Source of the DNA: Candidatus Multivorans sp.
GTDB lineage: Bacteria > Acidobacteriota > Thermoanaerobaculia > Multivoradales > Multivoraceae
Direction of reading: 5' to 3'
DNA length: 64,000 nucleotides
Assembly (NCBI GenBank): GCA_965219675.1
Contig: OZ244786.1
Location: 3,674,597-3,738,596 of the forward strand
Shown: in pieces, positions 1-64,000 of the stretch
How the letters are laid out: each line of letters starts with the position of its first letter
Position numbering within the stretch: the stretch's first letter is position 1
Notes under the pieces: model-generated
Database searches by the model: none
Told to the model about the DNA's origin: nothing
What the model saw: only the letters and a program-made list of their open reading frames with translations
Made by a program: the position numbers and the translations under genes

Positions 1-642
1 CGGCCGAAGGCCCGCCACCAGCCGCACGATCAGGCGGCCCTCCGCCTCGAACTTCGCCTCGTAGTTCGTGCGCGGGCCCTCGGGCCAGCCGCACGGCAGG
101 TGCTCCACATCGACCGCCGGATGGGCCTCCAGCGTCTCGACCACCGCCTCGCCGTACTCGACGTGGTCCGTGGCGAAGCACAGCCGTCCCGACGTCGGCT
201 CGAGCAGCGACAGCACGAGATCGACCGTGCGCGGGTCCAGCAGCCGCCGGCGATGGTGCCGGCTCTTGGGCCACGGGTCGGGGAAGTAGACGTGGACGGC
301 GCGCGCCATGGCCGCGGGCAACAGGGTCGCGATCAGGTAGAGCGCCTCGCCGCGCAGCAGGATGAGGTTGTCAAGCCCCCGAGCCCCCGCCCGGCGAGCC
401 GCCAGCCGGAAGTACTTCGACACGATCTCGACGCCCAGGAATGGTCGCCCGGGCGCCGCCGACGCCGACGCGAGCAGAAACCGGCCCTTGCCGAATCCGA
501 GTTCGACTTCCCAGTCGGAGCGCTCATCGAGTGCCGCCAGCAACCCGGACCGGCAGGACGCGAGCCCTCGGAACCCGGCCCCGCCGCCTTCCGCCGACGG
601 CGCGCCGGGTCCGCCCCAGACGACCGTCTCCAGGGCGCTCAG
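1..642 (-). CDS. trmB: tRNA (guanine46-N7)-methyltransferase TrmB, 3' end truncated by window edge; start codon uncertain (no in-frame ATG; possibly CTG near 633-642)
   Basis: Minus-strand translation gives ...WEVELGFGKGRFLLASASAAPGRPFLGVEIVSKYF...AVHVYFPDPWPKSRHHRRRL..., the canonical TrmB motifs; not in ORF track because the frame runs off the window. Confidence 0.6.
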   Translation of the reverse strand, partial: MSALETVVWGGPGAPSAEGGGAGFRGLASCRSGLLAALDERSDWEVELGFGKGRFLLASASAAPGRPFLGVEIVSKYFRLAARRAGARGLDNLILLRGEALYLIATLLPAAMARAVHVYFPDPWPKSRHHRRRLLDPRTVDLVLSLLEPTSGRLCFATDHVEYGEAVVETLEAHPAVDVEHLPCGWPEGPRTNYEAKFEAEGRLIVRLVAGLRP

Positions 643-1694
643 AGCAGATCCCGGCGGCCCAGGGCCCGCAACTGCTCCACGATCCGGCGCACGTCCTGCG
701 CCCGCTCCCGCGGCACGACGAGGACGGCGTCGCCCGTCCTGACGATGGCCAGGCCCTCGACGCCGATCGCCGCGACCGTGCCGGCGTCGGCGAAGAGAAG
801 GTTGTCCCGCGCGTCGACGGCGAACGTGGAGCCCACGGTCCGGTTCCCTTCGCCGTCCTCCGGCAGGGCCTCCGCCAGAGACGCCCAGGAGCCCAGGTCG
901 TTCCAGCCGCAGTCGGCCACGACACATCCGATCGAGGACAGCCGCTCCATCAGTCCGTAGTCGATCGACACGGATTCGAGCTCCGCGTAGAGCGCGCGGC
1001 GGCGCTCCGGGTCGCTGCCCTCCGCGGCCAGACGCTCGAGGCCGGCGGCGAGTTCGGGCAGGTGCCGGCGGTAGAGATCGAGCAGCACGGAACCCCGGAA
1101 CAGGAAGATCCCGGCGTTCCAGAAGTGGCGGCCGGACGCCTTGAAGCGAACCGCCGTCTCCGGGTCCGGCTTCTCCGTGAACCGCAGCACCCGTTCCAGG
1201 CTCCCGGCCGCCGTACGCGCGTCCAGCTCCAGGTAGCCGTAGCCGGTTTCGGGCCAGGCCGGGGCCACGCCGACGGTCACCACGTCGTGGTCGCCGCGCT
1301 CAACGGCGTCGACGCCCACGCGAAGCACCTGCCGGAAGGCATCCTCGTCGGCGACCCAGTGGTCGGAGGGAAACACCGCGATCACCTCGTCCCGCACCTG
1401 CTCCGGCATGGAACGCACCGCCCAGCCGATCGCCGGCGCCGTGTTGCGGCCGCTCGGCTCGCCCAGGATGCGCGAGGCGGCGAGACCCGGCAGTTCGGCC
1501 GCGACCGCGGGCGCCAGTTCCTCCGTCGTGCAGACCCAGGTCCCGTCCGCGCCGCAGAGCGGCTCGATCCGGCGCGCGGTCGCGTCAAGAAGCGAACCGC
1601 CGCCGAGCAGGTCGAGGAGCTGCTTCGGGCGTCGCCTTCTGCTCACCGGCCAGAACCGCGAGCCGACGCCGCCGGCCAGGATGAGACCAATCAT
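639..1694 (-). CDS. manC: mannose-1-phosphate guanylyltransferase (GDP-mannose pyrophosphorylase)
   Basis: MIGLILAGGVGSRFWPVSR nucleotidyltransferase N-terminus; internal ATG at 1694 avoids overlap with next gene. Confidence 0.75.
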   Translation of the reverse strand: MIGLILAGGVGSRFWPVSRRRRPKQLLDLLGGGSLLDATARRIEPLCGADGTWVCTTEELAPAVAAELPGLAASRILGEPSGRNTAPAIGWAVRSMPEQVRDEVIAVFPSDHWVADEDAFRQVLRVGVDAVERGDHDVVTVGVAPAWPETGYGYLELDARTAAGSLERVLRFTEKPDPETAVRFKASGRHFWNAGIFLFRGSVLLDLYRRHLPELAAGLERLAAEGSDPERRRALYAELESVSIDYGLMERLSSIGCVVADCGWNDLGSWASLAEALPEDGEGNRTVGSTFAVDARDNLLFADAGTVAAIGVEGLAIVRTGDAVLVVPRERAQDVRRIVEQLRALGRRDLL

Positions 1695-1710
1695 CGCGCA
1701 GGCCGCCCGG

Positions 1711-2418
1711 TCAGTCGCCGGCGCCATCCGTGCGCCACAGCGCGACTTCCGCCAGTGACTTGCGCCGCAGATCGGGTACCTCGCAATCCGGCGCCGGATA
1801 GCCGACCGGAAACAGGATGTACGGCTTCTCGTTCGGCGGCCGCTCGAGGATCTCGCTCAGGAAGCGCATCGGGCTCGGCGTATGGGTCAGCGTGGCGAGG
1901 CCCATTCCGTGCAGCGCGGCGATGAAGAGGCCGCAGGCGATGCCGACGCTCTCCTTGACGTAGTAGTTCTTGCGCTTCGCCCCCTGCCCGTCGAAGCCGA
2001 ACAGCTCGGCGAACACGACGACGATCCAGGGCACCGTGGTCAGAAACGGCTTCCGCCAGTCGGTGCCCAGGGGCTTGAGCGCCTCCAGCCACTCGTCCGG
2101 CATCCGGCCGCCGAGATAGCTGTGCTTCTCCTCGGCCTCCGCCGCCTCCCGGATGCGCGCCTTGATCTCCGGATCGCTGACCGCCACGAACCGCCAGGGC
2201 TGGCGGTGCGCCCCCGAAGGCGCGGTCGACGCGGCCTCGATCGCCCGTTCGATCAGCCTCCGCGGCACGGGCTCGTCAGTGAAGAAGCGGACGCTGCGCC
2301 GGCTGTCGAACTCCTGGAAGATCCGGTCCGCCCGGCGTTCCATCTCAGGTGGTTCGACGCGAGCCGGCCGGTAGGGGACGAATACGGGAGTCCTGCCGTC
2401 AGCCACCCGCCCGCTCAT
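1711..2418 (-). CDS. nitroreductase family protein
   Basis: 235-aa ORF with nitroreductase-fold hallmarks (RSVRFF...HRQPWRFV...); high GC3. Confidence 0.65.
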   Translation of the reverse strand: MSGRVADGRTPVFVPYRPARVEPPEMERRADRIFQEFDSRRSVRFFTDEPVPRRLIERAIEAASTAPSGAHRQPWRFVAVSDPEIKARIREAAEAEEKHSYLGGRMPDEWLEALKPLGTDWRKPFLTTVPWIVVVFAELFGFDGQGAKRKNYYVKESVGIACGLFIAALHGMGLATLTHTPSPMRFLSEILERPPNEKPYILFPVGYPAPDCEVPDLRRKSLAEVALWRTDGAGD

Positions 2419-2424
2419 TCAGCA

Positions 2425-3543
2425 TCAAAGCCCCTGCCCCGGGTCCGACGACTGGCCTACCGCCCCGGTCCGAACAAGTTCGTCCTGGACCACGCCGGCC
2501 AGCTCGTCGTAGCCCACCGCGCCCGCGAGCGGCCGGCCGTTCACGAACAGGGCCGGCGTCCCGTTGACCCCGGCCTCGATCCCGGCGCGCCGGTCGGCCT
2601 CCACGCGAGCCGCCGTGTCCTCGGCCTCCATGCAGGCCGCGAAGGCCTCCGCGTCGAGCCCGGCGCGCTCCGCCTTGTCCTTCAGGTCGGAAGCGGTCAG
2701 CGTGTCCTGCTCCTCGAACATCAGATCGTGAAACTCCCAGAAGGCGCCCTGGTCCTGGGCGCAGACCGCGGCCTCGGCGGCCCCCTGGGCGTTGGGGTGG
2801 ATCGCGTGCAGCGGGAAGTGACGGAACACCAGGCGCACCTCGGTCGGGTACTCCTCGAAGAGCTGCTCCAGGGTCGGCAGAACCCGCTTGCAGAACGGGC
2901 ACTCGAAGTCCGACCACTCCACGATCGTCACCGGCGCCCCGGCTTCTCCCCGTACCGGGCCGCTGCCGGGATCGACCGGCAGACGGTACGGCTCGAGCAG
3001 GTACTCGATCTCGTGCCCGTCCTCGAGCTCCTCCACGAACTGCTGCTGGGCCAGGAACACCCGGACCTGGTCCTCGAGTTCGTCCCGCCCGCCGCGGATC
3101 CGGCCTTCGTTCTCCGTGAAGAAGGCGTCGATCTCCTCGTCCGTCAACTCGGCCTGGAGACGCTCCATCTCCCCCTCGCGCCAGTCCTCCGGCGAAAGGT
3201 CCGCTTCCCCGGCCGCGGCGACAACCAGGCGATCGCGGACGATTCCCTCGAGTGTCCGCTCGATCAACTGGTGCCGCTCCGAGTTGACCTGCAGCTCGCA
3301 CTGGATGCGCTGCTCCTCCAACTGATCCAACTGAGCGGCAGCCCGCTCCAGGGCCTCGTCGTGGCCGATGTCCACACCGTCGAGGCGGGCCGCGGCCAGC
3401 TCCCGGGCCTGCTCCTCCTGGGCAGAAGCCCCGGACTCGGGCCGCAGGACCAGGAACGCGATCACCGCCAGCAAGACGGCGTAGACGGCCGCGTGAACGC
3501 CCCAGGCAGGCCGGCTATTGCTCTCGGAACTCTCAGTACTCAA
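2425..3543 (-). CDS. DsbA-family thiol:disulfide oxidoreductase with N-terminal membrane anchor and coiled-coil
   Basis: CPFC active site in thioredoxin fold (VTIVEWSDFECPFCKRV); TM segment AVYAVLLAVIAFLVL; TTG start preceded by GAGGAGGA RBS. Confidence 0.7.
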   Translation of the reverse strand: MSTESSESNSRPAWGVHAAVYAVLLAVIAFLVLRPESGASAQEEQARELAAARLDGVDIGHDEALERAAAQLDQLEEQRIQCELQVNSERHQLIERTLEGIVRDRLVVAAAGEADLSPEDWREGEMERLQAELTDEEIDAFFTENEGRIRGGRDELEDQVRVFLAQQQFVEELEDGHEIEYLLEPYRLPVDPGSGPVRGEAGAPVTIVEWSDFECPFCKRVLPTLEQLFEEYPTEVRLVFRHFPLHAIHPNAQGAAEAAVCAQDQGAFWEFHDLMFEEQDTLTASDLKDKAERAGLDAEAFAACMEAEDTAARVEADRRAGIEAGVNGTPALFVNGRPLAGAVGYDELAGVVQDELVRTGAVGQSSDPGQGL

Positions 3544-3600
3544 GGGGTCTCCTCCTCAGCGGTCACTCTACCGGAGGCACCGGGCTAGCATGGCCGCCGG

Positions 3601-4248
3601 ATGGCCGGACGGTTCATCACTTTCGAGGGTCTCGACGGCAGCGGCAAGTCGACCCAGCTCGAACGCGTGGCCCAGCGGCTCGGCCGCCATGGAGTCGCCC
3701 ACGTGGTCACCCGGGAGCCCGGCGGCACGCCGTTCGCCGACCTCCTGCGCGAGTTGTTCCTGAGACGGGAGGCGGCTCAGGTCGATGGCGTGGTGGAGCT
3801 GATGCTCGTGTTCGCCAGCCGTCGCCAGCACCTGATCGAAGTGATCGAGCCGGCCCTGGCTTCGGGAGCGGTCGTGTTGTGCGACCGCTTCACGGATTCC
3901 ACCTACGCCTACCAGGGCGGTGGCCGGGGAGTGCCGCCGGAGCTGATCGCGAAGGCGGACAGCCTCGCCACCGGCTGCCGCGCGCCGGACCGCACCCTCT
4001 TCTTCGACCTGCCGCCCGAGGAGGCGCAGCGCCGGCGACGCGGCGCTGGCACGGACCGCATCGACCGGGAAAGCCTGTCCTTCTACCGCCGGGTCCATGC
4101 CGCGTTCCGGGAGAGGATCGACGGGGACCCGGATCGCTTCCGCCTCATCGACGCCTCGGCGCCCATCGAGACGGTCGCGGAAGCCGTCGAGGAAACGCTG
4201 AGCGACATCCTCGATCTTCCGCGGCGGAGCCCGGCGACCGGCCCATGA
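3601..4248 (+). CDS. tmk: thymidylate kinase
   Basis: FITFEGLDGSGKSTQ P-loop and Tmk family profile. Confidence 0.85.
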   Translation: MAGRFITFEGLDGSGKSTQLERVAQRLGRHGVAHVVTREPGGTPFADLLRELFLRREAAQVDGVVELMLVFASRRQHLIEVIEPALASGAVVLCDRFTDSTYAYQGGGRGVPPELIAKADSLATGCRAPDRTLFFDLPPEEAQRRRRGAGTDRIDRESLSFYRRVHAAFRERIDGDPDRFRLIDASAPIETVAEAVEETLSDILDLPRRSPATGP

Positions 4249-5138
4249 CCCGGGCCAGGGAGCAACTCCGCGAACTTGCCGCCTCCGGCCGGCTGTATCC
4301 CTCGGTGATCCTCCACGGGGGCGAGGCGAAGGAGCGGCTGGCCCTTGCCAGCCGGATCGCCCGGGCCCTGCTCTGCGAACGGGAGCCGGAGGTGCGGCCG
4401 TGCGGCAAGTGCAAGCACTGCCGGCGGATCGACCTGGAGGCCGACAAGGTCTTCCATCCCGACTTCGTGTTCGTGCGCCGCGACCCGAAGAAGAGGGAAA
4501 CGGTCATCCCCGTCGACAAGGTCCGGGCCCTTCTGCAGACGGCCCAGGTGTCGCCGTTCGAGGCCCGGGGCCAGGTGTTCGTCATCGTCGAAGCGGAGAC
4601 GCTGCATCCGGCCGGAGCGAACGTGCTGCTCAAGACCCTCGAGGAGCCGGCGGACCGGTCGCCCAGGAACTTCCTGCTGCTCGCCTCGTCGGCGAACGAG
4701 TTGCTGCCCACGCTGCGCAGCCGGTCGCTGACCGTCTACCTGGGCGCCGGCGATGCCGCGGGCGACGTGGACGAGCAACTCGTGGCCGATCTGGTCGACC
4801 TCTGGCGCCAGCGGCCCGGCGACGACGCCTTCGCCCTCTGGGCCTCGGCCCTGGCCGCCCGTCTTCTCAAGGGCGGCGGCTTCGAGGACATCCGCGCGCG
4901 TCAGTGCTGGACACGGATTGCCGGCGCGTTGGCGGCGGCAGCCCGCGCCCTGGACGACCGGGCGGATCGGGCCGCCGCGCTCGCCCTGTCCCTCGATTTG
5001 CTCGATGCCCATCGACTGCGGCAGCGCTCGATCCGGCCCGATCGCATCATCGAAGGCCTGGCCGCGCGCCGCCTGCGACGGGACCGGCCCCGGACCGGCT
5101 TCGAGAGCTCGGTGAACGAACTGCTCGGGCCGCCCTGA
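4245..5138 (+). CDS. holB: DNA polymerase III delta' subunit
   Basis: ATGA overlap with tmk stop; AAA+-like delta' features incl. zinc module CGKCKHCRR; conserved tmk-holB synteny. Confidence 0.7.
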   Translation: MTRAREQLRELAASGRLYPSVILHGGEAKERLALASRIARALLCEREPEVRPCGKCKHCRRIDLEADKVFHPDFVFVRRDPKKRETVIPVDKVRALLQTAQVSPFEARGQVFVIVEAETLHPAGANVLLKTLEEPADRSPRNFLLLASSANELLPTLRSRSLTVYLGAGDAAGDVDEQLVADLVDLWRQRPGDDAFALWASALAARLLKGGGFEDIRARQCWTRIAGALAAAARALDDRADRAAALALSLDLLDAHRLRQRSIRPDRIIEGLAARRLRRDRPRTGFESSVNELLGPP

Positions 5139-6758
5139 CTACGGCATCCGTTCCGGGCTACGCAGGCGAGGCCAGCGCCGCCGCACCTCATCCACTCCCA
5201 CTCCCAGACCGGCCGCGATCCGGTCCTGGCGGCGCTCCATGTCCGCCAGGTCGACCGGGTACACGTTCCGCCGCGGGGCGTCGTCGAGGCCGATCAGGTT
5301 CCGCGGTTCGATCGCCGGGCCGATCCAGTCCGTCACCTCCCGCGCCGTCGCCAGGCCGGCCGAGCGCTCGTCGAGCTCCTCAAAGAGCCGGCGGCGGACC
5401 TCCCCGCCGGCGCCGAGGAAGCCCTGCCAGCACCAGCCCTCGTCCGGTGGGTCGAGCAGCCGCTGCCTCAGTTCGTCGAAGCTCGCGGCCGCGAAGTAGG
5501 CCATCGCGGCGGCGGTGAAGCTCTCGAAGTCGTTCATCAGCCGGTAGGCAGCGACGAGCAGCCGGTCGATGTGGTCCGCCTCCGCGGCCAGGAGCCGCCC
5601 GTACCTCTCGGCAGCCGCCGGCGACGGCAAGCCTCCGCGGCAGAGATCGGCGATCCGTTCCACGGCCAGCAGGCTCCAGGCGATCCCGGTCGAGAACATC
5701 GGATCGGCGAAGGCGTAGCTGTGGGGCAGAAGCAGCCAGCCCGGGCCGGCGGCCCGGTCGCGGCGGTAGGCGACGCCGGAGCGCGTCTCGGGGTCGCGCA
5801 GAGGACGGTGGCCGGCGAACTGCCTCGCCAGCGACGGGTAGCGATCGAGCAAGCCGGCGAAGACCGCCGAGGCTGCGGACGCATCCGCGGCGCCGCCGCG
5901 GAGCGCTTCGATCGCCACCGCGGCAGCCGGGCGGTCCTCGGGAAGCAGCACTCCCGCGCTGACCGACCCGTCGTCGAAGGCGAGCTGGTACATCCACCCC
6001 TCCTCCAGCAGGTGGTGAGCGGCGCTCCAGCGCTCGGGAAAGGGCGAATCCGGCCAGCCTCCTCGATCGAAGGCCGCGACGCCGTCGAAGTGCGAGTACA
6101 CCAGGGTCGTCTGCAGCCGCGGCCGCGACGGCTGCGCGCCCAGAGCTCCGGCGAGGGGCGATCCTCCCGTCGCGTCGACCAGGAGGGCGGCGTCGACGAC
6201 CTGGTCGCCGGCCCGGATCCGGACCGGCCCCGCGCCCGGAGCCTCCGGCACGGACAGCACCTCGACCGCCGTCTCCTCCCGGCAGTCCACGCCCTCCGCC
6301 CGCGCCCGCTCGAACAGAAAGCGGTCGACATCCGCGCGCAGCCACTGGTTGTCCGCGGCATTGTCGTCCGGCGAAGCGGCGACGACCAGGCGCCGACCGT
6401 TCGCCGCATCCGGCACGAAGGCCCGGCGAGGGCGGTGGGCGTAGAAGCAGAAGCCCCGCTTGAGACCGCCGCGGACCTCGGGCAAACCGCGCCGCCAGCG
6501 GCCGTGAGCCGCCAGCGTCCACAGATCCTCGAACCCGTAGCGCATCGCGAGCCGCTCCAGGGCCAGATTGGCCAGCGGCGTGGACGACTCGCCAAGCGCG
6601 AACCGCGGGTGCCGGCCGCGCTCCAGCAGCAGCACGTCGCGGCCCTGCGCACGGAGCGCCCGCGCCAGGATCGACCCCGCGAATCCACCACCGGCAATCA
6701 CTACCTCCCGCCGCTCAGCCACCGCACTCACTGGGTGCGCCGGCCTTCTGGCCGGCAT
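5139..6758 (-). CDS. FAD-dependent oxidoreductase, flavin-dependent (tryptophan) halogenase-like
   Basis: VVIAGGGFAGS Rossmann motif, ...SYAFADPMFSTGI...; ORF extends to GTG 6803 through a REP fragment (6729-6756), ATG at 6758 more likely. Confidence 0.55.
   Translation of the reverse strand: MPARRPAHPVSAVAERREVVIAGGGFAGSILARALRAQGRDVLLLERGRHPRFALGESSTPLANLALERLAMRYGFEDLWTLAAHGRWRRGLPEVRGGLKRGFCFYAHRPRRAFVPDAANGRRLVVAASPDDNAADNQWLRADVDRFLFERARAEGVDCREETAVEVLSVPEAPGAGPVRIRAGDQVVDAALLVDATGGSPLAGALGAQPSRPRLQTTLVYSHFDGVAAFDRGGWPDSPFPERWSAAHHLLEEGWMYQLAFDDGSVSAGVLLPEDRPAAAVAIEALRGGAADASAASAVFAGLLDRYPSLARQFAGHRPLRDPETRSGVAYRRDRAAGPGWLLLPHSYAFADPMFSTGIAWSLLAVERIADLCRGGLPSPAAAERYGRLLAAEADHIDRLLVAAYRLMNDFESFTAAAMAYFAAASFDELRQRLLDPPDEGWCWQGFLGAGGEVRRRLFEELDERSAGLATAREVTDWIGPAIEPRNLIGLDDAPRRNVYPVDLADMERRQDRIAAGLGVGVDEVRRRWPRLRSPERMP
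6729..6756 (+). repeat. REP-like element fragment (variant CACTGGGTGCGCCGGCCTTCTGGCCGGC)
   Basis: Matches REP 5' core shared with copies at 47388, 61168. Confidence 0.6.
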
Positions 6759-6786
6759 TCGGCGCGAAGCGCCGCCATCCGCCTGG

Positions 6787-7704
6787 TCAGCCACAGCACC
6801 CACGGCATTCCGTCCGCCTGACTTCTCCCTTCCGGTTCATCTCCCGGATCGCTTCGAGCCGGGCCTCCCGGCAGGCGACGCACGCCGAACCCACCCGTTC
6901 CAGGTCCCAGGGGTCCACCTGCACCGCCGCCTTGCCGGCGACCGCCTGCAGCCCGAGCTCCAGCGCCTCCTCCACGACCGCCAGGTCCGGCGCCTCGAAC
7001 CGACCGAGCCGCTGCAGCCGTTCCAGCTCCCCGTTGCCGCCGCGGACCGGGATCAGGGCCACCGACCGCGCACCGGCCTCCGCCGCATGCCGCACGCTCG
7101 CAGCCGCCCAGCGTGCCTGCTCCTCCGCCGGCACGAAGGGCACGCCCACGAGCACGAACGCCCGCAGGTCCACGCCGTCCGCCAGCAGCCGAGCGGCCGC
7201 CCGGTCGAACTGCTCCAGGGTCAGCTCCTTGCCGAGCCGCGGCAGGGCCCGCGGGTGAACCGTCTCCAGGCCCATCGCCACCTCCAGGCGACCCTCGAGC
7301 CGGTCGGCGAAGCGGCGCACCCGGCCGTCCACCAGGCGCGGGTGGCACTCGACGAGCACCCGCTCGAAGCCGTCCGCGAGCCGCGCGATCGGTTCCAGAT
7401 CCGCCTCCGGCACCGCCCTCGTCTCGAAGAAGTTGCTCGCGTTGTAGAGCTTGAGCCGGTCGCAGCGTTCGAGTCCCGCCTCGGCGAGCAGACGGGGCAG
7501 GTCCTCGAGAGCCGAGCGCAACTGCGCCGGCAGCGCCCCCTCCGGCGTCGGCCCCGGGATCGTGAAGCGCCACAGGTCGCAGAAGACGCAGGTGAACGGA
7601 CACTCGGCGCCGGTCAGGAACACGGTCGCCGCCGGACGGAGTTCGCCGCCCGGCTCCCGTTCCAGCTCGACCGTCACCCCCTGGTGTTGCCAGGGGTCGT
7701 GCAC
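6787..7704 (-). CDS. radical SAM domain protein (start uncertain; ORF open to 7848 through a REP remnant)
   Basis: CPFTCVFC = CxxxCxxC motif; probable GTG start at 7704 (VHDPWQ...); upstream codons 7775-7837 are REP-derived (GDWVRRRPRRL). Confidence 0.55.
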   Translation of the reverse strand: MHDPWQHQGVTVELEREPGGELRPAATVFLTGAECPFTCVFCDLWRFTIPGPTPEGALPAQLRSALEDLPRLLAEAGLERCDRLKLYNASNFFETRAVPEADLEPIARLADGFERVLVECHPRLVDGRVRRFADRLEGRLEVAMGLETVHPRALPRLGKELTLEQFDRAAARLLADGVDLRAFVLVGVPFVPAEEQARWAAASVRHAAEAGARSVALIPVRGGNGELERLQRLGRFEAPDLAVVEEALELGLQAVAGKAAVQVDPWDLERVGSACVACREARLEAIREMNRKGEVRRTECRGCCG

Positions 7705-7774
7705 GGGACGCGGCGGACGGAGCGCCCGCACCTCCGCCGCCGCCGGACCGCCAACCGTGCCCTCGCGCGGAGTA

Positions 7775-7837
7775 TGGCCGCCGCTTCGCGGCGCGTCTTC
7801 CTCAGAAAGCCGGCGAGGACGCCGGCGCACCCAGTCG
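7775..7837 (-). repeat. degenerate REP-like element
   Basis: ccggcgaggacgccggcgcacccagt matches REP core. Confidence 0.5.
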
Positions 7838-7852
7838 CCGCGGCGCAACTTG

Positions 7853-9181
7853 TCAGGCGTAGAGCGACTGGAAGTGGCGGCGGTACTGCTCGGGCGGACG
7901 GTCGAAGGCGGCGGCGAACACGTCCGCCGACGCCGCGCCCTCCTGGAAGCGCCGCTTGGGGAAGACCGGGAAGTCGATCCCGAGCACCCGCTTCATGCCT
8001 CGCCGCACGACTTCGCCCTTCAGTTCGTACAACGCCTCGTGCGAGCCGCCGACCAGGGCATCGAACGGGATCGCCTCGGCCACCGCGATCACCGCCGGCC
8101 GGGTGAAGGGACTGAACCCCTCGAAACCGAGGTGCCGGGCCGGCGCGTGAGTGCGCACGGTCGCCCTGCCGAGGCCGCCCGAGTAGGTCTGCGAGTGCTT
8201 GATCGCGTCGACGCCCCAACCCTCCTGGTAGAGCATGGAGTTTCCCACGACGCTGGTGATCGTGAGTTCCTGGTTCTCCTCCAGCGGGTAGTCCTTCAGG
8301 TTCTCGTCGCCGCCGTCGCCGTCCACCAGGAGCCGCCAGTCGGGATAGCGCGCGCGGATGCCCCGCAGCAGCGCCAGGCCGACCGCGGCGCACTCGACGT
8401 CGAGCGGCTTGTAGTCCTCGATCACCTCGACCGCCCGCAGCGGATCGACCGCTTCGGCGCCGGCCTCGATCTCCTCGCCCAGCATCTCCAGATCGACGCG
8501 TCGGAGGAACTCGCGCGCCTGGGCGGCGTCGTCCGCGCCGTCACCGACGCGAAGCGTGAACGCCTTGAGCCGCGCGCCGCTCGCACCACCCTCGAGCAGC
8601 GCGCGATTGAGCGCCACCAGCACGGCGCCGCTGTCGATGCCGCCGGAGAAACAGACCCCGACCGGTTCCCGCGCCCGGTCCTCCGGCATCGCGGCCAGCC
8701 AGCCGCGAAGTTCGAACATCAGGGCCTCGACGTAGCGCTCGCCGATCAGGTCCAGGTCCGGCGGCAGGGTGCCGCGCGGCGGATCGAAGAAGCGCTCGTG
8801 AGTCGGGTTCGGATCGGGGCAGCCGATCAGGCGCAGCGTCGTCTGGTGATGCGCCGGGACCATCCGCGTGTAGGTGGGGTGGAACTGGTCGAGGTAGCCC
8901 TCGGCCGCAAGACAGTCCCTGATCTCGTCGATCCGCTGGGCGATGACGAGCATCGGCCCGGACGACTCCTTGGCCAGGAAGTAGCGCATCGGCCGGTCGA
9001 GGCTGCGGGCCATCACGACGTCCACTCCGCGCCGCGCGGCGAGCGCGAACGACCCGTCGATTCCCAGCACCGCGTCGGGGCCGGCAAGCAACCGTTGCCG
9101 GGCCTCGTCCGCCGTCAGGTTCCACAGCCGCTGTTCCCCGTCGTCGATCAGATTGAGAACGCGTGCGATCGGTCTGTCCAC
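7853..9181 (-). CDS. asparagine synthetase B-family protein lacking the N-terminal Cys glutaminase nucleophile
   Basis: PP-loop GVCFSGGIDSG; AsnB C-terminal synthetase domain; GTG start, no N-terminal MCG. Confidence 0.65.
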   Translation of the reverse strand: MDRPIARVLNLIDDGEQRLWNLTADEARQRLLAGPDAVLGIDGSFALAARRGVDVVMARSLDRPMRYFLAKESSGPMLVIAQRIDEIRDCLAAEGYLDQFHPTYTRMVPAHHQTTLRLIGCPDPNPTHERFFDPPRGTLPPDLDLIGERYVEALMFELRGWLAAMPEDRAREPVGVCFSGGIDSGAVLVALNRALLEGGASGARLKAFTLRVGDGADDAAQAREFLRRVDLEMLGEEIEAGAEAVDPLRAVEVIEDYKPLDVECAAVGLALLRGIRARYPDWRLLVDGDGGDENLKDYPLEENQELTITSVVGNSMLYQEGWGVDAIKHSQTYSGGLGRATVRTHAPARHLGFEGFSPFTRPAVIAVAEAIPFDALVGGSHEALYELKGEVVRRGMKRVLGIDFPVFPKRRFQEGAASADVFAAAFDRPPEQYRRHFQSLYA

Positions 9182-9240
9182 CGTGACTTCCTCCTGTGGG
9201 AACGGTCGTTGGCCTCTGGCCGCATGGTACTGTCCCCGCG

Positions 9241-9948
9241 ATGCTCAGGCACCTTCAGACCCCTGTTTCGGCGGGCCGCGGGCGGCTCCGTACCGCGTTC
9301 CGCAACGTCGTTTACGTCTTGGTCTGTACAGGTGTCCCGACCGTCTTCATCGGCTGCCAGGGCGGCGCCGCGCCGGAGGAATCCGGCCCGGTGCGAATCC
9401 TCCTCGAAGAGGAAGGTCTCGGCGTCGTCTATCTGCCGGACGGCTGCGCGCCGGTCGAGCCCAGCGAGCACCCGCTGGAACTCACCTGCGAACTCATCGA
9501 GACGACGGAGACGCCCGCGGGCCCTCCGGGCACGATCCGTCTCGAGCTTGGCGAGCCCCGAGAGGCTTACCTCGACCTCGCGGACGTCTCCGCGCTCGAC
9601 GTTCTCAGGGAAGAGCACCGGACGCAGTTCGAGGCGTTGCCGGGAGGCGAGTTCCTCGGGATTGGCGGCGCGGTCATCTACGGCCCCTTCGGCGCATCCC
9701 GGTACACCCGCGGGCGATTCCAGGCCGAGGACGGAGAGACGCTCCAGCGGATCCGGCTCTTCATGGAGCATCCGATGGAGAACCGGTTCGTCAACCTCGT
9801 CTACGACCATCCGGTGGTCGACAACACGGACTCGGCCGCGCGGATCAACAACCATCTTCTCATCCTCCTGGAGAGCCTCAGAACCGCGGAGGACATGCAG
9901 GCCGAGGCGGAGGACGGCGCAACGACGGACAATCCGGCGACGTACTGA
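9241..9948 (+). CDS. hypothetical lipoprotein
   Basis: Signal/lipobox VYVLVCTGVPTVFIGCQGG; acidic protein with high GC3 in this frame; competing antisense ORF is Arg-rich artefact. Confidence 0.45.
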   Translation: MLRHLQTPVSAGRGRLRTAFRNVVYVLVCTGVPTVFIGCQGGAAPEESGPVRILLEEEGLGVVYLPDGCAPVEPSEHPLELTCELIETTETPAGPPGTIRLELGEPREAYLDLADVSALDVLREEHRTQFEALPGGEFLGIGGAVIYGPFGASRYTRGRFQAEDGETLQRIRLFMEHPMENRFVNLVYDHPVVDNTDSAARINNHLLILLESLRTAEDMQAEAEDGATTDNPATY

Positions 9949-9994
9949 TCCCGAGCCCGGGCACGGCGCCGGCTTCCCGGAAGGCCGCTGACCG

Positions 9995-11137
9995 ATGCTC
10001 CCCCGCTGGCTCGACGACGACGAGGCCCTCGGACCCGATCCGGACGCCGCCGAAACCGAACCCCGGCAGGATCGGCAGGCGGACTGGTGGCGGCCCGGCC
10101 GGCGCGTGGGCCCGAAGACCCTCGCCGTCTTCAGCCGCCAGTTCGCCGTCCTGCTCGACGCCGGCCTGCCCCTGCTCCAGAGCCTGGAGATCCTCAGCGT
10201 CGAGGGACAGCACCCCGGCCTGCGGAGAATCCTGCTCGACGTCCACGGCGAGGTCGAAGCGGGCTCCAGCCTCGCCGACGCGATGAGGCGCCGGCCCCGC
10301 GTCTTCGGCGACCTCTACGTCAATCTCGTCGCGTCGGGCGAAGCGAGCGGCGCCCTGCACACCGTGATGGACCGGCTGGCGACCCACATCGAGAAAGTCG
10401 CCACGCTTCGCAACCAGGTCCGTTCCGCCCTGACCTATCCGGCGGCGATCCTCGCCGTCGCCGCGGCGGTCGTCTTCCTCATCCTCTGGAAGGTCATCCC
10501 GGTCTTTCAGCACCTCTTCGACGACATGGGCGGCGACCTGCCGATCCTGACCCGGATCGTGGTCGGCACGAGCGAGTTCATCGGCGCCTACGTGCTCGTA
10601 CTCGTCGCACTTGCCGCGGCTGCCGGGTTCGCCGCGAATCGCCTGCTCCGCACCCGTCGCGGCCGGGAATCGGCCGACCGGCTCCTGCTGCGGCTGCCCG
10701 TCGCCGGCAAGCTCATGCTCCGCATCGTCGCCGGCCGCACCTGCCGCACCCTGTCCATCCTGCTCTCCTCGGGCATTCCCATCCTGAGCGCCCTGTCCAT
10801 CGCCGCCGACGCCGCGGGCAACGTCGTCGTCGCGGGCGCCCTCCGCACGGTGCACCGCGAAGTCGAGCAGGGCCGCTCCATCAACCAGTCCCTGCGCGAC
10901 ACGAGGATCTTCCCCGCCATGCTCTGCCAGATCGTCTACGTCGGCGAACAGACCGGCACCCTGAGCCCCATGCTCACCCGCATCGCCGACTTCTACGAGG
11001 AGGAGGTGGACAACGACGTGGACTCGATGATGAAGCTCCTCGAACCCGCCCTGATCAGCATCCTCGGCGTCGTGATCGGCACGATCGTCATCTCGATGTA
11101 CCTGCCGATGTACTCGGCGTTGACGCGGATCGGGTGA
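9995..11137 (+). CDS. pilC: type II secretion system F / type IV pilus assembly PilC family inner-membrane platform protein
   Basis: Two GspF-type repeats and three TM regions; typical PilC/GspF sequence features. Confidence 0.7.
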   Translation: MLPRWLDDDEALGPDPDAAETEPRQDRQADWWRPGRRVGPKTLAVFSRQFAVLLDAGLPLLQSLEILSVEGQHPGLRRILLDVHGEVEAGSSLADAMRRRPRVFGDLYVNLVASGEASGALHTVMDRLATHIEKVATLRNQVRSALTYPAAILAVAAAVVFLILWKVIPVFQHLFDDMGGDLPILTRIVVGTSEFIGAYVLVLVALAAAAGFAANRLLRTRRGRESADRLLLRLPVAGKLMLRIVAGRTCRTLSILLSSGIPILSALSIAADAAGNVVVAGALRTVHREVEQGRSINQSLRDTRIFPAMLCQIVYVGEQTGTLSPMLTRIADFYEEEVDNDVDSMMKLLEPALISILGVVIGTIVISMYLPMYSALTRIG

Positions 11138-11320
11138 GAGCGGCTCGTGCCGCGGTGGCTCGGGGGCGGCACCCAGGTGCCGTAAGTCCGATCGTTTTCG
11201 GCAACCAACGGCGCGGGAGATTCCGACCAGAGCATGTACGATCGCCGCCGTCGGCCGGGGCAGAGAGAACCAAGCCTCCCTGTGAGGCAGAGAACGTCCC
11301 GGACGGTAGACACCCAGCCC

Positions 11321-14300
11321 ATGTTGCCCCGAAGGTCCATCCTCGTCGCACCCGTGTTGGCTATGGCGCTCGTCACCGTTGCCCACGGACAACGGCTTCT
11401 GACGCTTGGTCCCGAGGTGGATGAGGCCCCGGCTCTTGGGGAACCGGTAGCGGTTTCCTCCAGGGCGGCGATGGGAAGTCGGCCGCACATCGTGCAGGTG
11501 GACTTGGACCTGGTTCGCTCAGCGCCACGCTGGCTCGAGTTGCCGACGCCGGACGGCCGGGTGCTGACGGCGGAACTGAGCGCGTTTGAGGACCGCGGTG
11601 ACGGTGACGTGATGTGGTCGGGGAGGTCTCCCGACGCCCTCCACGACAGCGTCGTTCTGAGCATCGCCGGCGGCGGGCTCGGCGGCCATTTCGGTGAACC
11701 GATGGGCGCGAAGTACCGGATCGGCGCGGAAGCCGATGGCAGGGGCAGAATGGTCGATGCGCGGCCTGCTCCGGGTCAGCTGACGGAGTTGTCCTGCGGA
11801 CTTGGCGTGGCGACCGGTGACCGGCTACACGAGCATCTCGCGGACCTGCTACCGCCGGGCGGGCCGTATCTCGGCGGGCCGCGGTCGGTAGCTGGTTCCC
11901 AGAGCCACGAGGAACTGAAGATCCTGGTCCTCTATACACTGTCCGCCGAGCGGACCTGGAGAGATCCGAACTGGCATTCCTACGCCGGGGGCAGGGCGGC
12001 GACCCTCCAACTGGCGGCCGACTACCTAGCCATGGTGTTCAGGAACGGTCGGCTGGGATTGGAGCCAAACGTCGTCTTCAAGAGGGCGCCGGCGTGGCTC
12101 GACAGGGTCGGTACCAAGGCAGTCAGTCACTGGGAAAGCGACCTGTTCAACAGGTTCGACGGCAGCACCGAAGTCGCGATGCTTCGCCGCCAGTACGGCG
12201 CAGACCAAGTGCATCTGTTCTACGGCCATGGCGTGCGCGTTCTCGAATACGGCGGGCGAGCCCAACTCTACGGCACACAGCCGTCACGTTGTTGGGCCTG
12301 CCGCATATCTTCGCGCATGAAACGGGCCACAACCTGGGCGGTACCCACCAGCCAAGTGTGGTCGGAGCACCTTCTCTGGCGCAAAGAAAGGCTGAGATTC
12401 TGGTCCAGGGCTGGGGTGACTGGGCCAACTACGCGTTCGCTCATGGTTGGCGCAAGAATGGTGCAGCCACCTCCGATGGCGAGTTTCCTCCGCAAGGTAC
12501 TGCCCTCACAGTAGCGTCGGTGCGCGAACCGTACTACTCAAGCGTTCGAATCAACCCTGGTGGCCGACAGATCGGAATCGCCGGCGAACGGGAGAACGAA
12601 CGTGCCCTGCAGGAGACGGTGCACCATCGGGCCGCACAGAGCGCCCGCGATGGGCAGAGTCCGTTGCCGCCGTCCGATGTGCACGTAGAGGTCACGGGAG
12701 CTTCGGCGCGGGCAACGTGGGAGGACCGGTCCACGGACGAAGCAGGCTTTCTTCTGATCCTGACTTCCCTTCGGAACGGCGAGCAAGTGCGCGCAGACCG
12801 TCTACCGACCGGCACAGAATCCGCGATCCTCGCCGGTCTGGAGCCCGGTCGGTACGTGATCAGGCTGTACAGTCACTATGCGAGTCATGGCCTGCGAACG
12901 GGGATCTCTGAACCGGTGTCGACGTCCTTCCTCGTTTCCGGCGCGGAGCCGTCGGCACCGTCGAACGTCAAGGTTGCCTTGGACGACAGTAACCCGTTTT
13001 GCCGCCAGGCCACGGCCACCTGGACTGAGCACTTCCGTTCCGAGGAGAAGGAAAGCGCCTCGTCCTGGTCGGAGGTAAGGGTCTATCTGGACGACAGGCT
13101 CCACCGGAGGCACTTTGTTCGGGCTGGCACCGGGTCCCTGTCGTTCGGGCCTTCACAGTTTCCGTTTGACTGCGTCGAAGACGGGATCTACGGCTTTCGC
13201 GTGTACGCCCACAGCTTCGGCGGTCGCTCGCAGGGCAGCGACACGGTAACGGTCGAGGGGCCACGGGGCGGACCGCCGGCGGCAGGTTTCGACCTCTCCC
13301 TCGACTGCGACGAGGATCTCTGTATCGCGTGGACAGGTGTGCCGGTGAAGTTCGAGAACGAAAGCAGCGGGACGGTCGAGCACGTCCGCTGGGACTTCGG
13401 CGATGGCATGACTTCGCCGGAGCGGAAACCAAGCTACACCTGGACCACCCCCGGCTTTTTCCGTGTTGTGCTGACGGCCTACGGCGACGGCCAGAGGTCA
13501 ACCGTGAGCCGAGACATTCTGGTTCGCTCGAGTGATCCGGCGGGAACCTGCGAGCCGGACCTGGAGACGCTTTGCCTCAGGGATTCACGGTACACGGTGC
13601 AAGCCGAGTGGTCGAGGGGCGACAGTAAGCGCGGCCCGGCGAGCGTGGCCTACGCGGGGACGAACGATTCGGGTGTGTTCTGGTTCTTTGGGCGAGAGAA
13701 CTGGGAGATGTTGATCAAGGTACTTGACGGCTGCGCGGTAAACGGGAACGTATGGGTGTTCGGCGCCTCGACTACAGACCTTGGCTACTCGATCAAAGTG
13801 ACGGATACCGTCACAGGCCGGAGGCGGGAGTATCGCAACGAGCCTGGCAAGCCCGCGCCCGCGATCACGGACACCGACGCGTTCACCGGGGGGTGCGGCG
13901 ACAGCGCGGGAGTCGCCGCTCAGCCCGTGACGTTCACCGGCGAAGCGGCGGACGAGGAACCATGGGACAACTGGCTTCCAAGGCAGTCAATCTGGGCGGG
14001 GACCCAGGTGGGCCAGGCGTCACACGATGCCTGCGCGGACGCGCGGTGGGCTCTCTGCCCTCAGGATGGCCGCTATGAGGTGGTGGTCTGGTGGCGAACC
14101 ACGCGGAACGGTGCCTACACCTTGGCCCGGCGCGCTCCCGCCCGCACGAGGGATTCCGGTCTGTACTCCTTCTTCGATGAGGACAACTGGGAGATGCTGA
14201 TCAAGGTGCTGGACGGTTGCGCGGTGAACGGGCAGCACTGGGTGTACGCGGCGTCTGCAACCGACCTAGGTTTCCAGATCCGGGTGACGGATACAGAGAC

Positions 14301-14391
14301 CCACGCCACCTGGATGTACACGAAGCAACCCGGGAAGCCGGCGGAGGCGGTCACTGCCTCCGAGGCGTTTCCGGACGCCTGTCAGCCCTAA
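11321..14391 (+). CDS. secreted reprolysin-like zinc metalloprotease with FN3, PKD and two novel C-terminal repeat modules; apparent frameshift near 12255-12275 (pseudogene or sequencing error)
   Basis: Signal peptide MLPRRSILVAPVLAMALVTVAHG; HETGHNLGGTH zinc motif in frame 2 (ORF 12094..14391) while propeptide/N-lobe is in frame 1 (ORF 11234..12514); PKD motif WDFGDG; duplicated NWEMLIKVLDGCAVNG modules. Confidence 0.55.
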
Positions 14392-14500
14392 AGTCGACTC
14401 GCGGCTCAGCGAGGTTGTCGCGACGCCGGTGGGCATTCGCCGGTGGCGGCGGGGCTTGGGTCGATTGACGGACGGCCGGCCCCTCGGATAACAAGACCGC

Positions 14501-15715
14501 ATGCTGTCACCCGAAGGAGCTTGGAAGGCCATCGAGGCGGAAGCGCAGACACTCGAAGTCGAGCAAGTCTCCAGGGCGGATTCTGTCGGCCGGGTGCTGG
14601 CGGCGGGCCTCACGGCGACCGTCGACGTGCCCGCGCACGACGTCTCGGCGATGGACGGCTTCGCCCTCGGCGCGGACGTCGAACCGGGAACCGTGCTGCC
14701 GGTCGACGGAATCGTCGCCGCGGGAGACCCGCCGGGAGCGGAGCTTCGATCCGGAGCGGCGTTGCGGATCATGACCGGCGCGCCGGCGCCTTCCGGGGCG
14801 GACCGGGTGATCCCGATCGAACAGACGGAGTTCGATGCCGCGGACGAAACGGGGGCCACGGGAGCCGTCCGCATCGTGGAACCGGTGCCGGAGGATAGCC
14901 ACATCCGGCGGCAGGCCGAGGTCACCGCCGCCGGCGGGCCGCTGCTGGCGGCGGGAGAACTGCTGACGCCGGGCGGAGCCGGCGTGCTGGCGACCCACGG
15001 CATTCCCGAGGCGCCGGTGTTCCGCCGGCCCGCCGTCGCGACCCTCTCGACAGGCGACGAGGTCGTTCCGGCGGAAGCGGAACCGGGTCCGGGTCAGCTT
15101 CGGGATTCGCACCGCGACTTCCTGCGGGCCGCCCTCTCCCAACTGGGCATCGAAGCGCGCTCGCTCGGCATCGCGCGGGACGACCCCGCCGAGCTCGAGT
15201 CGAAGATCGCAAGCGGCCTCGAGTCGGACGTGCTCCTGATCTCCGGCGGCGTCTCCATGGGCGAGTTCGACTTCGTGGAACAGGTTCTCGGCGACACGGG
15301 TCTCGGCTGCCGCATCCTGTTCGACGCGGTGGCGATCCAGCCCGGGAAGCCCCTGGTCGCGGCGCGCCACGACCGGGGATGGGTCTTCGGCCTGCCCGGC
15401 AATCCCGCCTCGGCCATGGTCACGTACTGGCTGTTCGTGCGCCCCCTGTTGCGCCGCATGGCCGGCGCGGACGACAGTTGCTGGCAGGGCGCCCTCAGGG
15501 CCCGGCTCGAGGGCGACCTGCCGGGCGCGAAGTGGCGCGACCGCTTCCTGCCCTGCCGGCTCCGGACCGTGTCCGGGCGGGTGCTGGCGGACCCCCGACC
15601 GCCCCTGGGCTCCCACGACCTGGTCGCCTACGGCGCCGGCTCCGGGCTGGTGCGCGTGCCGAAGCACAGTGCCCCTGCCGCTGCCGGGGATCCCTGCGAG
15701 GTCCTGCCTCTGTAG
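14501..15715 (+). CDS. moeA: molybdopterin molybdenumtransferase
   Basis: SAMDGFA and GGVSMG MoeA motifs. Confidence 0.8.
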   Translation: MLSPEGAWKAIEAEAQTLEVEQVSRADSVGRVLAAGLTATVDVPAHDVSAMDGFALGADVEPGTVLPVDGIVAAGDPPGAELRSGAALRIMTGAPAPSGADRVIPIEQTEFDAADETGATGAVRIVEPVPEDSHIRRQAEVTAAGGPLLAAGELLTPGGAGVLATHGIPEAPVFRRPAVATLSTGDEVVPAEAEPGPGQLRDSHRDFLRAALSQLGIEARSLGIARDDPAELESKIASGLESDVLLISGGVSMGEFDFVEQVLGDTGLGCRILFDAVAIQPGKPLVAARHDRGWVFGLPGNPASAMVTYWLFVRPLLRRMAGADDSCWQGALRARLEGDLPGAKWRDRFLPCRLRTVSGRVLADPRPPLGSHDLVAYGAGSGLVRVPKHSAPAAAGDPCEVLPL

Positions 15716-15767
15716 CGCCTCCCTTCGCTCCCCGCCTGCTGCTACACTCACGCGCCGCCGACCCGGA

Positions 15768-15843
<76 letters not shown>

Positions 15844-15862
15844 TTCCGGTCGGCCTGAGCAC

Positions 15863-16462
15863 TCACTCCGGGCGGGCGCTGTCGAGCATTGCCAGGAAGG
15901 CCTGTCGCTGCTCCCGCATCGTGGATGCGGGTCCGACGGCACGCAGGAACCAGGGGCCGCCGGGCGCTTCGATGACCGCGCCGTAGAGCGCGAAGTCCGG
16001 CTGGTCCGTACTCGGGAAGCTGCCGATCGTGCTCGCCCTGACCATGCCCTCGAGTTCGATCCAGGTACGGCGGACGCCGTCGCTCTCGCGGCTCTGCGGG
16101 ATCGCTTCGGGAGCGCCGGGATCGAGGACGACCTGGCTCTTCCAGCGTTCGATGTTCGCCGCCGCGCCACCGCCGCCGCCGGGTCCGAAGTAGTACATCG
16201 AGATCTCGCCCGCGCCGCCCGAGCCCGGAATCCCGGCCTCGAGCATGCGCATCGCGGACCGGGGTTCGAGCCGGTCCCACGCCGCCGGCAGCGCGATCGA
16301 CACGCCGTTCGCGGTCACCGGCGCCGACAGTTCGACTGCCTGGGCGACTTCCTCGGCGCCGGCGTTGCCCTGGGCCGGCGCATCCGGGCCGCAGGCCAGG
16401 AGCAGGATCGTCAGGCCGAGCACCGGAACGCGGGGCAGCGGGGTAGCGGTCGGCGTCGTCAT
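15863..16462 (-). CDS. hypothetical lipoprotein
   Basis: Lipobox LTILLLACG after signal; Gly-rich; alternative ATG at 16477. Confidence 0.5.
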   Translation of the reverse strand: MTTPTATPLPRVPVLGLTILLLACGPDAPAQGNAGAEEVAQAVELSAPVTANGVSIALPAAWDRLEPRSAMRMLEAGIPGSGGAGEISMYYFGPGGGGGAAANIERWKSQVVLDPGAPEAIPQSRESDGVRRTWIELEGMVRASTIGSFPSTDQPDFALYGAVIEAPGGPWFLRAVGPASTMREQRQAFLAMLDSARPE

Positions 16463-16529
16463 CGCTTGGCTCCTCATGCGGTCATCGACTCAGGCGAACA
16501 GCCGGTCGGCTGAGGATATGCTGCCCGGC

Positions 16530-16629
16530 GGAAGCGCTCGGGGGCTGGTGCCTCCTGCGGTCTTCAAAACCGTTGTCCGGGGCGTGATGCGTCTCCGGGG
16601 GTGGGTTCGATTCCCATGCGCTTCCGCCA
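16530..16629 (+). tRNA. selC: tRNA-Sec (selenocysteine, anticodon UCA)
   Basis: 8-bp acceptor stem GGAAGCGC/GCGCTTCC, 6-bp D-stem with 4-nt loop, anticodon loop CTTCAAA (UCA), long variable arm, T-arm GTGGGTTCGATTCCCAT, discriminator G + CCA. Confidence 0.8.
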
Positions 16630-16744
16630 CCGGCGACCGGGTCTTCACAAGTCGCTGGTCCGGGGCGTGATGCGTCTCCGGGGGTGGGTTCGATTCCCAT
16701 GCGCTTCCGCCACGGGCGACCGGGTCTTCACCAGTCGCTCGTCC
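16579..16744 (+). repeat. tandem duplication (2 x 83 bp) of tRNA-Sec 3' part (variable arm to CCA) plus a 30-nt downstream hairpin
   Basis: Unit 16579-16661 repeated at 16662-16744 with 2 substitutions; GTCC microhomology at junctions. Confidence 0.75.
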
Positions 16745-16750
16745 GTGCCG

Positions 16751-17020
16751 CTACGAAGCCGCGGCGGCCTTGGAACTCTCGCTCTTGGGACTTTCGCTCT
16801 CCCCGGAGGAGGCCGGCGCGTCCGCCTTCTTGCCCGAGTCCGAGGCGTAGTCGTTCACGTACCAGCCGCTGCCCTTGAACTGGAACGCGGGCGCGGAGAG
16901 CAGCTTCTTCAGGCTGCTCCGGCCGCACTCCGGGCACTCCTCCAGGGGCGGCGCGGCGAACGCCTGGATCGCCTCCAGCGTGGCCTCGCACTCCGTGCAG
17001 CGGTACTCGTAGAGAGGCAT
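16751..17020 (-). CDS. FmdB-family zinc-ribbon protein
   Basis: MPLYEYRCTECEATLE...CPECG double CxxC zinc ribbon. Confidence 0.6.
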   Translation of the reverse strand: MPLYEYRCTECEATLEAIQAFAAPPLEECPECGRSSLKKLLSAPAFQFKGSGWYVNDYASDSGKKADAPASSGESESPKSESSKAAAAS

Positions 17021-17117
17021 GGCAGCGGCGGATGATAGCAGTTGGCAGCAGTCTCCGGTGCAAGCTGCCAATCACCGGCCGCGCCGACCTGCGGAGCAGC
17101 GGCCCCCGCGCGACCCG

Positions 17118-17696
17118 CTAGAACTGGTACGCCAGACCGACGTGGGCCGCCGCGTACGTGCTGGCTGCATCGATGTCGGCGTAGTGGCCCGACAGCTCGA
17201 TCACCACGGAGAGCCGGTTGTTGATCCGGAAGTCGCCGGAGACGCCGAGCGTCAGACCGGGGCCCTCCTCGGACTCCGCGCCGTTCCCGAGCTGGTAGAG
17301 ACCGAGCCCGAAGAACACACCCGACTCGTAGTACAGCTCCTGGAAGCGGTACTCACCCGCGATCGTCGCGTAGCGGAAGGTCGGGCTCTCGATGGGACCA
17401 ACCTGATCGCCGCTGAGACCGAAACTGCCAAGGCGAATCCCGACCGCGGTGCGCGGCTGCGTGCGCCAGGAGAAGCCGGCCTGCACTCCTCCGTTGTCGG
17501 TTCCCTCGCTGAAACTGCCGCCGATCGACGGGCTGAGCGTGACCGTGTAGCTGTAGCGCTCCTGGGCCGTGGCCGCGCCCGCAGCGGCGAGCAGCAGCAG
17601 AACCGCCGCCAGCAGGAAGACGACGGGACGGTAAGCGGGTCGCGACGCCCACGGGCGCGCGCACCCGGGGCGGGACTGAGGATCCGATGCGGTCAA
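17118..17696 (-). CDS. outer-membrane beta-barrel protein (OmpA/OmpW-like porin family)
   Basis: Signal peptide VVFLLAAVLLLLAAAGAATA, alternating amphipathic strands, C-terminal ...LAYQF; TTG start with AAGGAG RBS. Confidence 0.55.
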   Translation of the reverse strand: MTASDPQSRPGCARPWASRPAYRPVVFLLAAVLLLLAAAGAATAQERYSYTVTLSPSIGGSFSEGTDNGGVQAGFSWRTQPRTAVGIRLGSFGLSGDQVGPIESPTFRYATIAGEYRFQELYYESGVFFGLGLYQLGNGAESEEGPGLTLGVSGDFRINNRLSVVIELSGHYADIDAASTYAAAHVGLAYQF

Positions 17697-17779
17697 GTGA
17701 ATCTCCTTCGGGTGCGCCGGGCACTCTAGCAACCGGCCCCCCGAAGAGCGCCGGATGAAATCCGTCCTTGTCGGCAGGA

Positions 17780-18556
17780 ATGACCGAGAACGGCCCACCC
17801 ACCGGACGACTGCCTACTTCGTTCTACGGATCCCGACGGCGAAACGTCTGTAGCCGTTTCCGGTCCACGGCAATACGCCTCGGCCGGATCGCCTCTGTCT
17901 GCGCGCGTCGCGCCGGCGCGTTCGCCCTCGAACTGCTCCTGCCCCGGGTCTGCCTCGCGTGCTCCGCACCGGCCGAGCGGGAACTCAGCCTGTGCCTGGC
18001 ATGCCGCCGCCTGCTCGAACCGCCTCCACAGGGCGTCGCGGCCGGCGACAGCCTGGAGGGATGCGATGCCTTCTTCTGGCTCTGGGTGTACCGGCCGCCG
18101 ATGGACCGGGTCATCCTGGGACTGAAACACCACCGCCTCGACTATCTCGGACGGCACATCGCGGCCAGCGCCGTGGACGCGCTGGGAATGGAGCTGGGCC
18201 GCGCGGAGTTGATCGTCCCGATGCCCATGCACTGGCGCCGCCGCCTCGTCCGCGGCCGAAACCACGCCGAGTCGATCGCCAGTCCGCTGGCGGCGAAGCT
18301 CGGACGCCCCCGGCGCGCCGCGCTGCGTCGCCGGACCCTGGGCCGGCCCCAGGTCGGACGAAGCCGGCGCCAGCGGCTCGCCAACCCGACCGTCATGTTC
18401 CACTGCCCCCGGCCGGCCGATGTCCGTGATCGCGTCGTGCTCCTCGTGGACGACGTCGTCACCACGGGCGCCACGGCCGCTCGCGCCGCCCGCTGCCTGC
18501 GGGCCGCGGGCGCGGCGGAGGTCATCGTGTTCACTCCCGCGCGGACGCCGGGATGA
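17780..18556 (+). CDS. comF: ComF-family phosphoribosyltransferase-domain protein
   Basis: N-terminal zinc ribbon CLAC...CLAC and PRTase motif LLVDDVVTTGAT. Confidence 0.65.
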   Translation: MTENGPPTGRLPTSFYGSRRRNVCSRFRSTAIRLGRIASVCARRAGAFALELLLPRVCLACSAPAERELSLCLACRRLLEPPPQGVAAGDSLEGCDAFFWLWVYRPPMDRVILGLKHHRLDYLGRHIAASAVDALGMELGRAELIVPMPMHWRRRLVRGRNHAESIASPLAAKLGRPRRAALRRRTLGRPQVGRSRRQRLANPTVMFHCPRPADVRDRVVLLVDDVVTTGATAARAARCLRAAGAAEVIVFTPARTPG

Positions 18557-18590
18557 CCGGCCAACTCTTCCGCTATAGTGGCTAGCTGAC

Positions 18591-20630
18591 ATGACTTGCC
18601 GGAACCATCCCGGCGGCTCCCGGTCGACCGTGGCGCTCTCGCGCCTGCTCGCGGCGGGAGCCCTCGCGCCGGTCGCCGCGGTAGCCATGTTCGCCGCCGC
18701 GCCCGTCCGGGCGGGCCTCGACGTGCCCAGCCTCGGCGATCCGACCGCCGGCCGCCTGGTCGGCCGCGTCCACGCCGGCAAGGCTCCGCTGCCCGCGGCC
18801 AACGTCTACGTCTACGACGTCGCGGACAGCAGCAAGCTCCTCGCGACGACGGATCGCTTCGGGCGTTACGCCTTCCAGCCCCTGCCAGCCGGCATCTACC
18901 GGGTGATCGCCCACCGGCCGGGCTACGTCCCCGCGGTGGCGGAACTCACCCGCACGACGGGCGAATCCGTCCAGTCGCTCGACTTCGAGCTGGGAACCCG
19001 GGCACGCCGCTCCGGCGAGGACGACGAAGAGGACTTCTGGTCGGTCCGCGCCCGGATCCCCAGCGACGTGCTGCGCCAGATCCAGATCGCCGAAGCGATC
19101 GCCGACGATTCCGGCTGGGCCCTCGAGACGGCGATCCAGCGGGAGCGATTCGAAGCCGAGCTGAGGACCCTCTCCGGGATCGAAGAGGCCGGCGAGGCCG
19201 GCGCCCTGGTGCTGGGCAGCCAGATCGATCTCCGCAGCCGGTTCGGCGAAACGCAGCTCGCCCTTCGCTCCGATCTGCGCGAGTTCAAGCGTCAGGCCTT
19301 CCGGGCCGACGCCGCGCAGCAGCCGGTCGGCGACAGCCAGGCCTTCGCCCTCGACGTGAACCACCGGGGTTCGAACATCCAGTTCACGTCGCAACGCCAC
19401 CGCTTCCAGGGTCCACGGGCCGGAGCCTGGGACGAGCGGGACCCCGGGGCCGGCGGACTGGAGAGCTACGGCGTGCGCCTGGAGCAGGCGGCCGGCGGAG
19501 GAGCCTCCCACTTCGAGGCCCGCTACACCACGGACAACAACTTCCACCACGGCTTCGGCGACCTCTACGCCGGCCCGAGCGGCGTCCACAGCCGAGCGCT
19601 GGCCGCGATCGACTCGCCGATGTCCTCGACGACCCTCGAGTTCCGCGGCGCCTACGAACGGCAGATCACCGCCAGCACGTCTCTCGAGACCGGCATCAGC
19701 TACCGCGAGCGCCAGGCCTACGGCGACGGCCCGCTGTCCAGTTGGGGCGAGGATCCCCACCAGCGTTTCGACGTCTTCGGCCAGGGAGACTGGGAGATCC
19801 AGCCCACCGTCGTCCTCGAGTACGGCATGTTCAGCACCCTGAGCGACGGCAGTCTCTCGTTCACGCCCCAGGCCGGCTTCGTCGTCGAACTCGGTCCAAA
19901 CTGGCTGGCCAGCGTCGCGGCGAGCCAGCGGGTCGACTCCGAACAGTTCCTCTTTCGCGACTTCCTGCCCGTGCAGTACCAGGACGACGAAACCTGCAGC
20001 ACGACCTACGAGCACTGCTACCGGGTCAAGCTCAGCCGCCAGCTCGGCGCATCGGGTCAGGACCACGGCATCGAGTTCGGCGTGAACCGGCGGCAGTTCG
20101 CCGACAACGTCCGGCTGTACTTCAGCCGCGACGTCTTCGACCGGCTGGAGAGCCTGCTGCTCGTGGACGGCGACCAGGTCGAGGAAATCCAGTTCGGTCT
20201 CCAGCAGCGCCTGGGCGAGAAGATCCTGACCCGCGTCAGCTCCGCGGCCGCCGTCGGCGGCGGCGGCCTGCTCCGGGCCAAGGACGGCAGCGGTCTCCGC
20301 AACGACGTCCGCTACCTCGTCGCAAGCGCCGACACACACTTCGAGCGCAGCTCGACCGGCGTCCTCGTCGCCTACCGCTGGGTGGAACAGGAACTCTCGC
20401 CAGTCACCCACGACGTCGCCGACTTCCGGCCCGCCCGCGCGGACACCGTGCTCGCCGTCGAACGCATCCAGGTCGTGCTGACCCAGGACCTGCCCTGGGT
20501 CACGGGCCTGCAGAACTGGGCCCTGCAACTCGAGATGCAGGTCAGTCGCGGACACGTCCCGATCGACTCCAGCCACGACCCCGACGAGCTCCGTCGCCGC
20601 GTCGTCGCCGGCATCGCAGTCCGCTTCTAG
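18591..20630 (+). CDS. carboxypeptidase regulatory-like domain-containing outer-membrane beta-barrel protein
   Basis: Signal peptide; CarbopepD_reg-like module (ANVYVYD...DRFGRYAF...GIYRV); long beta-rich C-terminus ending in RF. Confidence 0.6.
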   Translation: MTCRNHPGGSRSTVALSRLLAAGALAPVAAVAMFAAAPVRAGLDVPSLGDPTAGRLVGRVHAGKAPLPAANVYVYDVADSSKLLATTDRFGRYAFQPLPAGIYRVIAHRPGYVPAVAELTRTTGESVQSLDFELGTRARRSGEDDEEDFWSVRARIPSDVLRQIQIAEAIADDSGWALETAIQRERFEAELRTLSGIEEAGEAGALVLGSQIDLRSRFGETQLALRSDLREFKRQAFRADAAQQPVGDSQAFALDVNHRGSNIQFTSQRHRFQGPRAGAWDERDPGAGGLESYGVRLEQAAGGGASHFEARYTTDNNFHHGFGDLYAGPSGVHSRALAAIDSPMSSTTLEFRGAYERQITASTSLETGISYRERQAYGDGPLSSWGEDPHQRFDVFGQGDWEIQPTVVLEYGMFSTLSDGSLSFTPQAGFVVELGPNWLASVAASQRVDSEQFLFRDFLPVQYQDDETCSTTYEHCYRVKLSRQLGASGQDHGIEFGVNRRQFADNVRLYFSRDVFDRLESLLLVDGDQVEEIQFGLQQRLGEKILTRVSSAAAVGGGGLLRAKDGSGLRNDVRYLVASADTHFERSSTGVLVAYRWVEQELSPVTHDVADFRPARADTVLAVERIQVVLTQDLPWVTGLQNWALQLEMQVSRGHVPIDSSHDPDELRRRVVAGIAVRF

Positions 20631-20644
20631 CCGAAACCACCGGG

Positions 20645-20830
20645 CGCACCACCGGCTCCGTCACTGGGTGCGCCGGCGGATGCACCACCGGCTCCGTCAC
20701 TGGGTGCGCCGGCGTCCCCGCCGGCTGCCGCCGAAGGCGGCCAAACAAACGCGCCGGCCAAAGGCCGGCTCCTCTCCGCGACTCCGGCTCCTCTCCGCGA
20801 CTCCAACTCCGCTCCGCAACTCCAACACGC
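20645..20830 (+). repeat. REP-like elements (two 5' cores) followed by short 20-bp tandem repeats
   Basis: caccaccggctccgtcactgggtgcgccggcg x2, full core 20699-20745, then ggctcctctccgcgactcc repeats. Confidence 0.7.
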
Positions 20831-21050
20831 CGTACCAGCCGCACATCCAGTTCAACAAACCGTTCCACAACCAACAGATTGAACCAACCTAAGCCCCAAA
20901 GAGGCTAACCTGCCCTAGAATCAAGGGCCAAGGGCCGCTTCACGGTGGCACAGCACGTGCTTACGACATACTGAATCGGCCCTCCGCACGGTAGCCCCGG
21001 GCCGCGCCTGAGACGAAGACGCCACACCCCAAGCGAGCAGATCCCCAGAG

Positions 21051-23837
21051 ATGCGCATCGAGTCCCGACCGACCCGACTCGGCCTCACCGCGGCCCTGCT
21101 CCTGCTGACCATCCTGGTCGTCGGCCTGGGCGGCTTCTCCGTGGGGCGCAAGGTGGCCTCCTTCCAGACGATCGGCGTCGTCGCCGAGGCGACCGACGGC
21201 GGGTTGCGCGTCGTGTCCGCGGACGAGGCGTCCGGCCTCGAGACGGACGACATCATCGTTCTCGTCAACGGGGAGCGGGCGCTGTCGGCCGACGAACTGG
21301 ACCGGCTGCTGCGCTGCTGCAGCGAGAGCGACCTGCAGGTGCTCCGGGACGACGAACTCGTTTCGGCCAGCCACAGTCTGCCCGGCCTCACCCTGGACTG
21401 GGCGTACATCGTGCTCGCCCTGACCGGGATCGCCTACCTGCTGATCGGCCTCTACACGCTGAGCCGGCAGCGCACGCGACCGATCCTGCTCTTCCACCTG
21501 TGGACGTTGACGTCGGCCGCCCTCTACCTCTTGACGCCGGTCGCTCCCTTCGACGGCATCGACCGTATCTTCTACCTGGCCGACAGCGTCTGCCGCGTCC
21601 TGCTGCCGCCGCTCACACTGCACTTCTTCCTCATGTTCCCGGCGCGGCCGTGCTCCCGCTGGCTGCGGCGCGCCGCCCCCTGGCTCTACCTGCCGGCGAC
21701 GGCGCTCCTCGTGGTGCAGTTCGATCAGATCTTCGGCAACGGCGCGCTGACCGGCGGGTTGAGCGCGGCCACCCTGGAGCGCCAGGACCGCATCGAGCTC
21801 GCGTTGCTCGTCGTCTTCGCGCTGGCGGCGGCCGCGATGCTCGGGCGCAGTCTGCTGTCGCGTCCCGGCTGGGAACAGGGCCGCCAGAGCCAGTGGATCG
21901 CGTTCGGCGTCGCCGGCGGGTACCTGCCGTTCCTCCTGCTCTACGTGGTGCCCTTCTCCTTCGAACTCGCCGCGCCCGGCTGGCTGAGCGTCGCCGCCAC
22001 GGCGCCCCTGGCGCTCGTCCCGCTGAGCTTCGCCTACGCCCTGCTGCGCTACCGGCTCTGGGACGTGGCCGTGATCGCCCGCGACGTCGCGACCTACGCG
22101 CTCACCGTGCTGCTGGCCGTGCTCGGCTTCTCGCTGCTCAGTCTGCTCATCCGCCGCGGCGTGCCCCAGGACATGGTCGTGGCGAGAGGCTTCCTGAACG
22201 CCAGCGCGCTCCTGCTCATCGGCACGCTCTCCGTTCCGGTCAGGCAGGGCATCGGAACGGGCCTGCAGCGACTCCAGTACCGGGCGCAGCAGAGCCGCCG
22301 CGCCCTGGAGCGACTGGGCCAGGAACTGCTCCACGAGCGGGATCTCGACCGGCTCGCCTCGAGTCTGCTGAAGGAGCTGGAAGAAGGACTGGACCTGGAG
22401 CAGAGCAACCTGTTCCTGGTCGAGGGGGAGCACCTCGTCGCGGTCAGGGAGGAACCGGAGGCGCCCTCGCTCGAACTCAGCGACGTGGACGCCGGAGTCT
22501 GGAACGGGCCTCACGTCCTCCTCCCGCCGGCGCCTCTCGCCGACACCGCGAAGAGCACGCCGATGCGGCTATCGGTCCTCGGCTATCACTCCGTCTTCCC
22601 GCTCTCGGTGCGCGATCGCCGGGTCGGCCTCCTGTACGTCGGCCACCACAGCGGCGGCGCACCGCTATCCAGCGACGACCTGGCCCTGATCCGCCAACTG
22701 CTGAACCAGGCATCCCTGGCGATCGAGAACGCGCAACTGCTGGAACAGAGGCGGCGGCAACTGGACCGCGTCTCCGAACTGAAGCAGTTCAGCGACGAGA
22801 TCATCGAGTCCTCCCCCGCCGGCATCGCCGTCGTCGACTCCGCGAACCGGATCGTGACGGCGAACGGCGCGTTCGCCGCTCTCGTCGACATCGCCCGGAG
22901 CGATCTCAAGGGCCGCGCCCTCGGGGACCTGATCCCTCTCCACCTCTTCCCGAAGCAGGGCGACCCGCCGGTCGAGGTCCGGTTCGAGAACGCCCACTCC
23001 GCCGAACAGCACCTGCAGTTGTCGGTCGCCGAGTTTCTGGGCGCCGCGAATGACCACCGGGTCGTCGTCGCCCTGGACATCACGGAGCGCGAGGCGATGA
23101 AGCGGAAGCTGGCCGAGAACGAGCGTCTCGCGGCGATCGGCGCGATGGCCGCCGGCGTCGCGCACGAAGTGAACACGCCGCTGACCGGCATCTCCAGCTA
23201 CGCCCAGATGCTGCTCGCCGAAACTCCCGACCGGGATCCGCGCCGGCGGCTGCTGCGCAGGGTCGAACGCCAGACCTTCCGCGCCGCCCGCATCGTGAAC
23301 ACCCTGCTCGACTTCGCGCGCCGCGGCCGGCACGAACCCGCCGCCGTCGACATGGGATCCGTCATCCAGGAGAGCTGCGACATGCTCGCCGAGCGCTTCG
23401 CGGAGGCGGGCGTCGAGGTCCGCGTGGACCTCGACCCGGACGACACGGTCTGGGTGCTCGGCAACGAGACGGAGCTGGGTCAGGTGCTCGCCAATCTGCT
23501 GGCGAACGCCGTCGACTCGATGACCGAGACGGACTCCGAACCCAGACAACTCACCATCGCCGTACGAAACCTGGACGGCCTGATCAACGTACTCATCGAC
23601 GACAGCGGCCCCGGGATTCGCGAACAGCATCTCGAACGTGTATTCGAGCCTTTCTTCTCCACTCGCAAGGCCAGCGGCGGTACCGGCCTCGGTCTCTCCA
23701 TCAGCCAGGAGATCGTGCGCCGGCACGGCGGCGACCTCTTTGCAACGAACCTCGACCCCAGCGGTTGCCGATTCACCGTCCGGCTGCCACGGATGGTCTC
23801 GCCGCCGCTAGTTCAGGCCGGGGAGCAAGGATCATGA
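21051..23837 (+). CDS. multidomain sensor histidine kinase (PDZ-like, 7TM, GAF, PAS, HisKA, HATPase)
   Basis: H-box AAIGAMAAGVAHEVNTPLTGI; N/G-box HATPase motifs (DDSGPGI, GGTGLGLSI); multiple TM helices. Confidence 0.8.
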   Translation: MRIESRPTRLGLTAALLLLTILVVGLGGFSVGRKVASFQTIGVVAEATDGGLRVVSADEASGLETDDIIVLVNGERALSADELDRLLRCCSESDLQVLRDDELVSASHSLPGLTLDWAYIVLALTGIAYLLIGLYTLSRQRTRPILLFHLWTLTSAALYLLTPVAPFDGIDRIFYLADSVCRVLLPPLTLHFFLMFPARPCSRWLRRAAPWLYLPATALLVVQFDQIFGNGALTGGLSAATLERQDRIELALLVVFALAAAAMLGRSLLSRPGWEQGRQSQWIAFGVAGGYLPFLLLYVVPFSFELAAPGWLSVAATAPLALVPLSFAYALLRYRLWDVAVIARDVATYALTVLLAVLGFSLLSLLIRRGVPQDMVVARGFLNASALLLIGTLSVPVRQGIGTGLQRLQYRAQQSRRALERLGQELLHERDLDRLASSLLKELEEGLDLEQSNLFLVEGEHLVAVREEPEAPSLELSDVDAGVWNGPHVLLPPAPLADTAKSTPMRLSVLGYHSVFPLSVRDRRVGLLYVGHHSGGAPLSSDDLALIRQLLNQASLAIENAQLLEQRRRQLDRVSELKQFSDEIIESSPAGIAVVDSANRIVTANGAFAALVDIARSDLKGRALGDLIPLHLFPKQGDPPVEVRFENAHSAEQHLQLSVAEFLGAANDHRVVVALDITEREAMKRKLAENERLAAIGAMAAGVAHEVNTPLTGISSYAQMLLAETPDRDPRRRLLRRVERQTFRAARIVNTLLDFARRGRHEPAAVDMGSVIQESCDMLAERFAEAGVEVRVDLDPDDTVWVLGNETELGQVLANLLANAVDSMTETDSEPRQLTIAVRNLDGLINVLIDDSGPGIREQHLERVFEPFFSTRKASGGTGLGLSISQEIVRRHGGDLFATNLDPSGCRFTVRLPRMVSPPLVQAGEQGS

Positions 23838-25213
23838 ACATACTCGTCGTCGACGACGAAGACGTCCTGCAGGACGTTCTCACGGCCCTGATCCGGCAGG
23901 AAGGGCACCACCCGATCTGCTGCGCCTCGGGCCAGGAGGCGCTGAGCGTGCTCGCCCAGGAAGAGATCGACCTGGTGCTGCTCGACCTGATGCTGCCGGA
24001 CATGAACGGCCGGGAGGTCATGCGCCGGATCCGGCAGGTCGAGCCGGACCAGGTCGTCGTCGTGATCACCGCCTACTCCTCGATCGAGGGGGCGATCGAG
24101 GCGATGCGCGAAGGCGCCTTCCACTACCTGCCCAAGCCGTTCAAGAACGAAGAGGTCCGGCTGACCATCCGCCAGGGCCTCGAGCGCCGCCGGCTGACCG
24201 CCGAGAACCGGGATCTCAAGGAGCAACTGCGGGAACGCCAGGGCTTCGACAAGATCATCGGCAAGAGCCGGTCGATCCGCCAGGTCTTCGACCTGATCCG
24301 CAGGGCGGCGCCGTCGAAGAGCAACATCCTGATCCGCGGCGAGAGCGGCACAGGCAAGGAGCTGGTCGCCAAGTCGATTCACGGCAACTCGAAGCGCAAG
24401 GACGGGCCCTTCGTCACCGTGAACTCGGGCTCCATGCCCAGCGAACTCCTCGAGAGCACGCTCTTCGGCCACGTCAAGGGGGCCTTCACCGGCGCCGTCT
24501 CGCACAAGAAGGGCCTGTTCGAAGTCGCCCACGGCGGCACGATCTTCTTCGACGAGATCGGGAACATCCCGTCCGACACCCAGTCCAAGCTGCTCCGCGT
24601 GATCCAGGAGAAGGAGTTCATGCGCCTCGGCGGCCTCGAGACCCTCAGCGCGGATGTCCGCCTGGTCGCGGCGACGAACGCCGATCTGGAGACGCGGGTC
24701 GCCGGCGGCGACTTCCGCGAGGACCTCTACTACCGGCTGAACGTGATCACGATCCAGCTACCGCCGCTGTCCCGCCGCGTGGAGGACATCCCGCTGATCT
24801 CCCAGCACTTCCTGAGCACCTACTCGAACGAGAACGAGAAGCACCCGCGGCGGCTGACCTCCGAGGCGATGGACCTGCTGATGGCCTACCACTGGCCCGG
24901 CAACGTGCGCGAACTCGAAAACGTGATCGAGCGGGCCGTCGTGCTCTCGACCGGCGAAGAGATCGGCGTCGACCTGCTGCCGGGCAACATCCGCAACCCC
25001 CACACGACCCTGCCGCCCCCGGAAACCCTGCCGACGCGGGGGGTCTCCTTCAAGGAAGCGGTCAGCGCCTACGAACGGCAGTTGATCGTCAAGGCGCTGC
25101 AGGCCTGCGGCGGCGTCCAGAAGCGCGCCGCGGAACGCCTGAAGGTCAAGCCCACGACGCTCCACGAGATGATGAAGCGCCTGCGGGTCACCGTCGAGAG
25201 CCGGGCGAGCTAG
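23834..25213 (+). CDS. sigma-54-dependent two-component response regulator (NtrC family)
   Basis: REC domain (LVVDDE...D..MP), AAA+ sigma-54 activator motifs (GESGTGKE, GAFTGA), C-terminal HTH; start overlaps kinase stop; GGAGCAAGGA RBS. Confidence 0.85.
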   Translation: MNILVVDDEDVLQDVLTALIRQEGHHPICCASGQEALSVLAQEEIDLVLLDLMLPDMNGREVMRRIRQVEPDQVVVVITAYSSIEGAIEAMREGAFHYLPKPFKNEEVRLTIRQGLERRRLTAENRDLKEQLRERQGFDKIIGKSRSIRQVFDLIRRAAPSKSNILIRGESGTGKELVAKSIHGNSKRKDGPFVTVNSGSMPSELLESTLFGHVKGAFTGAVSHKKGLFEVAHGGTIFFDEIGNIPSDTQSKLLRVIQEKEFMRLGGLETLSADVRLVAATNADLETRVAGGDFREDLYYRLNVITIQLPPLSRRVEDIPLISQHFLSTYSNENEKHPRRLTSEAMDLLMAYHWPGNVRELENVIERAVVLSTGEEIGVDLLPGNIRNPHTTLPPPETLPTRGVSFKEAVSAYERQLIVKALQACGGVQKRAAERLKVKPTTLHEMMKRLRVTVESRAS

Positions 25214-25231
25214 GCGCCTGCGGCCTTCTCG

Positions 25232-26113
25232 CTACGGCTCGACCAGCCCGTCGTAGGCTTCGGGCCGCCGGTCACGGTAGAACTGCCACACGGACCGGAC
25301 TTCGTCGATCATGCCGAGGTCGAGGTCCGCGACCAGGAGTTCGTCCTGGTCTCCTGACGCCTGGGCGACGATCTCGCCCCTGGGGCTGACGAAGTAGCTG
25401 CTGCCGTAGAAGGAACCGAGGTCCCAGGGCTTCTCCGTGCCGACGCGGTTGACGCAGCCCATGAAGTAGCCGTTCGCCACGGCGTGGGCGGGCTGCTCGA
25501 TCGTCCACAGGTGGTCGGAGAGGCCGGCGACGGTGGCCGACGGGTTGTAGACGATCTCGGCGCCGGCGAGGCCCAGGGCGCGCGCGCCCTCGGGGAAGTG
25601 GCGGTCGTAGCAGATGTAGACGCCGATCCGGCCGAAGGCGGTCTCGAACACGGGGTAGCCCAGGTTGCCCGGGCGGAAGAAGTATTTCTCCCAGAAGCCG
25701 GCGACCTGCGGGATGTGCGTCTTGCGGTACTTGCCCAGATAGCTGCCGTCCGCGTCGATCACGGCGGCCGTGTTGTAGAGGATGCCCGCGGTCTCGCGCT
25801 CGTAGACCGGCACGACGATCACCATGCCGAACTTGCGGGCGTACTCCGCCATCCGCTCCGTCGCCGGGCCGGGAACCGGCTCCGCGGCCGCGAACCAGCT
25901 CGAGTCCTGGCCGGGGCAGAAGTACGGCGTGTTGAACACCTCCTGCAGGCAGAGAACCTGGACGCCCTGGCGGCCAGCCTCCTCGATGTAGGGGATGTGC
26001 TTCGCCGTCATCGCCTCAACCGTCGCGGCGACCTCCTCGGCCGACGCGCCGTCTCCGCAGGTGCCCTCCGGCAAGGACAGCTGGATCAGGCCCGACTTCA
26101 AGATTCTGCTCAT
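25232..26113 (-). CDS. nitrilase-superfamily carbon-nitrogen hydrolase, beta-ureidopropionase / N-carbamoyl-amino-acid amidohydrolase-like
   Basis: CN-hydrolase fold with catalytic Cys context (GVYICYDRHFPE); adjacent to dihydropyrimidinase. Confidence 0.7.
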   Translation of the reverse strand: MSRILKSGLIQLSLPEGTCGDGASAEEVAATVEAMTAKHIPYIEEAGRQGVQVLCLQEVFNTPYFCPGQDSSWFAAAEPVPGPATERMAEYARKFGMVIVVPVYERETAGILYNTAAVIDADGSYLGKYRKTHIPQVAGFWEKYFFRPGNLGYPVFETAFGRIGVYICYDRHFPEGARALGLAGAEIVYNPSATVAGLSDHLWTIEQPAHAVANGYFMGCVNRVGTEKPWDLGSFYGSSYFVSPRGEIVAQASGDQDELLVADLDLGMIDEVRSVWQFYRDRRPEAYDGLVEP

Positions 26114-26147
26114 ATCGCTTCTCCGTATCCGTTGGTGCGCCGGCCTT

Positions 26148-27542
26148 CTAGAACGGCCCGCCGAACAGCCCTCGCTTCAAGAAGTTCCCGCCGCCGGCGC
26201 GGCCGTGCCAGATGTTGTCCTCGACGACCACGCGGCCGCGGCTGATCACGATCTCGGAGACGCCCTGCACCTCGGTGCCCTCGTAGGTGTTGTAGTCCAC
26301 GTTCATGTGGTGCGTGTGCGGGTTGTCGATGCTGATCGTCTCCCGCCGGTCCGGGTTGAACACGACGATGTCCGCGTCGCTGCCGACGGCGATCGTCCCC
26401 TTCTTCGGGAACAGTCCGAACAGCTTGGAGGCCGCGGTCGAGGTCAGTTCGACGAACTTGTTGACCGACAGCCGGCCGCCCACGACGCCGCCGTTGTAGA
26501 CCAGGCTCATCCGGTTCTCGACTCCCGGACCGCCGTTCGGGATCTTGCTGAAGTCGTCGATCCCCAGAACCTTCTGGTCCTTGAAGCAGAAGGGGCAGTG
26601 GTCGGTCGAGATGCTCTGCAGGTCGCCGAAGCCGAGGCCCCGCCAGAGGTGTTCCTGGTTCCACTTCTCGCGGAGCGGAGGCGTCATGACGTACTTGGCG
26701 CCCTCGAAGTCCTCGTGATCGTAGTGGCTCAAGTCCAGGAAGAGGTACTGCGGACAGGTCTCCGCGAACACCTGGGCGCCGCGGTCGCGGGCCAGGGTCA
26801 CCTGCTCCAGAGCGTCCGCGCAGCTCAGGTGGACGATGTAGACGGGGACCCCGGCCACCTCGGCGATCGCGATGGACCGGTGGACGCCCTCCGCCTCCAT
26901 TCGGGTTGGGCGGGTCAGAGCGTGGTACTTCGGCGACGTTTTACCCTCCGCCAGCGCGATCTTCACGATCTCGTCGATCACGATCCCGTTCTCGGCGTGC
27001 ATGCAGACCAGGGTGCCGTCCTCGCCGGCCTTGCGCATCGCCCGGAACAGCGTGCCGTCGTCCACGTAGAGGACGCCCGGGTAGGCCATGAACATCTTGT
27101 AGGAGGTCACGCCCTCGTCGGCCAGGCGCCGCATCTCCCACAGCCGGTCGTCCTCCATGTCGGTGACGATCATGTGGAAGCCGTAGTCGATGCCCGCCTT
27201 GCCGGCCGCCTTCTCGTGCCAGGTCTCGAGGCCCTCGAGGGTCGAATGCCCCTTCGTCTGGATCGCGAAGTCGACGATCGTCGTCGTGCCGCCGAAGGCG
27301 GCGGCCCGGGTACCCGTCTCGAAGTCGTCCGCGCTGGTCGTGCCGCCGAACGGCATGTCCATGTGGGTGTGCGGATCGACGCCGCCCGGGATGACCAGCC
27401 GGCCCGCCGCGTCGATCGTGCGGTCGGCCTCCACGTCCAGGTCGCGGCCGATCAGGGAGACCGTCTCGTCCTCGACGAAGATGTCGGCGTGGTAGTCGTC
27501 CACCGCCGTGACGATGCGTCCGTTACGAATCAGCAGAGACAT
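26148..27542 (-). CDS. hydA: dihydropyrimidinase / D-hydantoinase
   Basis: Cyclic amidohydrolase metal ligands GGVDPHTHMDMPF..., family-wide similarity. Confidence 0.8.
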   Translation of the reverse strand: MSLLIRNGRIVTAVDDYHADIFVEDETVSLIGRDLDVEADRTIDAAGRLVIPGGVDPHTHMDMPFGGTTSADDFETGTRAAAFGGTTTIVDFAIQTKGHSTLEGLETWHEKAAGKAGIDYGFHMIVTDMEDDRLWEMRRLADEGVTSYKMFMAYPGVLYVDDGTLFRAMRKAGEDGTLVCMHAENGIVIDEIVKIALAEGKTSPKYHALTRPTRMEAEGVHRSIAIAEVAGVPVYIVHLSCADALEQVTLARDRGAQVFAETCPQYLFLDLSHYDHEDFEGAKYVMTPPLREKWNQEHLWRGLGFGDLQSISTDHCPFCFKDQKVLGIDDFSKIPNGGPGVENRMSLVYNGGVVGGRLSVNKFVELTSTAASKLFGLFPKKGTIAVGSDADIVVFNPDRRETISIDNPHTHHMNVDYNTYEGTEVQGVSEIVISRGRVVVEDNIWHGRAGGGNFLKRGLFGGPF

Positions 27543-27591
27543 GGTTCCTCCTCGCCGGCCGTGGCCCGTCGGATCCCCATCACTCTAACCG

Positions 27592-29664
27592 TCAGTCGCT
27601 CACGGGGCTCCGAACCCGGTAGCGCTCGAACCACTCCAGGACGTTCGCGACCTTGGCAATCAGGTTGGACGGACTGCTGCTCGCGATGCCGTGCGAGGCG
27701 TTCTGAATCCGCACCATCTGCGTCGGCACATTTCGGATCTTCAGCGCCTGGTAGTACTGCTCGGTCTGTCCCATCGGCGTGCGCAGGTCCTGTTCCCCGG
27801 TGATCAGCATCGTCGGCGTCGTCACGTTGCCGACGAGGGAGAGGGGCGAGCGGGCCCAGTAGTGCTCCAGCATGCCGTCCTCCCACACGGGGCCGGGGAA
27901 CCAGTACTGGTAGTAGGACGCGTAGCCGTCCGACGTGAGCGAGAAGCTGATCCAGTCGATGACCGGCTTCTGTGACACGGCCGCGCCAAAGCGCTCGGTC
28001 TTCCCGACGATCCACGCCGTCAGCACTCCGCCGCCGCTGCCGCCGGTGACCATCAGATTGTCCTCGTCGATGTAGCCCAGCTCGATCAGGGCATCGACGC
28101 CCGACATCAGGTCGTCGTAGTCGCGGCCGGGATAGGCGTGGTGGATCAGGTTGCCGAACTCCTCGCCATAGCTCGTGCTGCCGCGCGGGTTGGTGTAGAA
28201 GACGACGTAGCCCGCCGCCGCATAGAACTGGACCTCGGCCGCGAAGCGCGGGCCGTAGTTGGCGAACGGGCCGCCGTGAATCTCCAGAACGAGCGGGTAC
28301 TTGCGAGAGGGGTCGAAGTCCGGGGGCTTGGCGATCCAGCCGTGCACGGGACGGCCGTCGTGCGAGGATTCCCACCAGATCTCCTCGACCGCGGCAAGCT
28401 CCTTGTGGGCAAGAAGATCCTCGTTGAGGCCGGTGATCCGGCGCGCTTCCGTCCCCGCCCGGCCGACAGCGACATCGGCCGGCCGCGCCGGCGAATTGAC
28501 GGTGAAGGCAAAGCTCCCGTCGCGAGCCACCGTGTAGGAGCCGCCGCCGTAGGGTCGCCCGAGGGCCACGCCGCCAAGTTCGGCGGCAAGGTCCGTGACA
28601 TCGCCGCCGAGGGTGATGTTCGCGACCCTGGTCGTGCCCTGGTCGTCGTACTGGATGAAGAGAGAACGACCATCCGCAGCCCAGTTGAGGTTGCCCACGT
28701 CACGGTCCAGGTCGCCGACGCGGCGGGCGCCGCCGCCGTCCCGATCCATGACGTACAGGCGGGAGACCTGGTAGCCCTGATGGCGATCGTCGAAGCCCGT
28801 GTACGCGATCCGGGAGCCGTCGGGCGACACCGCCGGGCCGCCATCCGGGCCGAAGCGATCCGTAAGCTGGCGAAGCTCCCGCGTCTCGACCGCCACCTCG
28901 AAGACTTCGCTGTCCCGGACGTCGAAGTCGGGGTCGTCCCGGTTGGCGCTGAAGACGATCGAGCGGGAGTCGGGCGACCAGGACAGCCCGCCGCCGTGAT
29001 CGTACGCACCGCTCGTCAACTGGCGCGGCGTGCCCCCGTCCGCGGGAAGAACGAAGATGTGCGTGTTCCCGTCCGGGAGGTATCCGCGGCCGTCCGCCCG
29101 GTAGCGGAGCTTCGAGATCACACGTGCCGGCGTCGTCCACTCGGCGCCCTCGGGCCTCGACGGCATCTTCGCGAAGGCGGATGCCGGTTCGGGCACGAAC
29201 ATCGTCATGGCGATCCAGTTCCCGTCGGGCGACCAGGCGATGTTCCCGGGGGACTCGGTCACGTTCGTGAGTTCCGCCGTCTGGCCGGTGTCCATCCAGC
29301 GCACGAACAGTTGGTTCGCGCCTCCACTCGAGCCCACATACAGCAGGCGGTCTCCGCCGGGAGACCAGCGCGGCGAGCTCACCGAGCCGCTTCCGTCCGT
29401 GATCGCACGGTGATTCGAGCCGTCCGCGTCGACTACCCACAGCGCGGAGCGTGGCCTGTCCGTCATGACGTCGAAACCGCGCCGGACGTACACGACCCGG
29501 TCGCCGTCGGGCGATATGCGGGGGTCGTCGGCAACCTCCATTTCGAAGACATCCAGGTACTGGAGCCGGTCGGGGTCGGCGGCCTCTTCGTTGACCTGGC
29601 CGACCAGCGGCCCGGTCACGAGCGCGAGAGCGAGAGCGAACAGCGATCCGTGTTTCTTCGTCAT
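27592..29664 (-). CDS. S9-family serine peptidase (prolyl oligopeptidase/acylaminoacyl-peptidase-like) with N-terminal beta-propeller
   Basis: Signal peptide; WD40-like repeats (SPDG...); catalytic GGSGGG serine motif and C-terminal alpha/beta hydrolase domain. Confidence 0.75.
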   Translation of the reverse strand: MTKKHGSLFALALALVTGPLVGQVNEEAADPDRLQYLDVFEMEVADDPRISPDGDRVVYVRRGFDVMTDRPRSALWVVDADGSNHRAITDGSGSVSSPRWSPGGDRLLYVGSSGGANQLFVRWMDTGQTAELTNVTESPGNIAWSPDGNWIAMTMFVPEPASAFAKMPSRPEGAEWTTPARVISKLRYRADGRGYLPDGNTHIFVLPADGGTPRQLTSGAYDHGGGLSWSPDSRSIVFSANRDDPDFDVRDSEVFEVAVETRELRQLTDRFGPDGGPAVSPDGSRIAYTGFDDRHQGYQVSRLYVMDRDGGGARRVGDLDRDVGNLNWAADGRSLFIQYDDQGTTRVANITLGGDVTDLAAELGGVALGRPYGGGSYTVARDGSFAFTVNSPARPADVAVGRAGTEARRITGLNEDLLAHKELAAVEEIWWESSHDGRPVHGWIAKPPDFDPSRKYPLVLEIHGGPFANYGPRFAAEVQFYAAAGYVVFYTNPRGSTSYGEEFGNLIHHAYPGRDYDDLMSGVDALIELGYIDEDNLMVTGGSGGGVLTAWIVGKTERFGAAVSQKPVIDWISFSLTSDGYASYYQYWFPGPVWEDGMLEHYWARSPLSLVGNVTTPTMLITGEQDLRTPMGQTEQYYQALKIRNVPTQMVRIQNASHGIASSSPSNLIAKVANVLEWFERYRVRSPVSD

Positions 29665-29712
29665 TCCAGTCCCCTGTCGTGGAGCGTACTAGGACTAGCG
29701 ACCCCTCAACCT

Positions 29713-30609
29713 CTACCGCCGACAAAACGCCAGGACTCGCGGAATTCCCGCCAGGTCGGCGACCACCCACTCGACATCCAGACCGCCTCGCTCCGCCAGG
29801 TCGCGGACCGCCTCGAGCTGGCCCTTGCCGATCTCGAGCAGCAGGCGCTGCCCGGACTGGAGGATGCCGCCCGCCGCGAGCAGGCGGCGGTAGAAGTCCA
29901 GGCCGTCGCCGGCGAAGAGGGCCTCGGGCGGCTCGTGGTCGCGGACTTCGGGCATCAGGGACGGCCACTCGCCGACGTCGATGTAGGGCGGGTTGGAGAC
30001 GACGACGTCGAAGGCCCCGGGGCGCAGCGCCGACAGCAGGTCGGCACGGACCAGCCGCACCCGATCCTCGACGCCGTGGCGCCGGCAGTTCAAGGCCGCC
30101 ACCGCCAGCGCGCCGGGCGAGAGGTCGGTCGCGACGACCCGGCTGGCCGGCCGCTCCAGCGCCACGGTGATGGCGATGCAGCCGGAACCGGTGCCGACGT
30201 CGAGCACCCGGGCCCCGTCCTCCGTGCAGTTCAGGACCGCCTCGACCAGGTGCTCCGTCTCCGGCCGCGGGATCAGCACCCGCGGGTCGACGGCGAACGT
30301 CCGGCCATGGAACTCGCGGCGGCCCAGCAGGTAGGCGACCGGGATCCGGTCCGCCCGGCGGCGGATCAACTGCCCGTAGCTGAGCGCCGCGGGCTCGGGC
30401 ACGTCGTCGTCGGCGCGGGCGTAGAGCTGCGCCTCCGAGAGCCTCAGCACTTCGCCGAGCAGCAGCGCCGCCTCCCGGCGCGGCTGCTCGACCGAGCCGG
30501 CCAGGTGCTCCTGCCCCAGGTCGAGCAGATCGACGATGCGGGCCGCCCCCGGCGGGGGCTCTTTCGGGCCATCCGGCATCGCGGCGCTGTCGACCAGCCG
30601 AAGCGGCAC
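29713..30609 (-). CDS. prmC: release factor glutamine N5-methyltransferase
   Basis: VVSNPPY motif, SAM-binding VLDVGTGSG; immediately downstream of prfA. Confidence 0.8.
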   Translation of the reverse strand: MPLRLVDSAAMPDGPKEPPPGAARIVDLLDLGQEHLAGSVEQPRREAALLLGEVLRLSEAQLYARADDDVPEPAALSYGQLIRRRADRIPVAYLLGRREFHGRTFAVDPRVLIPRPETEHLVEAVLNCTEDGARVLDVGTGSGCIAITVALERPASRVVATDLSPGALAVAALNCRRHGVEDRVRLVRADLLSALRPGAFDVVVSNPPYIDVGEWPSLMPEVRDHEPPEALFAGDGLDFYRRLLAAGGILQSGQRLLLEIGKGQLEAVRDLAERGGLDVEWVVADLAGIPRVLAFCRR

Positions 30610-39104: not shown

Positions 39105-40279
39105 CCCGCCACCGCCCGGACGGCCGGCTCCGCGGACAGCCCCCGCAACGCCTCCACTTCGCGCGCCAGCACCGGCAGGAAACTCGCGAGCTCCGCTTCG
39201 TCGTTCGTCGGCCCCAGGCTGATCCGGATCGACGCCAGGGCCTCGGCCGGCTCGACGCCCATCGCCAGCAGCGTCCGGCTCGGCTCGACGACGCCCGAGG
39301 CGCACGCCGCCCCGGTCGAGACCGCGAAGCCGGCGAGGTCGAGGCGGACGACGAGCTCCTCGCCGATCAGGCCGGGAAACGCGACGTGGGTCGTATGCGG
39401 CAGGCGCGGCGACGAGGCGCAGTGCAACCGCGCCTCAGGGATGTCGCCGAGGCCGGCCTCGAGCCCATCGCGGAGGCGACCCAACCGCTCGATGCGATCG
39501 TCAAGTTCCTCTGACGCCAAGGCCGCGCAGACCCCGAAACCGACGAGGGCCGCGACGTTCTCCGTGCCGGCCCGTCGCCGCCGCTCCTGGCCGCCGCCGA
39601 GGATGAGCGGCTCGAAGGCCGCGCCCTCCCGGATCCAGAGCGCTGCCGCCCCCACCGGCCCGTTGAACTTGTGCGCCGCCACGACGAGGTAGTCCGCGCC
39701 AAGGGCCCCCGCGTCGACGGCGAGCTTGCCCGCCGCCTGCACCGCGTCGCAAAGGAGCGGCACGCCGCGCGCACGGCACGCCGCGGACGCCTCGGCGACC
39801 GGCTGCACCGTGCCCAGCTCGTTGTTCGCCAGCATGAGGCAGGCAAGGCGGGTGTCCGGCCGGAGCGCCGCCGCGACGGCCCCCGCGTCGACGACGCCGT
39901 CAGCCCCCGGACAGAGCCGCGTCACATCCACGCCAAGCCCCTCCAAGCGGTCGGCAGCCGCGTGAATCGAGGGATGCTCCAGCTCCGAGATCACCAGGTG
40001 GCCGCGCTCCCCGCCGGCGAACGCCGAGAGCAGCACCGCGTTGTTCGCCTCGGTACCCGAGGCGACAAACACGACCTCCGGCGGCTGCCCGCCGACGAGC
40101 TCCGCCACCTGCTCCCGCGCGAGTTCCACCGCGGCCCGCGCCTCGCGGCCAAAGGCATGGACCGACGAGGGGTTCCCGTGCCGCACCCCCAGCCACGGCG
40201 CCATCGCGTCGCCGACCCGCGGATCGAGCGGCGTGGTCGCGTTGTGGTCGAGGTAGACGGGTGGGGTTGGGGTGGGCAT
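39101..40279 (-). CDS. cysteine desulfurase (NifS/IscS family)
   Basis: PLP lysine motif AAHKFNGPVGAAAL, class V aminotransferase; ATGA overlap with mnmA; upstream extension of track ORF is REP-encoded. Confidence 0.8.
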   Translation of the reverse strand: MPTPTPPVYLDHNATTPLDPRVGDAMAPWLGVRHGNPSSVHAFGREARAAVELAREQVAELVGGQPPEVVFVASGTEANNAVLLSAFAGGERGHLVISELEHPSIHAAADRLEGLGVDVTRLCPGADGVVDAGAVAAALRPDTRLACLMLANNELGTVQPVAEASAACRARGVPLLCDAVQAAGKLAVDAGALGADYLVVAAHKFNGPVGAAALWIREGAAFEPLILGGGQERRRRAGTENVAALVGFGVCAALASEELDDRIERLGRLRDGLEAGLGDIPEARLHCASSPRLPHTTHVAFPGLIGEELVVRLDLAGFAVSTGAACASGVVEPSRTLLAMGVEPAEALASIRISLGPTNDEAELASFLPVLAREVEALRGLSAEPAVRAVAG

Positions 40280-40310
40280 GGTTGTGGTGGATTGTACGTT
40301 TAGAGGGGAA

Positions 40311-40542
40311 GGTGCCGGCCTTCGGCCGGCCGCATCCTGGCCGCCTGCGGCGGCAGCCGGCGGGGACGCCGGCGCACCCGGTAGAGATGCCGGCCGAAGG
40401 CCGGCCGTATCCTGGCCGCCTTCGGCGGCAGCCGGCGAGGACGCCGGCGCACCCGGTAGAGGTGCCGGCCTTCGGCCGGCCCGTATCCTGGCCGCCTTCG
40501 GCGGCAAGCCGGCGAGGACGCCGGCGCACCCAGAGAACGACC
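40311..40542 (+). repeat. tandem array of 3 x 75-bp REP units (contain GTAG tetranucleotide)
   Basis: tgccggccgaaggccggccgtatcctggccgccttcggcggcagccggcggggacgccggcgcacccggtagagg repeated. Confidence 0.8.
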
Positions 40543-40562
40543 CTTCCCGGGGCGCGAGTCTC

Positions 40563-41300
40563 TACTCCAAGTCACCGCTCGCAGCGACGTCCTGACGGCT
40601 GCAGAAGAGAAGCACGCCCCACCGACCATCGCTCGCTGGGTGCGCCGGCGTCCTCGCCGGCTGCCGCCACAGGCGGCCAAAACCAACGCGCCGGCCGAAG
40701 GCCGGCTCCGCTCACCACTCGCAGCGACGTCCTGACGGCTGCAGAAGAGAAGCACACCCCGCCGACTATCGCTCGCTGGGTGCGCCGGCGTCCTCGCCGG
40801 CTTGCCGCCGCAGGCGGCCAAGACCAACGCGCCGGCCGAAAGGCCGGCTCCGCTCACCGCTCGCAGCGACGTCCTGACGGCTGCAGAAGGAAAGCACGCC
40901 CCACCGACCATCGCTCGCTGGGTGCGCCGGCGTCCTCGCCGGCTGCCGCCGCAGGCGGCCAAAACCAACGCGCCGGCCGAAGGCCGGCTCCGCTCACCGC
41001 TCCCAGCGACGTCGTGACGGCTGCTGAAGAGAAACACGCCCCACCGACCATCGCTCGCTGGGTGCGCCGGCGTCCTCGCCGGCTGCCGCCGCAGGCGGCC
41101 AAAACCAACGCGCCGGCCGAAAGGCCGGCTCCGCTCACCGCTCCCCAGCGACGCCCTGACGGCTGCAGAAGAGAAGCACGCCCCACCGACCATCGCTCGC
41201 TGGGTGCGCCGGCGTCCCCGCCGGCTGCCGCCACTGGCGGCCAAAACCAACGCGCCGGCCGAAAGGCCGGCTCCACTACCTCCGCTCCCCCGCCGCCCCC
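40563..41300 (+). repeat. tandem array of ~5.5 x 141-bp units (REP core + ~95-bp spacer with two further hairpins)
   Basis: ctgggtgcgcc recurs at 40636, 40776, 40918, 41058, 41200. Confidence 0.85.
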
Positions 41301-41343
41301 GCCGCCCCCGAAGCCCAAGCCCAGGCGGTACGCTTGACGACCG

Positions 41344-43926
41344 ATGAACGCCGCACGCAGAGCCTCGATCCTGGCCCTGGCGGCGGGCCTCCTCTTTGCC
41401 TTCACCGCCCCGGCGCCGGCGCAGGAGAGGAAGGAAACCCGCAAGGAGCGGCGCGAGCGACGGGCGGCGCTCGAGGCCGCCGAGGCGGCTCTGCCGCTCG
41501 AGTTCAAGACCTTCCTCGACGACGTTCACTTCCTGATCAGCGACGGGGAGCGCGAGGCGTTCCTCGAAGTCACCCAGGACTACCAGCGGCGCGCCTGGAT
41601 CGAGCGGTTCTGGCGGCTTCGCGACTCCTACCCCGAGACGCCGCGCAACGAGTTCCGCGCCCGCTGGGAGGAGCGGCTGCTCTACGTCCGGCAGGAGTTC
41701 GAGGGACCCCGTTCGGACCGGACGCGCATGTACCTGCTGAACGGCGGGCCCGGCGGGCGGCTCAAGTTCCAGTGCACGATGGTCACCTGGCCGATCGAGA
41801 TCTGGTTCTACCAGCGCAGCGAAACGGTCGGCCACGAGTTCTTCCTGCTGTTCTACCGCCGCGCCAACCAGCCCCACTACGAACTGTGGCACCCCGCCGA
41901 CGGCCTGGACCGTCTCCTGGACTTCGGCGTCAGCGCGCAGGCGGCCGCCGGCGACATCCAGAGCTGCAAGGACGGCGACGTCGCGGCCTCCGCGATCAAC
42001 TGGCTTCTGCGATCGAACGGCATGGAGTTCGCCACGCTGATGGCGCGCCTGATCGAACCGCCCGAGGCGCCCTCGGCGGAGTGGACGCTCACGTTCGAGG
42101 CCTACACCACGGACGTACCGGAGGACGCCGAGCCCCTCGACGCCTCGCTCGAGGTTCGCTACCCGGCCCGCTACCAGGCGCGCACCGTGGTCGAGTCGGT
42201 AGTCGAGATCGAGCCGTCCTCGGCCCGCCGGGACGAGGTCGGCGGACAGTCGAGCTACAACTTCTTCCTCACCGGCGAAGTGCTGCGCGAGGATGCGCTG
42301 TTCGAGAACTTCCGCTACAAGTTCGACCTGCCCCTGGGCACCGACGCCGACGCCACCGACGACGCAGGCACGAACGCCGCGAGCGGCGACGACCCGCCCA
42401 TCCTGCTCACCTTCGAACGGCGGCTGCGACCGGGCAACTACCGCCTCGTGCTCAAGATCGAGGACCTGAACGGCGCCCGCTTCGCGCGCCTCGAACAGCC
42501 GCTCGACGTGCCGACGCTCGAGGCGCCCGCCGCCCGCCAGCTCGACCCGGCAGTCCAGAAGATCATCGACCAGGCCGAGGCGGTGCTCACCAGCAGCGTG
42601 CCCACGGTGCAGCTCCTCGAACCGCCGGGCGAACTCCAGACCGGCCTGGTGCGCTTCGACACCCTGGCGACCGGCGACATCGCCGAGATGCGATTCTGGC
42701 TCGACGGCAACCAGGTCGCCCGCAAGCGCAGCGCGCCGTTCTCCGTCGAACTCGACCTGGGGTCCGTGCCGCGCGTCCACGTCCTGCGCGCCACGGCCCA
42801 CGACGGGAGCGGCGACGAGGTCGCCTCGGACGAGATCTCCCTGAACTCCGGCCGCAACCGCTTCGCGCTCCGCTTCGCCGAGCCGCGCGAGGGCGTGAAG
42901 TACGAGGGCGAAGTCCAGGTCGAGGTCGACCTCGCGGTCCCGGACGGCAGCCTGGTCGAGCGCCTGGAACTGTTCCTCAACGACGAACCGATCGCCACGC
43001 TCTACCAGGAGCCCTTCAGCCAGCGGGTCGAACTGCCGCCGGGCGACGAGATCACCTACCTGCGCGCCGCGGCCTTTCTCGTCGACGGCAACTCGACCGA
43101 CGCGGTCGTCTACGTCAACGCGCCGGACTACCTGGAGATCGTCGACATCCAGTACGTCGAGCTCTACGCCTCGGCGCTCCACCGCTCGGGCCGCCCCTAC
43201 GAGGACCTGCAACCCGACCAGGTCACGATCCTCGAGGACGGCACGCCGCAGGACATCCTCCGCTTCCAGCGGGTGACCGACCTGCCCGTCCACCTCCAGG
43301 TGATGCTCGACGTCTCGGCCTCCATGGTCGACCGCCTGGCCACGGCCCGCGAGGCTGCCCTCGGCCTGTTCCAGTCGGAGATCACGCCCCGCGACCGGGC
43401 GGCCCTGGTGACCTTCAACGACCATCCGTACCTCGCCTCCGACTTCACGAACGACCCCGCGAAGCTCGCCGGATCGCTCGCCGGCCTCAAGGCCGAGCGC
43501 GGCACGGCCCTCTACGACGCCCTCGTCTTCGGCCTCTACTACCTGAACGGGATCAAGGGCCAGCGGGCCTTGCTGCTGCTCTCCGACGGGAAGGACGAGA
43601 GCAGCCGCTTCAGCTTCGAACAGGCCCTCGAGTACGCGCAGCGATCCGGGGTCGCGATCTACGCGATCGGGCTGGGACGCCAGAGCGGCCCGGCCAAGCG
43701 GGCGCTGTCCCGGCTCGCCGAACGGACCGGCGGCCGCTCCTTCTTCATCAGCAGCGTCGGCGAACTCGCCGGCGTCTACGGCCACATCCTCGGCGAGCTG
43801 CGCTCCCGCTACCTGATCACCTACCAGTCGACGAACACGAGCGGCGACCGCCGCTTCCGCCAAGTGGAGGTCGACGCCGAGGTGCCGGGGGTGTCGGTGC
43901 GGACGCTGAAGGGGTACTACCCTTGA
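41344..43926 (+). CDS. GWxTD-domain, Ig-like repeat and C-terminal VWA-domain secreted protein
   Basis: Signal peptide; RFWRLRDSYPETPRNEF (GWxTD), VWA MIDAS-like DVSASM...ALYDAL; ~860 aa. Confidence 0.65.
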   Translation: MNAARRASILALAAGLLFAFTAPAPAQERKETRKERRERRAALEAAEAALPLEFKTFLDDVHFLISDGEREAFLEVTQDYQRRAWIERFWRLRDSYPETPRNEFRARWEERLLYVRQEFEGPRSDRTRMYLLNGGPGGRLKFQCTMVTWPIEIWFYQRSETVGHEFFLLFYRRANQPHYELWHPADGLDRLLDFGVSAQAAAGDIQSCKDGDVAASAINWLLRSNGMEFATLMARLIEPPEAPSAEWTLTFEAYTTDVPEDAEPLDASLEVRYPARYQARTVVESVVEIEPSSARRDEVGGQSSYNFFLTGEVLREDALFENFRYKFDLPLGTDADATDDAGTNAASGDDPPILLTFERRLRPGNYRLVLKIEDLNGARFARLEQPLDVPTLEAPAARQLDPAVQKIIDQAEAVLTSSVPTVQLLEPPGELQTGLVRFDTLATGDIAEMRFWLDGNQVARKRSAPFSVELDLGSVPRVHVLRATAHDGSGDEVASDEISLNSGRNRFALRFAEPREGVKYEGEVQVEVDLAVPDGSLVERLELFLNDEPIATLYQEPFSQRVELPPGDEITYLRAAAFLVDGNSTDAVVYVNAPDYLEIVDIQYVELYASALHRSGRPYEDLQPDQVTILEDGTPQDILRFQRVTDLPVHLQVMLDVSASMVDRLATAREAALGLFQSEITPRDRAALVTFNDHPYLASDFTNDPAKLAGSLAGLKAERGTALYDALVFGLYYLNGIKGQRALLLLSDGKDESSRFSFEQALEYAQRSGVAIYAIGLGRQSGPAKRALSRLAERTGGRSFFISSVGELAGVYGHILGELRSRYLITYQSTNTSGDRRFRQVEVDAEVPGVSVRTLKGYYP

Positions 43927-43937
43927 GGTTGGGACGG

Positions 43938-46589
43938 ATGTGGAGCCGGCCTGCGGCCGGCGCGTCTTCCGGCCGCCTTCGGCGGCAGCCGGCGGGGACG
44001 CCGGCGCACCCAGTGGCGGCTCCACTCCTTCTTCGGCGGCGGCCGGCGCACCCAGTGGTGGTGGTGCTGCTGCTTCTCGCGAGCGCGGCTGTTGCCCAGG
44101 ACGCGTCCACGAGCACGCTCGACCGGCGGCACGCCGAGTTCCTCGAGGTCGCCTCGGCGATCCTGACCGACACGGAGCGGCGCGTGTTCGGCGAGCTCCG
44201 GCACGACTACCAGCGCGACGCGTTCATCCAGCGGTTCTGGAGCGTCCGCGACCCGTATCCCGAGACGCCGCAGAACGAGTTCCGGGAGCGCTTCGAGCGC
44301 ACCCTCGAAATGGCCGAGGAGCGTTTCGGCGACGCGCGCGGCGCCCGTTTCGAGGCTCTGCTGCTGCACGGCGAACCGCAGCGGACGTTCACCACAACGT
44401 GCCAACTGCTCCGCACGATGGAGATCTGGCACTACCCGCACAGCCCGGTGGTCCGCGGCGAGTTCTACCTCGTCTTCCTGCGCCAGGGCGGCGGTTACCG
44501 GTTGTGGACGGCCGCCGACGGCCTGTCCGCCATCATGGTCTTCACCGCCGGCGGGCTCGACCGCGCCTCCCGGATCGAGGAGATCGGCCGGGAGTGCTCG
44601 CGCGGCGGCGACGTGCTGACCGCCCTGGGCCTCGCCCTCGACTGGGAGGCGATGGGCGGCGAGCCGGAACCCGGAAAGGCGAACGACGAATGGGCGCTCG
44701 CCTTCCTCGATCGCAGCACGGAGGCGCCCGCCGACGCGGAGCAACTCGCGGCCGAGATCGCGATGCGCTACCCGGGGCGGCGCGGCAGCCGCACCGTGGT
44801 CCAGGCGATCGTCGGCATCGACCCGGCGTTGCTGCCCGAGGCGGAGAAGGACCGCCGGCGCTTCGTGCTCGACGGCGAGGTGCTGCGGCAGGGCGAGCTG
44901 TTCGAGAACTTCCGCTACCGCTTCGAGCCGCGGACCCGGCCCGGCGAGCAGGGCGGCGAGACGGTTCCGCTGGTCATGCAGCGCTACCTGCGGCCGGGGG
45001 CGTACCGCCTGGTCGTCAAGGTGCGCGATCTGGACGCGGAGCTGTACTTTGCGGCGGAAGCCGAGATCGAGGTGCCGCTTGTGCCGCGGACGGCGGAGGC
45101 GGAGGCGGAGCCGGAGCCGGAGCCGGCCAGAGGGCCGGCGCACCCAGTGGCGGAGCACCCGGTGGCCGGCAGGCCGGGCCTGCCGGAGTGGCTGGCCGAA
45201 GTGAACGCGGCCACGCCAGGCGACGTGGAATCGGACGAGCACATCGTCCGCATTCTCCCGCTGCCCGAGCGGCTCCTCGTGGACCGGGTCCGCATCGGCG
45301 CGGACGCCGAGGGTCCCGACATCCACCGCGTCGCCTTTTCCCTGGATGACCGGGAGCTGATCAGCAAGCGACGGCCGCCTTACCAGGTCGATATCGACCT
45401 GGGGCCGACCCCGCGCGTTCACACCCTGCGCGCCGACGCCTACGACGAGCAGGGCGGCGTCCTGGCAACCGACGAGGTGCTCGTCAACTCCGGGCCCCAC
45501 CGCTTCACCGTCCGCCTGACCTCGCCCCAGCGCGGCGCCGTCCACACCCGCAGCGTGCGGGCCGTCGCCGAGGTCGAGGCGCCGCGCCACGAGCGGCTGG
45601 ACCGGGTCGAGTTCTTCCTCAACGACACCCGCACCGCGACGCTCTACCAGCGGCCGTTCGAGCAACCGATCCGGATCGATCCCGACGAGCCCCTCTCCTA
45701 CGTTCGCGCGGTGGCCCACCTGGAGAGCGGCGCCTGGGCCGAGGACCTCGTGTTCGTCAACTCGCGCGACCTGGACGAGGAAGTCGACGTCGCCCTGATC
45801 GAGCTCTACACCTCGGTCACGGACCGCTCCGGAGCGCCCCTGCTGGGACTCGCGGAGAGCGACTTCCAGGTCCTCGTCGACGGCGAACCTCAGTCCCTCC
45901 AGCGGTTCGACCGCGCCGCCAACCTGCCGGTTCACGCCGGCATCCTCTTCGACACCTCGACCTCCATGGTCGACCGCATCGACGCCGCCGAGGAGGCGGC
46001 CCTCCACTTCTTCGAACTCGTCCTCGGTCCGCAGGACCGCGCCTGCCTGATCACCTTCAACGACCGGCCCGAACTCGCCGTCGGCTTCACCGGCTCCCGG
46101 GAGACCCTGGCCGGCGGCCTCGCCGACCTGGCCACCGAGGGCGAAACCGCGCTCTACGACAGCGTCCTCTACGCGCTCTACTACTTCGGCGGACTGCGCG
46201 GCAAGCGGGCGCTCATCCTGCTCACGGACGGCGGCGACTCCAGCAGCGAGCACCGCTACGACGACGTGCTCGACTTCGCGCGCCGCACCCAGGTCGCGAT
46301 CTACAGCATCGGCATCGACATCAGCCCGCGCGAACTCCTCGTCCGCGGCCGCCTGCAGCAACTCTGCGACGAGACCGGCGGCCGCTGCTTCTTCATCACC
46401 GGCGCCAGCGAACTGAAACGCGTCTACGAACGGATCGAAACGGAAGTCCGCTCCCAGTACCTGCTCGTCTTCGAGTCGCCCAACGGCGAGCCCGGCGCCT
46501 TCCGCAAGGTCGACGTGAAGCTGAAGAACCCACGCGCCCACGGCAAACGCGGCCTGAAAGTCCAGACCATCCAGGGCTACTTCCAGTGA
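43938..46589 (+). CDS. GWxTD/Ig-like/VWA-domain secreted protein, paralog of 41344..43926 (start uncertain: ATG 43938 with REP-encoded n-region, or GTG ~44055)
   Basis: QRFWSVRDPYPETPQNEF, VWA DTSTSM...ALYDSV; hydrophobic signal VVVVLLLLASAAVA follows REP-coded segment. Confidence 0.6.
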   Translation: MWSRPAAGASSGRLRRQPAGTPAHPVAAPLLLRRRPAHPVVVVLLLLASAAVAQDASTSTLDRRHAEFLEVASAILTDTERRVFGELRHDYQRDAFIQRFWSVRDPYPETPQNEFRERFERTLEMAEERFGDARGARFEALLLHGEPQRTFTTTCQLLRTMEIWHYPHSPVVRGEFYLVFLRQGGGYRLWTAADGLSAIMVFTAGGLDRASRIEEIGRECSRGGDVLTALGLALDWEAMGGEPEPGKANDEWALAFLDRSTEAPADAEQLAAEIAMRYPGRRGSRTVVQAIVGIDPALLPEAEKDRRRFVLDGEVLRQGELFENFRYRFEPRTRPGEQGGETVPLVMQRYLRPGAYRLVVKVRDLDAELYFAAEAEIEVPLVPRTAEAEAEPEPEPARGPAHPVAEHPVAGRPGLPEWLAEVNAATPGDVESDEHIVRILPLPERLLVDRVRIGADAEGPDIHRVAFSLDDRELISKRRPPYQVDIDLGPTPRVHTLRADAYDEQGGVLATDEVLVNSGPHRFTVRLTSPQRGAVHTRSVRAVAEVEAPRHERLDRVEFFLNDTRTATLYQRPFEQPIRIDPDEPLSYVRAVAHLESGAWAEDLVFVNSRDLDEEVDVALIELYTSVTDRSGAPLLGLAESDFQVLVDGEPQSLQRFDRAANLPVHAGILFDTSTSMVDRIDAAEEAALHFFELVLGPQDRACLITFNDRPELAVGFTGSRETLAGGLADLATEGETALYDSVLYALYYFGGLRGKRALILLTDGGDSSSEHRYDDVLDFARRTQVAIYSIGIDISPRELLVRGRLQQLCDETGGRCFFITGASELKRVYERIETEVRSQYLLVFESPNGEPGAFRKVDVKLKNPRAHGKRGLKVQTIQGYFQ
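43950..44057 (+). repeat. REP elements (inverted orientation) overlapping the 5' end of the downstream paralog
   Basis: ggccgccttcggcggcagccggcggggacgccggcgcacccagtgg plus partial second copy. Confidence 0.75.
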
Positions 46590-47362
46590 GCCAGGCTACC
46601 CCACCCGGTACACCGACCTCCCCACCGGGTGCACAGACCTCCCCACCGGGTGCGCCGGCGTCCCCGCCGGGTGCACAGACCTCCCCACTGGGTGCACAGA
46701 CCTCCCCACTGGGTGCGCCGGCGTCCCCGCCGGCACCAGGCGCGCAGCCGCGAAGCGGCGCGCGCGAACCGTCGACACCCGCCCCCCTGATCCTCGCCTC
46801 CGCCTCCCCCCGCCGCCGCGAGCTCCTCGCCTCCCTCGACCTCGACTTCACCGTCCGCCCCGCCACCGTCGACGAGACCCCGAACCCCGGCGAACGGCCC
46901 CGCGACCTCGTGCGGCGCCTCGCCCGCGAGAAAGCCGAGGCCCAGGCCGAGGACGGCGAATGGGTGCTGGCCGCCGACACGATCGTGGTCACCGAAGGCG
47001 AAGTCCTGGGCAAGCCCTCCGACCGGACCGAAGCCCGCTCCATGCTTGGACGCCTCCAGGGCCGCTGGCACCTCGTCCTCACCGGCGTCGCCCTCCGGCC
47101 GCCAGACGGCGACACACTCCACGCCGTCGAGAGCACCCGGGTCCTGTTCGCCGAACTGACCCCTGAGCAGATCGACTGGTACGCCGAGACCGGCGAGCCT
47201 GACGACAAGGCCGGCGCCTACGCCGTCCAGGGCCTGGGCAGCCTCTTCATCCTCGAGATCGACGGCAACTACAGCAACGTCGTCGGCTTGCCGCTACCAA
47301 CGGTGCGGCAGTTGTTCGAGGGGGCCGGGAGTGACGTCAGGGCCTTTCGACGACGAAGGTAG
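46586..47362 (+). CDS. maf: Maf-like nucleoside triphosphate pyrophosphatase (start uncertain: GTG 46586 overlapping upstream stop, or near 46787)
   Basis: LILASASPRRRELL Maf N-terminal signature and C-terminal Maf motifs. Confidence 0.6.
   Translation: MSQATPPGTPTSPPGAQTSPPGAPASPPGAQTSPLGAQTSPLGAPASPPAPGAQPRSGAREPSTPAPLILASASPRRRELLASLDLDFTVRPATVDETPNPGERPRDLVRRLAREKAEAQAEDGEWVLAADTIVVTEGEVLGKPSDRTEARSMLGRLQGRWHLVLTGVALRPPDGDTLHAVESTRVLFAELTPEQIDWYAETGEPDDKAGAYAVQGLGSLFILEIDGNYSNVVGLPLPTVRQLFEGAGSDVRAFRRRR
46600..46740 (+). repeat. tandem 21-bp repeats (~7 copies) derived from REP 5' core
   Basis: cccac(c/t)gggtgc(a/g)c... units; period 21 = 7 codons. Confidence 0.7.
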
Positions 47363-47387
47363 GAGGAACAGGGCGCCACCGAGGGCG

Positions 47388-47415
47388 GCCACTGGGTGCG
47401 CCGGCCTTCTGGCGG
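47388..47415 (+). repeat. REP-like fragment (CTTCTGG variant)
   Basis: ccactgggtgcgccggccttctggcggc. Confidence 0.5.
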
Positions 47416-47453
47416 CTGATAGCCTGCGTCGCTTCGCTGGCGAGGACTTTCGC

Positions 47454-47870
47454 ATGAGCCCGAACGTACAGCCGCTCCATGTGGCCTTCACGGCCACGCC
47501 GGAGATCTTCGCCACGGACAACAAGGGGGCGTTCGTCTTCCCGTTGGCGCACGAGCAGGGTGAGCGCGTGGAGACGCTCCGCTACGACGAAATGCGGTTC
47601 GTCGTCTCGGTCTGGCACCCGCGGGAAGGCAAGAACATCGATCTGGACAAGGCGTACCTGGAGCTCCGGGCGAACTTCACGGAAGACGGGCACTGGACGC
47701 GGCTGGCCGAGCTGGAACCCGTCGTATCCCCCTACCAGCGGGGCGAGACGTTCGACGGCTGGATCGTCCTGCCCGTGCTGTCCGGGGACACGGGGCTGCG
47801 GCTTCACGGCGGCGGCTTCCAGCCCCGGGCGCGGTTGCAGATCCGGGCTTCGGCCTACTTCGTGGCCTGA
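47454..47870 (+). CDS. hypothetical protein
   Basis: 138-aa ORF MSPNVQPLHVAF... with protein-like composition and high GC3. Confidence 0.4.
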   Translation: MSPNVQPLHVAFTATPEIFATDNKGAFVFPLAHEQGERVETLRYDEMRFVVSVWHPREGKNIDLDKAYLELRANFTEDGHWTRLAELEPVVSPYQRGETFDGWIVLPVLSGDTGLRLHGGGFQPRARLQIRASAYFVA

Positions 47871-47881
47871 GCGGTGCCGCC

Positions 47882-49162
47882 GTGACGCGGCAGGACTTGC
47901 TCGCTCGCCTGGCGCAGCGGAACGATCGACGGATTGTCCTCCTGGTGCTTGACGGCATCGGCGACCTGCGCACCGCCGACCAGCCGCGGACGGCCCTCGA
48001 GGAGGCCCGGACCCCGAACCTCGACCGTCTGGCCGCACGGTCGGCGCTGGGCCGCCTGGTGCCGGCGGGAACCGGCGTCACGCCGGGCAGCGGACCGGGC
48101 CATCTGTCGCTGTTCGGGTACGAACCGACCTCGCCCGACGCGGACATCGGCCGCGGCGTGCTGGAGGCGCTCGGCCTCGGCCTGGACTTCCCGCCCGACG
48201 TGGTCGTCGCGCGGGGCAACTTCGCCACCGTCGACGAGGCCGGGCTGCTCCTCGACCGCCGGGCCGGACGCATCCCGACCGCGGAGGGCGAGCGGATCTG
48301 CGCGCTCCTCGCGCGGCGGATCGAGGCCGCCGGCGGCGTGCTCAGCGACGGGGTGCGCGTCGAGGTGCACCCGGGCGAGGCGTACCGCTTCGTGCTCCTG
48401 TTCCGGGCGGCGGAAGGGACGCCGGCGCTCGATCCGGGTCTGCGGGACACGGACCCGCAACGGCTCGGCGTACCGCCTCTCCCGCTCGAGGCGGCCGCGG
48501 CAGCGGCCGGCGACGGTGGTGCCGCTGGTCACGCGGACGCGGCCCGGGAGACCGTCCGCCGCATCGCGCCGGCCGTCGAGGCGCTGCAGCGGGAACTGCG
48601 CGCCGAGGAGCGCGCGAACACCTTCCTGCTCCGGGGTTTCTCCAGCCTGCCGGCGCTACCCGGCGTCGGCGAGCTGTACCGCCTGCGCGCGGCCGCGCTG
48701 GCCGGCTATCCGCTCTACCGCGGCGTGGCGAAGGCCTGCGGCATGGACGTCGTCGACTGCGGCAAGCCGTTCGGGCAGGTGCTCGGCCGGCTCGAAGAGC
48801 GCTGGAGCGACTTCGACTACTTCTTCCTCCACGTGAAGGGCACCGACATGGCCGGCGAGGAAGGCGACCTGGCGGCGAAGGTCCGCGCGATCGAGGAAGT
48901 GGACGCCCTGCTGCCGCGGCTGCTGGAGCTCGAGCCCGGCGTGCTGGCGATCACGGGCGACCACTCGACCCCGGCGCCGATGAAAGCCCACAGTTGGCAC
49001 CCGGTGCCGCTGCTCTTGTCGTCGGCGATGTGCTTCGTCGACGACTGCGAGCGGTTCACCGAGGCGGAAGCGGTTCGCGGCGCCGTGGGCACGATCCCGT
49101 CGAGCGAGTTGATGGGGCTGCTCCTGGCGAACGCGGGGAAGCTGGCGAAGTTCGGGGCCTGA
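47882..49162 (+). CDS. apgM: cofactor-independent phosphoglycerate mutase, archaeal type (ApgM family)
   Basis: Alkaline-phosphatase-superfamily metal ligands incl. AITGDHSTP; family-length 426 aa. Confidence 0.7.
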   Translation: MTRQDLLARLAQRNDRRIVLLVLDGIGDLRTADQPRTALEEARTPNLDRLAARSALGRLVPAGTGVTPGSGPGHLSLFGYEPTSPDADIGRGVLEALGLGLDFPPDVVVARGNFATVDEAGLLLDRRAGRIPTAEGERICALLARRIEAAGGVLSDGVRVEVHPGEAYRFVLLFRAAEGTPALDPGLRDTDPQRLGVPPLPLEAAAAAAGDGGAAGHADAARETVRRIAPAVEALQRELRAEERANTFLLRGFSSLPALPGVGELYRLRAAALAGYPLYRGVAKACGMDVVDCGKPFGQVLGRLEERWSDFDYFFLHVKGTDMAGEEGDLAAKVRAIEEVDALLPRLLELEPGVLAITGDHSTPAPMKAHSWHPVPLLLSSAMCFVDDCERFTEAEAVRGAVGTIPSSELMGLLLANAGKLAKFGA

Positions 49163-49170
49163 CGCTGCGC

Positions 49171-49336
49171 CCACTGGGTGCCACTGGGGAGCGCCACTGG
49201 GTGCGCCGGCGTCCTCGCCGGCTTCCGGCGGAGCCGCGAAGCGGCGAAGCAGAGGAGCAGCCGCCGGCCGAAGGCCGGCGACGTTTTCTCCGCCGCCTGC
49301 GGCGGCAGCCGGCGGGGACGCCGGCGCACCCAGTGG
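49171..49336 (+). repeat. MITE-like element with ~28-bp REP terminal inverted repeats
   Basis: CACTGGGTGCGCCGGCGTCCTCGCCGGC ... GCCGGCGGGGACGCCGGCGCACCCAGTG; near-identical copy at 51494-51682. Confidence 0.85.
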
Positions 49337-49343
49337 CGCCCAG

Positions 49344-49871
49344 CTAGCGGAAGCCGCGGCGGAGTTCGTTGCGGAAGGTCTGGAAGTTCTGGTCGCCGTG
49401 CAGGCAGACGACGACGCGTTCCAGCTTCGTGCCGCCCTGGAGGTAGCGGTGCACCTCGGTCAGCAGGATGCGGGCGCAGCGGTCGACCGGGTAGCCGAAG
49501 ATGCCGGTGGAGATCGCCGGGATGGCGATCGTGCGCTGGCCGTTGCGGTCCGCGAGGGCCAGCGACGCGCGCACGGCGGCGGCCAGCTTGCGGTCCTCGT
49601 CGCCCTCGCCCATCCGGGGACCGACGGCGTGGATGACCTGCTTCGCCTTCAACGAGCCAGCGCCCGTCATCACCGCAGTGCCGACCGGCGTGCCGCCGAT
49701 GCGGTTGCACTCGTCCTGGATCGAGGTGCCGCCCTTCTCGCGGACCGCGCCGGCGACGCCGCCGCCAAGCTGCAGGTCCTCGTTCGCCGGGTTTACGATC
49801 GCGTCGACTTCGAGTTCAGTGATGTCGCCCTCGATCAGCTCGAGCAGCGTATCGTTCATCCTGACGGCCAC
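49344..49871 (-). CDS. macro-domain protein (O-acetyl-ADP-ribose deacetylase-like)
   Basis: DAIVNPANEDLQLGGGVAGAV...IAIPAISTGIFGYP macro domain motifs. Confidence 0.7.
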   Translation of the reverse strand: MAVRMNDTLLELIEGDITELEVDAIVNPANEDLQLGGGVAGAVREKGGTSIQDECNRIGGTPVGTAVMTGAGSLKAKQVIHAVGPRMGEGDEDRKLAAAVRASLALADRNGQRTIAIPAISTGIFGYPVDRCARILLTEVHRYLQGGTKLERVVVCLHGDQNFQTFRNELRRGFR

Positions 49872-50042
49872 AACCTACTCCCCTAGCTGCCCGCCAACGG
49901 CCGCACCTAACCCCTCCGTTCAGCGACCCGCGAGCGACGGTTTCCCGGAACTGTCTACCGGAACTGTGCGAAGCGGGCCGATTCTAACGTACTGATCGCG
50001 ATTCCGTGTCACAGCGGCGCTCGGACCACCCGAACGGTGCGC

Positions 50043-51452
50043 TCAGAACAGATCGCTGTCGCCCTTCGTGTAGTAGCTCTTGCGCATCAGGGACACGCCG
50101 TCGCCGCACGCGAAGGGGGCCAGACCGGTGACGAGCCCCTGCGGTTCCGGGCGCCGGACCAGGCCGAGAGCGTCCAGTTCCCTTGACAGCCAGCGCGGCC
50201 GGTCGCTGAACCAGCCGGCGACCGGGAGGCCCGGCGCCCGCATCGCGGCGAGCAGCGCGCGCATCGCCGGCCGCTCGGCCGGGTCGACCAGGGCGTCGCC
50301 CCATTCCACCCGGTCGGGCAGCCGCGTCACCGCCGCCCAGGCCGCCAGCCGTCCCCGCCGGTACGCGGCGATCAACTCGGGTCCCCCGGCCGGACGGTCG
50401 AGATAGCGCCAGCGCAGGTACTCGGAGGAGCGCTCGACGAGCAGTCCGTAGCGGTCGCTCACCCGCTCGAACAGGGCATCGAACGCCGCGTCGACTTCGG
50501 AACGCTCCGTGATCCGTCGCAGCTCGTAGCGGGCAGCCAGCCGGGCGTTGCGGCTCAGCGGGGCTTTCCCCTGCCGCTTGCTGCGCAAGCGCTTATCCGG
50601 CGGCAGCTCCCGGTAGGGCACGTCCTCCACCTGCCGCACACCCAGGAAGCGGTTGGAGAACTTCTGGATGTTGCCCGTGTTGAAGCCGTAGTTGAACGCG
50701 ATCCGCCCCTTGCAGTTCACGAGATAGAAGTGCCGCGCCGACCGCGCCAGCAGGCTCGTCGGCCCGCGGCCGACCGCGCGGGCGCTGCGGCGCGTCATCG
50801 TGTCGCCGACCTGGTGGCTGTCGGCGGGGCTCGTCGGCGGCAGGCCGCGCCAGCGCACCGGGTACGCGCAGTACTGGCACGCCAGCTCGCCGTCCGGCGA
50901 GAACGCGAGGGAGATCCGGGGCCCGCCCCGCGGGTTGTGGTGGTACTTCCAGGCCCAGCGCTCCAGGCTCAGGTCGCTGCCGAAGCTGTCCCGGAACAAC
51001 TCGAGGATCGCCGGCTCGTCACCCGACCGGTAGCTGCGGATGCGGTACCCGTCGCGGCGCGCGCGCAGCACGCGGAACGGCGGCGCCGCCTCGTGGCCGG
51101 CGACCGGTTCCGGGAGACCGGCCCGCTCGGCCACCGGCCGGAATCCCGCCTCGAGCAGGTCGAGGACCAGCCGGTCGTAGCCGCTCGGCGCGGACTCCGA
51201 CGCGGCGGCGTCGTAGGCCCAGCCGATGACCACCTCGTCGGGGAGCTCCTCCGCCTCCCCGATCGCCTCCGCGCCCCGCACGAGGCGAAGCCCCTCCGGC
51301 CGTATCGCCTCCAGGCCCCCCCGGGGCAGCACCTTCGCCACCGCCTGGTCCAGACCGCCTTCGGGCTCCGCCCCCGCCCGGCAACGCTCGAGACAACGAT
51401 CCCAGGCCTCGACCGCCGCCGCGGCTGTCTCCGGGCCGCGCTCCGCGTTCAC
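50043..51452 (-). CDS. GNAT/FemAB-like acyltransferase-fold protein
   Basis: 469-aa ORF; acetyltransferase-like central region; weak family assignment. Confidence 0.45.
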   Translation of the reverse strand: MNAERGPETAAAAVEAWDRCLERCRAGAEPEGGLDQAVAKVLPRGGLEAIRPEGLRLVRGAEAIGEAEELPDEVVIGWAYDAAASESAPSGYDRLVLDLLEAGFRPVAERAGLPEPVAGHEAAPPFRVLRARRDGYRIRSYRSGDEPAILELFRDSFGSDLSLERWAWKYHHNPRGGPRISLAFSPDGELACQYCAYPVRWRGLPPTSPADSHQVGDTMTRRSARAVGRGPTSLLARSARHFYLVNCKGRIAFNYGFNTGNIQKFSNRFLGVRQVEDVPYRELPPDKRLRSKRQGKAPLSRNARLAARYELRRITERSEVDAAFDALFERVSDRYGLLVERSSEYLRWRYLDRPAGGPELIAAYRRGRLAAWAAVTRLPDRVEWGDALVDPAERPAMRALLAAMRAPGLPVAGWFSDRPRWLSRELDALGLVRRPEPQGLVTGLAPFACGDGVSLMRKSYYTKGDSDLF

Positions 51453-51493
51453 GCGGATGATCGTACTACCGGGTGCGCCAAGGAAGATGCGTC

Positions 51494-51682
51494 ACAGGGT
51501 GCACCGCTGGGTGCGTCCACTGGGTGCGTCCACTGGGTGCGCCGGCGTCCTCGCCGGCTTCCGGCGGAGCCGCGAAGCGGCGAAGCAGAGGTGCAGCCGC
51601 CGGCCAAAGGCCGGCGACGTTTTCTCCGCCGCCTGCGGCGGCAGCCGGCGGGGACGCCGGCGCACCCAGTGGGGTACCCAGT
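51494..51682 (+). repeat. MITE-like element with REP terminal inverted repeats (copy of 49171-49336)
   Basis: Same TIRs and core as 49171-49336 with extra 5' half-repeats. Confidence 0.85.
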
Positions 51683-51683
51683 G

Positions 51684-52787
51684 TTACTTCTCGAGATCGC
51701 GGCAGGTGGCGTCGCTTGCGCGGACGTACAGCTCTCCTCTCGCGCCGGCGGCTACGTCCTCGGGCAGCTCGAAGTCGGCCAGTGCTCCGGGACCGCCTTC
51801 CAGCCGGCAGGCCGCGGCCGGGACGCCGAGGGGCAGCGGCGTGACCTCGACCCACGTTTCGCCGTCGACGCCTCCTTCCCCCGGCGCTGCGGGCAGCGGT
51901 CCCGGATCGGCGAATCGGCGGGGCACTCGCTCGACGAGGCGGAGCAGCGCCGCGAACCAGGCGCCGTAGCGGCGGCGGCGGAAGCGGGCCATGGACTGTT
52001 CGAACCACATCTGCGCGCGGGGCTCGCGCTTCGCGCTCTGGTCGTACGCGTGAACGGCGCGCGCGGCCGGCGCGAGGACGGCCCTCGCTCCCAGGGCCCG
52101 GGCGCGAAGCAGCCAGTCCGTCTCTTCGAAGTAGAGCCGGTAGCCCTCGTCGAACGGCCCGACCCGCTCCCAGAAGTCCCTCCGTACGGCCAGGAAGGCG
52201 CCGGTCAGCTCGAAGCAGGGCAGCGGTTCCCGGGCCGACCAGAACGCCCGGGCGCGGCGCCGCCAGCGGCGGCGGTAGGACCGGCCCCAGGCCGGCGATC
52301 GCTCGGCCCAGGCCGCGTCGAGTTCCGCGGCCCGCGTGCGGAGCTGCTGGGGCGGCAGCATGAGCCGGCAGCCGCGGTCCCAGAACAGCCGCGGCCCGGC
52401 GATCTCCGCGTCGCCCAGCGCGTCGACGAGGGCGCGCAAACACCCCGCCTCCACGACGACATCCGCGTTCATCAGCAGGAACACCTCGCCTCGGCCCCCG
52501 CGGGCGCCGAGATTGATCCCGCCCGCGTAGCCCAGGTTCGCGCCCGGCTCGACGATCGTCGCGTCCAGGCGCTCCGGGTCGAGGGCCCCGGCGTCTTCCG
52601 CTCGGCCGTCCGGCCGGGCGCCGTTGTCCACCACGACGACATCCATCCGCAAGCCGGAAGCCCGCGCGTCGCGGTGGAGGGCATCGACCGCCGCCTCGAG
52701 CAGCGCGGGCGTGCGGTAGTGGACGATGACCGCCGCGATGGCCGGGCCGGAGGCGCCGGTCACCTCATATCTCGTCCGCGATGCCAT
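51684..52787 (-). CDS. family-2 glycosyltransferase (rhamnosyltransferase-like)
   Basis: AAVIVHYRT...DVVVVDNGA GT2 N-terminal signature, DxD-type region. Confidence 0.65.
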   Translation of the reverse strand: MASRTRYEVTGASGPAIAAVIVHYRTPALLEAAVDALHRDARASGLRMDVVVVDNGARPDGRAEDAGALDPERLDATIVEPGANLGYAGGINLGARGGRGEVFLLMNADVVVEAGCLRALVDALGDAEIAGPRLFWDRGCRLMLPPQQLRTRAAELDAAWAERSPAWGRSYRRRWRRRARAFWSAREPLPCFELTGAFLAVRRDFWERVGPFDEGYRLYFEETDWLLRARALGARAVLAPAARAVHAYDQSAKREPRAQMWFEQSMARFRRRRYGAWFAALLRLVERVPRRFADPGPLPAAPGEGGVDGETWVEVTPLPLGVPAAACRLEGGPGALADFELPEDVAAGARGELYVRASDATCRDLEK

Positions 52788-53577
52788 CCTTCAACCGGGC
52801 GAACAGCGTCCCGCCCAGGACCACGGCCCCGGCCGTGCAGGCGAGCAGCGGAACCAGGCTGACCTGCAGCCCCCCGCCGAGAAACGCGGCCCGGTAGAGG
52901 TAGACGAGGCCCGTCAGCGGGTTGAGCTCGAGCACCAGCCGGATCGTCTCGTCCTGGAGCAGGTTCACCGAGTAGATGATCGGCGTGACGTAGAACCAGG
53001 TGTTCAGGACCAGGCCCGTGGCCTGCGCGACGTCACGGAAGTAGACGTTCGCCCCCGCCAGGGCGAGCCCGAGGCCGAACGTCAGCGCGACCTGCAGGAG
53101 CACGGCGACCAGGAGCAGGGGCAGGCTCGCCACGGAGAGTTCCCCCATGAACGCGAGGACGACGATGAACGCCACGGCGCCCACGGCGGCGTGGAGCAGG
53201 GCGCCGATCACGAGGGACGCCACGAGGAGCTCTCCCGGCAGCCGCATCTTCTTGACCAGGTCCGCGTTGTCCGTGATCGCCGATGCCGAGCGGCTCAGCC
53301 CCTCGTGGATCGCGAACCAGGGCAGCAGGGCGCAGAAGAGGAAGACGGCGAAGTGGTCCGTCGCCTCTCCCGGAAGCTCCAGGCGCACGATGTACGAGAA
53401 GACGAACGTGAACAGCAGCAACTGCCACAGCGGGTTGAGCAGCGACCACAGCAGGCCGAGCGCCGAGCCCGCGTAGCGCGACCGGAGGTTGCGAACGACG
53501 AGCTCGCGCAGCAGGAACAGGGACTGCCGGAAGCGGCGTGCGTCGGGAGGCCGGCGCACCCGGTCCCTGCCGGTCAA
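52765..53577 (-). CDS. ABC-2 type transporter permease (polysaccharide/O-antigen exporter Wzm/KpsM-like)
   Basis: Six predicted TM helices, ABC-2 family signature region. Confidence 0.7.
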   Translation of the reverse strand: MTGRDRVRRPPDARRFRQSLFLLRELVVRNLRSRYAGSALGLLWSLLNPLWQLLLFTFVFSYIVRLELPGEATDHFAVFLFCALLPWFAIHEGLSRSASAITDNADLVKKMRLPGELLVASLVIGALLHAAVGAVAFIVVLAFMGELSVASLPLLLVAVLLQVALTFGLGLALAGANVYFRDVAQATGLVLNTWFYVTPIIYSVNLLQDETIRLVLELNPLTGLVYLYRAAFLGGGLQVSLVPLLACTAGAVVLGGTLFARLKDGIADEI

Positions 53578-54617
53578 TCGACCGGGAACGGGTTGCCGCC
53601 CGGCGCCAGCTCGACGCCCTGGCTGGACGGCGTCACGGCCGAGCAGACCACCGTGAAGCTCACCTCCACGCCGTCCGTGGGGAGACCGGGGATGACTTCG
53701 TCCGCGCTCGCGACTTCCACGGTCACGGTCTGCTCATTCAGGCGATCCGGGTTCGTGCTCGCGCAGCGGTTCGCGTCCGAGGCGACGGTGACGGTCCACT
53801 CGAGAACGCCGGGCTCGTCCATCGCGGGCGGCGCGCCGCTCACGGCACTGAGCGCCACCCCCGCCACACTGCCGTGAATGTCGAGGTCGGCCGTCGCGGC
53901 GACCGTGCCCGTGGTGATGAACCTCGCCCCGGTCAAGGTCACGGTCACTTCCACGTCCGGGTCGCCGCCCGTCGGCCGGGTGAACGAGGACGTGGGCGTC
54001 CTCAGGACCCAGCCGTCCGGGGACCCGAGGACGCAGTCTACCGCCGTGTCGCTGCCGGCGGCGCCGCTACAGTCGGGCACCGGCTTGCGCGGCACGATGT
54101 GCGGGATGATCCCGACCCGGCCGCTCGGCTCGTGCTTCGCGAAGGTCGCCGCGCCGCCTTCCACCGACTTCAGGACGACTCCGCCCGGGTCGGTGGGAGT
54201 CACCCGCGGGTGACCCAGCGAGTCCTTGCGGATCAGCGCGGTGACGGCCGAGTTCGTGTCGTCGTTGATCCAGTACCAGCCGCCGTCCTTCAGGCCGTCG
54301 ATCTCGATCGTGCCGCCGCTTGCGGCCTGACAGGCGAAGCCGTTCTCCACGGTCAGCGCCTGCCGCACGACGCCCGCGCTGTCCGGCATCGCGGTGCCTC
54401 GCGTCGTCACGTTGCCGCAGGTGACGATGAAGGTCACCTCGCTCTCGTCCGTGGTGGTCGTCGGGTCGTCCACGCGGGCCGCATCGCCCACGAATCCGCC
54501 GGTGCCCTCGTAGTAGGGCGCGAGCTGGCAGTTCGCTCCCTCACAGGCGGCGCTCTGGCCCGAGAGCAGCGCGGGGAACGCGACGATCAGGATTGCGGTT
54601 GGAATGACTTGCTTCAC
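53574..54617 (-). CDS. secreted hypothetical protein, paralog A (conserved N-terminal DGGWYWIND domain)
   Basis: GTG start with AAGGAGA RBS; signal peptide VIPTAILIVAFPALLSG; shares ~170-aa N-domain with 54814..56436. Confidence 0.5.
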   Translation of the reverse strand: MKQVIPTAILIVAFPALLSGQSAACEGANCQLAPYYEGTGGFVGDAARVDDPTTTTDESEVTFIVTCGNVTTRGTAMPDSAGVVRQALTVENGFACQAASGGTIEIDGLKDGGWYWINDDTNSAVTALIRKDSLGHPRVTPTDPGGVVLKSVEGGAATFAKHEPSGRVGIIPHIVPRKPVPDCSGAAGSDTAVDCVLGSPDGWVLRTPTSSFTRPTGGDPDVEVTVTLTGARFITTGTVAATADLDIHGSVAGVALSAVSGAPPAMDEPGVLEWTVTVASDANRCASTNPDRLNEQTVTVEVASADEVIPGLPTDGVEVSFTVVCSAVTPSSQGVELAPGGNPFPVD

Positions 54618-54813
54618 GGCTCTCTCCTTCCGCGGCCCGCCGGCCGCCGTTCGAAGCGGATGCGGCTCCAGGGCCGCATATAGCACAACTGCTATATCAC
54701 ACTCGCTGCCAAGAAAGAGAAACGGCCCGCCGAGGCAGAACCTCGACGGGCCGAGAAAGGTGATTGGCGGAGCGGAAGTAAGCCTTGCCTACGCCACCAC
54801 CACCCAGGTTTCC

Positions 54814-56436
54814 CTATTCTTCAAGGGCGCAGTGCACCTGCAACGCCGTCGAGGCATTCAGGCCGTTCGTCCAATGGCCCGGCCTCACGGTCTGAGCAAT
54901 CATCGGAGTCGTGTCGTTCACACTCTGGGCCGAGTAGGCCAGGATGTAGACCAACGCCGTCCGGTTGTTGTTCCGGTTGCAGAACGTCGTAGTCGGCGAG
55001 ATGTCGAGGGTCGCACCCACGTACCGCGTCGTCGAATCTCCAGGCGTCGTCGCGCAGACGACGGCAGGAAGTTCGTGGTCACCGTCGTCCAGACTCTCAT
55101 CCGTGTCCGGGGTCGCCGGATCGTTACCGATCGTGCCGTCGGTACCACCGTGACGCACGGTGACGGTCTTGATCTTCTTCGCGCGATCAACAGTCCCGTC
55201 ATTGTGAGTCTCTACCCAAGTGTCCAGATCCGCCAGTGTAGCGCCCGCATCAGGGCCTGCGTCGGCCATGTTGATCTCCACGGGATCGTCGCCACTCTGA
55301 GCAACGAACTGGAGGTACATGGTCTCCGCTCCACCGGCAGGAGTGAACGTGCGGACATTCTGCATGCACTGCGGCTTGCCGTCAGCGCTGTCCTTGTAGA
55401 AGCCGTCCTCGCGGGCCTTGGTGGCGGAGTCGTCACCGGTTTCAGGTGCCGCGACCAGCTTAGGGGCACCAGGCACCGTCATCATTCCGCCCTCATTGAG
55501 GTGGACTCCCGCATCGGCCAAGTTGGTGCCCAGGCTGCCATCGGCCGACAGGGATGCAACGAATGTCGCCTGGAAGGGCGCCGGCTTCACCGGATACCAG
55601 GAAGGAACCGACAGGTTCCCCCATCCGAGGTGGGGGTTGGCACCAGTCGCGATATGACCCGAGCCGTTCGCCCAGAGATCGAGAGCGATTTCGACATCGC
55701 TGCCGCCACCGGGATTCCGGTGGACGCTGGTCACCTGGTTCGAACGTCCATCGGACGTCATGCTCGTCATCACGATGGTCGTGCCACCGTCACCCAGCAT
55801 GCAGTCGCTGTCGTTCGCGTAGTAGACCTCGTCGTCCGCGTCCCACTCGGGCATGCAGACAGTGGCCGCCTCCGGCTCAGGAACCGGCGGGATCTCGACC
55901 GGCGCGGTCGGGACGAAGTGGGGAAGAATTCCCACTCGACCGGAACCGTGCTTGACGTAGGTGCCATAGTCGCCCGATGTCAGGGTCACGCCGCCCGGAT
56001 CGGTCGGCATGACCTCGTCTCCCGCGAGCGCATCCTTGGCGATCAGGGGAGAAACGGCCGAGTTCATCGAGTCGTTGATCCAGTACCAGCCGCCGTCGGC
56101 GAGGCCGTGAATCTGAATCGAGCCGCCCTCGTCGAGGCAGGCAAGGCCGTTGGCCATGCTGAACAGCTCCCTGACGACACCATCGCTGTCGCCCGCGGCA
56201 CTGCCGCTGGCCGTGGTGTTGCCGCAGGACACGACGAAGTTGGCCATGTCGAAGCCGTCGGCCAGTTCGCCGACGAATCCGCCCTCGCCCATGAAGACAG
56301 GCGCCACGTGGCACTCGTCATCCGGGCAAGCGACATCGACCTTCGCCGGATCGACGACAACGCCGAACTGGCCGAAGGCCGCGAGAGGAATCGCGCAAAG
56401 GAAGAGCGCGATCGTGATGTGCTTCATCAGCTTCAT
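54814..56436 (-). CDS. secreted hypothetical protein, paralog B
   Basis: MKLMKHITIALFLCAIPLAAFG signal peptide; AAGGAG RBS; N-domain homologous to paralog A; lower local GC. Confidence 0.5.
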   Translation of the reverse strand: MKLMKHITIALFLCAIPLAAFGQFGVVVDPAKVDVACPDDECHVAPVFMGEGGFVGELADGFDMANFVVSCGNTTASGSAAGDSDGVVRELFSMANGLACLDEGGSIQIHGLADGGWYWINDSMNSAVSPLIAKDALAGDEVMPTDPGGVTLTSGDYGTYVKHGSGRVGILPHFVPTAPVEIPPVPEPEAATVCMPEWDADDEVYYANDSDCMLGDGGTTIVMTSMTSDGRSNQVTSVHRNPGGGSDVEIALDLWANGSGHIATGANPHLGWGNLSVPSWYPVKPAPFQATFVASLSADGSLGTNLADAGVHLNEGGMMTVPGAPKLVAAPETGDDSATKAREDGFYKDSADGKPQCMQNVRTFTPAGGAETMYLQFVAQSGDDPVEINMADAGPDAGATLADLDTWVETHNDGTVDRAKKIKTVTVRHGGTDGTIGNDPATPDTDESLDDGDHELPAVVCATTPGDSTTRYVGATLDISPTTTFCNRNNNRTALVYILAYSAQSVNDTTPMIAQTVRPGHWTNGLNASTALQVHCALEE

Positions 56437-56902
56437 CAGTTGGTTTTCTCCTTGAGCGGCTTTGCGCCGCCGTTCGTTTGGCCGAACCGGCCGTATGCCG
56501 GCCCGGCAGTTCTTTGATCCGAAGATCAGGTCGCAACGGTGCGGATGACCCGCTTTGTCGCGACCCCTGACGTTCTCTCTGCTGACGGCAACCGGCTCGT
56601 GCGAGCCGTCAACCGCCAACTTCGCTGATGCTGCGCATCACCTCCCGCTAAAAGACTTCAAGGCCGTCTGTCCAAGACGTGAGGGAACTTTAGCCGAAAC
56701 GACGGTGAAGATCCAGTGATGCCGAGGCCGTAGCCAAGTGGGCACAAAGGGATCAGGAAGCGCCGTTCCAACCGAAATCAGTTCCTCCGAAGCTCGACAC
56801 TATAGGGCCTTCGAGGGGATTCGTCAAGGGGCGGGTGTGTGAGAGTCAAATTATTGAGGGGATTGGGGTTATGGGCGGCGGCCGGATGCTGGCCGGAGGG
56901 CG

Positions 56903-59113
56903 GTGCGGGCGGTGGCGGGATGCACCCCGTGGCTGGTATCGTCGCTCGCTGCGATGGACGGTCTCGGAGCTTCGATCCTGACCCCGATGCCGGCCGGACG
57001 GCCGGCGCAGCCAGTGACCGGATATCGGCCCGAGGGAACGCGTCTCGACCGGATGATCGCCGCGGCGACGGGCAGGCTGCTCGAGGAGCAGCGGCCCGAC
57101 GGCCACTGGTGCGCCGAGCTCGAAGGCGACACGATCCTGGAGTCGGAGTACGTGCTCCTGCTCCACTTTCTGGGGCGCGGCGACGACCCTCGCGTCCGGG
57201 CCTGCTGCGAACGGCTGCGGAACACGCGGCTCGGGACGGGCGGCTGGTCGATTTATCCGGGCGGGCCGGCGGACGTCAGCGCTTCGGTCAAGGCGTACCT
57301 GTGCCTGAAGATCGCGGGAGACGACGTGGAGTCGCCGCCGATGGCCGCGGCGCGGCGCGCGATCGTGGAGGCCGGCGGCCTGGGCGCCTGCAACTCGTAC
57401 ACGAAGCTGCTGCTCGCGGTCTTCGGGTTGTGGCGCTGGCGCGACGCGCCGGCAGTGCCGCCGGAGATCGTGCTGTTGCCGCGGTGGTTCTACTTCAACC
57501 TGGATGAGATGTCGGCGTGGACGCGGGCGATTGTGGTGCCGCTGTCGGTGGTTTGGGCGTTGAAGCCGGGCGTGGAGGTGGAGGTGGGGTTGGAGGAGTT
57601 GCGGGGTGGCGGCCGGATGCCGGCGGGGACGCCGGCGCACCCAGTGGCGGACCGCGCCTGGTCGGTGGTCTTTGGTGGGGTGGACAGGTTGATCAAGTTC
57701 GTGGAGAGGGTCGGGCCGGTGCCGGGGTGGCGGCGGCGGGCTCTCGAGGAGGCGGAGGCCTGGATGACGCCTCGGCTGGGGGGAGACGATGGCCTGGGGG
57801 CGATCTTTCCGGCGATCGTGAACGCGGTCATGGCGCTCAGGGCCCTAGGGTACGAGGAGGATCATCCCCTGGTCCAGGGCCAACTGCGGGCGCTCGAGCG
57901 GTTCGAGATCGAGGACGCGAGCGGGAAAGCGGCGGAGATGAGGCTCCAGCCGTGTCTCTCCCCGGTCTGGGACACCGCGCTGTCGATGAACGCGCTCCTC
58001 GCGTCGGACGGGGATGGCGAGGCGGCGGCGCTGCAGCACGGCCTGCGGTGGCTGCTCGACCGCGAAGTGACCGCGCCGGGAGACTGGCAGCGAAAGAGCC
58101 TGCAGCAGGCGCCGGGCGGCTGGTGCTTCGAGTACGGCAACGACTTCTACCCGGACTGCGACGACACCGCCGAGGTCCTGGCCGTGCTGGCCGGGCTCAG
58201 GGGCGAGAACGAGGAGCTGGAGTGGCGGCGGCAGGCCGCCGTGTCCCGCGGCCTGCGCTGGCTGCGCGGCATGCAGAACCCGGACGGCGGCTGGGCCGCG
58301 TTCGACCGCCGCTGCGACAAGGAGATCCTGACCCGCATCCCGTTCGCGGATCACAACGCGATGATCGACCCGAGCACCGCGGACATCACGGCGCGCGCCG
58401 TCTGCGCCCTGCTCGCGCACGGCGGCGACCGCTCGGATGCCGCGGTCCGGCGCGGGGTGGAGTTCCTGCTGCGGATGCAGGAGAGCGACGGGAGCTGGTA
58501 CGGCCGCTGGGGCGCGAACTACGTCTACGGAACCTGGCTCGCGCTGGCCGCGCTGTCGCAGGTCGGCGGCGCCGGCGGCACCGGCGAGGCGGACGAGCGG
58601 CTCCCGCGCGCGATGCGGGCGGGGCGCGACTGGCTGCTCGGAGTCCAGAACGCGGACGGCGGATGGGGCGAGTCGCTGCACTCGTACGCGGATGCGAACG
58701 CGAAGGGGCAAGGCCGGAGCACGGCGTCCCAGACCGCCTGGGCGATGCTCGGGTTGATCGCGGCGGCCGGTCCGGGGGCCGCGGCGGGAGAGCGGAGCGC
58801 GGTCGGCGCGGCGCTCGAGCGGGCGGTCGGATTTCTGGGTGAGCGGCAGGGGCCGGATGGCGGCTGGGAGGATCGGGAGTGGACGGGGGTCGGCTTCCCG
58901 CGGGTGTTCTATCTTCGGTACCACGGCTATGGGGTCTACTTTCCGTTGGAGGCACTGGCGGGGTATCGGGAGTGGAGCCGGATGCCGGCGGGGACGCCGG
59001 CGCACCCAGTGGCGGAGCGGATGCCGGCGGGGACGCCGGCGCACCCGGTGGCGGAGCGGATGCCGGCGGGGACGCCGGCGCACCCAGTGGTGGGGCACAC
59101 GGTTCCTTCTTGA
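56903..59113 (+). CDS. shc: squalene-hopene cyclase (alternative starts at 56954 or 56987; carries in-frame REP insertions and a REP-encoded C-terminal tail)
   Basis: DCDDTAEV (DxDD) class-II terpene cyclase motif, multiple QW repeats, N-terminal alignment to SHC (LDR...EYVLLLHFL). Confidence 0.8.
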   Translation: MRAVAGCTPWLVSSLAAMDGLGASILTPMPAGRPAQPVTGYRPEGTRLDRMIAAATGRLLEEQRPDGHWCAELEGDTILESEYVLLLHFLGRGDDPRVRACCERLRNTRLGTGGWSIYPGGPADVSASVKAYLCLKIAGDDVESPPMAAARRAIVEAGGLGACNSYTKLLLAVFGLWRWRDAPAVPPEIVLLPRWFYFNLDEMSAWTRAIVVPLSVVWALKPGVEVEVGLEELRGGGRMPAGTPAHPVADRAWSVVFGGVDRLIKFVERVGPVPGWRRRALEEAEAWMTPRLGGDDGLGAIFPAIVNAVMALRALGYEEDHPLVQGQLRALERFEIEDASGKAAEMRLQPCLSPVWDTALSMNALLASDGDGEAAALQHGLRWLLDREVTAPGDWQRKSLQQAPGGWCFEYGNDFYPDCDDTAEVLAVLAGLRGENEELEWRRQAAVSRGLRWLRGMQNPDGGWAAFDRRCDKEILTRIPFADHNAMIDPSTADITARAVCALLAHGGDRSDAAVRRGVEFLLRMQESDGSWYGRWGANYVYGTWLALAALSQVGGAGGTGEADERLPRAMRAGRDWLLGVQNADGGWGESLHSYADANAKGQGRSTASQTAWAMLGLIAAAGPGAAAGERSAVGAALERAVGFLGERQGPDGGWEDREWTGVGFPRVFYLRYHGYGVYFPLEALAGYREWSRMPAGTPAHPVAERMPAGTPAHPVAERMPAGTPAHPVVGHTVPS
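57609..57647 (-). repeat. REP element inserted in-frame within shc
   Basis: ggcggccggatgccggcggggacgccggcgcacccagtg encoding GGRMPAGTPAHPV. Confidence 0.75.
58978..59094 (-). repeat. 3 tandem 39-bp REP units forming the 3' end of the shc ORF
   Basis: ggatgccggcggggacgccggcgcacccagtggcggagc x3, encoding RMPAGTPAHPVAE x3. Confidence 0.8.
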
Positions 59114-60121
59114 GTGGATATGAGAACGCCGCTTCATCTTGTGGTCGACAACCTGGTGCTCCAGGCGCGGAACGCGCTGCGGGGCAGGAAGAGGTACCCG
59201 TTCGTGCTGATGCTCGAACCGCTGTACACGTGCAACCTGGCCTGCATCGGCTGCTCCGTGGAGCGGCATACCGGGAAGCTCAAGGACCGGATGGCGGTGG
59301 CGGACTGTCTCGACGCGGTCGAGGTCACCGAGGCGCCCGTCGTCTCCATCTGCGGCGGCGAGCCGACGATCTACCCCGAGCTTCCGGAGCTCGTCGCGGG
59401 CATCATCGCCCGGCGCCGGCACATCTACCTCTGCACGAACGCCCTGCTGCTCGACACGAAGGTCTTCGGCCGCGTGCCCCCGCACCGCCGCCTGACGCTG
59501 AACGTCCACCTCGACGGGATGCGCGAAACCCACGACTATGTCTGCGCGCGCGAGGGCGTGTTCGACAAGGCGGTCGAGATGATCCGGGCCGCGAAGGAGC
59601 TCGGCTACCGCGTGAGCACGAACACGACCGTGTTCAAGGAGACGCGGATCGAGGAGGTCGAGGAGCTCTGCGGCTTCCTGCGCGATCTGGACGTCGACGG
59701 GATGCTCATCTCGCCCGGCTACCAGTACGAGTCGGTCGACCGGGACATCTTCCTCACCCGGCAGGACTCGCAGGACAAGTTCCTGCGCATCCTCGAGATC
59801 GCCGACGAGTACAAGCTGACTTCGACGCCCATGTACCTCGAGTTCGCCGCCGGAATCCGGGACTACTCCTGCTCTCCCTGGAGCACGGTGACCAGGACGC
59901 CGCTCGGCTGGAAGGGGCCGTGCTACCTCATCGCCAAGCGCTACTACCCGACCTTCGAGGAGTTCTGGGACGAGACGGACTGGGACTACTGGGAATCCCG
60001 CGAGGATCCGCTGTGCGCGAACTGCGCGATGCACTCGGGCTTCGAGGCCTCCGCGGTGCGCGAGGCGAACCGGAACCCGCGGGACCTCGCGCGGCTCGCG
60101 GCCTGGCAACTCTCGGGTTGA
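59114..60121 (+). CDS. hpnH: hopanoid biosynthesis radical SAM protein HpnH (adenosylhopane synthase)
   Basis: CNLACIGC radical-SAM cluster motif; HpnH family length; follows shc. Confidence 0.85.
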   Translation: MDMRTPLHLVVDNLVLQARNALRGRKRYPFVLMLEPLYTCNLACIGCSVERHTGKLKDRMAVADCLDAVEVTEAPVVSICGGEPTIYPELPELVAGIIARRRHIYLCTNALLLDTKVFGRVPPHRRLTLNVHLDGMRETHDYVCAREGVFDKAVEMIRAAKELGYRVSTNTTVFKETRIEEVEELCGFLRDLDVDGMLISPGYQYESVDRDIFLTRQDSQDKFLRILEIADEYKLTSTPMYLEFAAGIRDYSCSPWSTVTRTPLGWKGPCYLIAKRYYPTFEEFWDETDWDYWESREDPLCANCAMHSGFEASAVREANRNPRDLARLAAWQLSG

Positions 60122-60155
60122 CCCGAGCCCGCGGCTCGCGGCCGCCGGAAGCGAC

Positions 60156-61154
60156 GTGACCGCCCTGGTCACCGGCGGCACGGGCTTCGTCGGCGCCCAC
60201 GTCGTCCGCGCGCTGCTGGAGCGCGGCGCGGGCCCGGTTCGCTGCCTGGTGCGCCCCGCCAGCGACCGCTCGAACCTCGAAGGCCTCGACGTGGACCTGG
60301 CGCGGGGCGACCTCCGCGATCCGGAGAGTCTCGCGGCGGCCTGCCGGGGCTGCGAGGAGGTCTACCACTGCGCGGCGGACTACCGGCTCTTCGCCCGCGA
60401 CCCCTCCGGGATCCACGCCTCGAACACGGGCGGGACCCGCAATCTGCTGGCGGCCGCCCGGGGCGCCGGGGTTCGGCGGATCGTCTACACGAGTTCCGTC
60501 GCGGCGCTCGGGCTGGAACCGGGCGGAGAGCCGGCCGACGAGACGACCCCGGTCGATCCAGCGAAGATCGTCGGCCACTACAAGCGGAGCAAGTACGACG
60601 CGGAGCGGGTGGCCGAGCAGGCCGCCGCGGACGGCGCGCCGGTGGTTATCGTGAACCCGTCGACGCCGGTCGGCGAACTGGACGTGAAACCGACGCCGAC
60701 CGGGCGGATCATCGTGGACTTCCTGAACGGCCGGATGCCGGCCTGGGTCGATACGGGCCTGAACGTCGTCGACGTCCGCGACGTGGCGCAGGGCCATCTC
60801 CTGGCGGCGGAGCGGGGTCGCGTGGGCGAGAAGTACATCCTGGGCAACCGCAACGTGACGCTCCGCGAGCTGCTCCAGTTGCTGGCGGAGATCACCGGCC
60901 GGCGGGCGCCGCGGCTGCGCCTGCCGCACTGGCTCCCGATTGCCGTCGCGGCCGTCGACACGGGCCGGGCCCGGTGGTTCGGCGGCGAGCCCCGCGTACC
61001 GCTCGAGAGCGCCCGGATGGCGCGGAAGAAGATGTTCTTCGACGCCGGCAAGGCGGTGCGGGAGCTGGGGTTGCCGCAGAGCCCGGTGGAGGAGGCGCTG
61101 CGGCGGGCGGTGGGGTGGTTTGAGGGGAATGGGTATGTGGCCGCTTCGCGTTGA
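60156..61154 (+). CDS. hpnA: hopanoid-associated sugar epimerase HpnA (NAD-dependent epimerase/dehydratase)
   Basis: GTG start; VTGGTGFVGAHV Rossmann motif; YxxxK SDR catalytic region. Confidence 0.75.
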   Translation: MTALVTGGTGFVGAHVVRALLERGAGPVRCLVRPASDRSNLEGLDVDLARGDLRDPESLAAACRGCEEVYHCAADYRLFARDPSGIHASNTGGTRNLLAAARGAGVRRIVYTSSVAALGLEPGGEPADETTPVDPAKIVGHYKRSKYDAERVAEQAAADGAPVVIVNPSTPVGELDVKPTPTGRIIVDFLNGRMPAWVDTGLNVVDVRDVAQGHLLAAERGRVGEKYILGNRNVTLRELLQLLAEITGRRAPRLRLPHWLPIAVAAVDTGRARWFGGEPRVPLESARMARKKMFFDAGKAVRELGLPQSPVEEALRRAVGWFEGNGYVAASR

Positions 61155-61167
61155 CGCACCGGGTCCG

Positions 61168-61337
61168 CCACTGGGTGCGCCGGCCTTCTGGCCGGCATCC
61201 GGACTGGGTGCGCCGGCGTCCCCGCCGGCTGCCGCCGAAGGCGGCCAGAAAGACGGGCCGACCGAAGGTCGGCATCCGCTTCAATTCCGGCGCACCTCCC
61301 CCGGAAGCCGGCGGGGACGCCGGCGCACCCAGTGGCG
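61168..61337 (+). repeat. composite MITE-like REP element
   Basis: Forward REP cores at 61168 and 61204, inverted REP at 61300-61337. Confidence 0.8.
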
Positions 61338-61343
61338 GACCCC

Positions 61344-62120
61344 GTGACGACGGTCTATCTGGCGGCGATGCGGTTCGAGGTCGGGGCGCTGATGCGCCGC
61401 GTGGAGGGTGCGCGGAAAGCCCGGGACACGGGGCTCGGGAGAACGGTGTCGGGCTCCATCGGAGGCCGGCCGGTGCTGGTCGCCGTGTCGGGAGTCGGAG
61501 CGCGGGCGGCCCGAACGGCCGCCGAGGCCTGCGTGGACCTCGCCCGCCAGGGTCGGTGCAGCCGCGTCGTCTGGCTCGGCATTGCCGGCGCGCTGTCGCC
61601 AGGGCTGCGAGTGGGCGACCTGGTCGTCGCCACGAGCGTCACGGCCGCGGAAGAGCGACACTGGGTGCGCCGGCGTCCCCGCCGGCATCCGGACGCCGCC
61701 CCACAACCGATCGCCCTGGACCGGGATCTCGCCACCTCCGCAGTCTCCGCCGGCTGCGCCGAAGCAGTCGTCGTCTCGACGTCGAGGCCCGTCGTCACCC
61801 CGGACCAGCGCCAGCGCCTATGGCAACAGGCCGGCTCGCCCGACCGTGCCGCGGTCGACATGGAGAGCTATGAAGCCGCCCGAGTCTTCCACGCCGCCGG
61901 CCTGCCGTTCGCCGTCGTCCGTGCGGTCAGCGACACCGCGGAGGACGACCTGCCCATGGCCCTCACGGACGCGGTGACGGCTGAAGGTGGAATCTCGACC
62001 CCGAGGCTCGCCTTCGCCCTGCTGCGGCGGCCGCGGGCCGCGCTTCCGCTGGCGGCGGTTCGATTTCTGGCGGCCCGTTCCGCCAGGGTCCTGGCCGGCG
62101 CCGCGGCGGCGCTCGCCTGA
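61344..62120 (+). CDS. hpnG: hopanoid-associated phosphorylase HpnG (PNP/MTA-nucleosidase family), with in-frame REP insertion
   Basis: GTG start VTTVYLAAMRFEV; nucleoside phosphorylase fold motifs; REP at 61659-61692 in frame. Confidence 0.7.
   Translation: MTTVYLAAMRFEVGALMRRVEGARKARDTGLGRTVSGSIGGRPVLVAVSGVGARAARTAAEACVDLARQGRCSRVVWLGIAGALSPGLRVGDLVVATSVTAAEERHWVRRRPRRHPDAAPQPIALDRDLATSAVSAGCAEAVVVSTSRPVVTPDQRQRLWQQAGSPDRAAVDMESYEAARVFHAAGLPFAVVRAVSDTAEDDLPMALTDAVTAEGGISTPRLAFALLRRPRAALPLAAVRFLAARSARVLAGAAAALA
61659..61692 (+). repeat. REP element inserted in-frame within hpnG
   Basis: cactgggtgcgccggcgtccccgccggcatccgg encoding HWVRRRPRRHP. Confidence 0.75.
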
Positions 62121-62159
62121 CAGACTACGCGCCGCCCCGCCAGCCGGAAGATCCACACG

Positions 62160-63215
62160 ATGCGCAAACTCGAAGCGAGAGCCACCGGCGACCTGGGGAT
62201 GTTCTTCCGGGCCCTGGAGGACGAGGAGGCGGCCGACTACTGGTCGCGGCAGTGCACCCGCGCGGACTACGCCCTGCCGAAGGTGGGCGTCGACTGCTCC
62301 TGGAACTACGGACCCTGCCTGCGCGCCGCCCGCGGCGACTGGCCGGCGGTGCGCGAAGCGCTCGACCACTACTGGACGCACGGCGCCGGCAACGAGTTCA
62401 ACTCGCCGCTCTACGGCGGCCGCGTCTACGTGGCCGCCGTCCTGTGCGCGCTCCGCGGGGGCGGTCAGGCGGCGTGGGCATTCGTTCACCGCTGGACCGG
62501 TTTCCTGGCGCTGCAGGCGACCCTCGCTCCACCCCCGCCACGGCGCGAGACGTTCCTCTGGGCCGGTGAGACGAAGCCTCTGCGCTACGTGCGCACCGGC
62601 CACGGCGTCGCGATTCCGCCCACCGGGCTGCGGACGAACGGCGACGCCCTCTGCAATACGATGATCGAACCGGTCCTGGCCCACGTCCTCGGAATCGGGC
62701 ACGAGATGCGCCAGCCCCGGCACTGGCGCAACTGGCGGGCGCCGCGAGACAAGGAGGAGTGGGCCCGGCGGGGCTCGCCACCCACTCCGTTCGCATACCT
62801 CGAGGCGGTCCGGCAAGCCGAGGCGCGATCCGGCGCCCGGATCCGGGAGCAGCCGTTCATGGCGTTCTGCGCGCGGGCGGTCCGGGGAGACATGGAAGCG
62901 TGGGGCGAGCTCGGCCGCGCGGTTGAGCGCGCCGGCGTGCCCCTGCCGCGGGGCATCGCCCGGTTCGTCATCGAGCGCCGCGCGGACGCCGTGGCCACCT
63001 TCTGGGAGGGCAGGTCGCCGACCCGCCAGAAACCGTCCGTCGCGGCCGGAGCGATCGTCGGCAACCGCCGCTACATCCTGATCCCGGCCACGTGGCAGAT
63101 CCCGAGCACCCAGACGAGATCCCGAATCACCGACACGGAGGTCCGCGCGCAGGCGGACGTGGAGGACACGATGCCGCGGCTGGAGGACCCCGCGGGGACG
63201 TTCGAACTCACCTAG
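62160..63215 (+). CDS. hypothetical protein
   Basis: 351-aa ORF with high GC3 and protein-like composition; antisense ORF 61818..63617 is Arg-rich artefact. Confidence 0.4.
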   Translation: MRKLEARATGDLGMFFRALEDEEAADYWSRQCTRADYALPKVGVDCSWNYGPCLRAARGDWPAVREALDHYWTHGAGNEFNSPLYGGRVYVAAVLCALRGGGQAAWAFVHRWTGFLALQATLAPPPPRRETFLWAGETKPLRYVRTGHGVAIPPTGLRTNGDALCNTMIEPVLAHVLGIGHEMRQPRHWRNWRAPRDKEEWARRGSPPTPFAYLEAVRQAEARSGARIREQPFMAFCARAVRGDMEAWGELGRAVERAGVPLPRGIARFVIERRADAVATFWEGRSPTRQKPSVAAGAIVGNRRYILIPATWQIPSTQTRSRITDTEVRAQADVEDTMPRLEDPAGTFELT

Positions 63216-63266
63216 AAGCTGCCGGCGGCTGGTAGCCTTGACGATTCCCAACGGAAACGTCCGGCG

Positions 63267-63614
63267 ATGCGACCACTCACCGACAGCGAGTACGGCGTCC
63301 TGAAGGCGATAGCCGAAGGACGGCCCCCCACGGCGCATGCAGCCCGAGGAACGCTTACCCTGCTCCAGGGCCTCCGGCTGATCCACGAGGACAGGCTCAC
63401 GCTCACGGACCACGGCGAGAAGCTCCTGCACCGGGAGCGCACGGCACATGGAGACGACGAGGTGCCGAAGCTCACCGCGGAGGACCGCGAATGGGTCGAA
63501 GCCGCGGCCGGACGCGGCCTGGCTACCGGAAAACTCTCCAACGAGGAGACCCGGGCCGTCTGCGCGGCGGTGCTCTCTTTCGCCCGGCACCGCTGGAAGG
63601 AAGACAGCGACTAG
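63267..63614 (+). CDS. hypothetical small protein, possible winged-helix DNA-binding fold
   Basis: 115 aa, SEYGVLKAIAEGRPP...LQGLRLIHEDRLTLTDHGEKLL resembles wHTH. Confidence 0.35.
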   Translation: MRPLTDSEYGVLKAIAEGRPPTAHAARGTLTLLQGLRLIHEDRLTLTDHGEKLLHRERTAHGDDEVPKLTAEDREWVEAAAGRGLATGKLSNEETRAVCAAVLSFARHRWKEDSD

Positions 63615-63632
63615 CAAAGAGAAAGGGGCGAC

Positions 63633-63662
63633 AGGCTGAAAGCCTGCCGCCCCGGCGAAGGT
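63633..63662 (+). terminator. stem-loop downstream of 63267..63614 (no T-tract)
   Basis: GGGGCGACAGGC-TGAAA-GCCTGCCGCCCC 12-bp stem with one mismatch. Confidence 0.3.
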
Positions 63663-64000
63663 TGGCAGCGACGAAGAGCGGGTTATGCGCTTTTCATCAC
63701 TCAGGTTTTTGTTTGGACAGACGGCCTAAGCTTGAACCTCCATCGCTGCCCGGCGGCGATCAAGGGCAAGGAGTCGAATGCTGATGATCATCCGATTGGA
63801 ACCCCTGGGACGCTACCGTGTATCGCTTTGTGTTCCCTCAGTCGACCGGGAACGGGTTGTCAGGAACGAGACCCCGAGACGTCGAAGCCGACGCCGCAGG
63901 ACAGAGCACGTCAAGGGTGGTATGTGCGGCGACGTGTACACCGCCGACCCTTCCACCCCACGCGATAGGCGGAGTGCTGTCGTTCAGACTCCGTGCCGCC

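What the first reader, a model, noticed from the sequence alone, without database searches (positions are those of the whole stretch)
16530..16744. Selenocysteine tRNA with a tandem duplication of its 3' portion
A canonical bacterial tRNA-Sec (8-bp acceptor, 6-bp D-stem, UCA anticodon, long variable arm) implies selenoprotein synthesis; selA, selB and selD are not in the window. Immediately downstream, the segment from the variable arm through CCA plus a 30-nt hairpin is duplicated in tandem (2 x 83 bp, GTCC microhomology). Partial 3' tRNA copies normally mark integrase-mediated island insertion at selC, a classic hotspot. No island or integrase lies between the copies, so this looks like a slippage duplication or a remnant of an excised element.
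Basis: partly seen in the sequence, partly recalled or inferred. Interest (0 to 1): 0.6.

Follow-up and report, generated by a model that had tools for sequence, protein, structure and literature searches.

The report
Selenocysteine tRNA with repeated tail
A normal selenocysteine tRNA gene is followed by a non-functional repeat of its own back half; this small tandem array occurs in varying copy number in several related uncultured Acidobacteria and looks like recombination debris, not a new system.

Summary
A canonical bacterial tRNA-Sec lies at 16530-16629. ARAGORN calls it SeC/UCA and Rfam RF01852 scores it 74 bits against a threshold of 47. Its last 55 nt (A: variable arm to CCA) plus a 28-nt hairpin trailer (B) are repeated head to tail: A1-B1-A2-B2-GTCCG, at 80/83 identity.

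No integrase, island, selA, selB or selD is in the window.

This is not a private slip of this genome. The same B|A junction occurs in at least five related genomes of Thermoanaerobaculia (Ca. Multivoraceae-like). Copy number there ranges from about 1.25 to 2.4. Close relatives, and even one strain of the same species, carry single copies or visible deletion derivatives. The terminal GTCCG is the stub of a third unit, which is 28 nt long in locus L066.

Within each genome the copies match the working tRNA. Two of the three differences between copies form one compensatory pair in the trailer hairpin.

Best reading: an old tandem duplication that expands, contracts and is homogenised by unequal recombination. 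A2 is a dead fragment. An integrase scar as the ultimate origin, or a selected role, cannot be excluded.

This is ordinary biology and of modest interest.

The parts
16512..16523 (+). Conserved GAGGATATGCTG motif 7 nt upstream of the tRNA 5' end; a putative -10-like promoter element (inferred).
   Evidence: The motif is identical or nearly so in all close relatives, while the surrounding intergenic DNA diverges. The sigma-70 consensus scan found no full promoter here.
16530..16629 (+). tRNA-Sec gene (UCA anticodon, 8/5 acceptor/T architecture, CCA encoded).
   Evidence: ARAGORN; Rfam RF01852 at 74.1 bits; fold.
16575..16629 (+). A1: the 55-nt 3' portion of the tRNA (variable arm, T arm, acceptor 3' strand, GCCA). 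This is the repeated block.
16630..16657 (+). B1: 28-nt trailer. With A16629 and G16658-T16659 it forms a 9-bp hairpin (16629-16637 paired with 16651-16659). The loop contains GGTCTTCA, as in the anticodon arm.
   Evidence: RNAfold; the motif is conserved in L066, L082, L135, L144/145 and L150; the Rfam covariance model aligns it to the anticodon arm.
16658..16712 (+). A2: pseudo-copy of the tRNA 3' portion, 55/55 identical to A1. It has no acceptor 5' strand and no D arm.
   Evidence: Rfam scores B1+A2 as a 5'-truncated tRNA-Sec (model positions 22-91, 23.7 bits, below threshold). ARAGORN does not call it.
16713..16740 (+). B2: second trailer. It differs from B1 at 3 positions. Its hairpin (16712-16720 paired with 16734-16742) is preserved by a compensatory C-G to G-C change.
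16741..16745 (+). GTCCG: stub of a third unit, corresponding to the first 5 nt of the variable arm.
   Evidence: The syntenic locus L066 has 28 nt of variable arm at this place, directly before the same Zn-ribbon stop codon.
16751..17020 (-). Convergent FmdB-type Zn-ribbon gene. Its stop codon lies 5 nt beyond the array and marks the array's distal boundary.
   Evidence: Pfam Zn_ribbon_8, E 4e-15; translation.
15863..16462 (-). Divergent 199-aa lipoprotein-like gene, always adjacent to tRNA-Sec in relatives. Used as the anchor for comparative look-ups.

Best explanation
The window holds a working, canonical bacterial tRNA-Sec gene. It is followed by a short head-to-tail array made of its own last 55 nt (A) plus a 28-nt hairpin trailer (B): A1-B1-A2-B2 and then a 5-nt stub of a third A.

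A2 lacks the acceptor 5' strand, the D arm and a true anticodon arm. It therefore cannot give a tRNA and is a pseudo-fragment.

The array descends from a duplication that was already present in the common ancestor of a group of Thermoanaerobaculia (Ca. Multivoraceae-like Acidobacteriota). Since then, three things have happened:
- Unequal homologous recombination or slipped mispairing between the 55-nt direct repeats has expanded it (window, L066), contracted it, or deleted it.
- The same recombination keeps the proximal copies identical to the functional tRNA (concerted evolution).
- The distal end decays.

The trailer hairpin, which starts at the A of CCA, most likely serves as the 3' processing or termination hairpin of the tRNA transcript. 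No integrase is involved in the present structure.

Shown: the anatomy, the distribution among relatives, the deletion derivatives, within-genome identity, and the compensatory changes.
Inferred: the recombination mechanism, the role of the hairpin, and the lack of function of A2.
For: (1) The array is an exact tandem with no foreign DNA, and its unit includes the non-tRNA trailer.

(2) The same junction, GTCGCTG|GTCCGGGG, is found in:
- L066, Ca. Multivorans sp., syntenic, period 77, 2.4 copies;
- L144/L145, two independent assemblies, 55-nt repeat at spacing 87;
- L150, the closest strain, whose contig ends inside A2;
- L082, as GTCGATG|GTCCGGGG with a 21-nt partial copy.
L045 has A1, then 100 N, then A2.

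(3) Relatives show single copies and ragged deletion derivatives that keep pieces of B: L137 has CCGGCG|CCGCTACG, L135 has a B remnant, and L060 has an 85-nt deletion relative to L144. L143 and L144/145 encode the same lipoprotein (P0020) but differ in presence or absence of the copy.

(4) There is concerted evolution. In L066, A1 and A2 share a derived G to A change that the third partial copy lacks. Both window trailers carry ACCGGG, which both L066 trailers lack.

(5) In an NJ tree, array-bearing genomes are scattered among single-copy sisters in all three sub-clades.

(6) Two of the three differences between the window copies form one base pair of the hairpin (C16631-G16657 becomes G16714-C16740). 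L082 shows a further G-C to T-A change.

(7) No integrase is present in the window. No phage or plasmid carries B+A.
Against: - The 55-nt block is sharply bounded at the first variable-arm base and at CCA in three different downstream contexts: B2 in the window and L066, flank Y plus cargo in L144/145, and flank X in L045. This resembles an att identity segment more than a decaying duplication.
- The 3' 20 nt of B resemble the anticodon arm (GCGGTCTTCA 10-mer in L082, L135 and L144). The Rfam model aligns B1+A2 to positions 22-91. So the original copy had the extent typical of integrase att fragments.
- Keeping a perfect A2 in five diverged lineages, despite easy loss, could reflect selection.
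- Zero differences in the 55 nt of A2 against three in the trailers is not significant (about P=0.1-0.25), so it neither supports nor excludes constraint.
- No expression data exist.
Confidence: 0.6

Rival explanations
1. The first B-A2 module is the scar of a site-specific integration at tRNA-Sec. On this reading it is an attR-like fragment running from the anticodon arm to CCA, and the element was later deleted almost completely. The extra unit in the window and L066 then arose by unequal crossing-over.
For: - tRNA-Sec is used as an attachment site in the same data set. L044 has a tyrosine integrase between the tRNA and a 3' fragment. L042 has three fragments with cargo between them. Viral contig L133 carries a fragment.
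- B resembles the anticodon arm with the same left boundary (GGTCTTCA) as those fragments.
- The identity block is sharply bounded at 55 nt and ends exactly at CCA.
- There is a presence/absence polymorphism with cargo genes next to A2 within one species.
Against: - Only 8-12 nt of non-tRNA-like DNA separate CCA from the fragment.
- No integrase is present in the window or in the L144/L145 cargo.
- The part of B that should be identical under an anticodon-loop crossover, the 3' half of the stem, is the diverged part.
- Precise excision or A1 x A2 recombination would leave a single copy, so a near-total internal deletion has to be assumed.
- No phage or plasmid carries B+A.
Confidence: 0.2
2. 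The repeat is kept by selection because it does something. Candidate roles are a decoy or secondary attB that lets elements land without disrupting the working tRNA, a reinforced terminator or processing module between two convergent genes, or a source of a tRNA-derived small RNA.
For: - A perfect A2 is retained in five diverged lineages.
- Hairpin pairing is preserved by compensatory changes in B2 and L082.
- The 3' half of B is about 94% identical between the most distant carriers, against about 80% for the neighbouring gene.
- In L144/145, cargo genes sit directly after A2.
Against: - Most relatives, including the two nearest sisters in the tree (L134, L135) and a strain of the same species as L144/L145 (L143), lack A2.
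- Copy number and trailer length vary freely (22, 28, 31 and 32 nt).
- The distal copies are visibly decaying.
- No terminator-like U tract is present.
- Gene conversion explains the identity without selection.
Confidence: 0.12
3. The duplication is an assembly artefact in the window.
For: Short repeats at tRNA genes do break or confuse assemblies. L045 has a 100-N gap exactly between the copies, and the L147, L148 and L150 contigs end at or inside the repeat.
Against: - The two window copies differ at three positions, and two of those are compensatory. Assemblers do not invent that.
- Independent assemblies from other samples show the same architecture: L066 on a complete chromosome, and L144 and L145 from different pipelines.
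Confidence: 0.02

Closest known systems
Bacterial selenocysteine tRNA (selC product; Rfam RF01852)
   Same: It gives a full-length model match above threshold. It has the UCA anticodon, 8-bp acceptor plus 5-bp T stem, 6-bp D stem with a 4-nt loop, long variable arm and G73.
   Different: Nothing differs in the gene itself. It is only followed by a pseudo-copy of its 3' 55 nt.
Direct repeats of a tRNA 3' end left by integrase-mediated insertion (attL/attR), as at E. coli selC. tRNA gene fragments of this origin are described in PMC9897764.
   Same: A partial 3' copy of the tRNA lies in direct orientation downstream of the intact gene. tRNA-Sec is demonstrably an attachment site in related data (L044 with an integrase, L042, L133).
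   Different: - There is no element or integrase between the copies; they are 28 nt apart.
- The repeat unit includes the non-tRNA trailer.
- The array carries a third stub.
- The high-identity block starts at the variable arm, not in the anticodon or T loop.
- Copy number varies among relatives.
Short tandem duplications formed by slipped mispairing or unequal crossing-over and homogenised by concerted evolution (general mechanism; established knowledge)
   Same: Units lie head to tail. Copy numbers are 1.25, 1.6, 2.06 and 2.4. Relatives include clean loss and ragged deletion derivatives. Identity within a genome exceeds identity between genomes.
   Different: The unit is a gene fragment plus its trailer rather than a whole gene. 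One end of the array is anchored in an essential-type gene, so only the distal side can decay.

Membership tests
Bacterial tRNA-Sec (RF01852) | Covariance-model score at or above the curated threshold over the full model | tested here: met
   74.1 bits against 47; model positions 1-91; E 2.5e-13
Bacterial tRNA-Sec (RF01852) | UCA anticodon reading UGA | tested here: met
   ARAGORN calls anticodon tca at position 35; the loop is CUUCAAA
Bacterial tRNA-Sec (RF01852) | 8-bp acceptor plus 5-bp T stem, 6-bp D stem with a 4-nt loop, long variable arm, G73 | tested here: met
   Minimum-energy fold of 16530-16629; sequence
Bacterial tRNA-Sec (RF01852) | The genome encodes selA, selB and selD and has UGA/SECIS selenoprotein genes | not testable with these tools
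   None is in the 64-kb window. The only in-frame TGA candidate is the prfA stop / prmC start at 30612. The rest of the 4.5-Mb source contig could not be retrieved. Indirect support: the tRNA is conserved across relatives whose flanks diverge by 15-25%.
Integrase att-site duplication at a tRNA gene | Mobile-element DNA, usually with an integrase gene next to the tRNA, lies between the two copies | tested here: not met
   Only 28 nt separate the copies. No Phage_integrase hit is found in the window. For contrast, L044 has an integrase between its copies.
Integrase att-site duplication at a tRNA gene | The repeat is confined to the tRNA portion and starts at the anticodon loop or T loop | tested here: inconclusive
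   The window repeat extends 28 nt past CCA, and the identity block starts at the variable arm. However, B resembles the anticodon arm, and in L144/145 the repeat is exactly the 55 tRNA nucleotides.
Integrase att-site duplication at a tRNA gene | A matching attP on a phage, plasmid or ICE | tested here: not met
   No match in the phage collection. Plasmid matches cover only the T arm and acceptor. The single IMG/VR hit is in a different register and sequence.
Tandem duplication with unequal crossing-over / concerted evolution | Head-to-tail units with nothing between them, and copy number that varies among relatives | tested here: met
   Window 2.1 copies at period 83. L066 2.4 copies at period 77. 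L144/145 about 1.6 at period 87. L082 about 1.25. Many relatives have single copies.
Tandem duplication with unequal crossing-over / concerted evolution | Copies within a genome are more alike than orthologous copies between genomes | tested here: met
   In L066, A1 equals A2 and both share a derived G to A change that copy 3 and all other genomes lack. The trailer indel (ACCGGG) is shared by both copies within each genome.

The most novel reading that the evidence does not exclude
The B-A2 module is maintained by selection in this family of Thermoanaerobaculia. One possible role is a spare landing pad (secondary attB) that diverts tRNA-Sec-targeting elements away from the working gene; the cargo genes directly after A2 in L144/145 would fit this. 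Another is a structured trailer that controls tRNA-Sec 3' maturation or separates it from the convergent Zn-ribbon gene. Together with the inverted tRNA-Sec 3' copies seen downstream of the gene in other Thermoanaerobaculia, this would point to a lineage-wide habit of building elements from the tRNA-Sec 3' end.
Probability: 0.12. Interest if true: 0.55.

Novelty: new member of a known kind. Interest (0 to 1): 0.3.

Why it matters
The practical point is annotation. Partial tRNA copies are routinely read as island scars or miscalled as extra tRNA genes. This case shows a tRNA-Sec 3' fragment that is neither. It has no element attached, it is shared in varying copy number by a whole family of uncultured Acidobacteriota, and it breaks short-read assemblies exactly at the repeat.

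It also gives a small, clean example of concerted evolution anchored on an essential-type gene. If the pseudo-copy turned out to be a selected decoy attachment site or a processing module, it would say something new about how tRNA genes coexist with the elements that target them. The present evidence does not require that.

Tried and rejected
- A metagenome scan for the trailer|variable-arm junction (degenerate 21-mer) returned 13 contigs. All were unrelated coding sequences.
- Exact-protein look-ups failed for the Zn-ribbon protein and for the window's own lipoprotein P0001, so the source genome could not be read beyond the window.
- One DNA alignment of trailers (A1) used wrong L066 coordinates and was discarded. 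Trailers were compared by folding instead.
- The NJ tree misplaces L020, because that locus has an insertion between the lipoprotein gene and the tRNA, so L020 was ignored in the tree.
- The consensus promoter/terminator scan found nothing at the locus.
- The TGA at 30612 was considered as a selenoprotein candidate and rejected. It is the prfA stop next to the prmC start.
- L045's second copy was considered as evidence for an island. The 100-N gap bounded exactly by a 55-nt overlap fits a k=55 scaffold join across a short repeat. This is an inference, so L045 counts only as 'two copies, spacer unknown'.
- The idea that A2 is under purifying selection because all three differences fall in the trailers was rejected: the test is not significant.

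Full report
**1. Observation**

ARAGORN calls a tRNA-SeC with anticodon tca at 16530-16629. Rfam's tRNA-Sec model (RF01852) matches 16530-16625 end to end at 74.1 bits, against a gathering score of 47. The 100 nt fold into the bacterial Sec cloverleaf:
- an 8-bp acceptor stem;
- a 6-bp D stem with a 4-nt loop;
- an anticodon loop CUUCAAA;
- a long variable arm;
- a 5-bp T stem;
- G73 and an encoded CCA.

Tandem Repeats Finder reports 16575-16745 as period 83, 2.1 copies, 96% matches and no indels. The repeat finder gives 16575-16657 against 16658-16740. Probes from the repeat occur exactly twice in the window, with none expected in shuffles.

I call the 55 tRNA nucleotides A (variable arm to CCA) and the 28-nt trailer B. 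The locus then reads A1-B1-A2-B2-GTCCG. It ends 5 nt before the stop codon of a convergent FmdB-type Zn-ribbon gene at 16751-17020.

**2. Surroundings**

The window is 70% G+C. The genes around the tRNA are:
- moeA (14501-15715);
- tRNA-Ala(GGC);
- a 199-aa lipoprotein-like gene divergent from tRNA-Sec;
- the Zn-ribbon gene;
- an outer-membrane beta-barrel gene;
- a ComF-like phosphoribosyltransferase gene.

Pfam scans of about 45 ORFs across the 64 kb found no selA, selB, selD or tyrosine integrase. The only mobile-element genes are an IS110-family transposase and an IS200-like ORF about 19 kb away. The only TGA with coding signal on both sides is the prfA stop next to the prmC start.

**3. 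Relatives**

A scan of one genome per species for the tRNA's 3' 26-mer gave 119 loci, mostly Thermoanaerobaculia/Acidobacteriota and deltaproteobacterial lineages. The closest are labelled Thermoanaerobaculia, Holophagales or Ca. Multivorans (taxonomy).

I then used the adjacent lipoprotein as an anchor and looked up contigs for its homologues. This gave about 25 loci from the same family.

State of the tRNA-Sec 3' flank in these loci:

| Locus | Structure after the tRNA |
|---|---|
| Window | A-B(28)-A-B-GTCCG |
| L066 (syntenic; complete chromosome OZ242222.1) | A-B(22)-A-B-a(28 nt); period 77, 2.4 copies |
| L144 and L145 (two assemblies) | A-B(32)-A, then a different flank and 1.3 kb of cargo |
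| L150 (closest strain) | A-B(32)-A..., contig ends inside A2 |
| L082 | A-B(31)-a(21 nt) |
| L045 | A, 100 N, A |
| L135, L020, L060, L137 | pieces of B only |
| L134, L062, L136, L138-141, L007, L142, L143/146/149, L151-154 | single copy |

The junction GTCGCTG|GTCCGGGG is the same wherever it exists. It occurs in genomes with three different local gene orders. L143 and L144/145 encode an identical lipoprotein yet differ in having the copy. In a neighbour-joining tree of the upstream 700 nt, carriers are scattered among non-carriers in all three sub-clades.

**4. What this implies**

The junction is too specific to have arisen repeatedly by chance. The B-A2 module is therefore ancestral to the group and has been lost many times.

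Some losses are clean: the tRNA is followed directly by whatever followed A2, as expected from recombination between the 55-nt repeats (L007 compared with L045). Others are ragged microhomology deletions (L137, L060).

The window's terminal GTCCG is not a chance microhomology. It is what is left of a third unit, of which L066 retains 28 nt at the same place.

An A-B-A ancestor gives A-B-A-B-A by one unequal exchange, which fits both the window and L066.

Copies are homogenised within genomes:
- In L066, A1 and A2 share a derived G to A change that its third partial copy and all other genomes lack.
- Both window trailers contain ACCGGG, and both L066 trailers lack it.

These are the signatures of concerted evolution in a small tandem array, with decay at the distal end.

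**5. The trailer**

B folds into a hairpin that starts at the A of CCA. The stem is 9 bp in the window (16629-16637 with 16651-16659, and 16712-16720 with 16734-16742).

Of the three differences between the window copies, two are the two sides of one base pair (C-G in B1, G-C in B2). The third is in the loop. L082 has a further G-C to T-A exchange. The hairpin is therefore maintained, either by selection or by templated repair within the palindrome. I infer that it is the 3' processing or termination hairpin of the tRNA transcript. There is no U tract.

The 3' 20 nt of B resemble the anticodon arm:
- GGTCTTCA in the window;
- the 10-mer GCGGTCTTCA in L082, L135 and L144.

The Rfam model aligns B1+A2 to positions 22-91 at 23.7 bits. 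So the original duplicated segment probably began in the anticodon stem.

**6. Integrase scar or not**

tRNA-Sec is clearly an attachment site in this data set. Many loci carry 3' fragments that start in the anticodon arm (L008, L016, L026, L042 x3, L044, L063, L106, L109) or in the T loop (L017, L033, L046, L057, L102). L044 has a tyrosine integrase between the tRNA and its fragment. One IMG/VR contig carries such a fragment.

The window differs from these in five ways:
- Only 28 nt separate the copies.
- The unit includes the trailer.
- A third stub is present.
- No integrase is in the window.
- No phage or plasmid matches B+A.

Precise excision would leave one copy. The present structure is therefore recombinational.

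What I cannot settle is whether the very first B-A2 module came from a slippage duplication or from an old integration whose element was almost wholly deleted. Two features keep the second possibility alive (about 0.2): the anticodon-arm-like start of B, and the sharp 55-nt block ending exactly at CCA in three different contexts.

**7. Function of A2**

A2 has no 5' acceptor strand or D arm. ARAGORN does not call it. In a fold of the whole region, the 5' acceptor strand can pair with either 3' copy, but nothing suggests this is used.

Most relatives, including the two nearest sisters in the tree (L134, L135) and a same-species strain of another carrier (L143), do without A2. I therefore take A2 to be non-functional.

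Its perfect identity to A1 is explained by recombination. The split of differences between copies, 0 in the 55 nt of A2 against 3 in the trailers, is not statistically informative. A selected role cannot be excluded (about 0.12); candidates are a decoy attB or a processing module.

**8. Comparison with the known, and verdict**

The gene is a regular member of bacterial tRNA-Sec. The repeat is closest to two known things: att-type tRNA fragments (PMC9897764 describes these as the usual source of tRNA gene fragments) and ordinary tandem duplications with concerted evolution. It fails the defining tests of the first and meets those of the second.

It is a new instance of known kinds, not a new system. 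Interest is modest (0.3). It is a useful caution for annotation and island prediction, and a neat small case of array dynamics anchored on a tRNA gene.

Whether the organism has the rest of the selenocysteine machinery cannot be decided from this window.

Noticed in passing
window 34930-37183 (-): An IS110-family transposase (DEDD_Tnp_IS110 + Transposase_20; 35717-37183) lies next to, and overlaps, an ORF with an IS200-like Y1 transposase domain (34930-36183). These are the only mobile-element genes found in the window, and they lie about 19 kb from the tRNA-Sec.
   Followed up: no
L010, L014, L024, L030, L036, L040, L049, L076, L107 (downstream of their tRNA-Sec genes): In other Thermoanaerobaculia/Acidobacteriota the tRNA-Sec is followed within about 20-100 nt by an inverted copy of its own T-loop/acceptor 3' strand (GCGCATGGGAA...). 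Often a direct copy (CGATTCCCATGCGCT) lies further on, forming small palindromic elements. L040 carries about 113-nt tandem units of this kind. This was seen in 9 of 102 loci and is unexplained.
   Followed up: partly
window 14400-18600 compared with L045, L007, L060, L082, L151: The gene order around tRNA-Sec takes three forms among close relatives:
- A: moeA> Ala> <lipo Sec> <Znrib <OMP
- B: moeA> Znrib> <Sec lipo> <Ala <OMP
- C: moeA> Znrib> <lipo Sec> <Ala <OMP
This points to repeated inversions of a roughly 1.3-kb block.
   Followed up: partly
L007, L045, L143, L146, L149 (directly after tRNA-Sec CCA): An element of about 400 nt with about 35-bp terminal inverted repeats (MITE-like) fills the space between tRNA-Sec and the Zn-ribbon gene in these genomes.
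   Followed up: no
L044 479-2990; L042 2213-6217; L133: These are classical att-type tRNA-Sec fragments. L044 has a 2.5-kb element with a tyrosine integrase. L042 has three fragments 1.4-2.5 kb apart with OMP and PQQ-propeller cargo but no integrase between them. L133 is an IMG/VR viral contig with an anticodon-register fragment.
   Followed up: partly
L143 compared with L144/L145 (same lipoprotein P0020): Within one species, the tRNA-Sec 3' flank is either the MITE-like flank X, or B-A2 followed by about 1.3 kb of cargo (an AraC/HTH_18 + Diphthami_syn_2_N protein and a 67-aa ORF). Contigs L147 and L148 from other samples end exactly at CCA, as expected from this strain-level polymorphism.
   Followed up: partly
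L150 2238-3814: In the closest strain (JGI metagenome 3300035549), a Macro-domain gene and a DarT gene (a DarTG-like toxin-antitoxin pair) sit next to moeA. The window has the type II secretion F gene at that position.
   Followed up: no
window 15816-15837 and 16601-16622 / 16684-16705: The T arm of the neighbouring tRNA-Ala(GGC) is 86% identical over 22 nt to the tRNA-Sec T arm. These are possible short homology tracts for the local rearrangements.
   Followed up: no

Follow-up and report, generated by a model that had tools for sequence, protein, structure and literature searches.

REP elements at overlapping stop and start codons of a GWxTD/VWA-maf operon in Candidatus Multivorans are probably kept in frame and translated

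By definition, bacterial REPs are treated as lying outside genes, and gene models are usually cut back in annotation pipelines so as to leave them out. REP/BIME elements within Escherichia coli operons stabilise mRNA (malE-malF), and a REP ≤ ~15 nt from a stop codon lowers translation of the upstream gene. An operon in an acidobacterial genome assigned to Candidatus Multivorans sp. also carries GC-rich hairpin repeats directly after stop codons within its transcript, which raises the question whether these repeats are extragenic, as the E. coli elements are, or part of the proteins encoded downstream. The analysis is based on a stretch of 64,000 nucleotides (contig OZ244786.1, positions 3,674,597 to 3,738,596, referred to as the window) and on orthologous loci of related genomes. 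The operon contains two GWxTD/VWA paralogs followed by maf and has no intergenic space. The relevant features are:

34948–35556, minus strand, RAYT (Y1 transposase) gene (PF01797, E 5e-8; tblastn 63% identity to the Y1_Tnp of relative L001)
41344–43926, plus strand, GWxTD/VWA paralog 1, which opens the operon (Pfam/NCBIfam)
43923–46589, plus strand, GWxTD/VWA paralog 2 (Pfam/NCBIfam)
43945–44058, plus strand, REP unit in forward orientation, frame reads PAGTPAHPV
44055–44096, plus strand, hydrophobic core of the paralog 2 signal peptide and AVA/QD cleavage site (VVVVLLLLASAAVA), from the ortholog alignment
45086–45186, plus strand, paralog 2 interdomain linker, encodes AEAEAEPEPEPARGPAHPVAEHPVAGRPGLP
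46586–47362, plus strand, maf, with GTG 46586 in a GTGA overlap with the stop codon of paralog 2
46599–46765, plus strand, REP in reverse orientation in the N-terminal region of maf, frame reads PLGAPASPPA

Each of the two paralogs scores above both the TIGR04514 (GWxTD) and the TIGR03436 (acidobact_VWFA) cut-offs. Maf is identified by PF02545 (202 bits, cut-off 27) and TIGR00172 (170.5, cut-off 117) and carries the N-terminal SxSPRR motif (LILASASPRRRELL, residues 68–81). The coding sequence of paralog 1 is free of REPs, and its N-terminus, which was compared across orthologs, is an ordinary signal peptide (MNAARRASILALAAGLLFAFTAPAPAQE). REPs are located at three sites of the operon: directly after the paralog 1 stop codon, within the paralog 2 linker, and directly after the paralog 2 stop codon. 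Neither an Rfam family nor a terminator-like site was found in the junctions, and RNA folding of the two junctions is only modestly below that of shuffled sequences (z = −2.4 and −1.7), for which reason a structural-RNA reading was dropped.

The repeats belong to a REP family that is dispersed throughout the window. The core GGCGCACCCAGTGG has 44 matches with up to two mismatches, compared with 1.8 ± 1.4 in shuffled sequences, and the full unit consists of the hairpin GCCGGCCNNNGGCCGGC followed by GGCCGCCTTCGGCGGC, GCCGGCGGGGACGCCGGC, and the conserved tail GCACCCAGTGG. The short, GC-rich, imperfectly palindromic hairpin modules and the many dispersed copies are characteristic of REP–RAYT systems, as are the inverted cores that flank the RAYT gene at 34889–34902 (plus strand) and 35597–35610 (minus strand). 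This RAYT is presumed to be the mobilising enzyme of the family. An ORF upstream of paralog 1 (39671–40303, plus strand) was considered as a candidate RAYT because of its position by analogy with L001, and was rejected as the antisense of an aminotransferase gene. REPs show presence/absence polymorphism among close relatives. The GTAG motif is found only in the sub-variant GCACCCGGTAG (40371, 40446, and 51466), 7 nt from the stem.

At the first junction, the paralog 1 stop codon (TGA, 43924–43926) is followed by an in-frame ATG at 43938, as the first-pass annotation had reported, and is overlapped by a TTG at 43923 (TTGA) that had been overlooked. TTG 43923, ATG 43938, GTG 44013, and the GTGs at 44055–44064 are candidate starts of paralog 2 that share a single frame. 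A REP had been placed at 43950–44057; the REP is there and its limits are now 43945–44058, with hairpins at 43945–43961, 43971–43986, and 43988–44005 and cores at 44006–44016 and 44048–44058. In the shared frame the junction translates to ...GRLRRQPAGTPAHPVAAPLLLRRRPAHPVVVVLLLLASAAVAQD. In the window, VVVVLLLLASAAVA lines up with MTVVLLTLLATAALA|QD, the native sequence in orthologs that lack REPs, and a putative h-region with an AVA|QD site can be recognised in paralog 2 and is conserved across the orthologs. The REP would encode an arginine-rich n-region of ~40–45 amino acids; long n-regions of 40–100 amino acids may be relevant to paralog 2 export. A Tat-type signal (RRRPAHPVVVV) was considered and discarded because the sequence departs from the S/T-RRxFLK pattern.

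The overlapping codon appears from the ortholog comparison to be the ancestral start of paralog 2. Orthologs keep it as CCCGTGA, and the overlap is of the GTGA type in ~39 loci and of the ATGA type in one; the window, L086, and L141 have TTGA, so that the window carries TTG, the weaker codon. ATG 43938, five codons downstream, would be a second start and possibly the one in present use. Gene callers assigned three different starts to one and the same gene among close relatives. A point against an upstream start in the window is that the in-frame GTGs at 44055–44064, which are donated by the REP core, would yield a signal peptide of native appearance, MVVVLLLLASAAVA, similar to the MTVVLLTLLATAALA of REP-free orthologs; this is the start that a gene caller selected in the closest ortholog (P0001).

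At the second junction, GTG 46586 overlaps the TGA at 46587–46589 and is in frame with the repeat array, in agreement with the first-pass annotation, and the next canonical in-frame start is GTG 46911, within the domain itself. The Pfam Maf domain begins at residue 67 of the 258-amino acid ORF (position 46784), and residue 3 of the Maf structure 1EX2 in the PDB aligns with residue 66. An array of about seven 21-bp units had been described at 46600–46740. The array is real and contains six full units and one partial unit by manual count, the latter running into the hairpin GCCGGCGTCCCCGCCGGC (46717–46734), with a total extent of 46599–46745; TRF reports a period of 21 at 46599–46716 (5.6 copies, 85% matches) and a period of 63 with 2.1 copies that extends to 46733. 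Further hairpins are located at 46654–46670 and, as GCGCGC...GCGCGC, at 46740–46765. The array is a whole REP in reverse orientation in which the core has multiplied, and so more than the plain expansion of a 5' core that had been suggested. Maf would carry a largely REP-derived N-terminal tail of ~64 amino acids, rich in Pro, Ala, Gly, and Ser and presumably disordered. Minimal, REP-free forms of the maf N-terminus exist among the orthologs (VSGELVLASASPRR, and VSAPGPLILAS in L084, where Maf is 94% identical). Compared with its closest relatives (92–94% nucleotide identity) the window has gained 174–183 nt, indicating that the expansion is recent. The copy number of the array varies among orthologs and is in frame throughout. 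Orientation and frame of the maf REP are identical in each of the 21 loci in which it is present, as would be expected if it had inserted once, long ago, and had then changed in length without leaving the frame, rather than having inserted many times independently.

The third site had been overlooked in the first-pass annotation. The paralog 2 linker contains a low-complexity GCGGAG run and a further full REP (45122–45186) that consists of a hairpin (45122–45139), two cores (45140–45150 and 45155–45165), and a second hairpin (45166–45186), and PAHPV peptides are found within the linker of the window. In the orthologs the linker is hypervariable and filled with REPs, and it is missing from the shortest ones. 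It is predicted to be disordered (AF2 pLDDT 27–31) between well-modelled beta domains in a model of modest quality (mean 59). The linker REP peptides display three orientation/frame combinations, and five out of six combinations are seen across the three sites together. This internal REP would be the strongest single case of exonisation in the operon.

The first-pass annotation had presented the paralog 2 and maf N-termini as candidates for repeat-derived exonisation and had named the frame compatibility of repeat lengths in relatives as a check; the sequence facts that it listed for REP-derived sequence in the two regions were all confirmed, and the check was run. The maf junction was compared across 46 (42 + 4) and the paralog 2 junction across 43 orthologous loci of the Ca. 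Multivorans clade. The paralog 2 stop codon and the LASASPRR motif are separated by 14 to 275 nt, with 26 distinct values that are all 2 mod 3 (46/46 loci). The paralog 1 stop codon and the mature N-terminus of paralog 2 are separated by 56 to 353 nt, with 27 distinct gaps, none of which departs from the frame of the overlapping start (43/43 loci). The loci are phylogenetically related and thus represent fewer independent indel events than their number would suggest. A remainder of two corresponds to the frame of the GTG in GTGA, an overlapping start that is kept in all 46 maf loci and that is the only canonical in-frame start of maf in most REP-bearing loci. No in-frame stop codon occurs in the reading frame of the junctions, and the other two frames contain 19 extra stop codons. 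The result favours exonisation at both junctions. At the linker, maf, and the paralog 2 N-terminus alike, the repeat lies within an ORF, the flanks are homologous to orthologues that lack the repeat or, for the linker, have a short one, the frame is kept, and no stop is introduced, as in RPE-like insertions.

Two controls are available for the frame test. Distant taxa that contain the same gene pair with an independent maf start have long gaps that are spread evenly over the three classes (6/6/6), and the difference between 27/27 gaps in frame and 6/18 in the distant taxa is significant (Fisher test, p = 6.5e-7). At the hot spots every REP tandem array (16/16) has a period that is a multiple of three (units include 21, 33, and 39 bp), compared with 8/16 arrays elsewhere (p = 0.0024), where periods include 10, 13, 14, 142, 163, and 265. 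These controls replace the spacer between mnmA and paralog 1, for which the 4-kb flanks were too short and only four loci were usable (gaps of 240, 240, 205, and 89 nt; 0, 0, 1, and 2 mod 3). The gene 3' of maf is non-syntenic among relatives and therefore unusable as an anchor.

The explanation that is considered probable is that REPs inserted into three tolerant spots of the operon, where they were kept in frame and are translated. The host would be a Thermoanaerobaculia/'Ca. Multivorans'-type acidobacterium with an active REP–RAYT family. REPs usually settle within ~20 nt 3' of a stop codon, where on this view the following gene of the operon has already begun; the downstream starts overlap the upstream stops (GTGA/TTGA), as in translational coupling. 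Only insertions that keep the frame, contain no stop codon, and fall into a tolerant segment would survive. Three segments would qualify: the cleavable signal peptide of paralog 2 in its n-region, the short stretch that separates the start codon of Maf from the first beta-strand (LILASASPRR), and the disordered interdomain linker of paralog 2. After insertion the REP cores would multiply by slippage, solely in units divisible by three. The insertions were probably RAYT-mediated or recombinational, and the encoded peptides are likely to be functionally neutral passengers rather than adaptive.

The REPs might instead be untranslated intercistronic spacers. Paralog 2 would then start at a GTG at 44055–44064 and maf at a non-canonical codon close to its domain (CTG 46787 or ATC 46790) or by re-initiation, and the long ORFs would be accidental in a genome of 70% GC. 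In line with this, the coding GC3 bias starts only at ~44085 in paralog 2, with no such signal before, and at ~46785 in maf, alternative frames in this genome are open for kilobases, a gene caller chose the downstream GTG in L001, and many N-terminal REPs elsewhere were judged not to be codogenic (Di Nocera et al. 2013, PMC3733652). However, an untranslated spacer would lose the frame, as it has in the distant taxa where a spacer exists (6/6/6), whereas the junctions are in frame throughout (46/46 and 43/43); the stop-free frame at the junctions is the reading frame while the other two contain the 19 stop codons, and array periods are all multiples of three here compared with half elsewhere. 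In addition, the window and at least 14 REP-bearing orthologs contain no canonical maf start between the overlapping GTG (46586 in the window) and the catalytic N-terminal motif. The spacer explanation is accordingly regarded as unlikely. Downstream starts, which the first-pass annotation had offered as its alternative, are disfavoured by the frame test, with the reservation that GTG 44055 may be an additional start of paralog 2.

Translated REP arrays could also be under selection for a separate function, either as mRNA hairpins that tune coupling, expression, or stability or as variable tails that act as a contingency-like switch. REPs at such positions in E. coli reportedly affect translation of the upstream gene and mRNA stability, and the window REPs are located 10–20 nt past the upstream stops with their hairpins intact within the coding sequence. 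The inserts occur at the same three sites across much of the genus and change rapidly in copy number. On the other hand, close relatives without the inserts do well (L084; L002 and L005 at the paralog 2 junction; L015 and L021 at maf), the folding z-scores are modest, and insert content, orientation, and frame vary by lineage as expected of neutral passengers, making a selected function very unlikely. In a bolder version, likewise improbable, the arrays are dual-coding regulatory modules rather than passengers. Ribosomes from the overlapping codon would have to melt the hairpins, and rapid in-frame changes in copy number would tune the output of paralog 2 and Maf relative to the upstream gene, or signal-peptide function. 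If this were true, a mobile repeat would have been turned into a contingency-like dial.

In-frame intragenic palindromic repeats (intragenic REPs and the RPEs of Rickettsia) are known and rarely proven, and the operon would be a new, clean example. RPEs are described as palindromic repeats in frame within functional genes, some of them at the N-termini of expressed proteins (Ogata et al. 2000; PMC3733652, PMC3184786). Compared by these descriptions, both groups are dispersed palindromes, in frame in genes, and at permissive sites, but RPEs are AT-rich elements of 100–150 bp in a reduced intracellular genome and are not known to have a linked RAYT, whereas the window REPs are ~30–110 bp long, ~80% GC, RAYT-linked, located at overlapping start/stop codons, and form frame-preserving tandem arrays. 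The GTAG/CGTC REPs of REP–RAYT systems are mostly located just 3' of ORFs, with a minority of intragenic copies that encode 20–80 amino acids and are over-represented at N-termini; most N-terminal cases were considered probably non-codogenic (Di Nocera et al. 2013, PMC3733652), while here the conserved overlapping start and the frame test across 43–46 loci argue for translation. The window REPs further differ by their acidobacterial host and by a GTAG that is limited to a sub-variant and does not adjoin the hairpin. The mycobacterial interspersed repetitive units (MIRUs) are variable tandem units in polycistronic operons whose frames overlap the flanking stop/start codons and preserve coupling (Supply et al. 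1997; PMC3184786). They share intra-operon tandem repeats, overlapping stop/start codons, and variable copy number with the window REPs, but form separate small ORFs between genes and are not known as RAYT-associated REPs, whereas the window repeats would be fused to the downstream protein.

The operon can be viewed as a natural experiment on REP DNA inside proteins, in which the starts are tied to the stops, each junction occurs in more than 25 lengths, and spacer-bearing relatives serve as a control. It suggests a rule by which overlapping genes combined with the preference of REPs for positions just past stop codons lead to N-terminal exonisation. Such a rule bears on gene-start annotation, on the origin of low-complexity tails and long n-regions, and on mobile repeats as raw material for proteins.

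A 50-amino acid concatemer of REP peptides had no significant match in a database of 5.8 billion proteins, for the size of which the query is too short. The REP segments are without GC3 coding bias, which is expected for young inserts, yet is no positive evidence. An example of the peptides encoded by REP segments is TSPPGAQTSPPGAPASPPGAQ, and SQATPPGTPTSPPGAQTSPPGAPASPPGAQ is an example of a tryptic or semi-tryptic tail peptide. Further genes in the window are apparently affected by REPs, among which the squalene-hopene cyclase gene stands out.

The window has a GC content of 70% and contains 44 matches to the REP core GGCGCACCCAGTGG at ≤2 mismatches, compared with 1.8 expected from shuffles. 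An alignment of the copies revealed a modular build of one or two variable hairpins, a constant hairpin and a tail. The canonical unit is stop-free in all frames, so that exonisation (REP DNA read in frame as protein) would be easy. The repeat and the RAYT gene constitute a genuine REP-RAYT system, based on the PF01797 match of the RAYT and the inverted REP cores on both of its sides (34889-34902 and 35597-35610). The RAYT shares 63% identity with a Y1_Tnp gene adjoining the orthologous operon in the related locus L001, a paralogous RAYT located immediately 5' of paralog 1. The relevant features are:

REP variable hairpins, one or two per unit: GCCGGCCTTCGGCCGGC, GGCCGCCTTCGGCGGC or GCGCGCCGCTTCGCGGCTGCGCGC
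REP constant hairpin: GCCGGCGGGGACGCCGGC
REP tail: GCACCCAGTGG
34948-35556, minus strand: RAYT (Y1-transposase) gene, Pfam PF01797, E 5e-8
41344-43926: GWxTD + acidobacterial-VWFA paralog 1
43923/43938-46589: GWxTD + acidobacterial-VWFA paralog 2
46586-47362: maf, Pfam Maf domain from residue 67 of 258
51488-51541: core-only REP array, 13-bp period x 4.3, at a non-coding junction of two genes on the minus strand

The first-pass annotation had suggested that REPs were recruited into the N-termini of paralog 2 and Maf, and all its sequence statements on junctions, starts and the 21-bp array were correct on re-check. The ~7 tandem units it placed before maf are six full units and one partial unit (TRF 5.6 copies, 85% matches) and are part of a whole reverse-orientation REP in which two hairpins are still intact; residue 3 of the Bacillus subtilis Maf (1EX2) aligned to residue 66 of the window Maf ORF. 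Two features had been overlooked: the TTGA at the end of paralog 1, in which a TTG (43923) overlaps the stop, and a complete REP inside paralog 2 (45122-45186) that encodes ...ARGPAHPVAEHPVAGRPG....

Public data contain ~75 paralog 2 orthologues (68-96% identity). Orthologous DNA was retrieved for three loci by exact look-up (L001-L003), for 39 GTDB species representatives (L004-L041 and L078; MAGs named Thermoanaerobaculia, 'Candidatus Multivorans' and Holophagales) and from four close metagenomic contigs (L084, L085, L086 and L141). The outgroup consisted of ~40 distant loci (38-48% identity) with a VWA gene followed by maf. No mention of Ca. Multivorans was found in the literature searched.

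A GTG overlapping the paralog 2 stop (GTGA) precedes maf in all 46 orthologous loci. Between this stop and L(A/G)SxSPRR, the catalytic N-terminal motif, 26 distinct distances occur (14-275 nt), all of which are 2 mod 3 and thus in frame with the overlapping GTG. In most REP-bearing loci, including the window, no ATG, GTG or TTG other than this GTG lies between the preceding in-frame stop and the motif. Outgroup maf genes have their own start codon within a real spacer, and gaps >36 nt are distributed 6/6/6 over the three frame classes in the outgroup but 27/27 in one class within the clade (Fisher p = 6.5e-7). REP-bearing loci carry 1 to ~7 cores plus hairpins (PLGAPASPPAS..., AEGGIRP, EAGQKAGAPT), and REP-free minimal N-termini were also found (M-SGE-LVLASASPRR and, in L084 with a Maf 94% identical to that of the window, M-SAPGP-LILAS). 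The window Maf tail is recent in origin, as the junction contains a single core in L001 (operon with 94% nucleotide identity to the window) and none in L084. All 21 loci with a REP at maf have it in one and the same orientation and frame, which fits a single old insertion with later in-frame length changes better than repeated independent hits. The Maf proteins of L002 (7511-8254) and L003 (7655-8398) contain an extra in-domain insertion of ~16 aa (GARNGEQATSEDTRDAGQSH) relative to the window and L001, the REP origin of which is not obvious.

A start codon likewise overlaps the paralog 1 stop in 43 out of 43 loci, and the distance to the mature paralog 2 N-terminus (LDRRHA[DE]FL) takes 27 values (56-353 nt), all in frame. 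REP-free loci encode a short native signal peptide, for example MRWGAFLCFLAAAAGAQD or MTVVLLTLLATAALAQD, and in REP-bearing loci the insert follows the first 2-5 codons and precedes the hydrophobic core. The overlap reads CCCGTGA in most loci, ATGA in L026 and TTGA in only three loci (the window, L086 and L141). All three also have an in-frame ATG located a few codons further 3', which the REP itself donates in L086 and L141, a combination suggestive of a shift in start codon following REP insertion. In the window, TTG 43923 and ATG 43938 are the candidate starts, and GTGs donated by the REP (44055-44064) may serve as additional starts. Over the maf and paralog 2 junctions, 0 stops occur in the reading frame and 19 in the other two frames (beyond the upstream genes' own). 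The REP variant GGATGCCGGC... brings an in-frame ATG (MPA[GR][TR]PAHPV) that gene callers took as the start in several orthologues (P0002, P0004 and P0005).

Paralog 1 is preceded by a true intergenic region; its signal peptide is normal and its REPs lie outside the gene. The intergenic region (40275-41343), divergent between a class-V aminotransferase (minus) and paralog 1 (plus), is full of REP/REPIN arrays, and the longest aminotransferase ORF (start 40507) extends into the 75-bp array, with its Pfam domain only from residue 84:

40313-40531: REP/REPIN array, 75 bp x 2.9
40572-41274: REP/REPIN array, 142 bp x 5

An alignment of 75 paralog 2 orthologues identified a hypervariable linker from EIEVPLV to PDWLAEANA (~10 to >100 residues) that is packed with REP translations. 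In the AlphaFold model (moderate overall, mean pLDDT 59), linker residues 345-393 have a pLDDT of 27-31 and no secondary structure, and are flanked by beta-rich domains at 80-90. Based on exact cores, the reading frames of the three sites (Maf N-terminus, paralog 2 N-terminus and linker) include five of the six possible combinations of orientation and frame (PAHPV, RAPSG, TGCA, HWVR and PLGA).

In the window and 47 related loci, tandem arrays containing a REP core were surveyed for their period. All 16 arrays located within the three sites have a period divisible by three (12, 15, 18, 21, 27, 33, 36 and 39), compared with 8 out of 16 elsewhere (p = 0.0024), where non-codon periods of 10, 13, 14, 142, 163 and 265 occur. 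The 13-bp array at 51488-51541 contrasts with the codon-compatible 21-bp period within maf.

Comparative evidence thus makes translation through the REPs probable overall. The candidate exonisation is supported by the frame constraint at 46 maf and 43 paralog 2 loci, the lack of stops and the array periods; the comparison of repeat length among relatives that had been proposed with it gave codon-compatible lengths throughout at both junctions. On these sequence comparisons, exonisation is near-certain for the paralog 2 linker, the case for the Maf N-terminus is strong and that for the paralog 2 n-region is good. Roles of the junction REPs at the RNA level are possible but unsupported: the fold z-scores of the two junctions are -2.4 and -1.7, no Rfam family matched in the operon region and no terminator-like sites were found in the junctions. 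Translation through the REPs would be explained most simply by four steps. REPs would land right after stop codons, generally the preferred location of REP families (PMC3733652); in this operon the landing site would be coding because the downstream start overlaps the upstream stop; selection would retain only in-frame, stop-free inserts at tolerant spots; and the inserts would lengthen or shorten by slippage in codon-compatible units.

The window represents a case of in-frame intragenic REPs in the Acidobacteriota and not a new category. Knowledge of in-frame palindromic repeats within genes dates from the Rickettsia RPEs (cited in PMC3733652 and PMC3184786). A REP/RAYT survey (Di Nocera et al. 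2013, PMC3733652) described an N-terminal excess that was mostly judged probably untranslated, whereas the unusual strength of the present case is the comparative evidence that N-terminal REPs are coding. A related trick is found in MIRUs, which, as summarised in PMC3184786, preserve start/stop overlaps in operons through tandem repeats.

Further observations in other parts of the window include two annotated genes:

59114-60121: hpnH-like radical SAM gene, next after the squalene-hopene cyclase
16530-16625: tRNA-Sec (Rfam, 74 bits)

The squalene-hopene cyclase (56858-59113, plus; Pfam N domain residues 67-353, C domain 367-704) contains the REP-derived peptide GGGRMPAGTPAHPVADRAW in an N-domain loop (core 57634-57647) and a C-terminal tail of ~41 aa encoded by three 39-bp REP units (RMPAGTPAHPVAE x3, 58974-59090), which is read as far as the stop at 59111-59113; the PDB 1GSZ alignment stops before the tail. 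In two more junctions at 5139-7992 (minus), the downstream ORF contains REPs at its 5' end: a FAD-dependent halogenase-like gene (...RRMPARRPAHPVSAVAERREVVIAGGGFAGS, core 6728) and a radical-SAM gene (core 7824). Compared with L001, L002 and L003, the segment 47455-49160 (a 138-aa gene and a phosphopentomutase-like gene) has the opposite orientation, and the REP cores at both ends (47389-47402 and 49171-49207 / 49323-49336) suggest a REP-mediated inversion; a 400-aa gene of L001 is absent there in the window. The tRNA-Sec overlaps a tandem repeat (83 bp x 2.1, 16575-16745) in which the 3' part of the tRNA, T-arm included, is duplicated.

Follow-up and report, generated by a model that had tools for sequence, protein, structure and literature searches.

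Five copies of a short, GC-rich and very abundant palindromic repeat (REP) lie in the squalene-hopene cyclase gene (shc) of this genome from an uncultured acidobacterial lineage, all in one orientation and one frame: one at the 5' end, one in a hypervariable loop and three in tandem at the 3' end. A sequence-only reading of this DNA had proposed that REPs are read in frame in the variable loop and the C-terminal tail, in the manner of the Rickettsia palindromic elements (RPE), and this is borne out, because at the DNA level the segments are the dispersed repeat, which neither the sister clade nor any of more than 60 other orthologues carries. Our analysis confirms that the REPs in shc, and in the nearby hpnG gene, are real, and that they are a further example of a phenomenon already described for Rickettsia RPEs and for the GTAG/CGTC-tagged REPs of several phyla. 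In our judgement it is likely that a lineage-specific REP established itself at permissive sites in the hopanoid operon, by an ancestral acquisition with continued turnover, and that the encoded peptide is a passenger. That the REP segments are translated we infer from their open frame.

Apart from its repeats, shc is an intact squalene-hopene cyclase gene. Its open reading frame (56903-59113, plus strand; 736 aa) is uninterrupted in the window, by which we mean the whole stretch of 64,000 nucleotides analysed here. The product matches Pfam SQHop_cyclase_N and SQHop_cyclase_C, scores 624.7 bits against NCBIfam TIGR01507 (squalene--hopene cyclase; cut-off 431.1) and carries its DXDD motif as DCDDTA, which aligns with DVDDTA of 1GSZ. 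The AlphaFold2 model (pLDDT 86.4) has Foldseek TM scores of 0.92-0.93 to 2SQC/3SQC; TIGR01507 score, DXDD motif and the predicted two-domain alpha-alpha barrel fold all fit a squalene-hopene cyclase. Where translation starts is less certain. Candidates are GTG 56903, ATG 56954, ATG 56987, which indeed lies inside the N-terminal REP as had been noted, and ATG 57053, the NCBI call; we take 56954-59113 as the coding sequence. ATG 56954 and the preceding ~20 nt do not vary among eight orthologous loci and the sequence further upstream is unrelated, which favours a start upstream of the N-terminal REP. The NCBI protein (P0001, 686 aa) has M51 as its first residue, past that REP, so translation of this particular copy is uncertain.

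The N-terminal REP (56984-57016, plus strand) had been described as a REP-like segment at 56980-57012. It is in fact a true REP of the minor variant (CCGATG-GCCGGCC-GGAC-GGCCGGC-GCAGCCAGTG), orthologous to a perfect REP in locus L003, and encodes PMPAGRPAQPV if the start is 56954 or 56987. The loop REP is, as claimed, a 39-nt in-frame unit in a variable loop, located at 57614-57652 (plus strand; hairpin 57619-57636) and thus ~5 nt from the 57609-57647 first given; it encodes RMPAGTPAHPVAD. The C-terminal tail (58979-59095, plus strand) consists of three tandem 39-nt units (58979-59017, 59018-59056 and 59057-59095) encoding RMPAGTPAHPVAE x3, followed by GHTVPS and the stop TGA (59111-59113), so that the REPs make up the last ~45 codons of shc. 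The threefold repetition had been recognised from the sequence, and Tandem Repeats Finder likewise reports 3.0 copies (58974-59090, period 39, 96% matches). Every whole unit in shc measures 39 nt, and the unit is free of stops in all six frames, as had been asserted for the REP core; this holds across unit junctions too. Predicted tryptic peptides from these segments are MPAGTPAHPVAER for the tail and MPAGTPAHPVADR for the loop.

Low confidence or coil in the AlphaFold2 model falls exactly on the REP-coded parts, which are accordingly predicted to be unstructured or disordered. Residues 1-23 and 685-719 have pLDDT below 50, and the loop, in a block of pLDDT ~70, is modelled as coil with no secondary structure. 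It aligns with residues ~195-217 of A. acidocaldarius SHC, ahead of a helix; no residue-level statement on its position with respect to the face of SHC that binds the membrane was found in the literature. The idea that the segments are insertions on surface loops or termini agrees with the coil and disorder predicted there, but needs correction for the loop, in which the REP replaces the native hypervariable sequence rather than lengthening it (16 aa here vs a modal 14 aa in orthologues).

What kind of element is this? Its conserved unit is a GC-rich palindrome of 33 nt, CGGAW-GCCGGCG-GGGA-CGCCGGC-GCACCCAGTG (consensus from 201 copies), composed of a hairpin, whose stem has 7 G+C base pairs and whose loop has 4 nt, and of a conserved, asymmetric 3' tail of 10 nt, GCACCCAGTG; with units of 33-39 nt the G+C content is ~85%. 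The four nucleotides flanking the stem read GTGC (minus strand) or GGAW (plus strand). At stem position 7, 159 copies have G/C, 55 have C/G and none has a non-complementary pair, even with a search pattern that permitted mismatch; the minor stem variant is GCCGGCC-GGAC-GGCCGGC with the tail GCAGCCAGTG. A related long, three-hairpin form of ~100 nt has the arms of the REP (7-8-bp inverted arms identical to its stem) enclosing two more hairpins, and folds to -72 kcal/mol (z = -4.8). The 28-nt core matches the window 28 times at up to three mismatches, with none expected from shuffles; exact hairpin cores number 29, and all copies, degenerate ones included, 35, at a density of ~0.5-0.55 per kb across the window. 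They occur in both orientations and in their majority outside genes, the intragenic copies being those of shc and hpnG only. By its short consensus, stem-loop core and many dispersed, mostly extragenic copies the element is a REP in the broad sense.

The repeat was found in Thermoanaerobaculia-type acidobacterial MAGs only. No Rfam family matches the short or the ~100-nt form, and no RAYT/TIRYT transposase was found among the ORFs between inverted REP pairs in loci L001-L112 and the window (~0.98 Mb). A profile of the tandem REP peptide gave three matches, all with E > 1, in a set of 5.8 billion proteins, low-complexity matches having probably been removed by composition correction; an exact 24-nt junction pattern gave none in metagenome contigs.

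The hopanoid operon around shc is dense in REPs, with ~10 copies in 5.2 kb. The stop of shc was said to abut hpnH (adenosyl-hopene transferase; 59120-60121, plus strand; TIGR03470, 382.8 bits, cut-off 225). The genes are adjacent, but a 6-nt spacer separates the stop from ATG 59120 (ATGAGAACGCCGCTTCAT), the start conserved in six of six loci, GTG 59114 being merely the first possible one. Next follows hpnA (hopanoid-associated sugar epimerase; 60156-61154, plus strand; TIGR03466, 477.4 bits), free of REPs in the window and with a long-element tail in L002. Between hpnA and hpnG lie two adjacent REPs on the minus strand (61168-61246), the first of the C/G variant, the second of the G/C variant and equipped with an additional hairpin, GCCGCC-GAAG-GCGGC, and a further intergenic REP on the plus strand (61298-61340) directly upstream of hpnG, where it overlaps the first possible start, GTG 61332. 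The hpnG gene itself (61332-62120, plus strand; true start possibly ATG 61369) belongs to the PNP_UDP_1 nucleosidase family, and its orthologues in L001-L005 carry PF01048. Inside it, a REP in reverse orientation (61659-61692, minus strand) is in frame and reads HWVRRRPRRHP; the L005 orthologue lacks this copy, L001 has one unit and L003 two. The in-frame copy in hpnG was missing from the sequence-only reading.

Orthologues show how the arrangement varies. REP-bearing SHCs are monophyletic in 95 of 100 neighbour-joining bootstraps and form a subclade of Thermoanaerobaculia made up of 'Ca. Multivorans'-like MAGs; three relatives (L113, L114 and L116) were obtained by a protein-based scan of metagenome contigs. 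All nine subclade orthologues, seen at the DNA or protein level, carry the repeat in the same Shc loop, as one or two units, partial units or a ~100-nt element. Frame and residues vary as well, the REP-coded sequences being PAGTPA, PARRPA, SRPEGRRTQW (one unit in another frame, in L114) or a long-element peptide. No REP occurs in the sister clade (P0008-P0010) or in more than 60 other SHC orthologues, whose loops are plain and mostly 14 aa long, and 22 kb of the sister locus L005 are free of REPs. At the N-terminal site a perfect REP is present in L003 and L116 and none in L002, L114 and L005; relatives without it have an N-terminal MPAxAPPTAVW and a GCCGCC-AAC-GGCGG hairpin at the same place, which might be a decayed REP. 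The tail has three units in the window and one in L001, with identical flanks, is of the long form in L002, and lacks a REP in L003, L113 and P0005; in L003 the stop of shc and the ATG of hpnH overlap.

It had been reasoned beforehand that peptide segments shared with orthologues would be ancestral protein sequence. Close relatives do carry REP peptides at the same sites, but they differ in copy number, in frame and in stem variant, and some lack the N-terminal or the tail copy; the segments are not ancestral SHC sequence. Other proteins of the relatives also contain in-frame REPs, namely an S9 peptidase (at up to four sites), a GT2 glycosyltransferase, a sarcosine-oxidase-alpha-like (SoxA-like) protein and the tail of HpnA, and together with hpnG they use all six frames; the count in other loci is a lower bound, as the GC3-based coding filter missed hpnG.

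The copies in shc carry the stem variant that dominates in their own genome, the ratio of G/C to C/G being 28:4 in the window, 1:5 in L001 and 0:8 in L003, where the numbers for L001, L003 and L114 each derive from just 8-22 kb. Because this concordance comes with compensatory changes from G/C to C/G, it argues that the repeat is maintained by DNA copying and not by selection on the peptide. The loop unit and the first tail unit of the window agree at every one of 38 nt. Between window and L001, shc differs at 15% of its four-fold degenerate sites, and by our own estimate identity over 38 nt under independent drift would have a probability of ~0.002 (0.85^38). The REP segments appear to be selectively near-neutral and homogenised by copying.

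How might the repeat have come to reside in these genes? We envision that it was acquired in the common ancestor of one Thermoanaerobaculia subclade and settled in permissive sites: the 5' end of shc, its hypervariable surface loop, its 3' end beside hpnH, and one internal site of hpnG. Because the REP is stop-free in every frame and comes in 39-nt units, frame-keeping insertions and gains of units leave the gene intact, and the repeat would be translated as a short, disordered decoration rich in Pro, Ala and Arg, the peptide being carried along as a passenger. Copies would then keep turning over, with units gained and lost (from one to three in the tail) and short and long forms exchanged, and the stem-loop would repeatedly be overwritten by the genome's dominant variant through gene conversion or re-insertion. 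A bolder version, to which we would assign a small probability, holds that the intragenic sites are persistent 'landing pads' that outlast speciation, are overwritten by whichever variant is active and have in part been domesticated, with REP-borne ATGs (CGGATGCCGGC) serving as shc or hpnG starts and stop-free arrays preserving or tuning the translational coupling of shc and hpnH. If so, a selfish repeat family would shape the expression and the termini of hopanoid biosynthesis enzymes.

Alternatively, the operon's repeats may be kept as DNA or RNA elements that stabilise mRNA, make ribosomes pause, set shc/hpnH coupling or stoichiometry, or bind nucleoid- or gyrase-type proteins, with the peptide as a by-product. 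We consider this improbable. The REP found in the same loop throughout the subclade, its conserved hairpin and the compensatory changes that preserve the stem would suit such a role, but covariation is expected equally from variants that spread by copying. As RNA, the three-unit tail array folds to -79 kcal/mol (z = -4.0) right before the hpnH start; yet several relatives do without a tail REP (L003, L113 and P0005) or without the N-terminal copy (L002 and L114), so that neither site is required. The operon's REP density exceeds the ~0.55 per kb of the window as a whole, and for published REPs roles in mRNA stability and in supercoiling have been suggested (PMC3733652; PMC12306157); against this, copy number, spacing and form vary freely, and the repeat is also found in unrelated genes and in both orientations.

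It is far less probable still that the Pro/Ala/Arg-rich peptides are selected features of Shc, for example basic flexible segments by which a monotopic membrane enzyme binds the membrane or a partner, and that their likeness at the DNA level is secondary. The native loop of other orthologues is itself basic and variable, so a REP peptide could substitute for it, and the five shc copies of the window share orientation and frame. However, in orthologues this DNA is read in other frames and into other residues, other proteins use all six frames, changes from one orthologue to the next compensate each other in the DNA stem and are not conservative in the protein, and the segments are predicted to be disordered. 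Equally hard to credit is a read-through that is partly an effect of annotation or assembly, with the N-terminal REP belonging to a 5' UTR and the tail arising from misassembly of a repeat array: P0001 begins past the N-terminal REP, the upstream REPs of L113 contain in-frame stops and are untranslated there, and assemblies are error-prone at tandem repeats, but the loop copy is internal and must be in the protein, the tail frame is open with the same flanks in the window and in independent assemblies (L001 and L114 from JGI, L002 and L004 from ENA), and ATG 56954 with its upstream ~20 nt is invariant.

Colonisation by a repeat with a passenger peptide remains our preferred reading. The finding brings 'protein-coding palindromes' to Acidobacteriota, here Thermoanaerobaculia ('Ca. 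Multivorans'-like MAGs), and to a membrane enzyme whose structure is well understood. The related genomes form a natural series, in which units number from one to three, short forms occur beside long ones, frames differ, and copies at the two termini are present or absent. Such a series suits two questions: how a selfish repeat gets into coding sequence and stays there, and how much disordered insertion a class II terpene cyclase can bear. A practical corollary is that gene callers will, in these genomes, misplace starts and yield odd N- and C-terminal extensions where a stop-free REP abuts a gene.

How does the element relate to known systems? MITEs and small mobile sequences of enterobacteria carry ORFs and occur within genes (Delihas 2007; review PMC10969869). 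The acidobacterial REP shares with them the in-frame fusion of a small non-autonomous repeat with host ORFs and, in its ~100-nt form, inverted terminal arms. Its short form, however, is far below the typical MITE size (70-300 bp), and in the loci compared we saw neither a recognisable target-site duplication at REP insertions nor a parent insertion sequence.

Closer in form are the GTAG- and CGTC-tagged REPs, a minority of which lie in ORFs as single units, dimers or clusters that code for 20-80 aa (Di Nocera et al. 2013; PMC3733652). Both are short stem-loops with stem and loop variants, mostly extragenic, with N- and C-terminal cases and with hosts of high GC content, among them Opitutus terrae and Thauera. 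As intragenic REPs are known from these two, from Thioalkalivibrio, Xanthomonas and others (PMC3733652), the novelty that the sequence-only reading saw in a high-GC lineage is weaker than claimed. In place of a GTAG or CGTC tetranucleotide beside the stem, the acidobacterial element has GTGC on the minus strand, which shares three of four bases with GTAG, and from this resemblance the two may be distantly related. The asymmetric 10-nt tail and the ~100-nt three-hairpin form set it apart. The GTAG/CGTC survey did not report Acidobacteriota with intragenic REPs and highlighted genes of DNA replication and repair (PMC3733652), whereas the class affected here is hopanoid biosynthesis.

The Rickettsia elements offer the nearest parallel in behaviour. 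RPEs are found in frame in unrelated and apparently functional enzyme genes (Ogata et al. 2000, 2002, as summarised in PMC10969869 and PMC3733652). The acidobacterial REP differs from them in being mostly intergenic, and its decorated proteins are predicted from open frames. Classic RPE-1 measures ~100-150 bp, against 33-39 nt at ~85% G+C here, and the sequences are unrelated; the host of RPEs is an obligate intracellular alpha-proteobacterium (Rickettsia or Wolbachia), that of the REP a high-GC acidobacterial lineage, free-living or host-associated. Common to both is a dispersed palindrome that sits in frame in unrelated enzyme genes, some of them hit several times, at sites compatible with the fold, which in Shc are a loop predicted as coil and termini of low pLDDT. 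The acidobacterial REP thus works like an RPE and is not a member of the RPE family.

The open reading frame shc at 56903..59113 (+ strand, 736 open codons) encodes a squalene-hopene cyclase. Its product matches both the N- and the C-terminal Pfam cyclase domains, scores 624.7 bits against NCBIfam TIGR01507 (cut-off 431.1) and carries a DXDD motif (DCDDTA) that aligns with that of the A. acidocaldarius enzyme; hpnH (TIGR03470), hpnA (TIGR03466) and a PNP_UDP_1-family hpnG follow in this order. The dispersed REP palindrome occurs in the gene, on the + strand, as one unit in a loop (57614-57652), as three 39-bp units in the C-terminal tail (58979-59095), which Tandem Repeats Finder scores as 3.0 copies with 96% matches, and as a minor stem variant near the N-terminus (56984-57016), which contains an ATG. 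All three sites had been picked out by the sequence-only reading and are real, and its statement that the unit lacks stop codons is borne out, with zero in all six frames. Its account of in-frame REPs in shc proves essentially right, the observation being correct.

Are these segments ancestral cyclase sequence? The closest orthologues, which come from independent assemblies and are 75-92% identical (loci L001-L004, L113, L114 and L116), hold the same repeat in the same loop at the DNA level, in an arrangement that differs per locus: one unit, two, a unit plus a partial one, or a longer element (about 100 nt). The sister orthologues P0008-P0010 (about 80% identity) have no REP, and over 60 other acidobacterial orthologues have none either; the loop of these proteins is hypervariable, basic and mostly 14 residues long. 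The window loop has only 16 residues, the REP effectively substituting for the native loop. On a tree from 626 well-aligned columns, REP-bearing cyclases are monophyletic (95/100 bootstraps) with P0008-P0010 as their sister, and the simplest history would be a single loop acquisition in the ancestor of the subclade. The tail varies too: L001 has one unit between the flanks (…GYREWS / H(P/T)VPS*) that enclose three in the window, L002 has a long form, and in L114 one and a half units are accompanied by a change of frame. In L003, L113 and the orthologue P0005 the tail REP is absent and the protein ends …YRR; the shc stop codon of L003 overlaps the hpnH ATG. At the N-terminal site, L003 and L116 have a perfect REP, the window and L001 a degenerate one, and L004 a copy read in another frame; L002, L114 and the sister-clade locus L005 lack the REP and share a different sequence there. 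This is the kind of presence and absence that the earlier reading called for, found here across orthologues, and it shows that the segments are not ancestral.

An AlphaFold2 model of the cyclase that starts at M18 and draws on 76 aligned sequences has a mean pLDDT of 86.4 and a pTM of 0.88. Residues 1-23 and 685-719 fall below a pLDDT of 50; the loop is modelled as coil (block mean pLDDT about 70) directly ahead of a long helix and aligns with roughly residues 195-217 in the A. acidocaldarius enzyme, a stretch that is itself Arg/Gly-rich. Outside these parts the model superposes on 2SQC and 3SQC (target-normalised TM 0.92-0.93).

Where does the protein begin? The NCBI call is 57053, and P0001, the identical protein in public data, accordingly starts at M51, tail included. 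The ATG at 56954 and the roughly 20 nt ahead of it are invariant across eight loci, with unrelated sequence further upstream, which favours a start at 56954 over downstream ones and would place the N-terminal REP within the protein. The conserved block GGCTGnTATCGTnGCnCGCTGCnATGG (56934-56956), shared by the window, L001-L005, L114 and L116 and ending in this ATG, could be a -10-like element with a near-leaderless shc start. A search of the + strand for a sigma-70-type promoter found none. Just upstream, 54604-56619 is lower in G+C (0.65), with syntenic neighbours that vary among related loci, and contains a 601-aa reading frame (54814..56619, - strand) that has a hydrophobic stretch at its N-terminus and is not obviously related to the hopanoid genes.

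What is being conserved at these sites? The stem comes in two variants, GCCGGCG…CGCCGGC and GCCGGCC…GGCCGGC. Among 214 copies, stem position 7 is a G/C pair in 159, a C/G pair in 55 and non-complementary in none, although the collection pattern permitted any combination. Genomes are dominated by one variant (G/C to C/G, 28:4 in the window, 0:8 in L003, 1:5 in L001), and the shc loop and tail copies match the local one, so that the encoded peptide reads PAGTPA in the window and PARRPA in L001 and L003. Although L001 is a sister lineage of the window with REPs in the same positions, an identical four-base change, compensatory pair included, separates the two at both sites. Within the window, the loop unit matches the first of the tail units over 38 identical nt; between L001 and the window, 15% of four-fold degenerate shc sites differ, and by our own estimate the chance of 38 nt untouched by independent drift is 0.85^38, or about 0.002. 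One loop unit of L114 is read in frame +1 (SRPEGRRTQW). Local-variant matching, the 38-nt identity and this change of reading frame together argue that the conserved object is a DNA element, not a peptide, with gene conversion or re-insertion probably renewing the copies in shc.

Decoration extends to a second gene of the same operon, hpnG (61332 or 61369, two candidate starts, to 62120, + strand), which carries a REP in reverse orientation (61659-61692, - strand) read as HWVRRRPRRHP. L005 lacks this REP, L001 has a single copy and L003 has two. In relatives, in-frame copies also occur in an S9 peptidase (two sites in L001, up to four in L004, none in L005), a GT2 glycosyltransferase, a sarcosine-oxidase-alpha-like protein, the HpnA tail and several further long reading frames; over these proteins and hpnG, all six frames are used. 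L004 has six tandem 39-bp units between hpnH and hpnG (13383-13607). Its called hpnG start is the ATG of the last unit, and that of L003 is likewise REP-borne, which makes gene starts called next to the repeat unreliable.

In the window (about 70% G+C), a 28-nt REP core has 28 matches at up to 3 mismatches, versus 0 in shuffles; exact hairpin cores number 29, and copies 35 with degenerate ones included. Across 201 copies from the window and related genomes the 33-nt consensus is CGGAW-GCCGGCG-GGGA-CGCCGGC-GCACCCAGTG. Many intergenic copies add a second hairpin, GCCGCC-TTCG-GGCGGC, with array periods of 36, 39, 69, 75 and 142 bp. Large intergenic arrays of REP plus this hairpin (GCCGCC-TTCG/GAAG-GGCGGC) lie at 37533-37797, 40313-40531 and 40572-41274, with periods of 69 bp (3.8 copies), 75 bp (2.9) and 142 bp (5). 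A tandem repeat of the 21-bp unit CCCCACCGGGTGCACAGACCT (46599-46733, 5.6 copies) leads into a REP, and the unit resembles the REP tail CCACTGGGTGC, as if only the tail had been amplified. Elsewhere, a tRNA-SeC gene (16530-16629) is followed directly, within 16530-16745, by a copy of its 3' part, from the variable arm through the T arm to the acceptor end, in an 83-bp tandem duplication (2.1 copies, 96% identity). It resembles the remnant of an attachment-site duplication, with no island separating the copies; tRNA-Ala is encoded at 15768-15843.

The element of about 100 nt, of which the window holds no copy, has REP-arm ends that enclose two further strong hairpins, GGTGGCGCG…CGCGCCACC and GTCCGTGCGCCCG…CGGGCGCACGGA (fold -72 kcal/mol, z = -4.8). 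It occurs at L001 9846-9950, L002 10620-10720, 12085-12190 and 14375-14480, L003 4310-4420, L004 10705-10810 and 18230-18340, and L006 6560-6670, intergenically and in-frame in shc, hpnA and the S9 peptidase; in the shc of L002 and L004 it takes up the loop, the tail or, as in L002, the two together. Neither the short nor this longer form matches any Rfam family. The repeat was seen only in Thermoanaerobaculia-type MAGs, 'Candidatus Multivorans' (Acidobacteriota) among them, isolate names suggest that the samples may have been sponge- or coral-associated, and the 22-kb L005 locus has zero copies.

No description of REPs from this lineage was found in the literature searched. Our analysis adds a second decorated gene, a comparative orthologue series, evidence for homogenisation by copying, and the literature context. 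It is established that the Rickettsia RPEs, which are palindromic repeats, lie in-frame within genes, and GTAG- and CGTC-tagged REPs are likewise found in-frame in genes of several phyla, high-GC hosts included, at terminal locations and in intragenic clusters that encode up to 82 residues (PMC3733652; review PMC10969869). The REP described here resembles both in its working, as a palindromic repeat carried in-frame within genes, but it is unrelated to RPEs in sequence and, with GTGC as the four nucleotides next to the stem, falls outside both the GTAG and the CGTC super-family.

Follow-up and report, generated by a model that had tools for sequence, protein, structure and literature searches.

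A probable REP-derived, in-frame loop insertion tolerated in the hopanoid gene hpnG of an acidobacterium

The HpnG-like protein encoded in the window (the whole stretch of Candidatus Multivorans sp. DNA analysed, 64 kb in length) contains an additional loop that very probably arose by the in-frame insertion of a REP sequence at a site where the enzyme tolerates extra length. The segment belongs to the REP family of the window, keeps the reading frame and is absent from the outgroups. It falls in a loop; the catalytic residues are retained and the gene is under purifying selection.

The hopanoid cluster, the REP family and the RAYT-like gene

The hpnG gene is the last member of a contiguous cluster with the order shc-hpnH-hpnA-hpnG (positions 56903-62120), and the synteny of this cluster is also found in relatives. 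The features of the window are the following:

34930-35556, minus strand: RAYT-like (REP-associated tyrosine transposase) gene, assigned by PF01797, NF047646 and motifs
56903-59113, plus strand: shc, squalene-hopene cyclase, aligned to the SQHop_cyclase neighbours in the relatives L082, L084 and L087
59114-60121, plus strand: hpnH, adenosyl-hopene transferase, radical SAM (TIGR03470, 383 bits, above the cut-off of 225)
60156-61154, plus strand: hpnA, hopanoid-associated sugar epimerase (TIGR03466, 477 bits, above the cut-off of 368)
61157-61346, unstranded: composite (BIME-like) REP element, recognised by inverted arms, three REP copies and its fold
61344-62120, plus strand: coding sequence of the HpnG-like nucleoside phosphorylase/nucleosidase, 258 aa plus stop (PF01048, TIGR03468)
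61656-61703, plus strand: 48-nt insert (16 codons, residues 105-120) by comparison with empty-site orthologues, placed by nucleotide alignment

The open reading frame that begins at 61332 or 61344 and ends at 62120 encodes a PNP_UDP_1 protein (PF01048, E 7.5e-26). Among the NCBIfam families it scores best with HpnG (TIGR03468, E 2.2e-31), at 109.1 bits, below the cut-off of 187.1 bits. The step assigned to the HpnG family leads from adenosylhopane to ribosylhopane. A preliminary description of this DNA had presented the frame as the HpnG phosphorylase. The intact frame, the best family and the hopanoid cluster agree with that name, whereas the score does not reach the TIGR03468 cut-off. The public protein P0001 (258 aa) is 100% identical to the product and places the start at GTG 61344; the alternative start, GTG 61332, lies inside the minus-strand copy of the upstream REP. 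Both hpnA and hpnG were missed by a crude gene filter based on GC3.

In Acidobacteria, a cluster formed by hpnA, hpnG and an unknown gene is on record (PMC5462960). Directly 3' of hpnG, the window has an ORF of 351 aa (62160-63215, plus strand) with no Pfam or NCBIfam match. The ORF is kept in position in L081, L082, L084, L085 and L087 (351-362 aa) and may be the unknown gene 'ug1' described next to hpnA-hpnG (PMC5462960). In L081 and L007, a gene for an AAA_15/AAA_21 ATPase is inserted between hpnG and this conserved ORF. The position of hpnA also varies: the window, L083 and L086 have it between hpnH and hpnG; L081, L082, L084 and L087 do not.

The REP core within hpnG (61659-61692, plus strand) is a 34-nt sequence, CACTGGGTGCGCCGGCGTCCCCGCCGGCATCCGG. 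With three or fewer mismatches allowed, this 34-mer matches 18 times in the 64 kb of the window, where 100 shuffles predict 0.00, and a 23-nt core, GGTGCGCCGGCGTCCCCGCCGGC, matches 30 times where 0.03 would be expected. Two of the copies, at 57613-57646 and 58978-59011, show no mismatch to the core in hpnG. The unit measures 33-34 nt, with a perfect 7-bp stem (GCCGGCG/CGCCGGC) and a 4-nt loop (TCCC). It occurs as singlets, as inverted dimers (49195/49302, 51531/51638 and 61207/61307) and as tandem arrays with periods of 39, 69, 75 and 142 nt, among them those at 37533-37797 and 40313-41274. The hairpin unit, the excess of copies and the dimers and arrays therefore define a genuine REP-type family. 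In all copies the stem is preceded in the context CACTGG-GTGC-GCCGGCG, and the tetranucleotide GTAG was not found 5' of the stem in any copy of the window, all of which have GTGC instead. All six frames of the REP are free of stop codons. The coding status of the copies was checked for those located in shc and hpnG.

Large tandem arrays of composite REP units are placed at 40313-41274 and 46599-46733, with a 75-nt period in 2.9 copies, a 142-nt period in 5 copies and periods of 21/63 nt. These arrays give long spurious ORFs on both strands in a sequence of 70% GC. An Rfam search found no family over the REP, and its matches are confined to tRNA-Ala and tRNA-Sec. The tRNA-Sec gene (16530-16629) is followed by an 83-nt tandem duplication of its 3' part (16575-16745, 2.1 copies, 96% identity), which may be the remnant attachment site of an integrated element.

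The composite element fills the spacer between hpnA and hpnG and extends to the hpnG start codon. It contains three REP copies (61166-61204 and 61199-61237 on the plus strand, 61301-61334 on the minus strand) and inverted 60-nt arms (61157-61216 and 61287-61346) with 83% complementarity. This confirms the composite REP that had been described as abutting the 5' end of hpnG with position 61332 inside it. The RNA fold of the element reaches -151 kcal/mol (z = -10.1). The complementarity between the intragenic REP (61656-61692) and the minus-strand REP located at the start codon (61301-61337) reaches 95%. A long-range pairing in the mRNA, by which the intragenic REP would occlude the ribosome-binding site of hpnG, was considered and rejected; in the minimum-free-energy fold of 61155-61710 the composite element is paired with itself and the intragenic REP is unpaired with it.

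A REP is located directly 5' of hpnG even in the group of about 50% identity, which is itself without the loop insert. The gene calls of several hpnG orthologues (P0004, P0006, P0008, P0019 and P0044) begin inside the upstream REP, and the called proteins have REP-derived N-terminal extensions such as MPARRPAHPV... or LGAPASPPAS.... Position 2965 in L002/L004/L005/L067 belongs to the same set of observations.

The RAYT-like gene of the window resembles the genes of transposases associated with REP sequences. Its product matches PF01797 (Y1_Tnp) with 32.1 bits, above the cut-off of 23, and NF047646 (REP_Tyr_transpos) with E 8e-22 and 77.7 bits, just below the cut-off of 80. The protein contains the HUH motif HVHVL and the tyrosine motif YIWLNPV. 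One REP lies at about 34868-34902, 29 nt past the stop codon, and inverted REPs (37596-37767) are located on the other flank, past an IS110-family transposase gene (35717-37144, minus strand; NF033542, 179 bits). Both genes and a REP array with a 69-nt period (37533-37797) are held in a 3-kb unit (34732-37937) bounded by 186-nt direct repeats of 96% identity. This unit looks like a REPtron, an arrangement known for REP/RAYT systems (PMC3733652), invaded by an IS110 element.

Insertions in hpnG and shc among relatives

The 16 codons of the insert (residues 105-120) encode RHWVRRRPRRHPDAAP, in which 6 of the 16 residues are Arg. Position 61659 is in frame with GTG 61344 (offset of 315 nt), and 61659-61691 is translated as HWVRRRPRRHP. 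The reading of the forward core as this in-frame peptide, proposed at the outset, is thus borne out by the frame and by the exact copies elsewhere; the length given with it, about 12 residues, is too short in comparison with the empty-site orthologues. The REP core of 33-34 nt forms the central part of the insert only, and flanks of 3 and 12 nt, CGA and GACGCCGCCCCA, extend beyond it. The insert (48 nt) is longer than the core, and, judged on the nucleotides, the extra 15 nt count against an explanation by REP insertion. An extended REP tail, suggested by the resemblance of the 3' flank CGCCGCCCCACAAC to the flank of the shc copy, was tried and rejected. The shc flank belongs to the gene itself and encodes EELRGG, which is conserved among relatives; AAACCG/CAACCG belongs to hpnG itself according to the DNA alignment. 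The likeness of both flanks is probably due to chance in GC-rich DNA. No clear target-site signature was found around the insert in the alignment of eight loci and of REP flanks.

The comparison covers 39 homologues, in which the proteins at 63-80% identity were sorted by insert state. The relatives are mostly MAGs, and the closest named are Thermoanaerobaculia/Acidobacteria MAGs. In the 63-80% range the insert is present at the site in P0002-P0007, P0009, P0011, P0012 and P0014. The site is empty in P0008 and P0010, which belong to the insert-bearing clade, and in the sister group (P0013, P0015 and P0016). The insert is also absent from the group of about 50% identity (P0017-P0020), from P0021-P0024 and from all remoter homologues. 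The canonical HpnGs of Rhodopseudomonas, Bradyrhizobium, Methylocystis, Brocadia and Nitrosomonas have at most four (0-4) extra residues at the site. A tight 3-residue turn takes the place of the insert in the outgroup orthologues, in the canonical HpnGs and in P0008/P0010. The alignment with HpnG orthologues proposed as a check on the REP origin accordingly finds the segment missing outside the clade, in canonical HpnGs and in P0008/P0010; it does not refute the REP origin, which is supported.

At the DNA level, eight orthologous loci were aligned, of which six are filled (window, L081, L083, L084, L085 and L087) and two are empty (L082, with GCG GAC GAC AAA CCG, and L086, with CCG GAA GGA CGA TCG). 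The insert lengths at these loci are 0, 0, 18, 36, 48 (window), 87, 99 and 123 nt. Every length is divisible by three, and the inserted material is REP-like sequence of each genome's own type. Some relatives have dimeric inserts, for example HCVRPPLRGLR-HWVRRPSGRHP. An identical insert is present in P0040, from an independent JGI assembly, whose protein differs elsewhere. Homologous inserts occur at the same site in at least 10 other assemblies from different projects, with the frame always kept.

Rough NJ trees built from the whole protein and from its N- and C-terminal parts group the insert-bearing proteins in one clade with empty outgroups, and the window together with P0007 forms the first branch of this clade. 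These sequences suggest that hpnG probably received its original insertion a single time, at the base of the clade. This single insertion would have been followed by in-place duplication and partial deletion. The intragenic REP would then have evolved as intergenic REP clusters do, producing dimers by duplication, partial deletions and maybe loss, and in intact genes only the in-frame variants would have persisted.

The proteins P0008 and P0010, empty and of ancestral length, are nested within the filled clade. A single deletion that would turn a filled allele into the empty allele of P0008 (GAC GAC AAA) was considered and rejected; no such path leads to the P0008 sequence from any of the filled alleles compared. 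A single origin therefore requires that these two lost the insert cleanly or had the allele replaced. To judge from the alleles, P0008 and P0010 may result from clean excision, from replacement by an empty allele through recombination or from recurrent insertion.

The shc gene carries REP-derived peptides as well, which makes hpnG a second hopanoid gene of this kind, as had been announced. It bears an internal REP (57613-57646) in the reverse orientation, read as RMPAGTPAHPV. At its 3' end, three REP units of 39 nt (58974-59090) are translated as a C-terminal tail of about 45 residues, which ends at TGA 59111-59113 and abuts the start of hpnH. In relatives, both of these shc sites have other inserts of REP origin, and L084 is without the tail.

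A different outcome is found in the Thermoanaerobaculia MAG L007 (OZ246956.1, 3300-3570), in which hpnG is short of 426 nt in comparison with L081 (3367-3792), the flanks being 96% identical. The deletion starts in the intragenic REP, ends at a GC-rich motif of similar sequence close to the 3' end and puts the gene out of frame. The L007 gene is a pseudogene that has lost the catalytic half. Intragenic REPs thus serve as break and recombination points as well.

The HpnG protein and the competing explanations

An AlphaFold2 model of HpnG, run on a 39-sequence alignment, has a mean pLDDT of 92.9 and a pTM of 0.90. The sole blocks of low confidence are residues 101-110 (pLDDT 67) and 111-120 (pLDDT 60). 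Residues 102-121 are coil by DSSP and are placed between the strands 93-101 and 122-123, and the structural modelling suggested earlier for the insert thus returns a low-confidence coil between two conserved strands. The insert-less P0008 is modelled in the same fold, and its turn of 5 residues has a pLDDT of at least 94. The REP-derived N-terminal extension of P0008 has a low pLDDT (57-59), and in the light of the model it is probably an over-called start.

The fold is that of the MTA/SAH nucleosidases (3dp9; E 3.5e-16 by Foldseek and E 1e-38 in a PDB profile search), and the top Foldseek matches are MTANs with a probability of 1.00. The protein combines this MTAN-type fold with the catalytic Glu, the Met-Glu ribose-binding pair and the Ser-Asp acid. 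In the alignment, the catalytic columns E174, R193 and D197 show no variation, and conservation extends to M173 and S196. MTANs hold a loop of 14-16 residues (DVTAFGYE.GQ..G.P) exactly at the insert site in the profile alignment, and the REP has therefore landed in the loop of the fold that tolerates length variation most. In the E. coli MTAN structures this loop contributes to the active site of the neighbouring subunit. A literature search on the role of the MTAN loop (Phe105/Tyr107) found nothing usable.

Outside the insert, dN/dS is 0.19-0.37 for all pairs by the Nei-Gojobori method, in filled and empty genes alike, and reaches 0.23-0.41 when the 5' and 3' parts of hpnG are taken separately. 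The GC3 of hpnG is 0.85, with 0.88 and 0.84 on the two sides of the insert. Because the catalytic residues are kept, dN/dS is low and the GC3 signature is found on both sides, these data argue that hpnG remains functional, with both halves under purifying selection. The Arg/Pro/His-rich loop of 16 residues is probably disordered, judging by the model. Most likely the REP-derived loop is carried along as a passenger, neutral or slightly deleterious; its neutrality is suggested solely by the variability and the predicted disorder of the peptide.

The RAYT-like gene is flanked by inverted REPs, and mobilisation by RAYT is therefore the most likely origin of the hpnG insertion. The RAYT-like protein is, by its motifs and flanks, the probable mobilising enzyme of the REP family. 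The NF047646 score under the cut-off and the presence of GTGC in place of the usual GTAG are points that count against such a mobilisation. In this mechanism, a REP copy of the genome itself, tied to a RAYT-type transposase, would have become inserted in the hpnG coding sequence. Its survival would have depended on an added length that is a multiple of three and on a REP free of stops in all six frames. The third factor would be the site, a surface turn between two beta-strands that is length-tolerant across the PNP/MTAN superfamily.

A passive passenger is not the sole reading of these data. Intragenic REPs might instead be active, RAYT-driven hot spots of in-frame length polymorphism, excised and re-inserted seamlessly as single strands in the manner of IS200/IS605. 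This is unlikely, and it would fit the range of 0 to 41 REP-derived codons at the HpnG loop and at the two Shc sites of close relatives, and the apparently clean empty allele nested among filled ones. Less likely still, the loop may have been exapted, with a basic, Arg-rich segment that aids the docking of HpnG to the membrane or the handling of hopane, kept by selection and set where the MTAN loop lines the 5'-substituent pocket across the dimer. The insert persists across a clade in which dS reaches about 0.5, does not vary between two strains whose proteins differ elsewhere, occupies the position of the MTAN loop DVTAFGYE.GQ and contains 6 Arg among its 16 residues. Exaptation is nevertheless hard to reconcile with 0 to 41 extra codons of very different sequence among close relatives, two of which have no insert, and with a predicted disorder of the segment. 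Moreover, shc reads the same REP in another frame (RMPAGTPAHPV), a sign of indifference to what the REP encodes.

The remaining explanations deny the insert a place in a working gene. According to one of them, hpnG is a young pseudogene, open only through the stop-free REP and 70% GC. The loss of hpnG in the relative L007 by a deletion anchored in the intragenic REP goes in this direction, as do an HpnG HMM score under the cut-off and a GC3 of 0.85 against 0.91-0.94 in the neighbours, a somewhat weaker coding signature. Decay is made very improbable by the dN/dS on both sides of the insert, equal to that of the insert-free orthologues, by the intact catalytic residues and by the confident fold prediction. 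Insert-free relatives of the lineage also score below the HMM cut-off, so the low score reflects divergence of the lineage and not decay. It is hardly credible at all that the insert is an assembly or consensus artefact, in which a REP read was mis-joined into a metagenome-assembled gene. Most relatives are indeed MAGs and REPs are classic sources of mis-assembly, but the independent contig P0040 has the identical insert, and the homologous inserts of the other assemblies preserve the frame every time.

Significance and comparison with known systems

The in-frame, tolerated insertion of a REP in hpnG documents the absorption of a selfish hairpin repeat into an enzyme by means of empty and filled sites, graded lengths, a structural model and selection. 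To these the same case adds a candidate transposase in the window and a relative with a gene-destroying deletion seeded by the repeat. It is a natural experiment on the loop tolerance of the MTAN fold and reveals no new kind of system. In practical terms, gene calls and HMM scores are distorted by N-terminal extensions and inserts of REP origin, and surveys of hopanoid genes in Acidobacteriota can be misled. If the hot-spot reading were true, excision and re-insertion would operate inside genes of an essential pathway, and an Arg-rich loop at the position of the MTAN substrate pocket could be raw material for a new membrane or hopanoid interaction.

Within the HpnG/MTAN family, the window protein has the usual MTAN fold, the catalytic Glu/Asp/Arg and the shc-hpnH-hpnA-hpnG context. 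It differs from the family in scoring below the equivalog cut-offs of both HpnG and MTAN, and its REP-derived loop sits where MTANs have, and HpnGs lack, a loop of 14-16 residues.

The REP/RAYT (REPIN) systems of Escherichia and Pseudomonas resemble the arrangement of the window in a gene, here a candidate one, for a Y1 HUH transposase placed between inverted REPs and in the many REP singlets, dimers and arrays scattered between genes. On the other hand, the RAYT-like protein is here below the NCBIfam cut-off, and an IS110 element separates the RAYT gene from one of the REP flanks.

The Rickettsia palindromic elements (RPEs; Ogata et al. 2000) are, in the passages of Delihas 2011 (PMC3184786) and of PMC3733652 that cite them, inserted in frame in genes that are still functional. 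As far as these passages describe them, they are likewise selfish palindromes read in frame, located at sites common to related species and thought to be on the protein surface. The RPE-1, of about 105-146 bp in the corresponding part of PMC3184786, is unrelated in sequence, whereas the unit of the window has 33-34 nt, the insert has 48 nt and a candidate transposase is nearby.

The closest parallel is offered by the REP families tagged with GTAG/CGTC (Di Nocera et al. 2013, PMC3733652), which are also short GC-rich hairpins of mostly intergenic location. They too form inverted dimers and clusters, are associated with RAYT, have copies at the N- and C-termini of ORFs and include a minority of copies wholly inside ORFs of known proteins. 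Intragenic REPs are reported there in frame in functional genes, as singles or dimers that add about 10-30 residues, presumed to be in loops or linkers (PMC3733652). The window REP differs in having GTGC and not GTAG before the stem, and CGTC inside the stem/loop and not as an end tag. The host is acidobacterial (Thermoanaerobaculia-like), and the targets are hopanoid genes in place of the replication and repair genes stressed in PMC3733652. The phenomenon is already known (PMC3733652, PMC3184786); what is new is the host lineage, the hopanoid targets and the clear comparative support.
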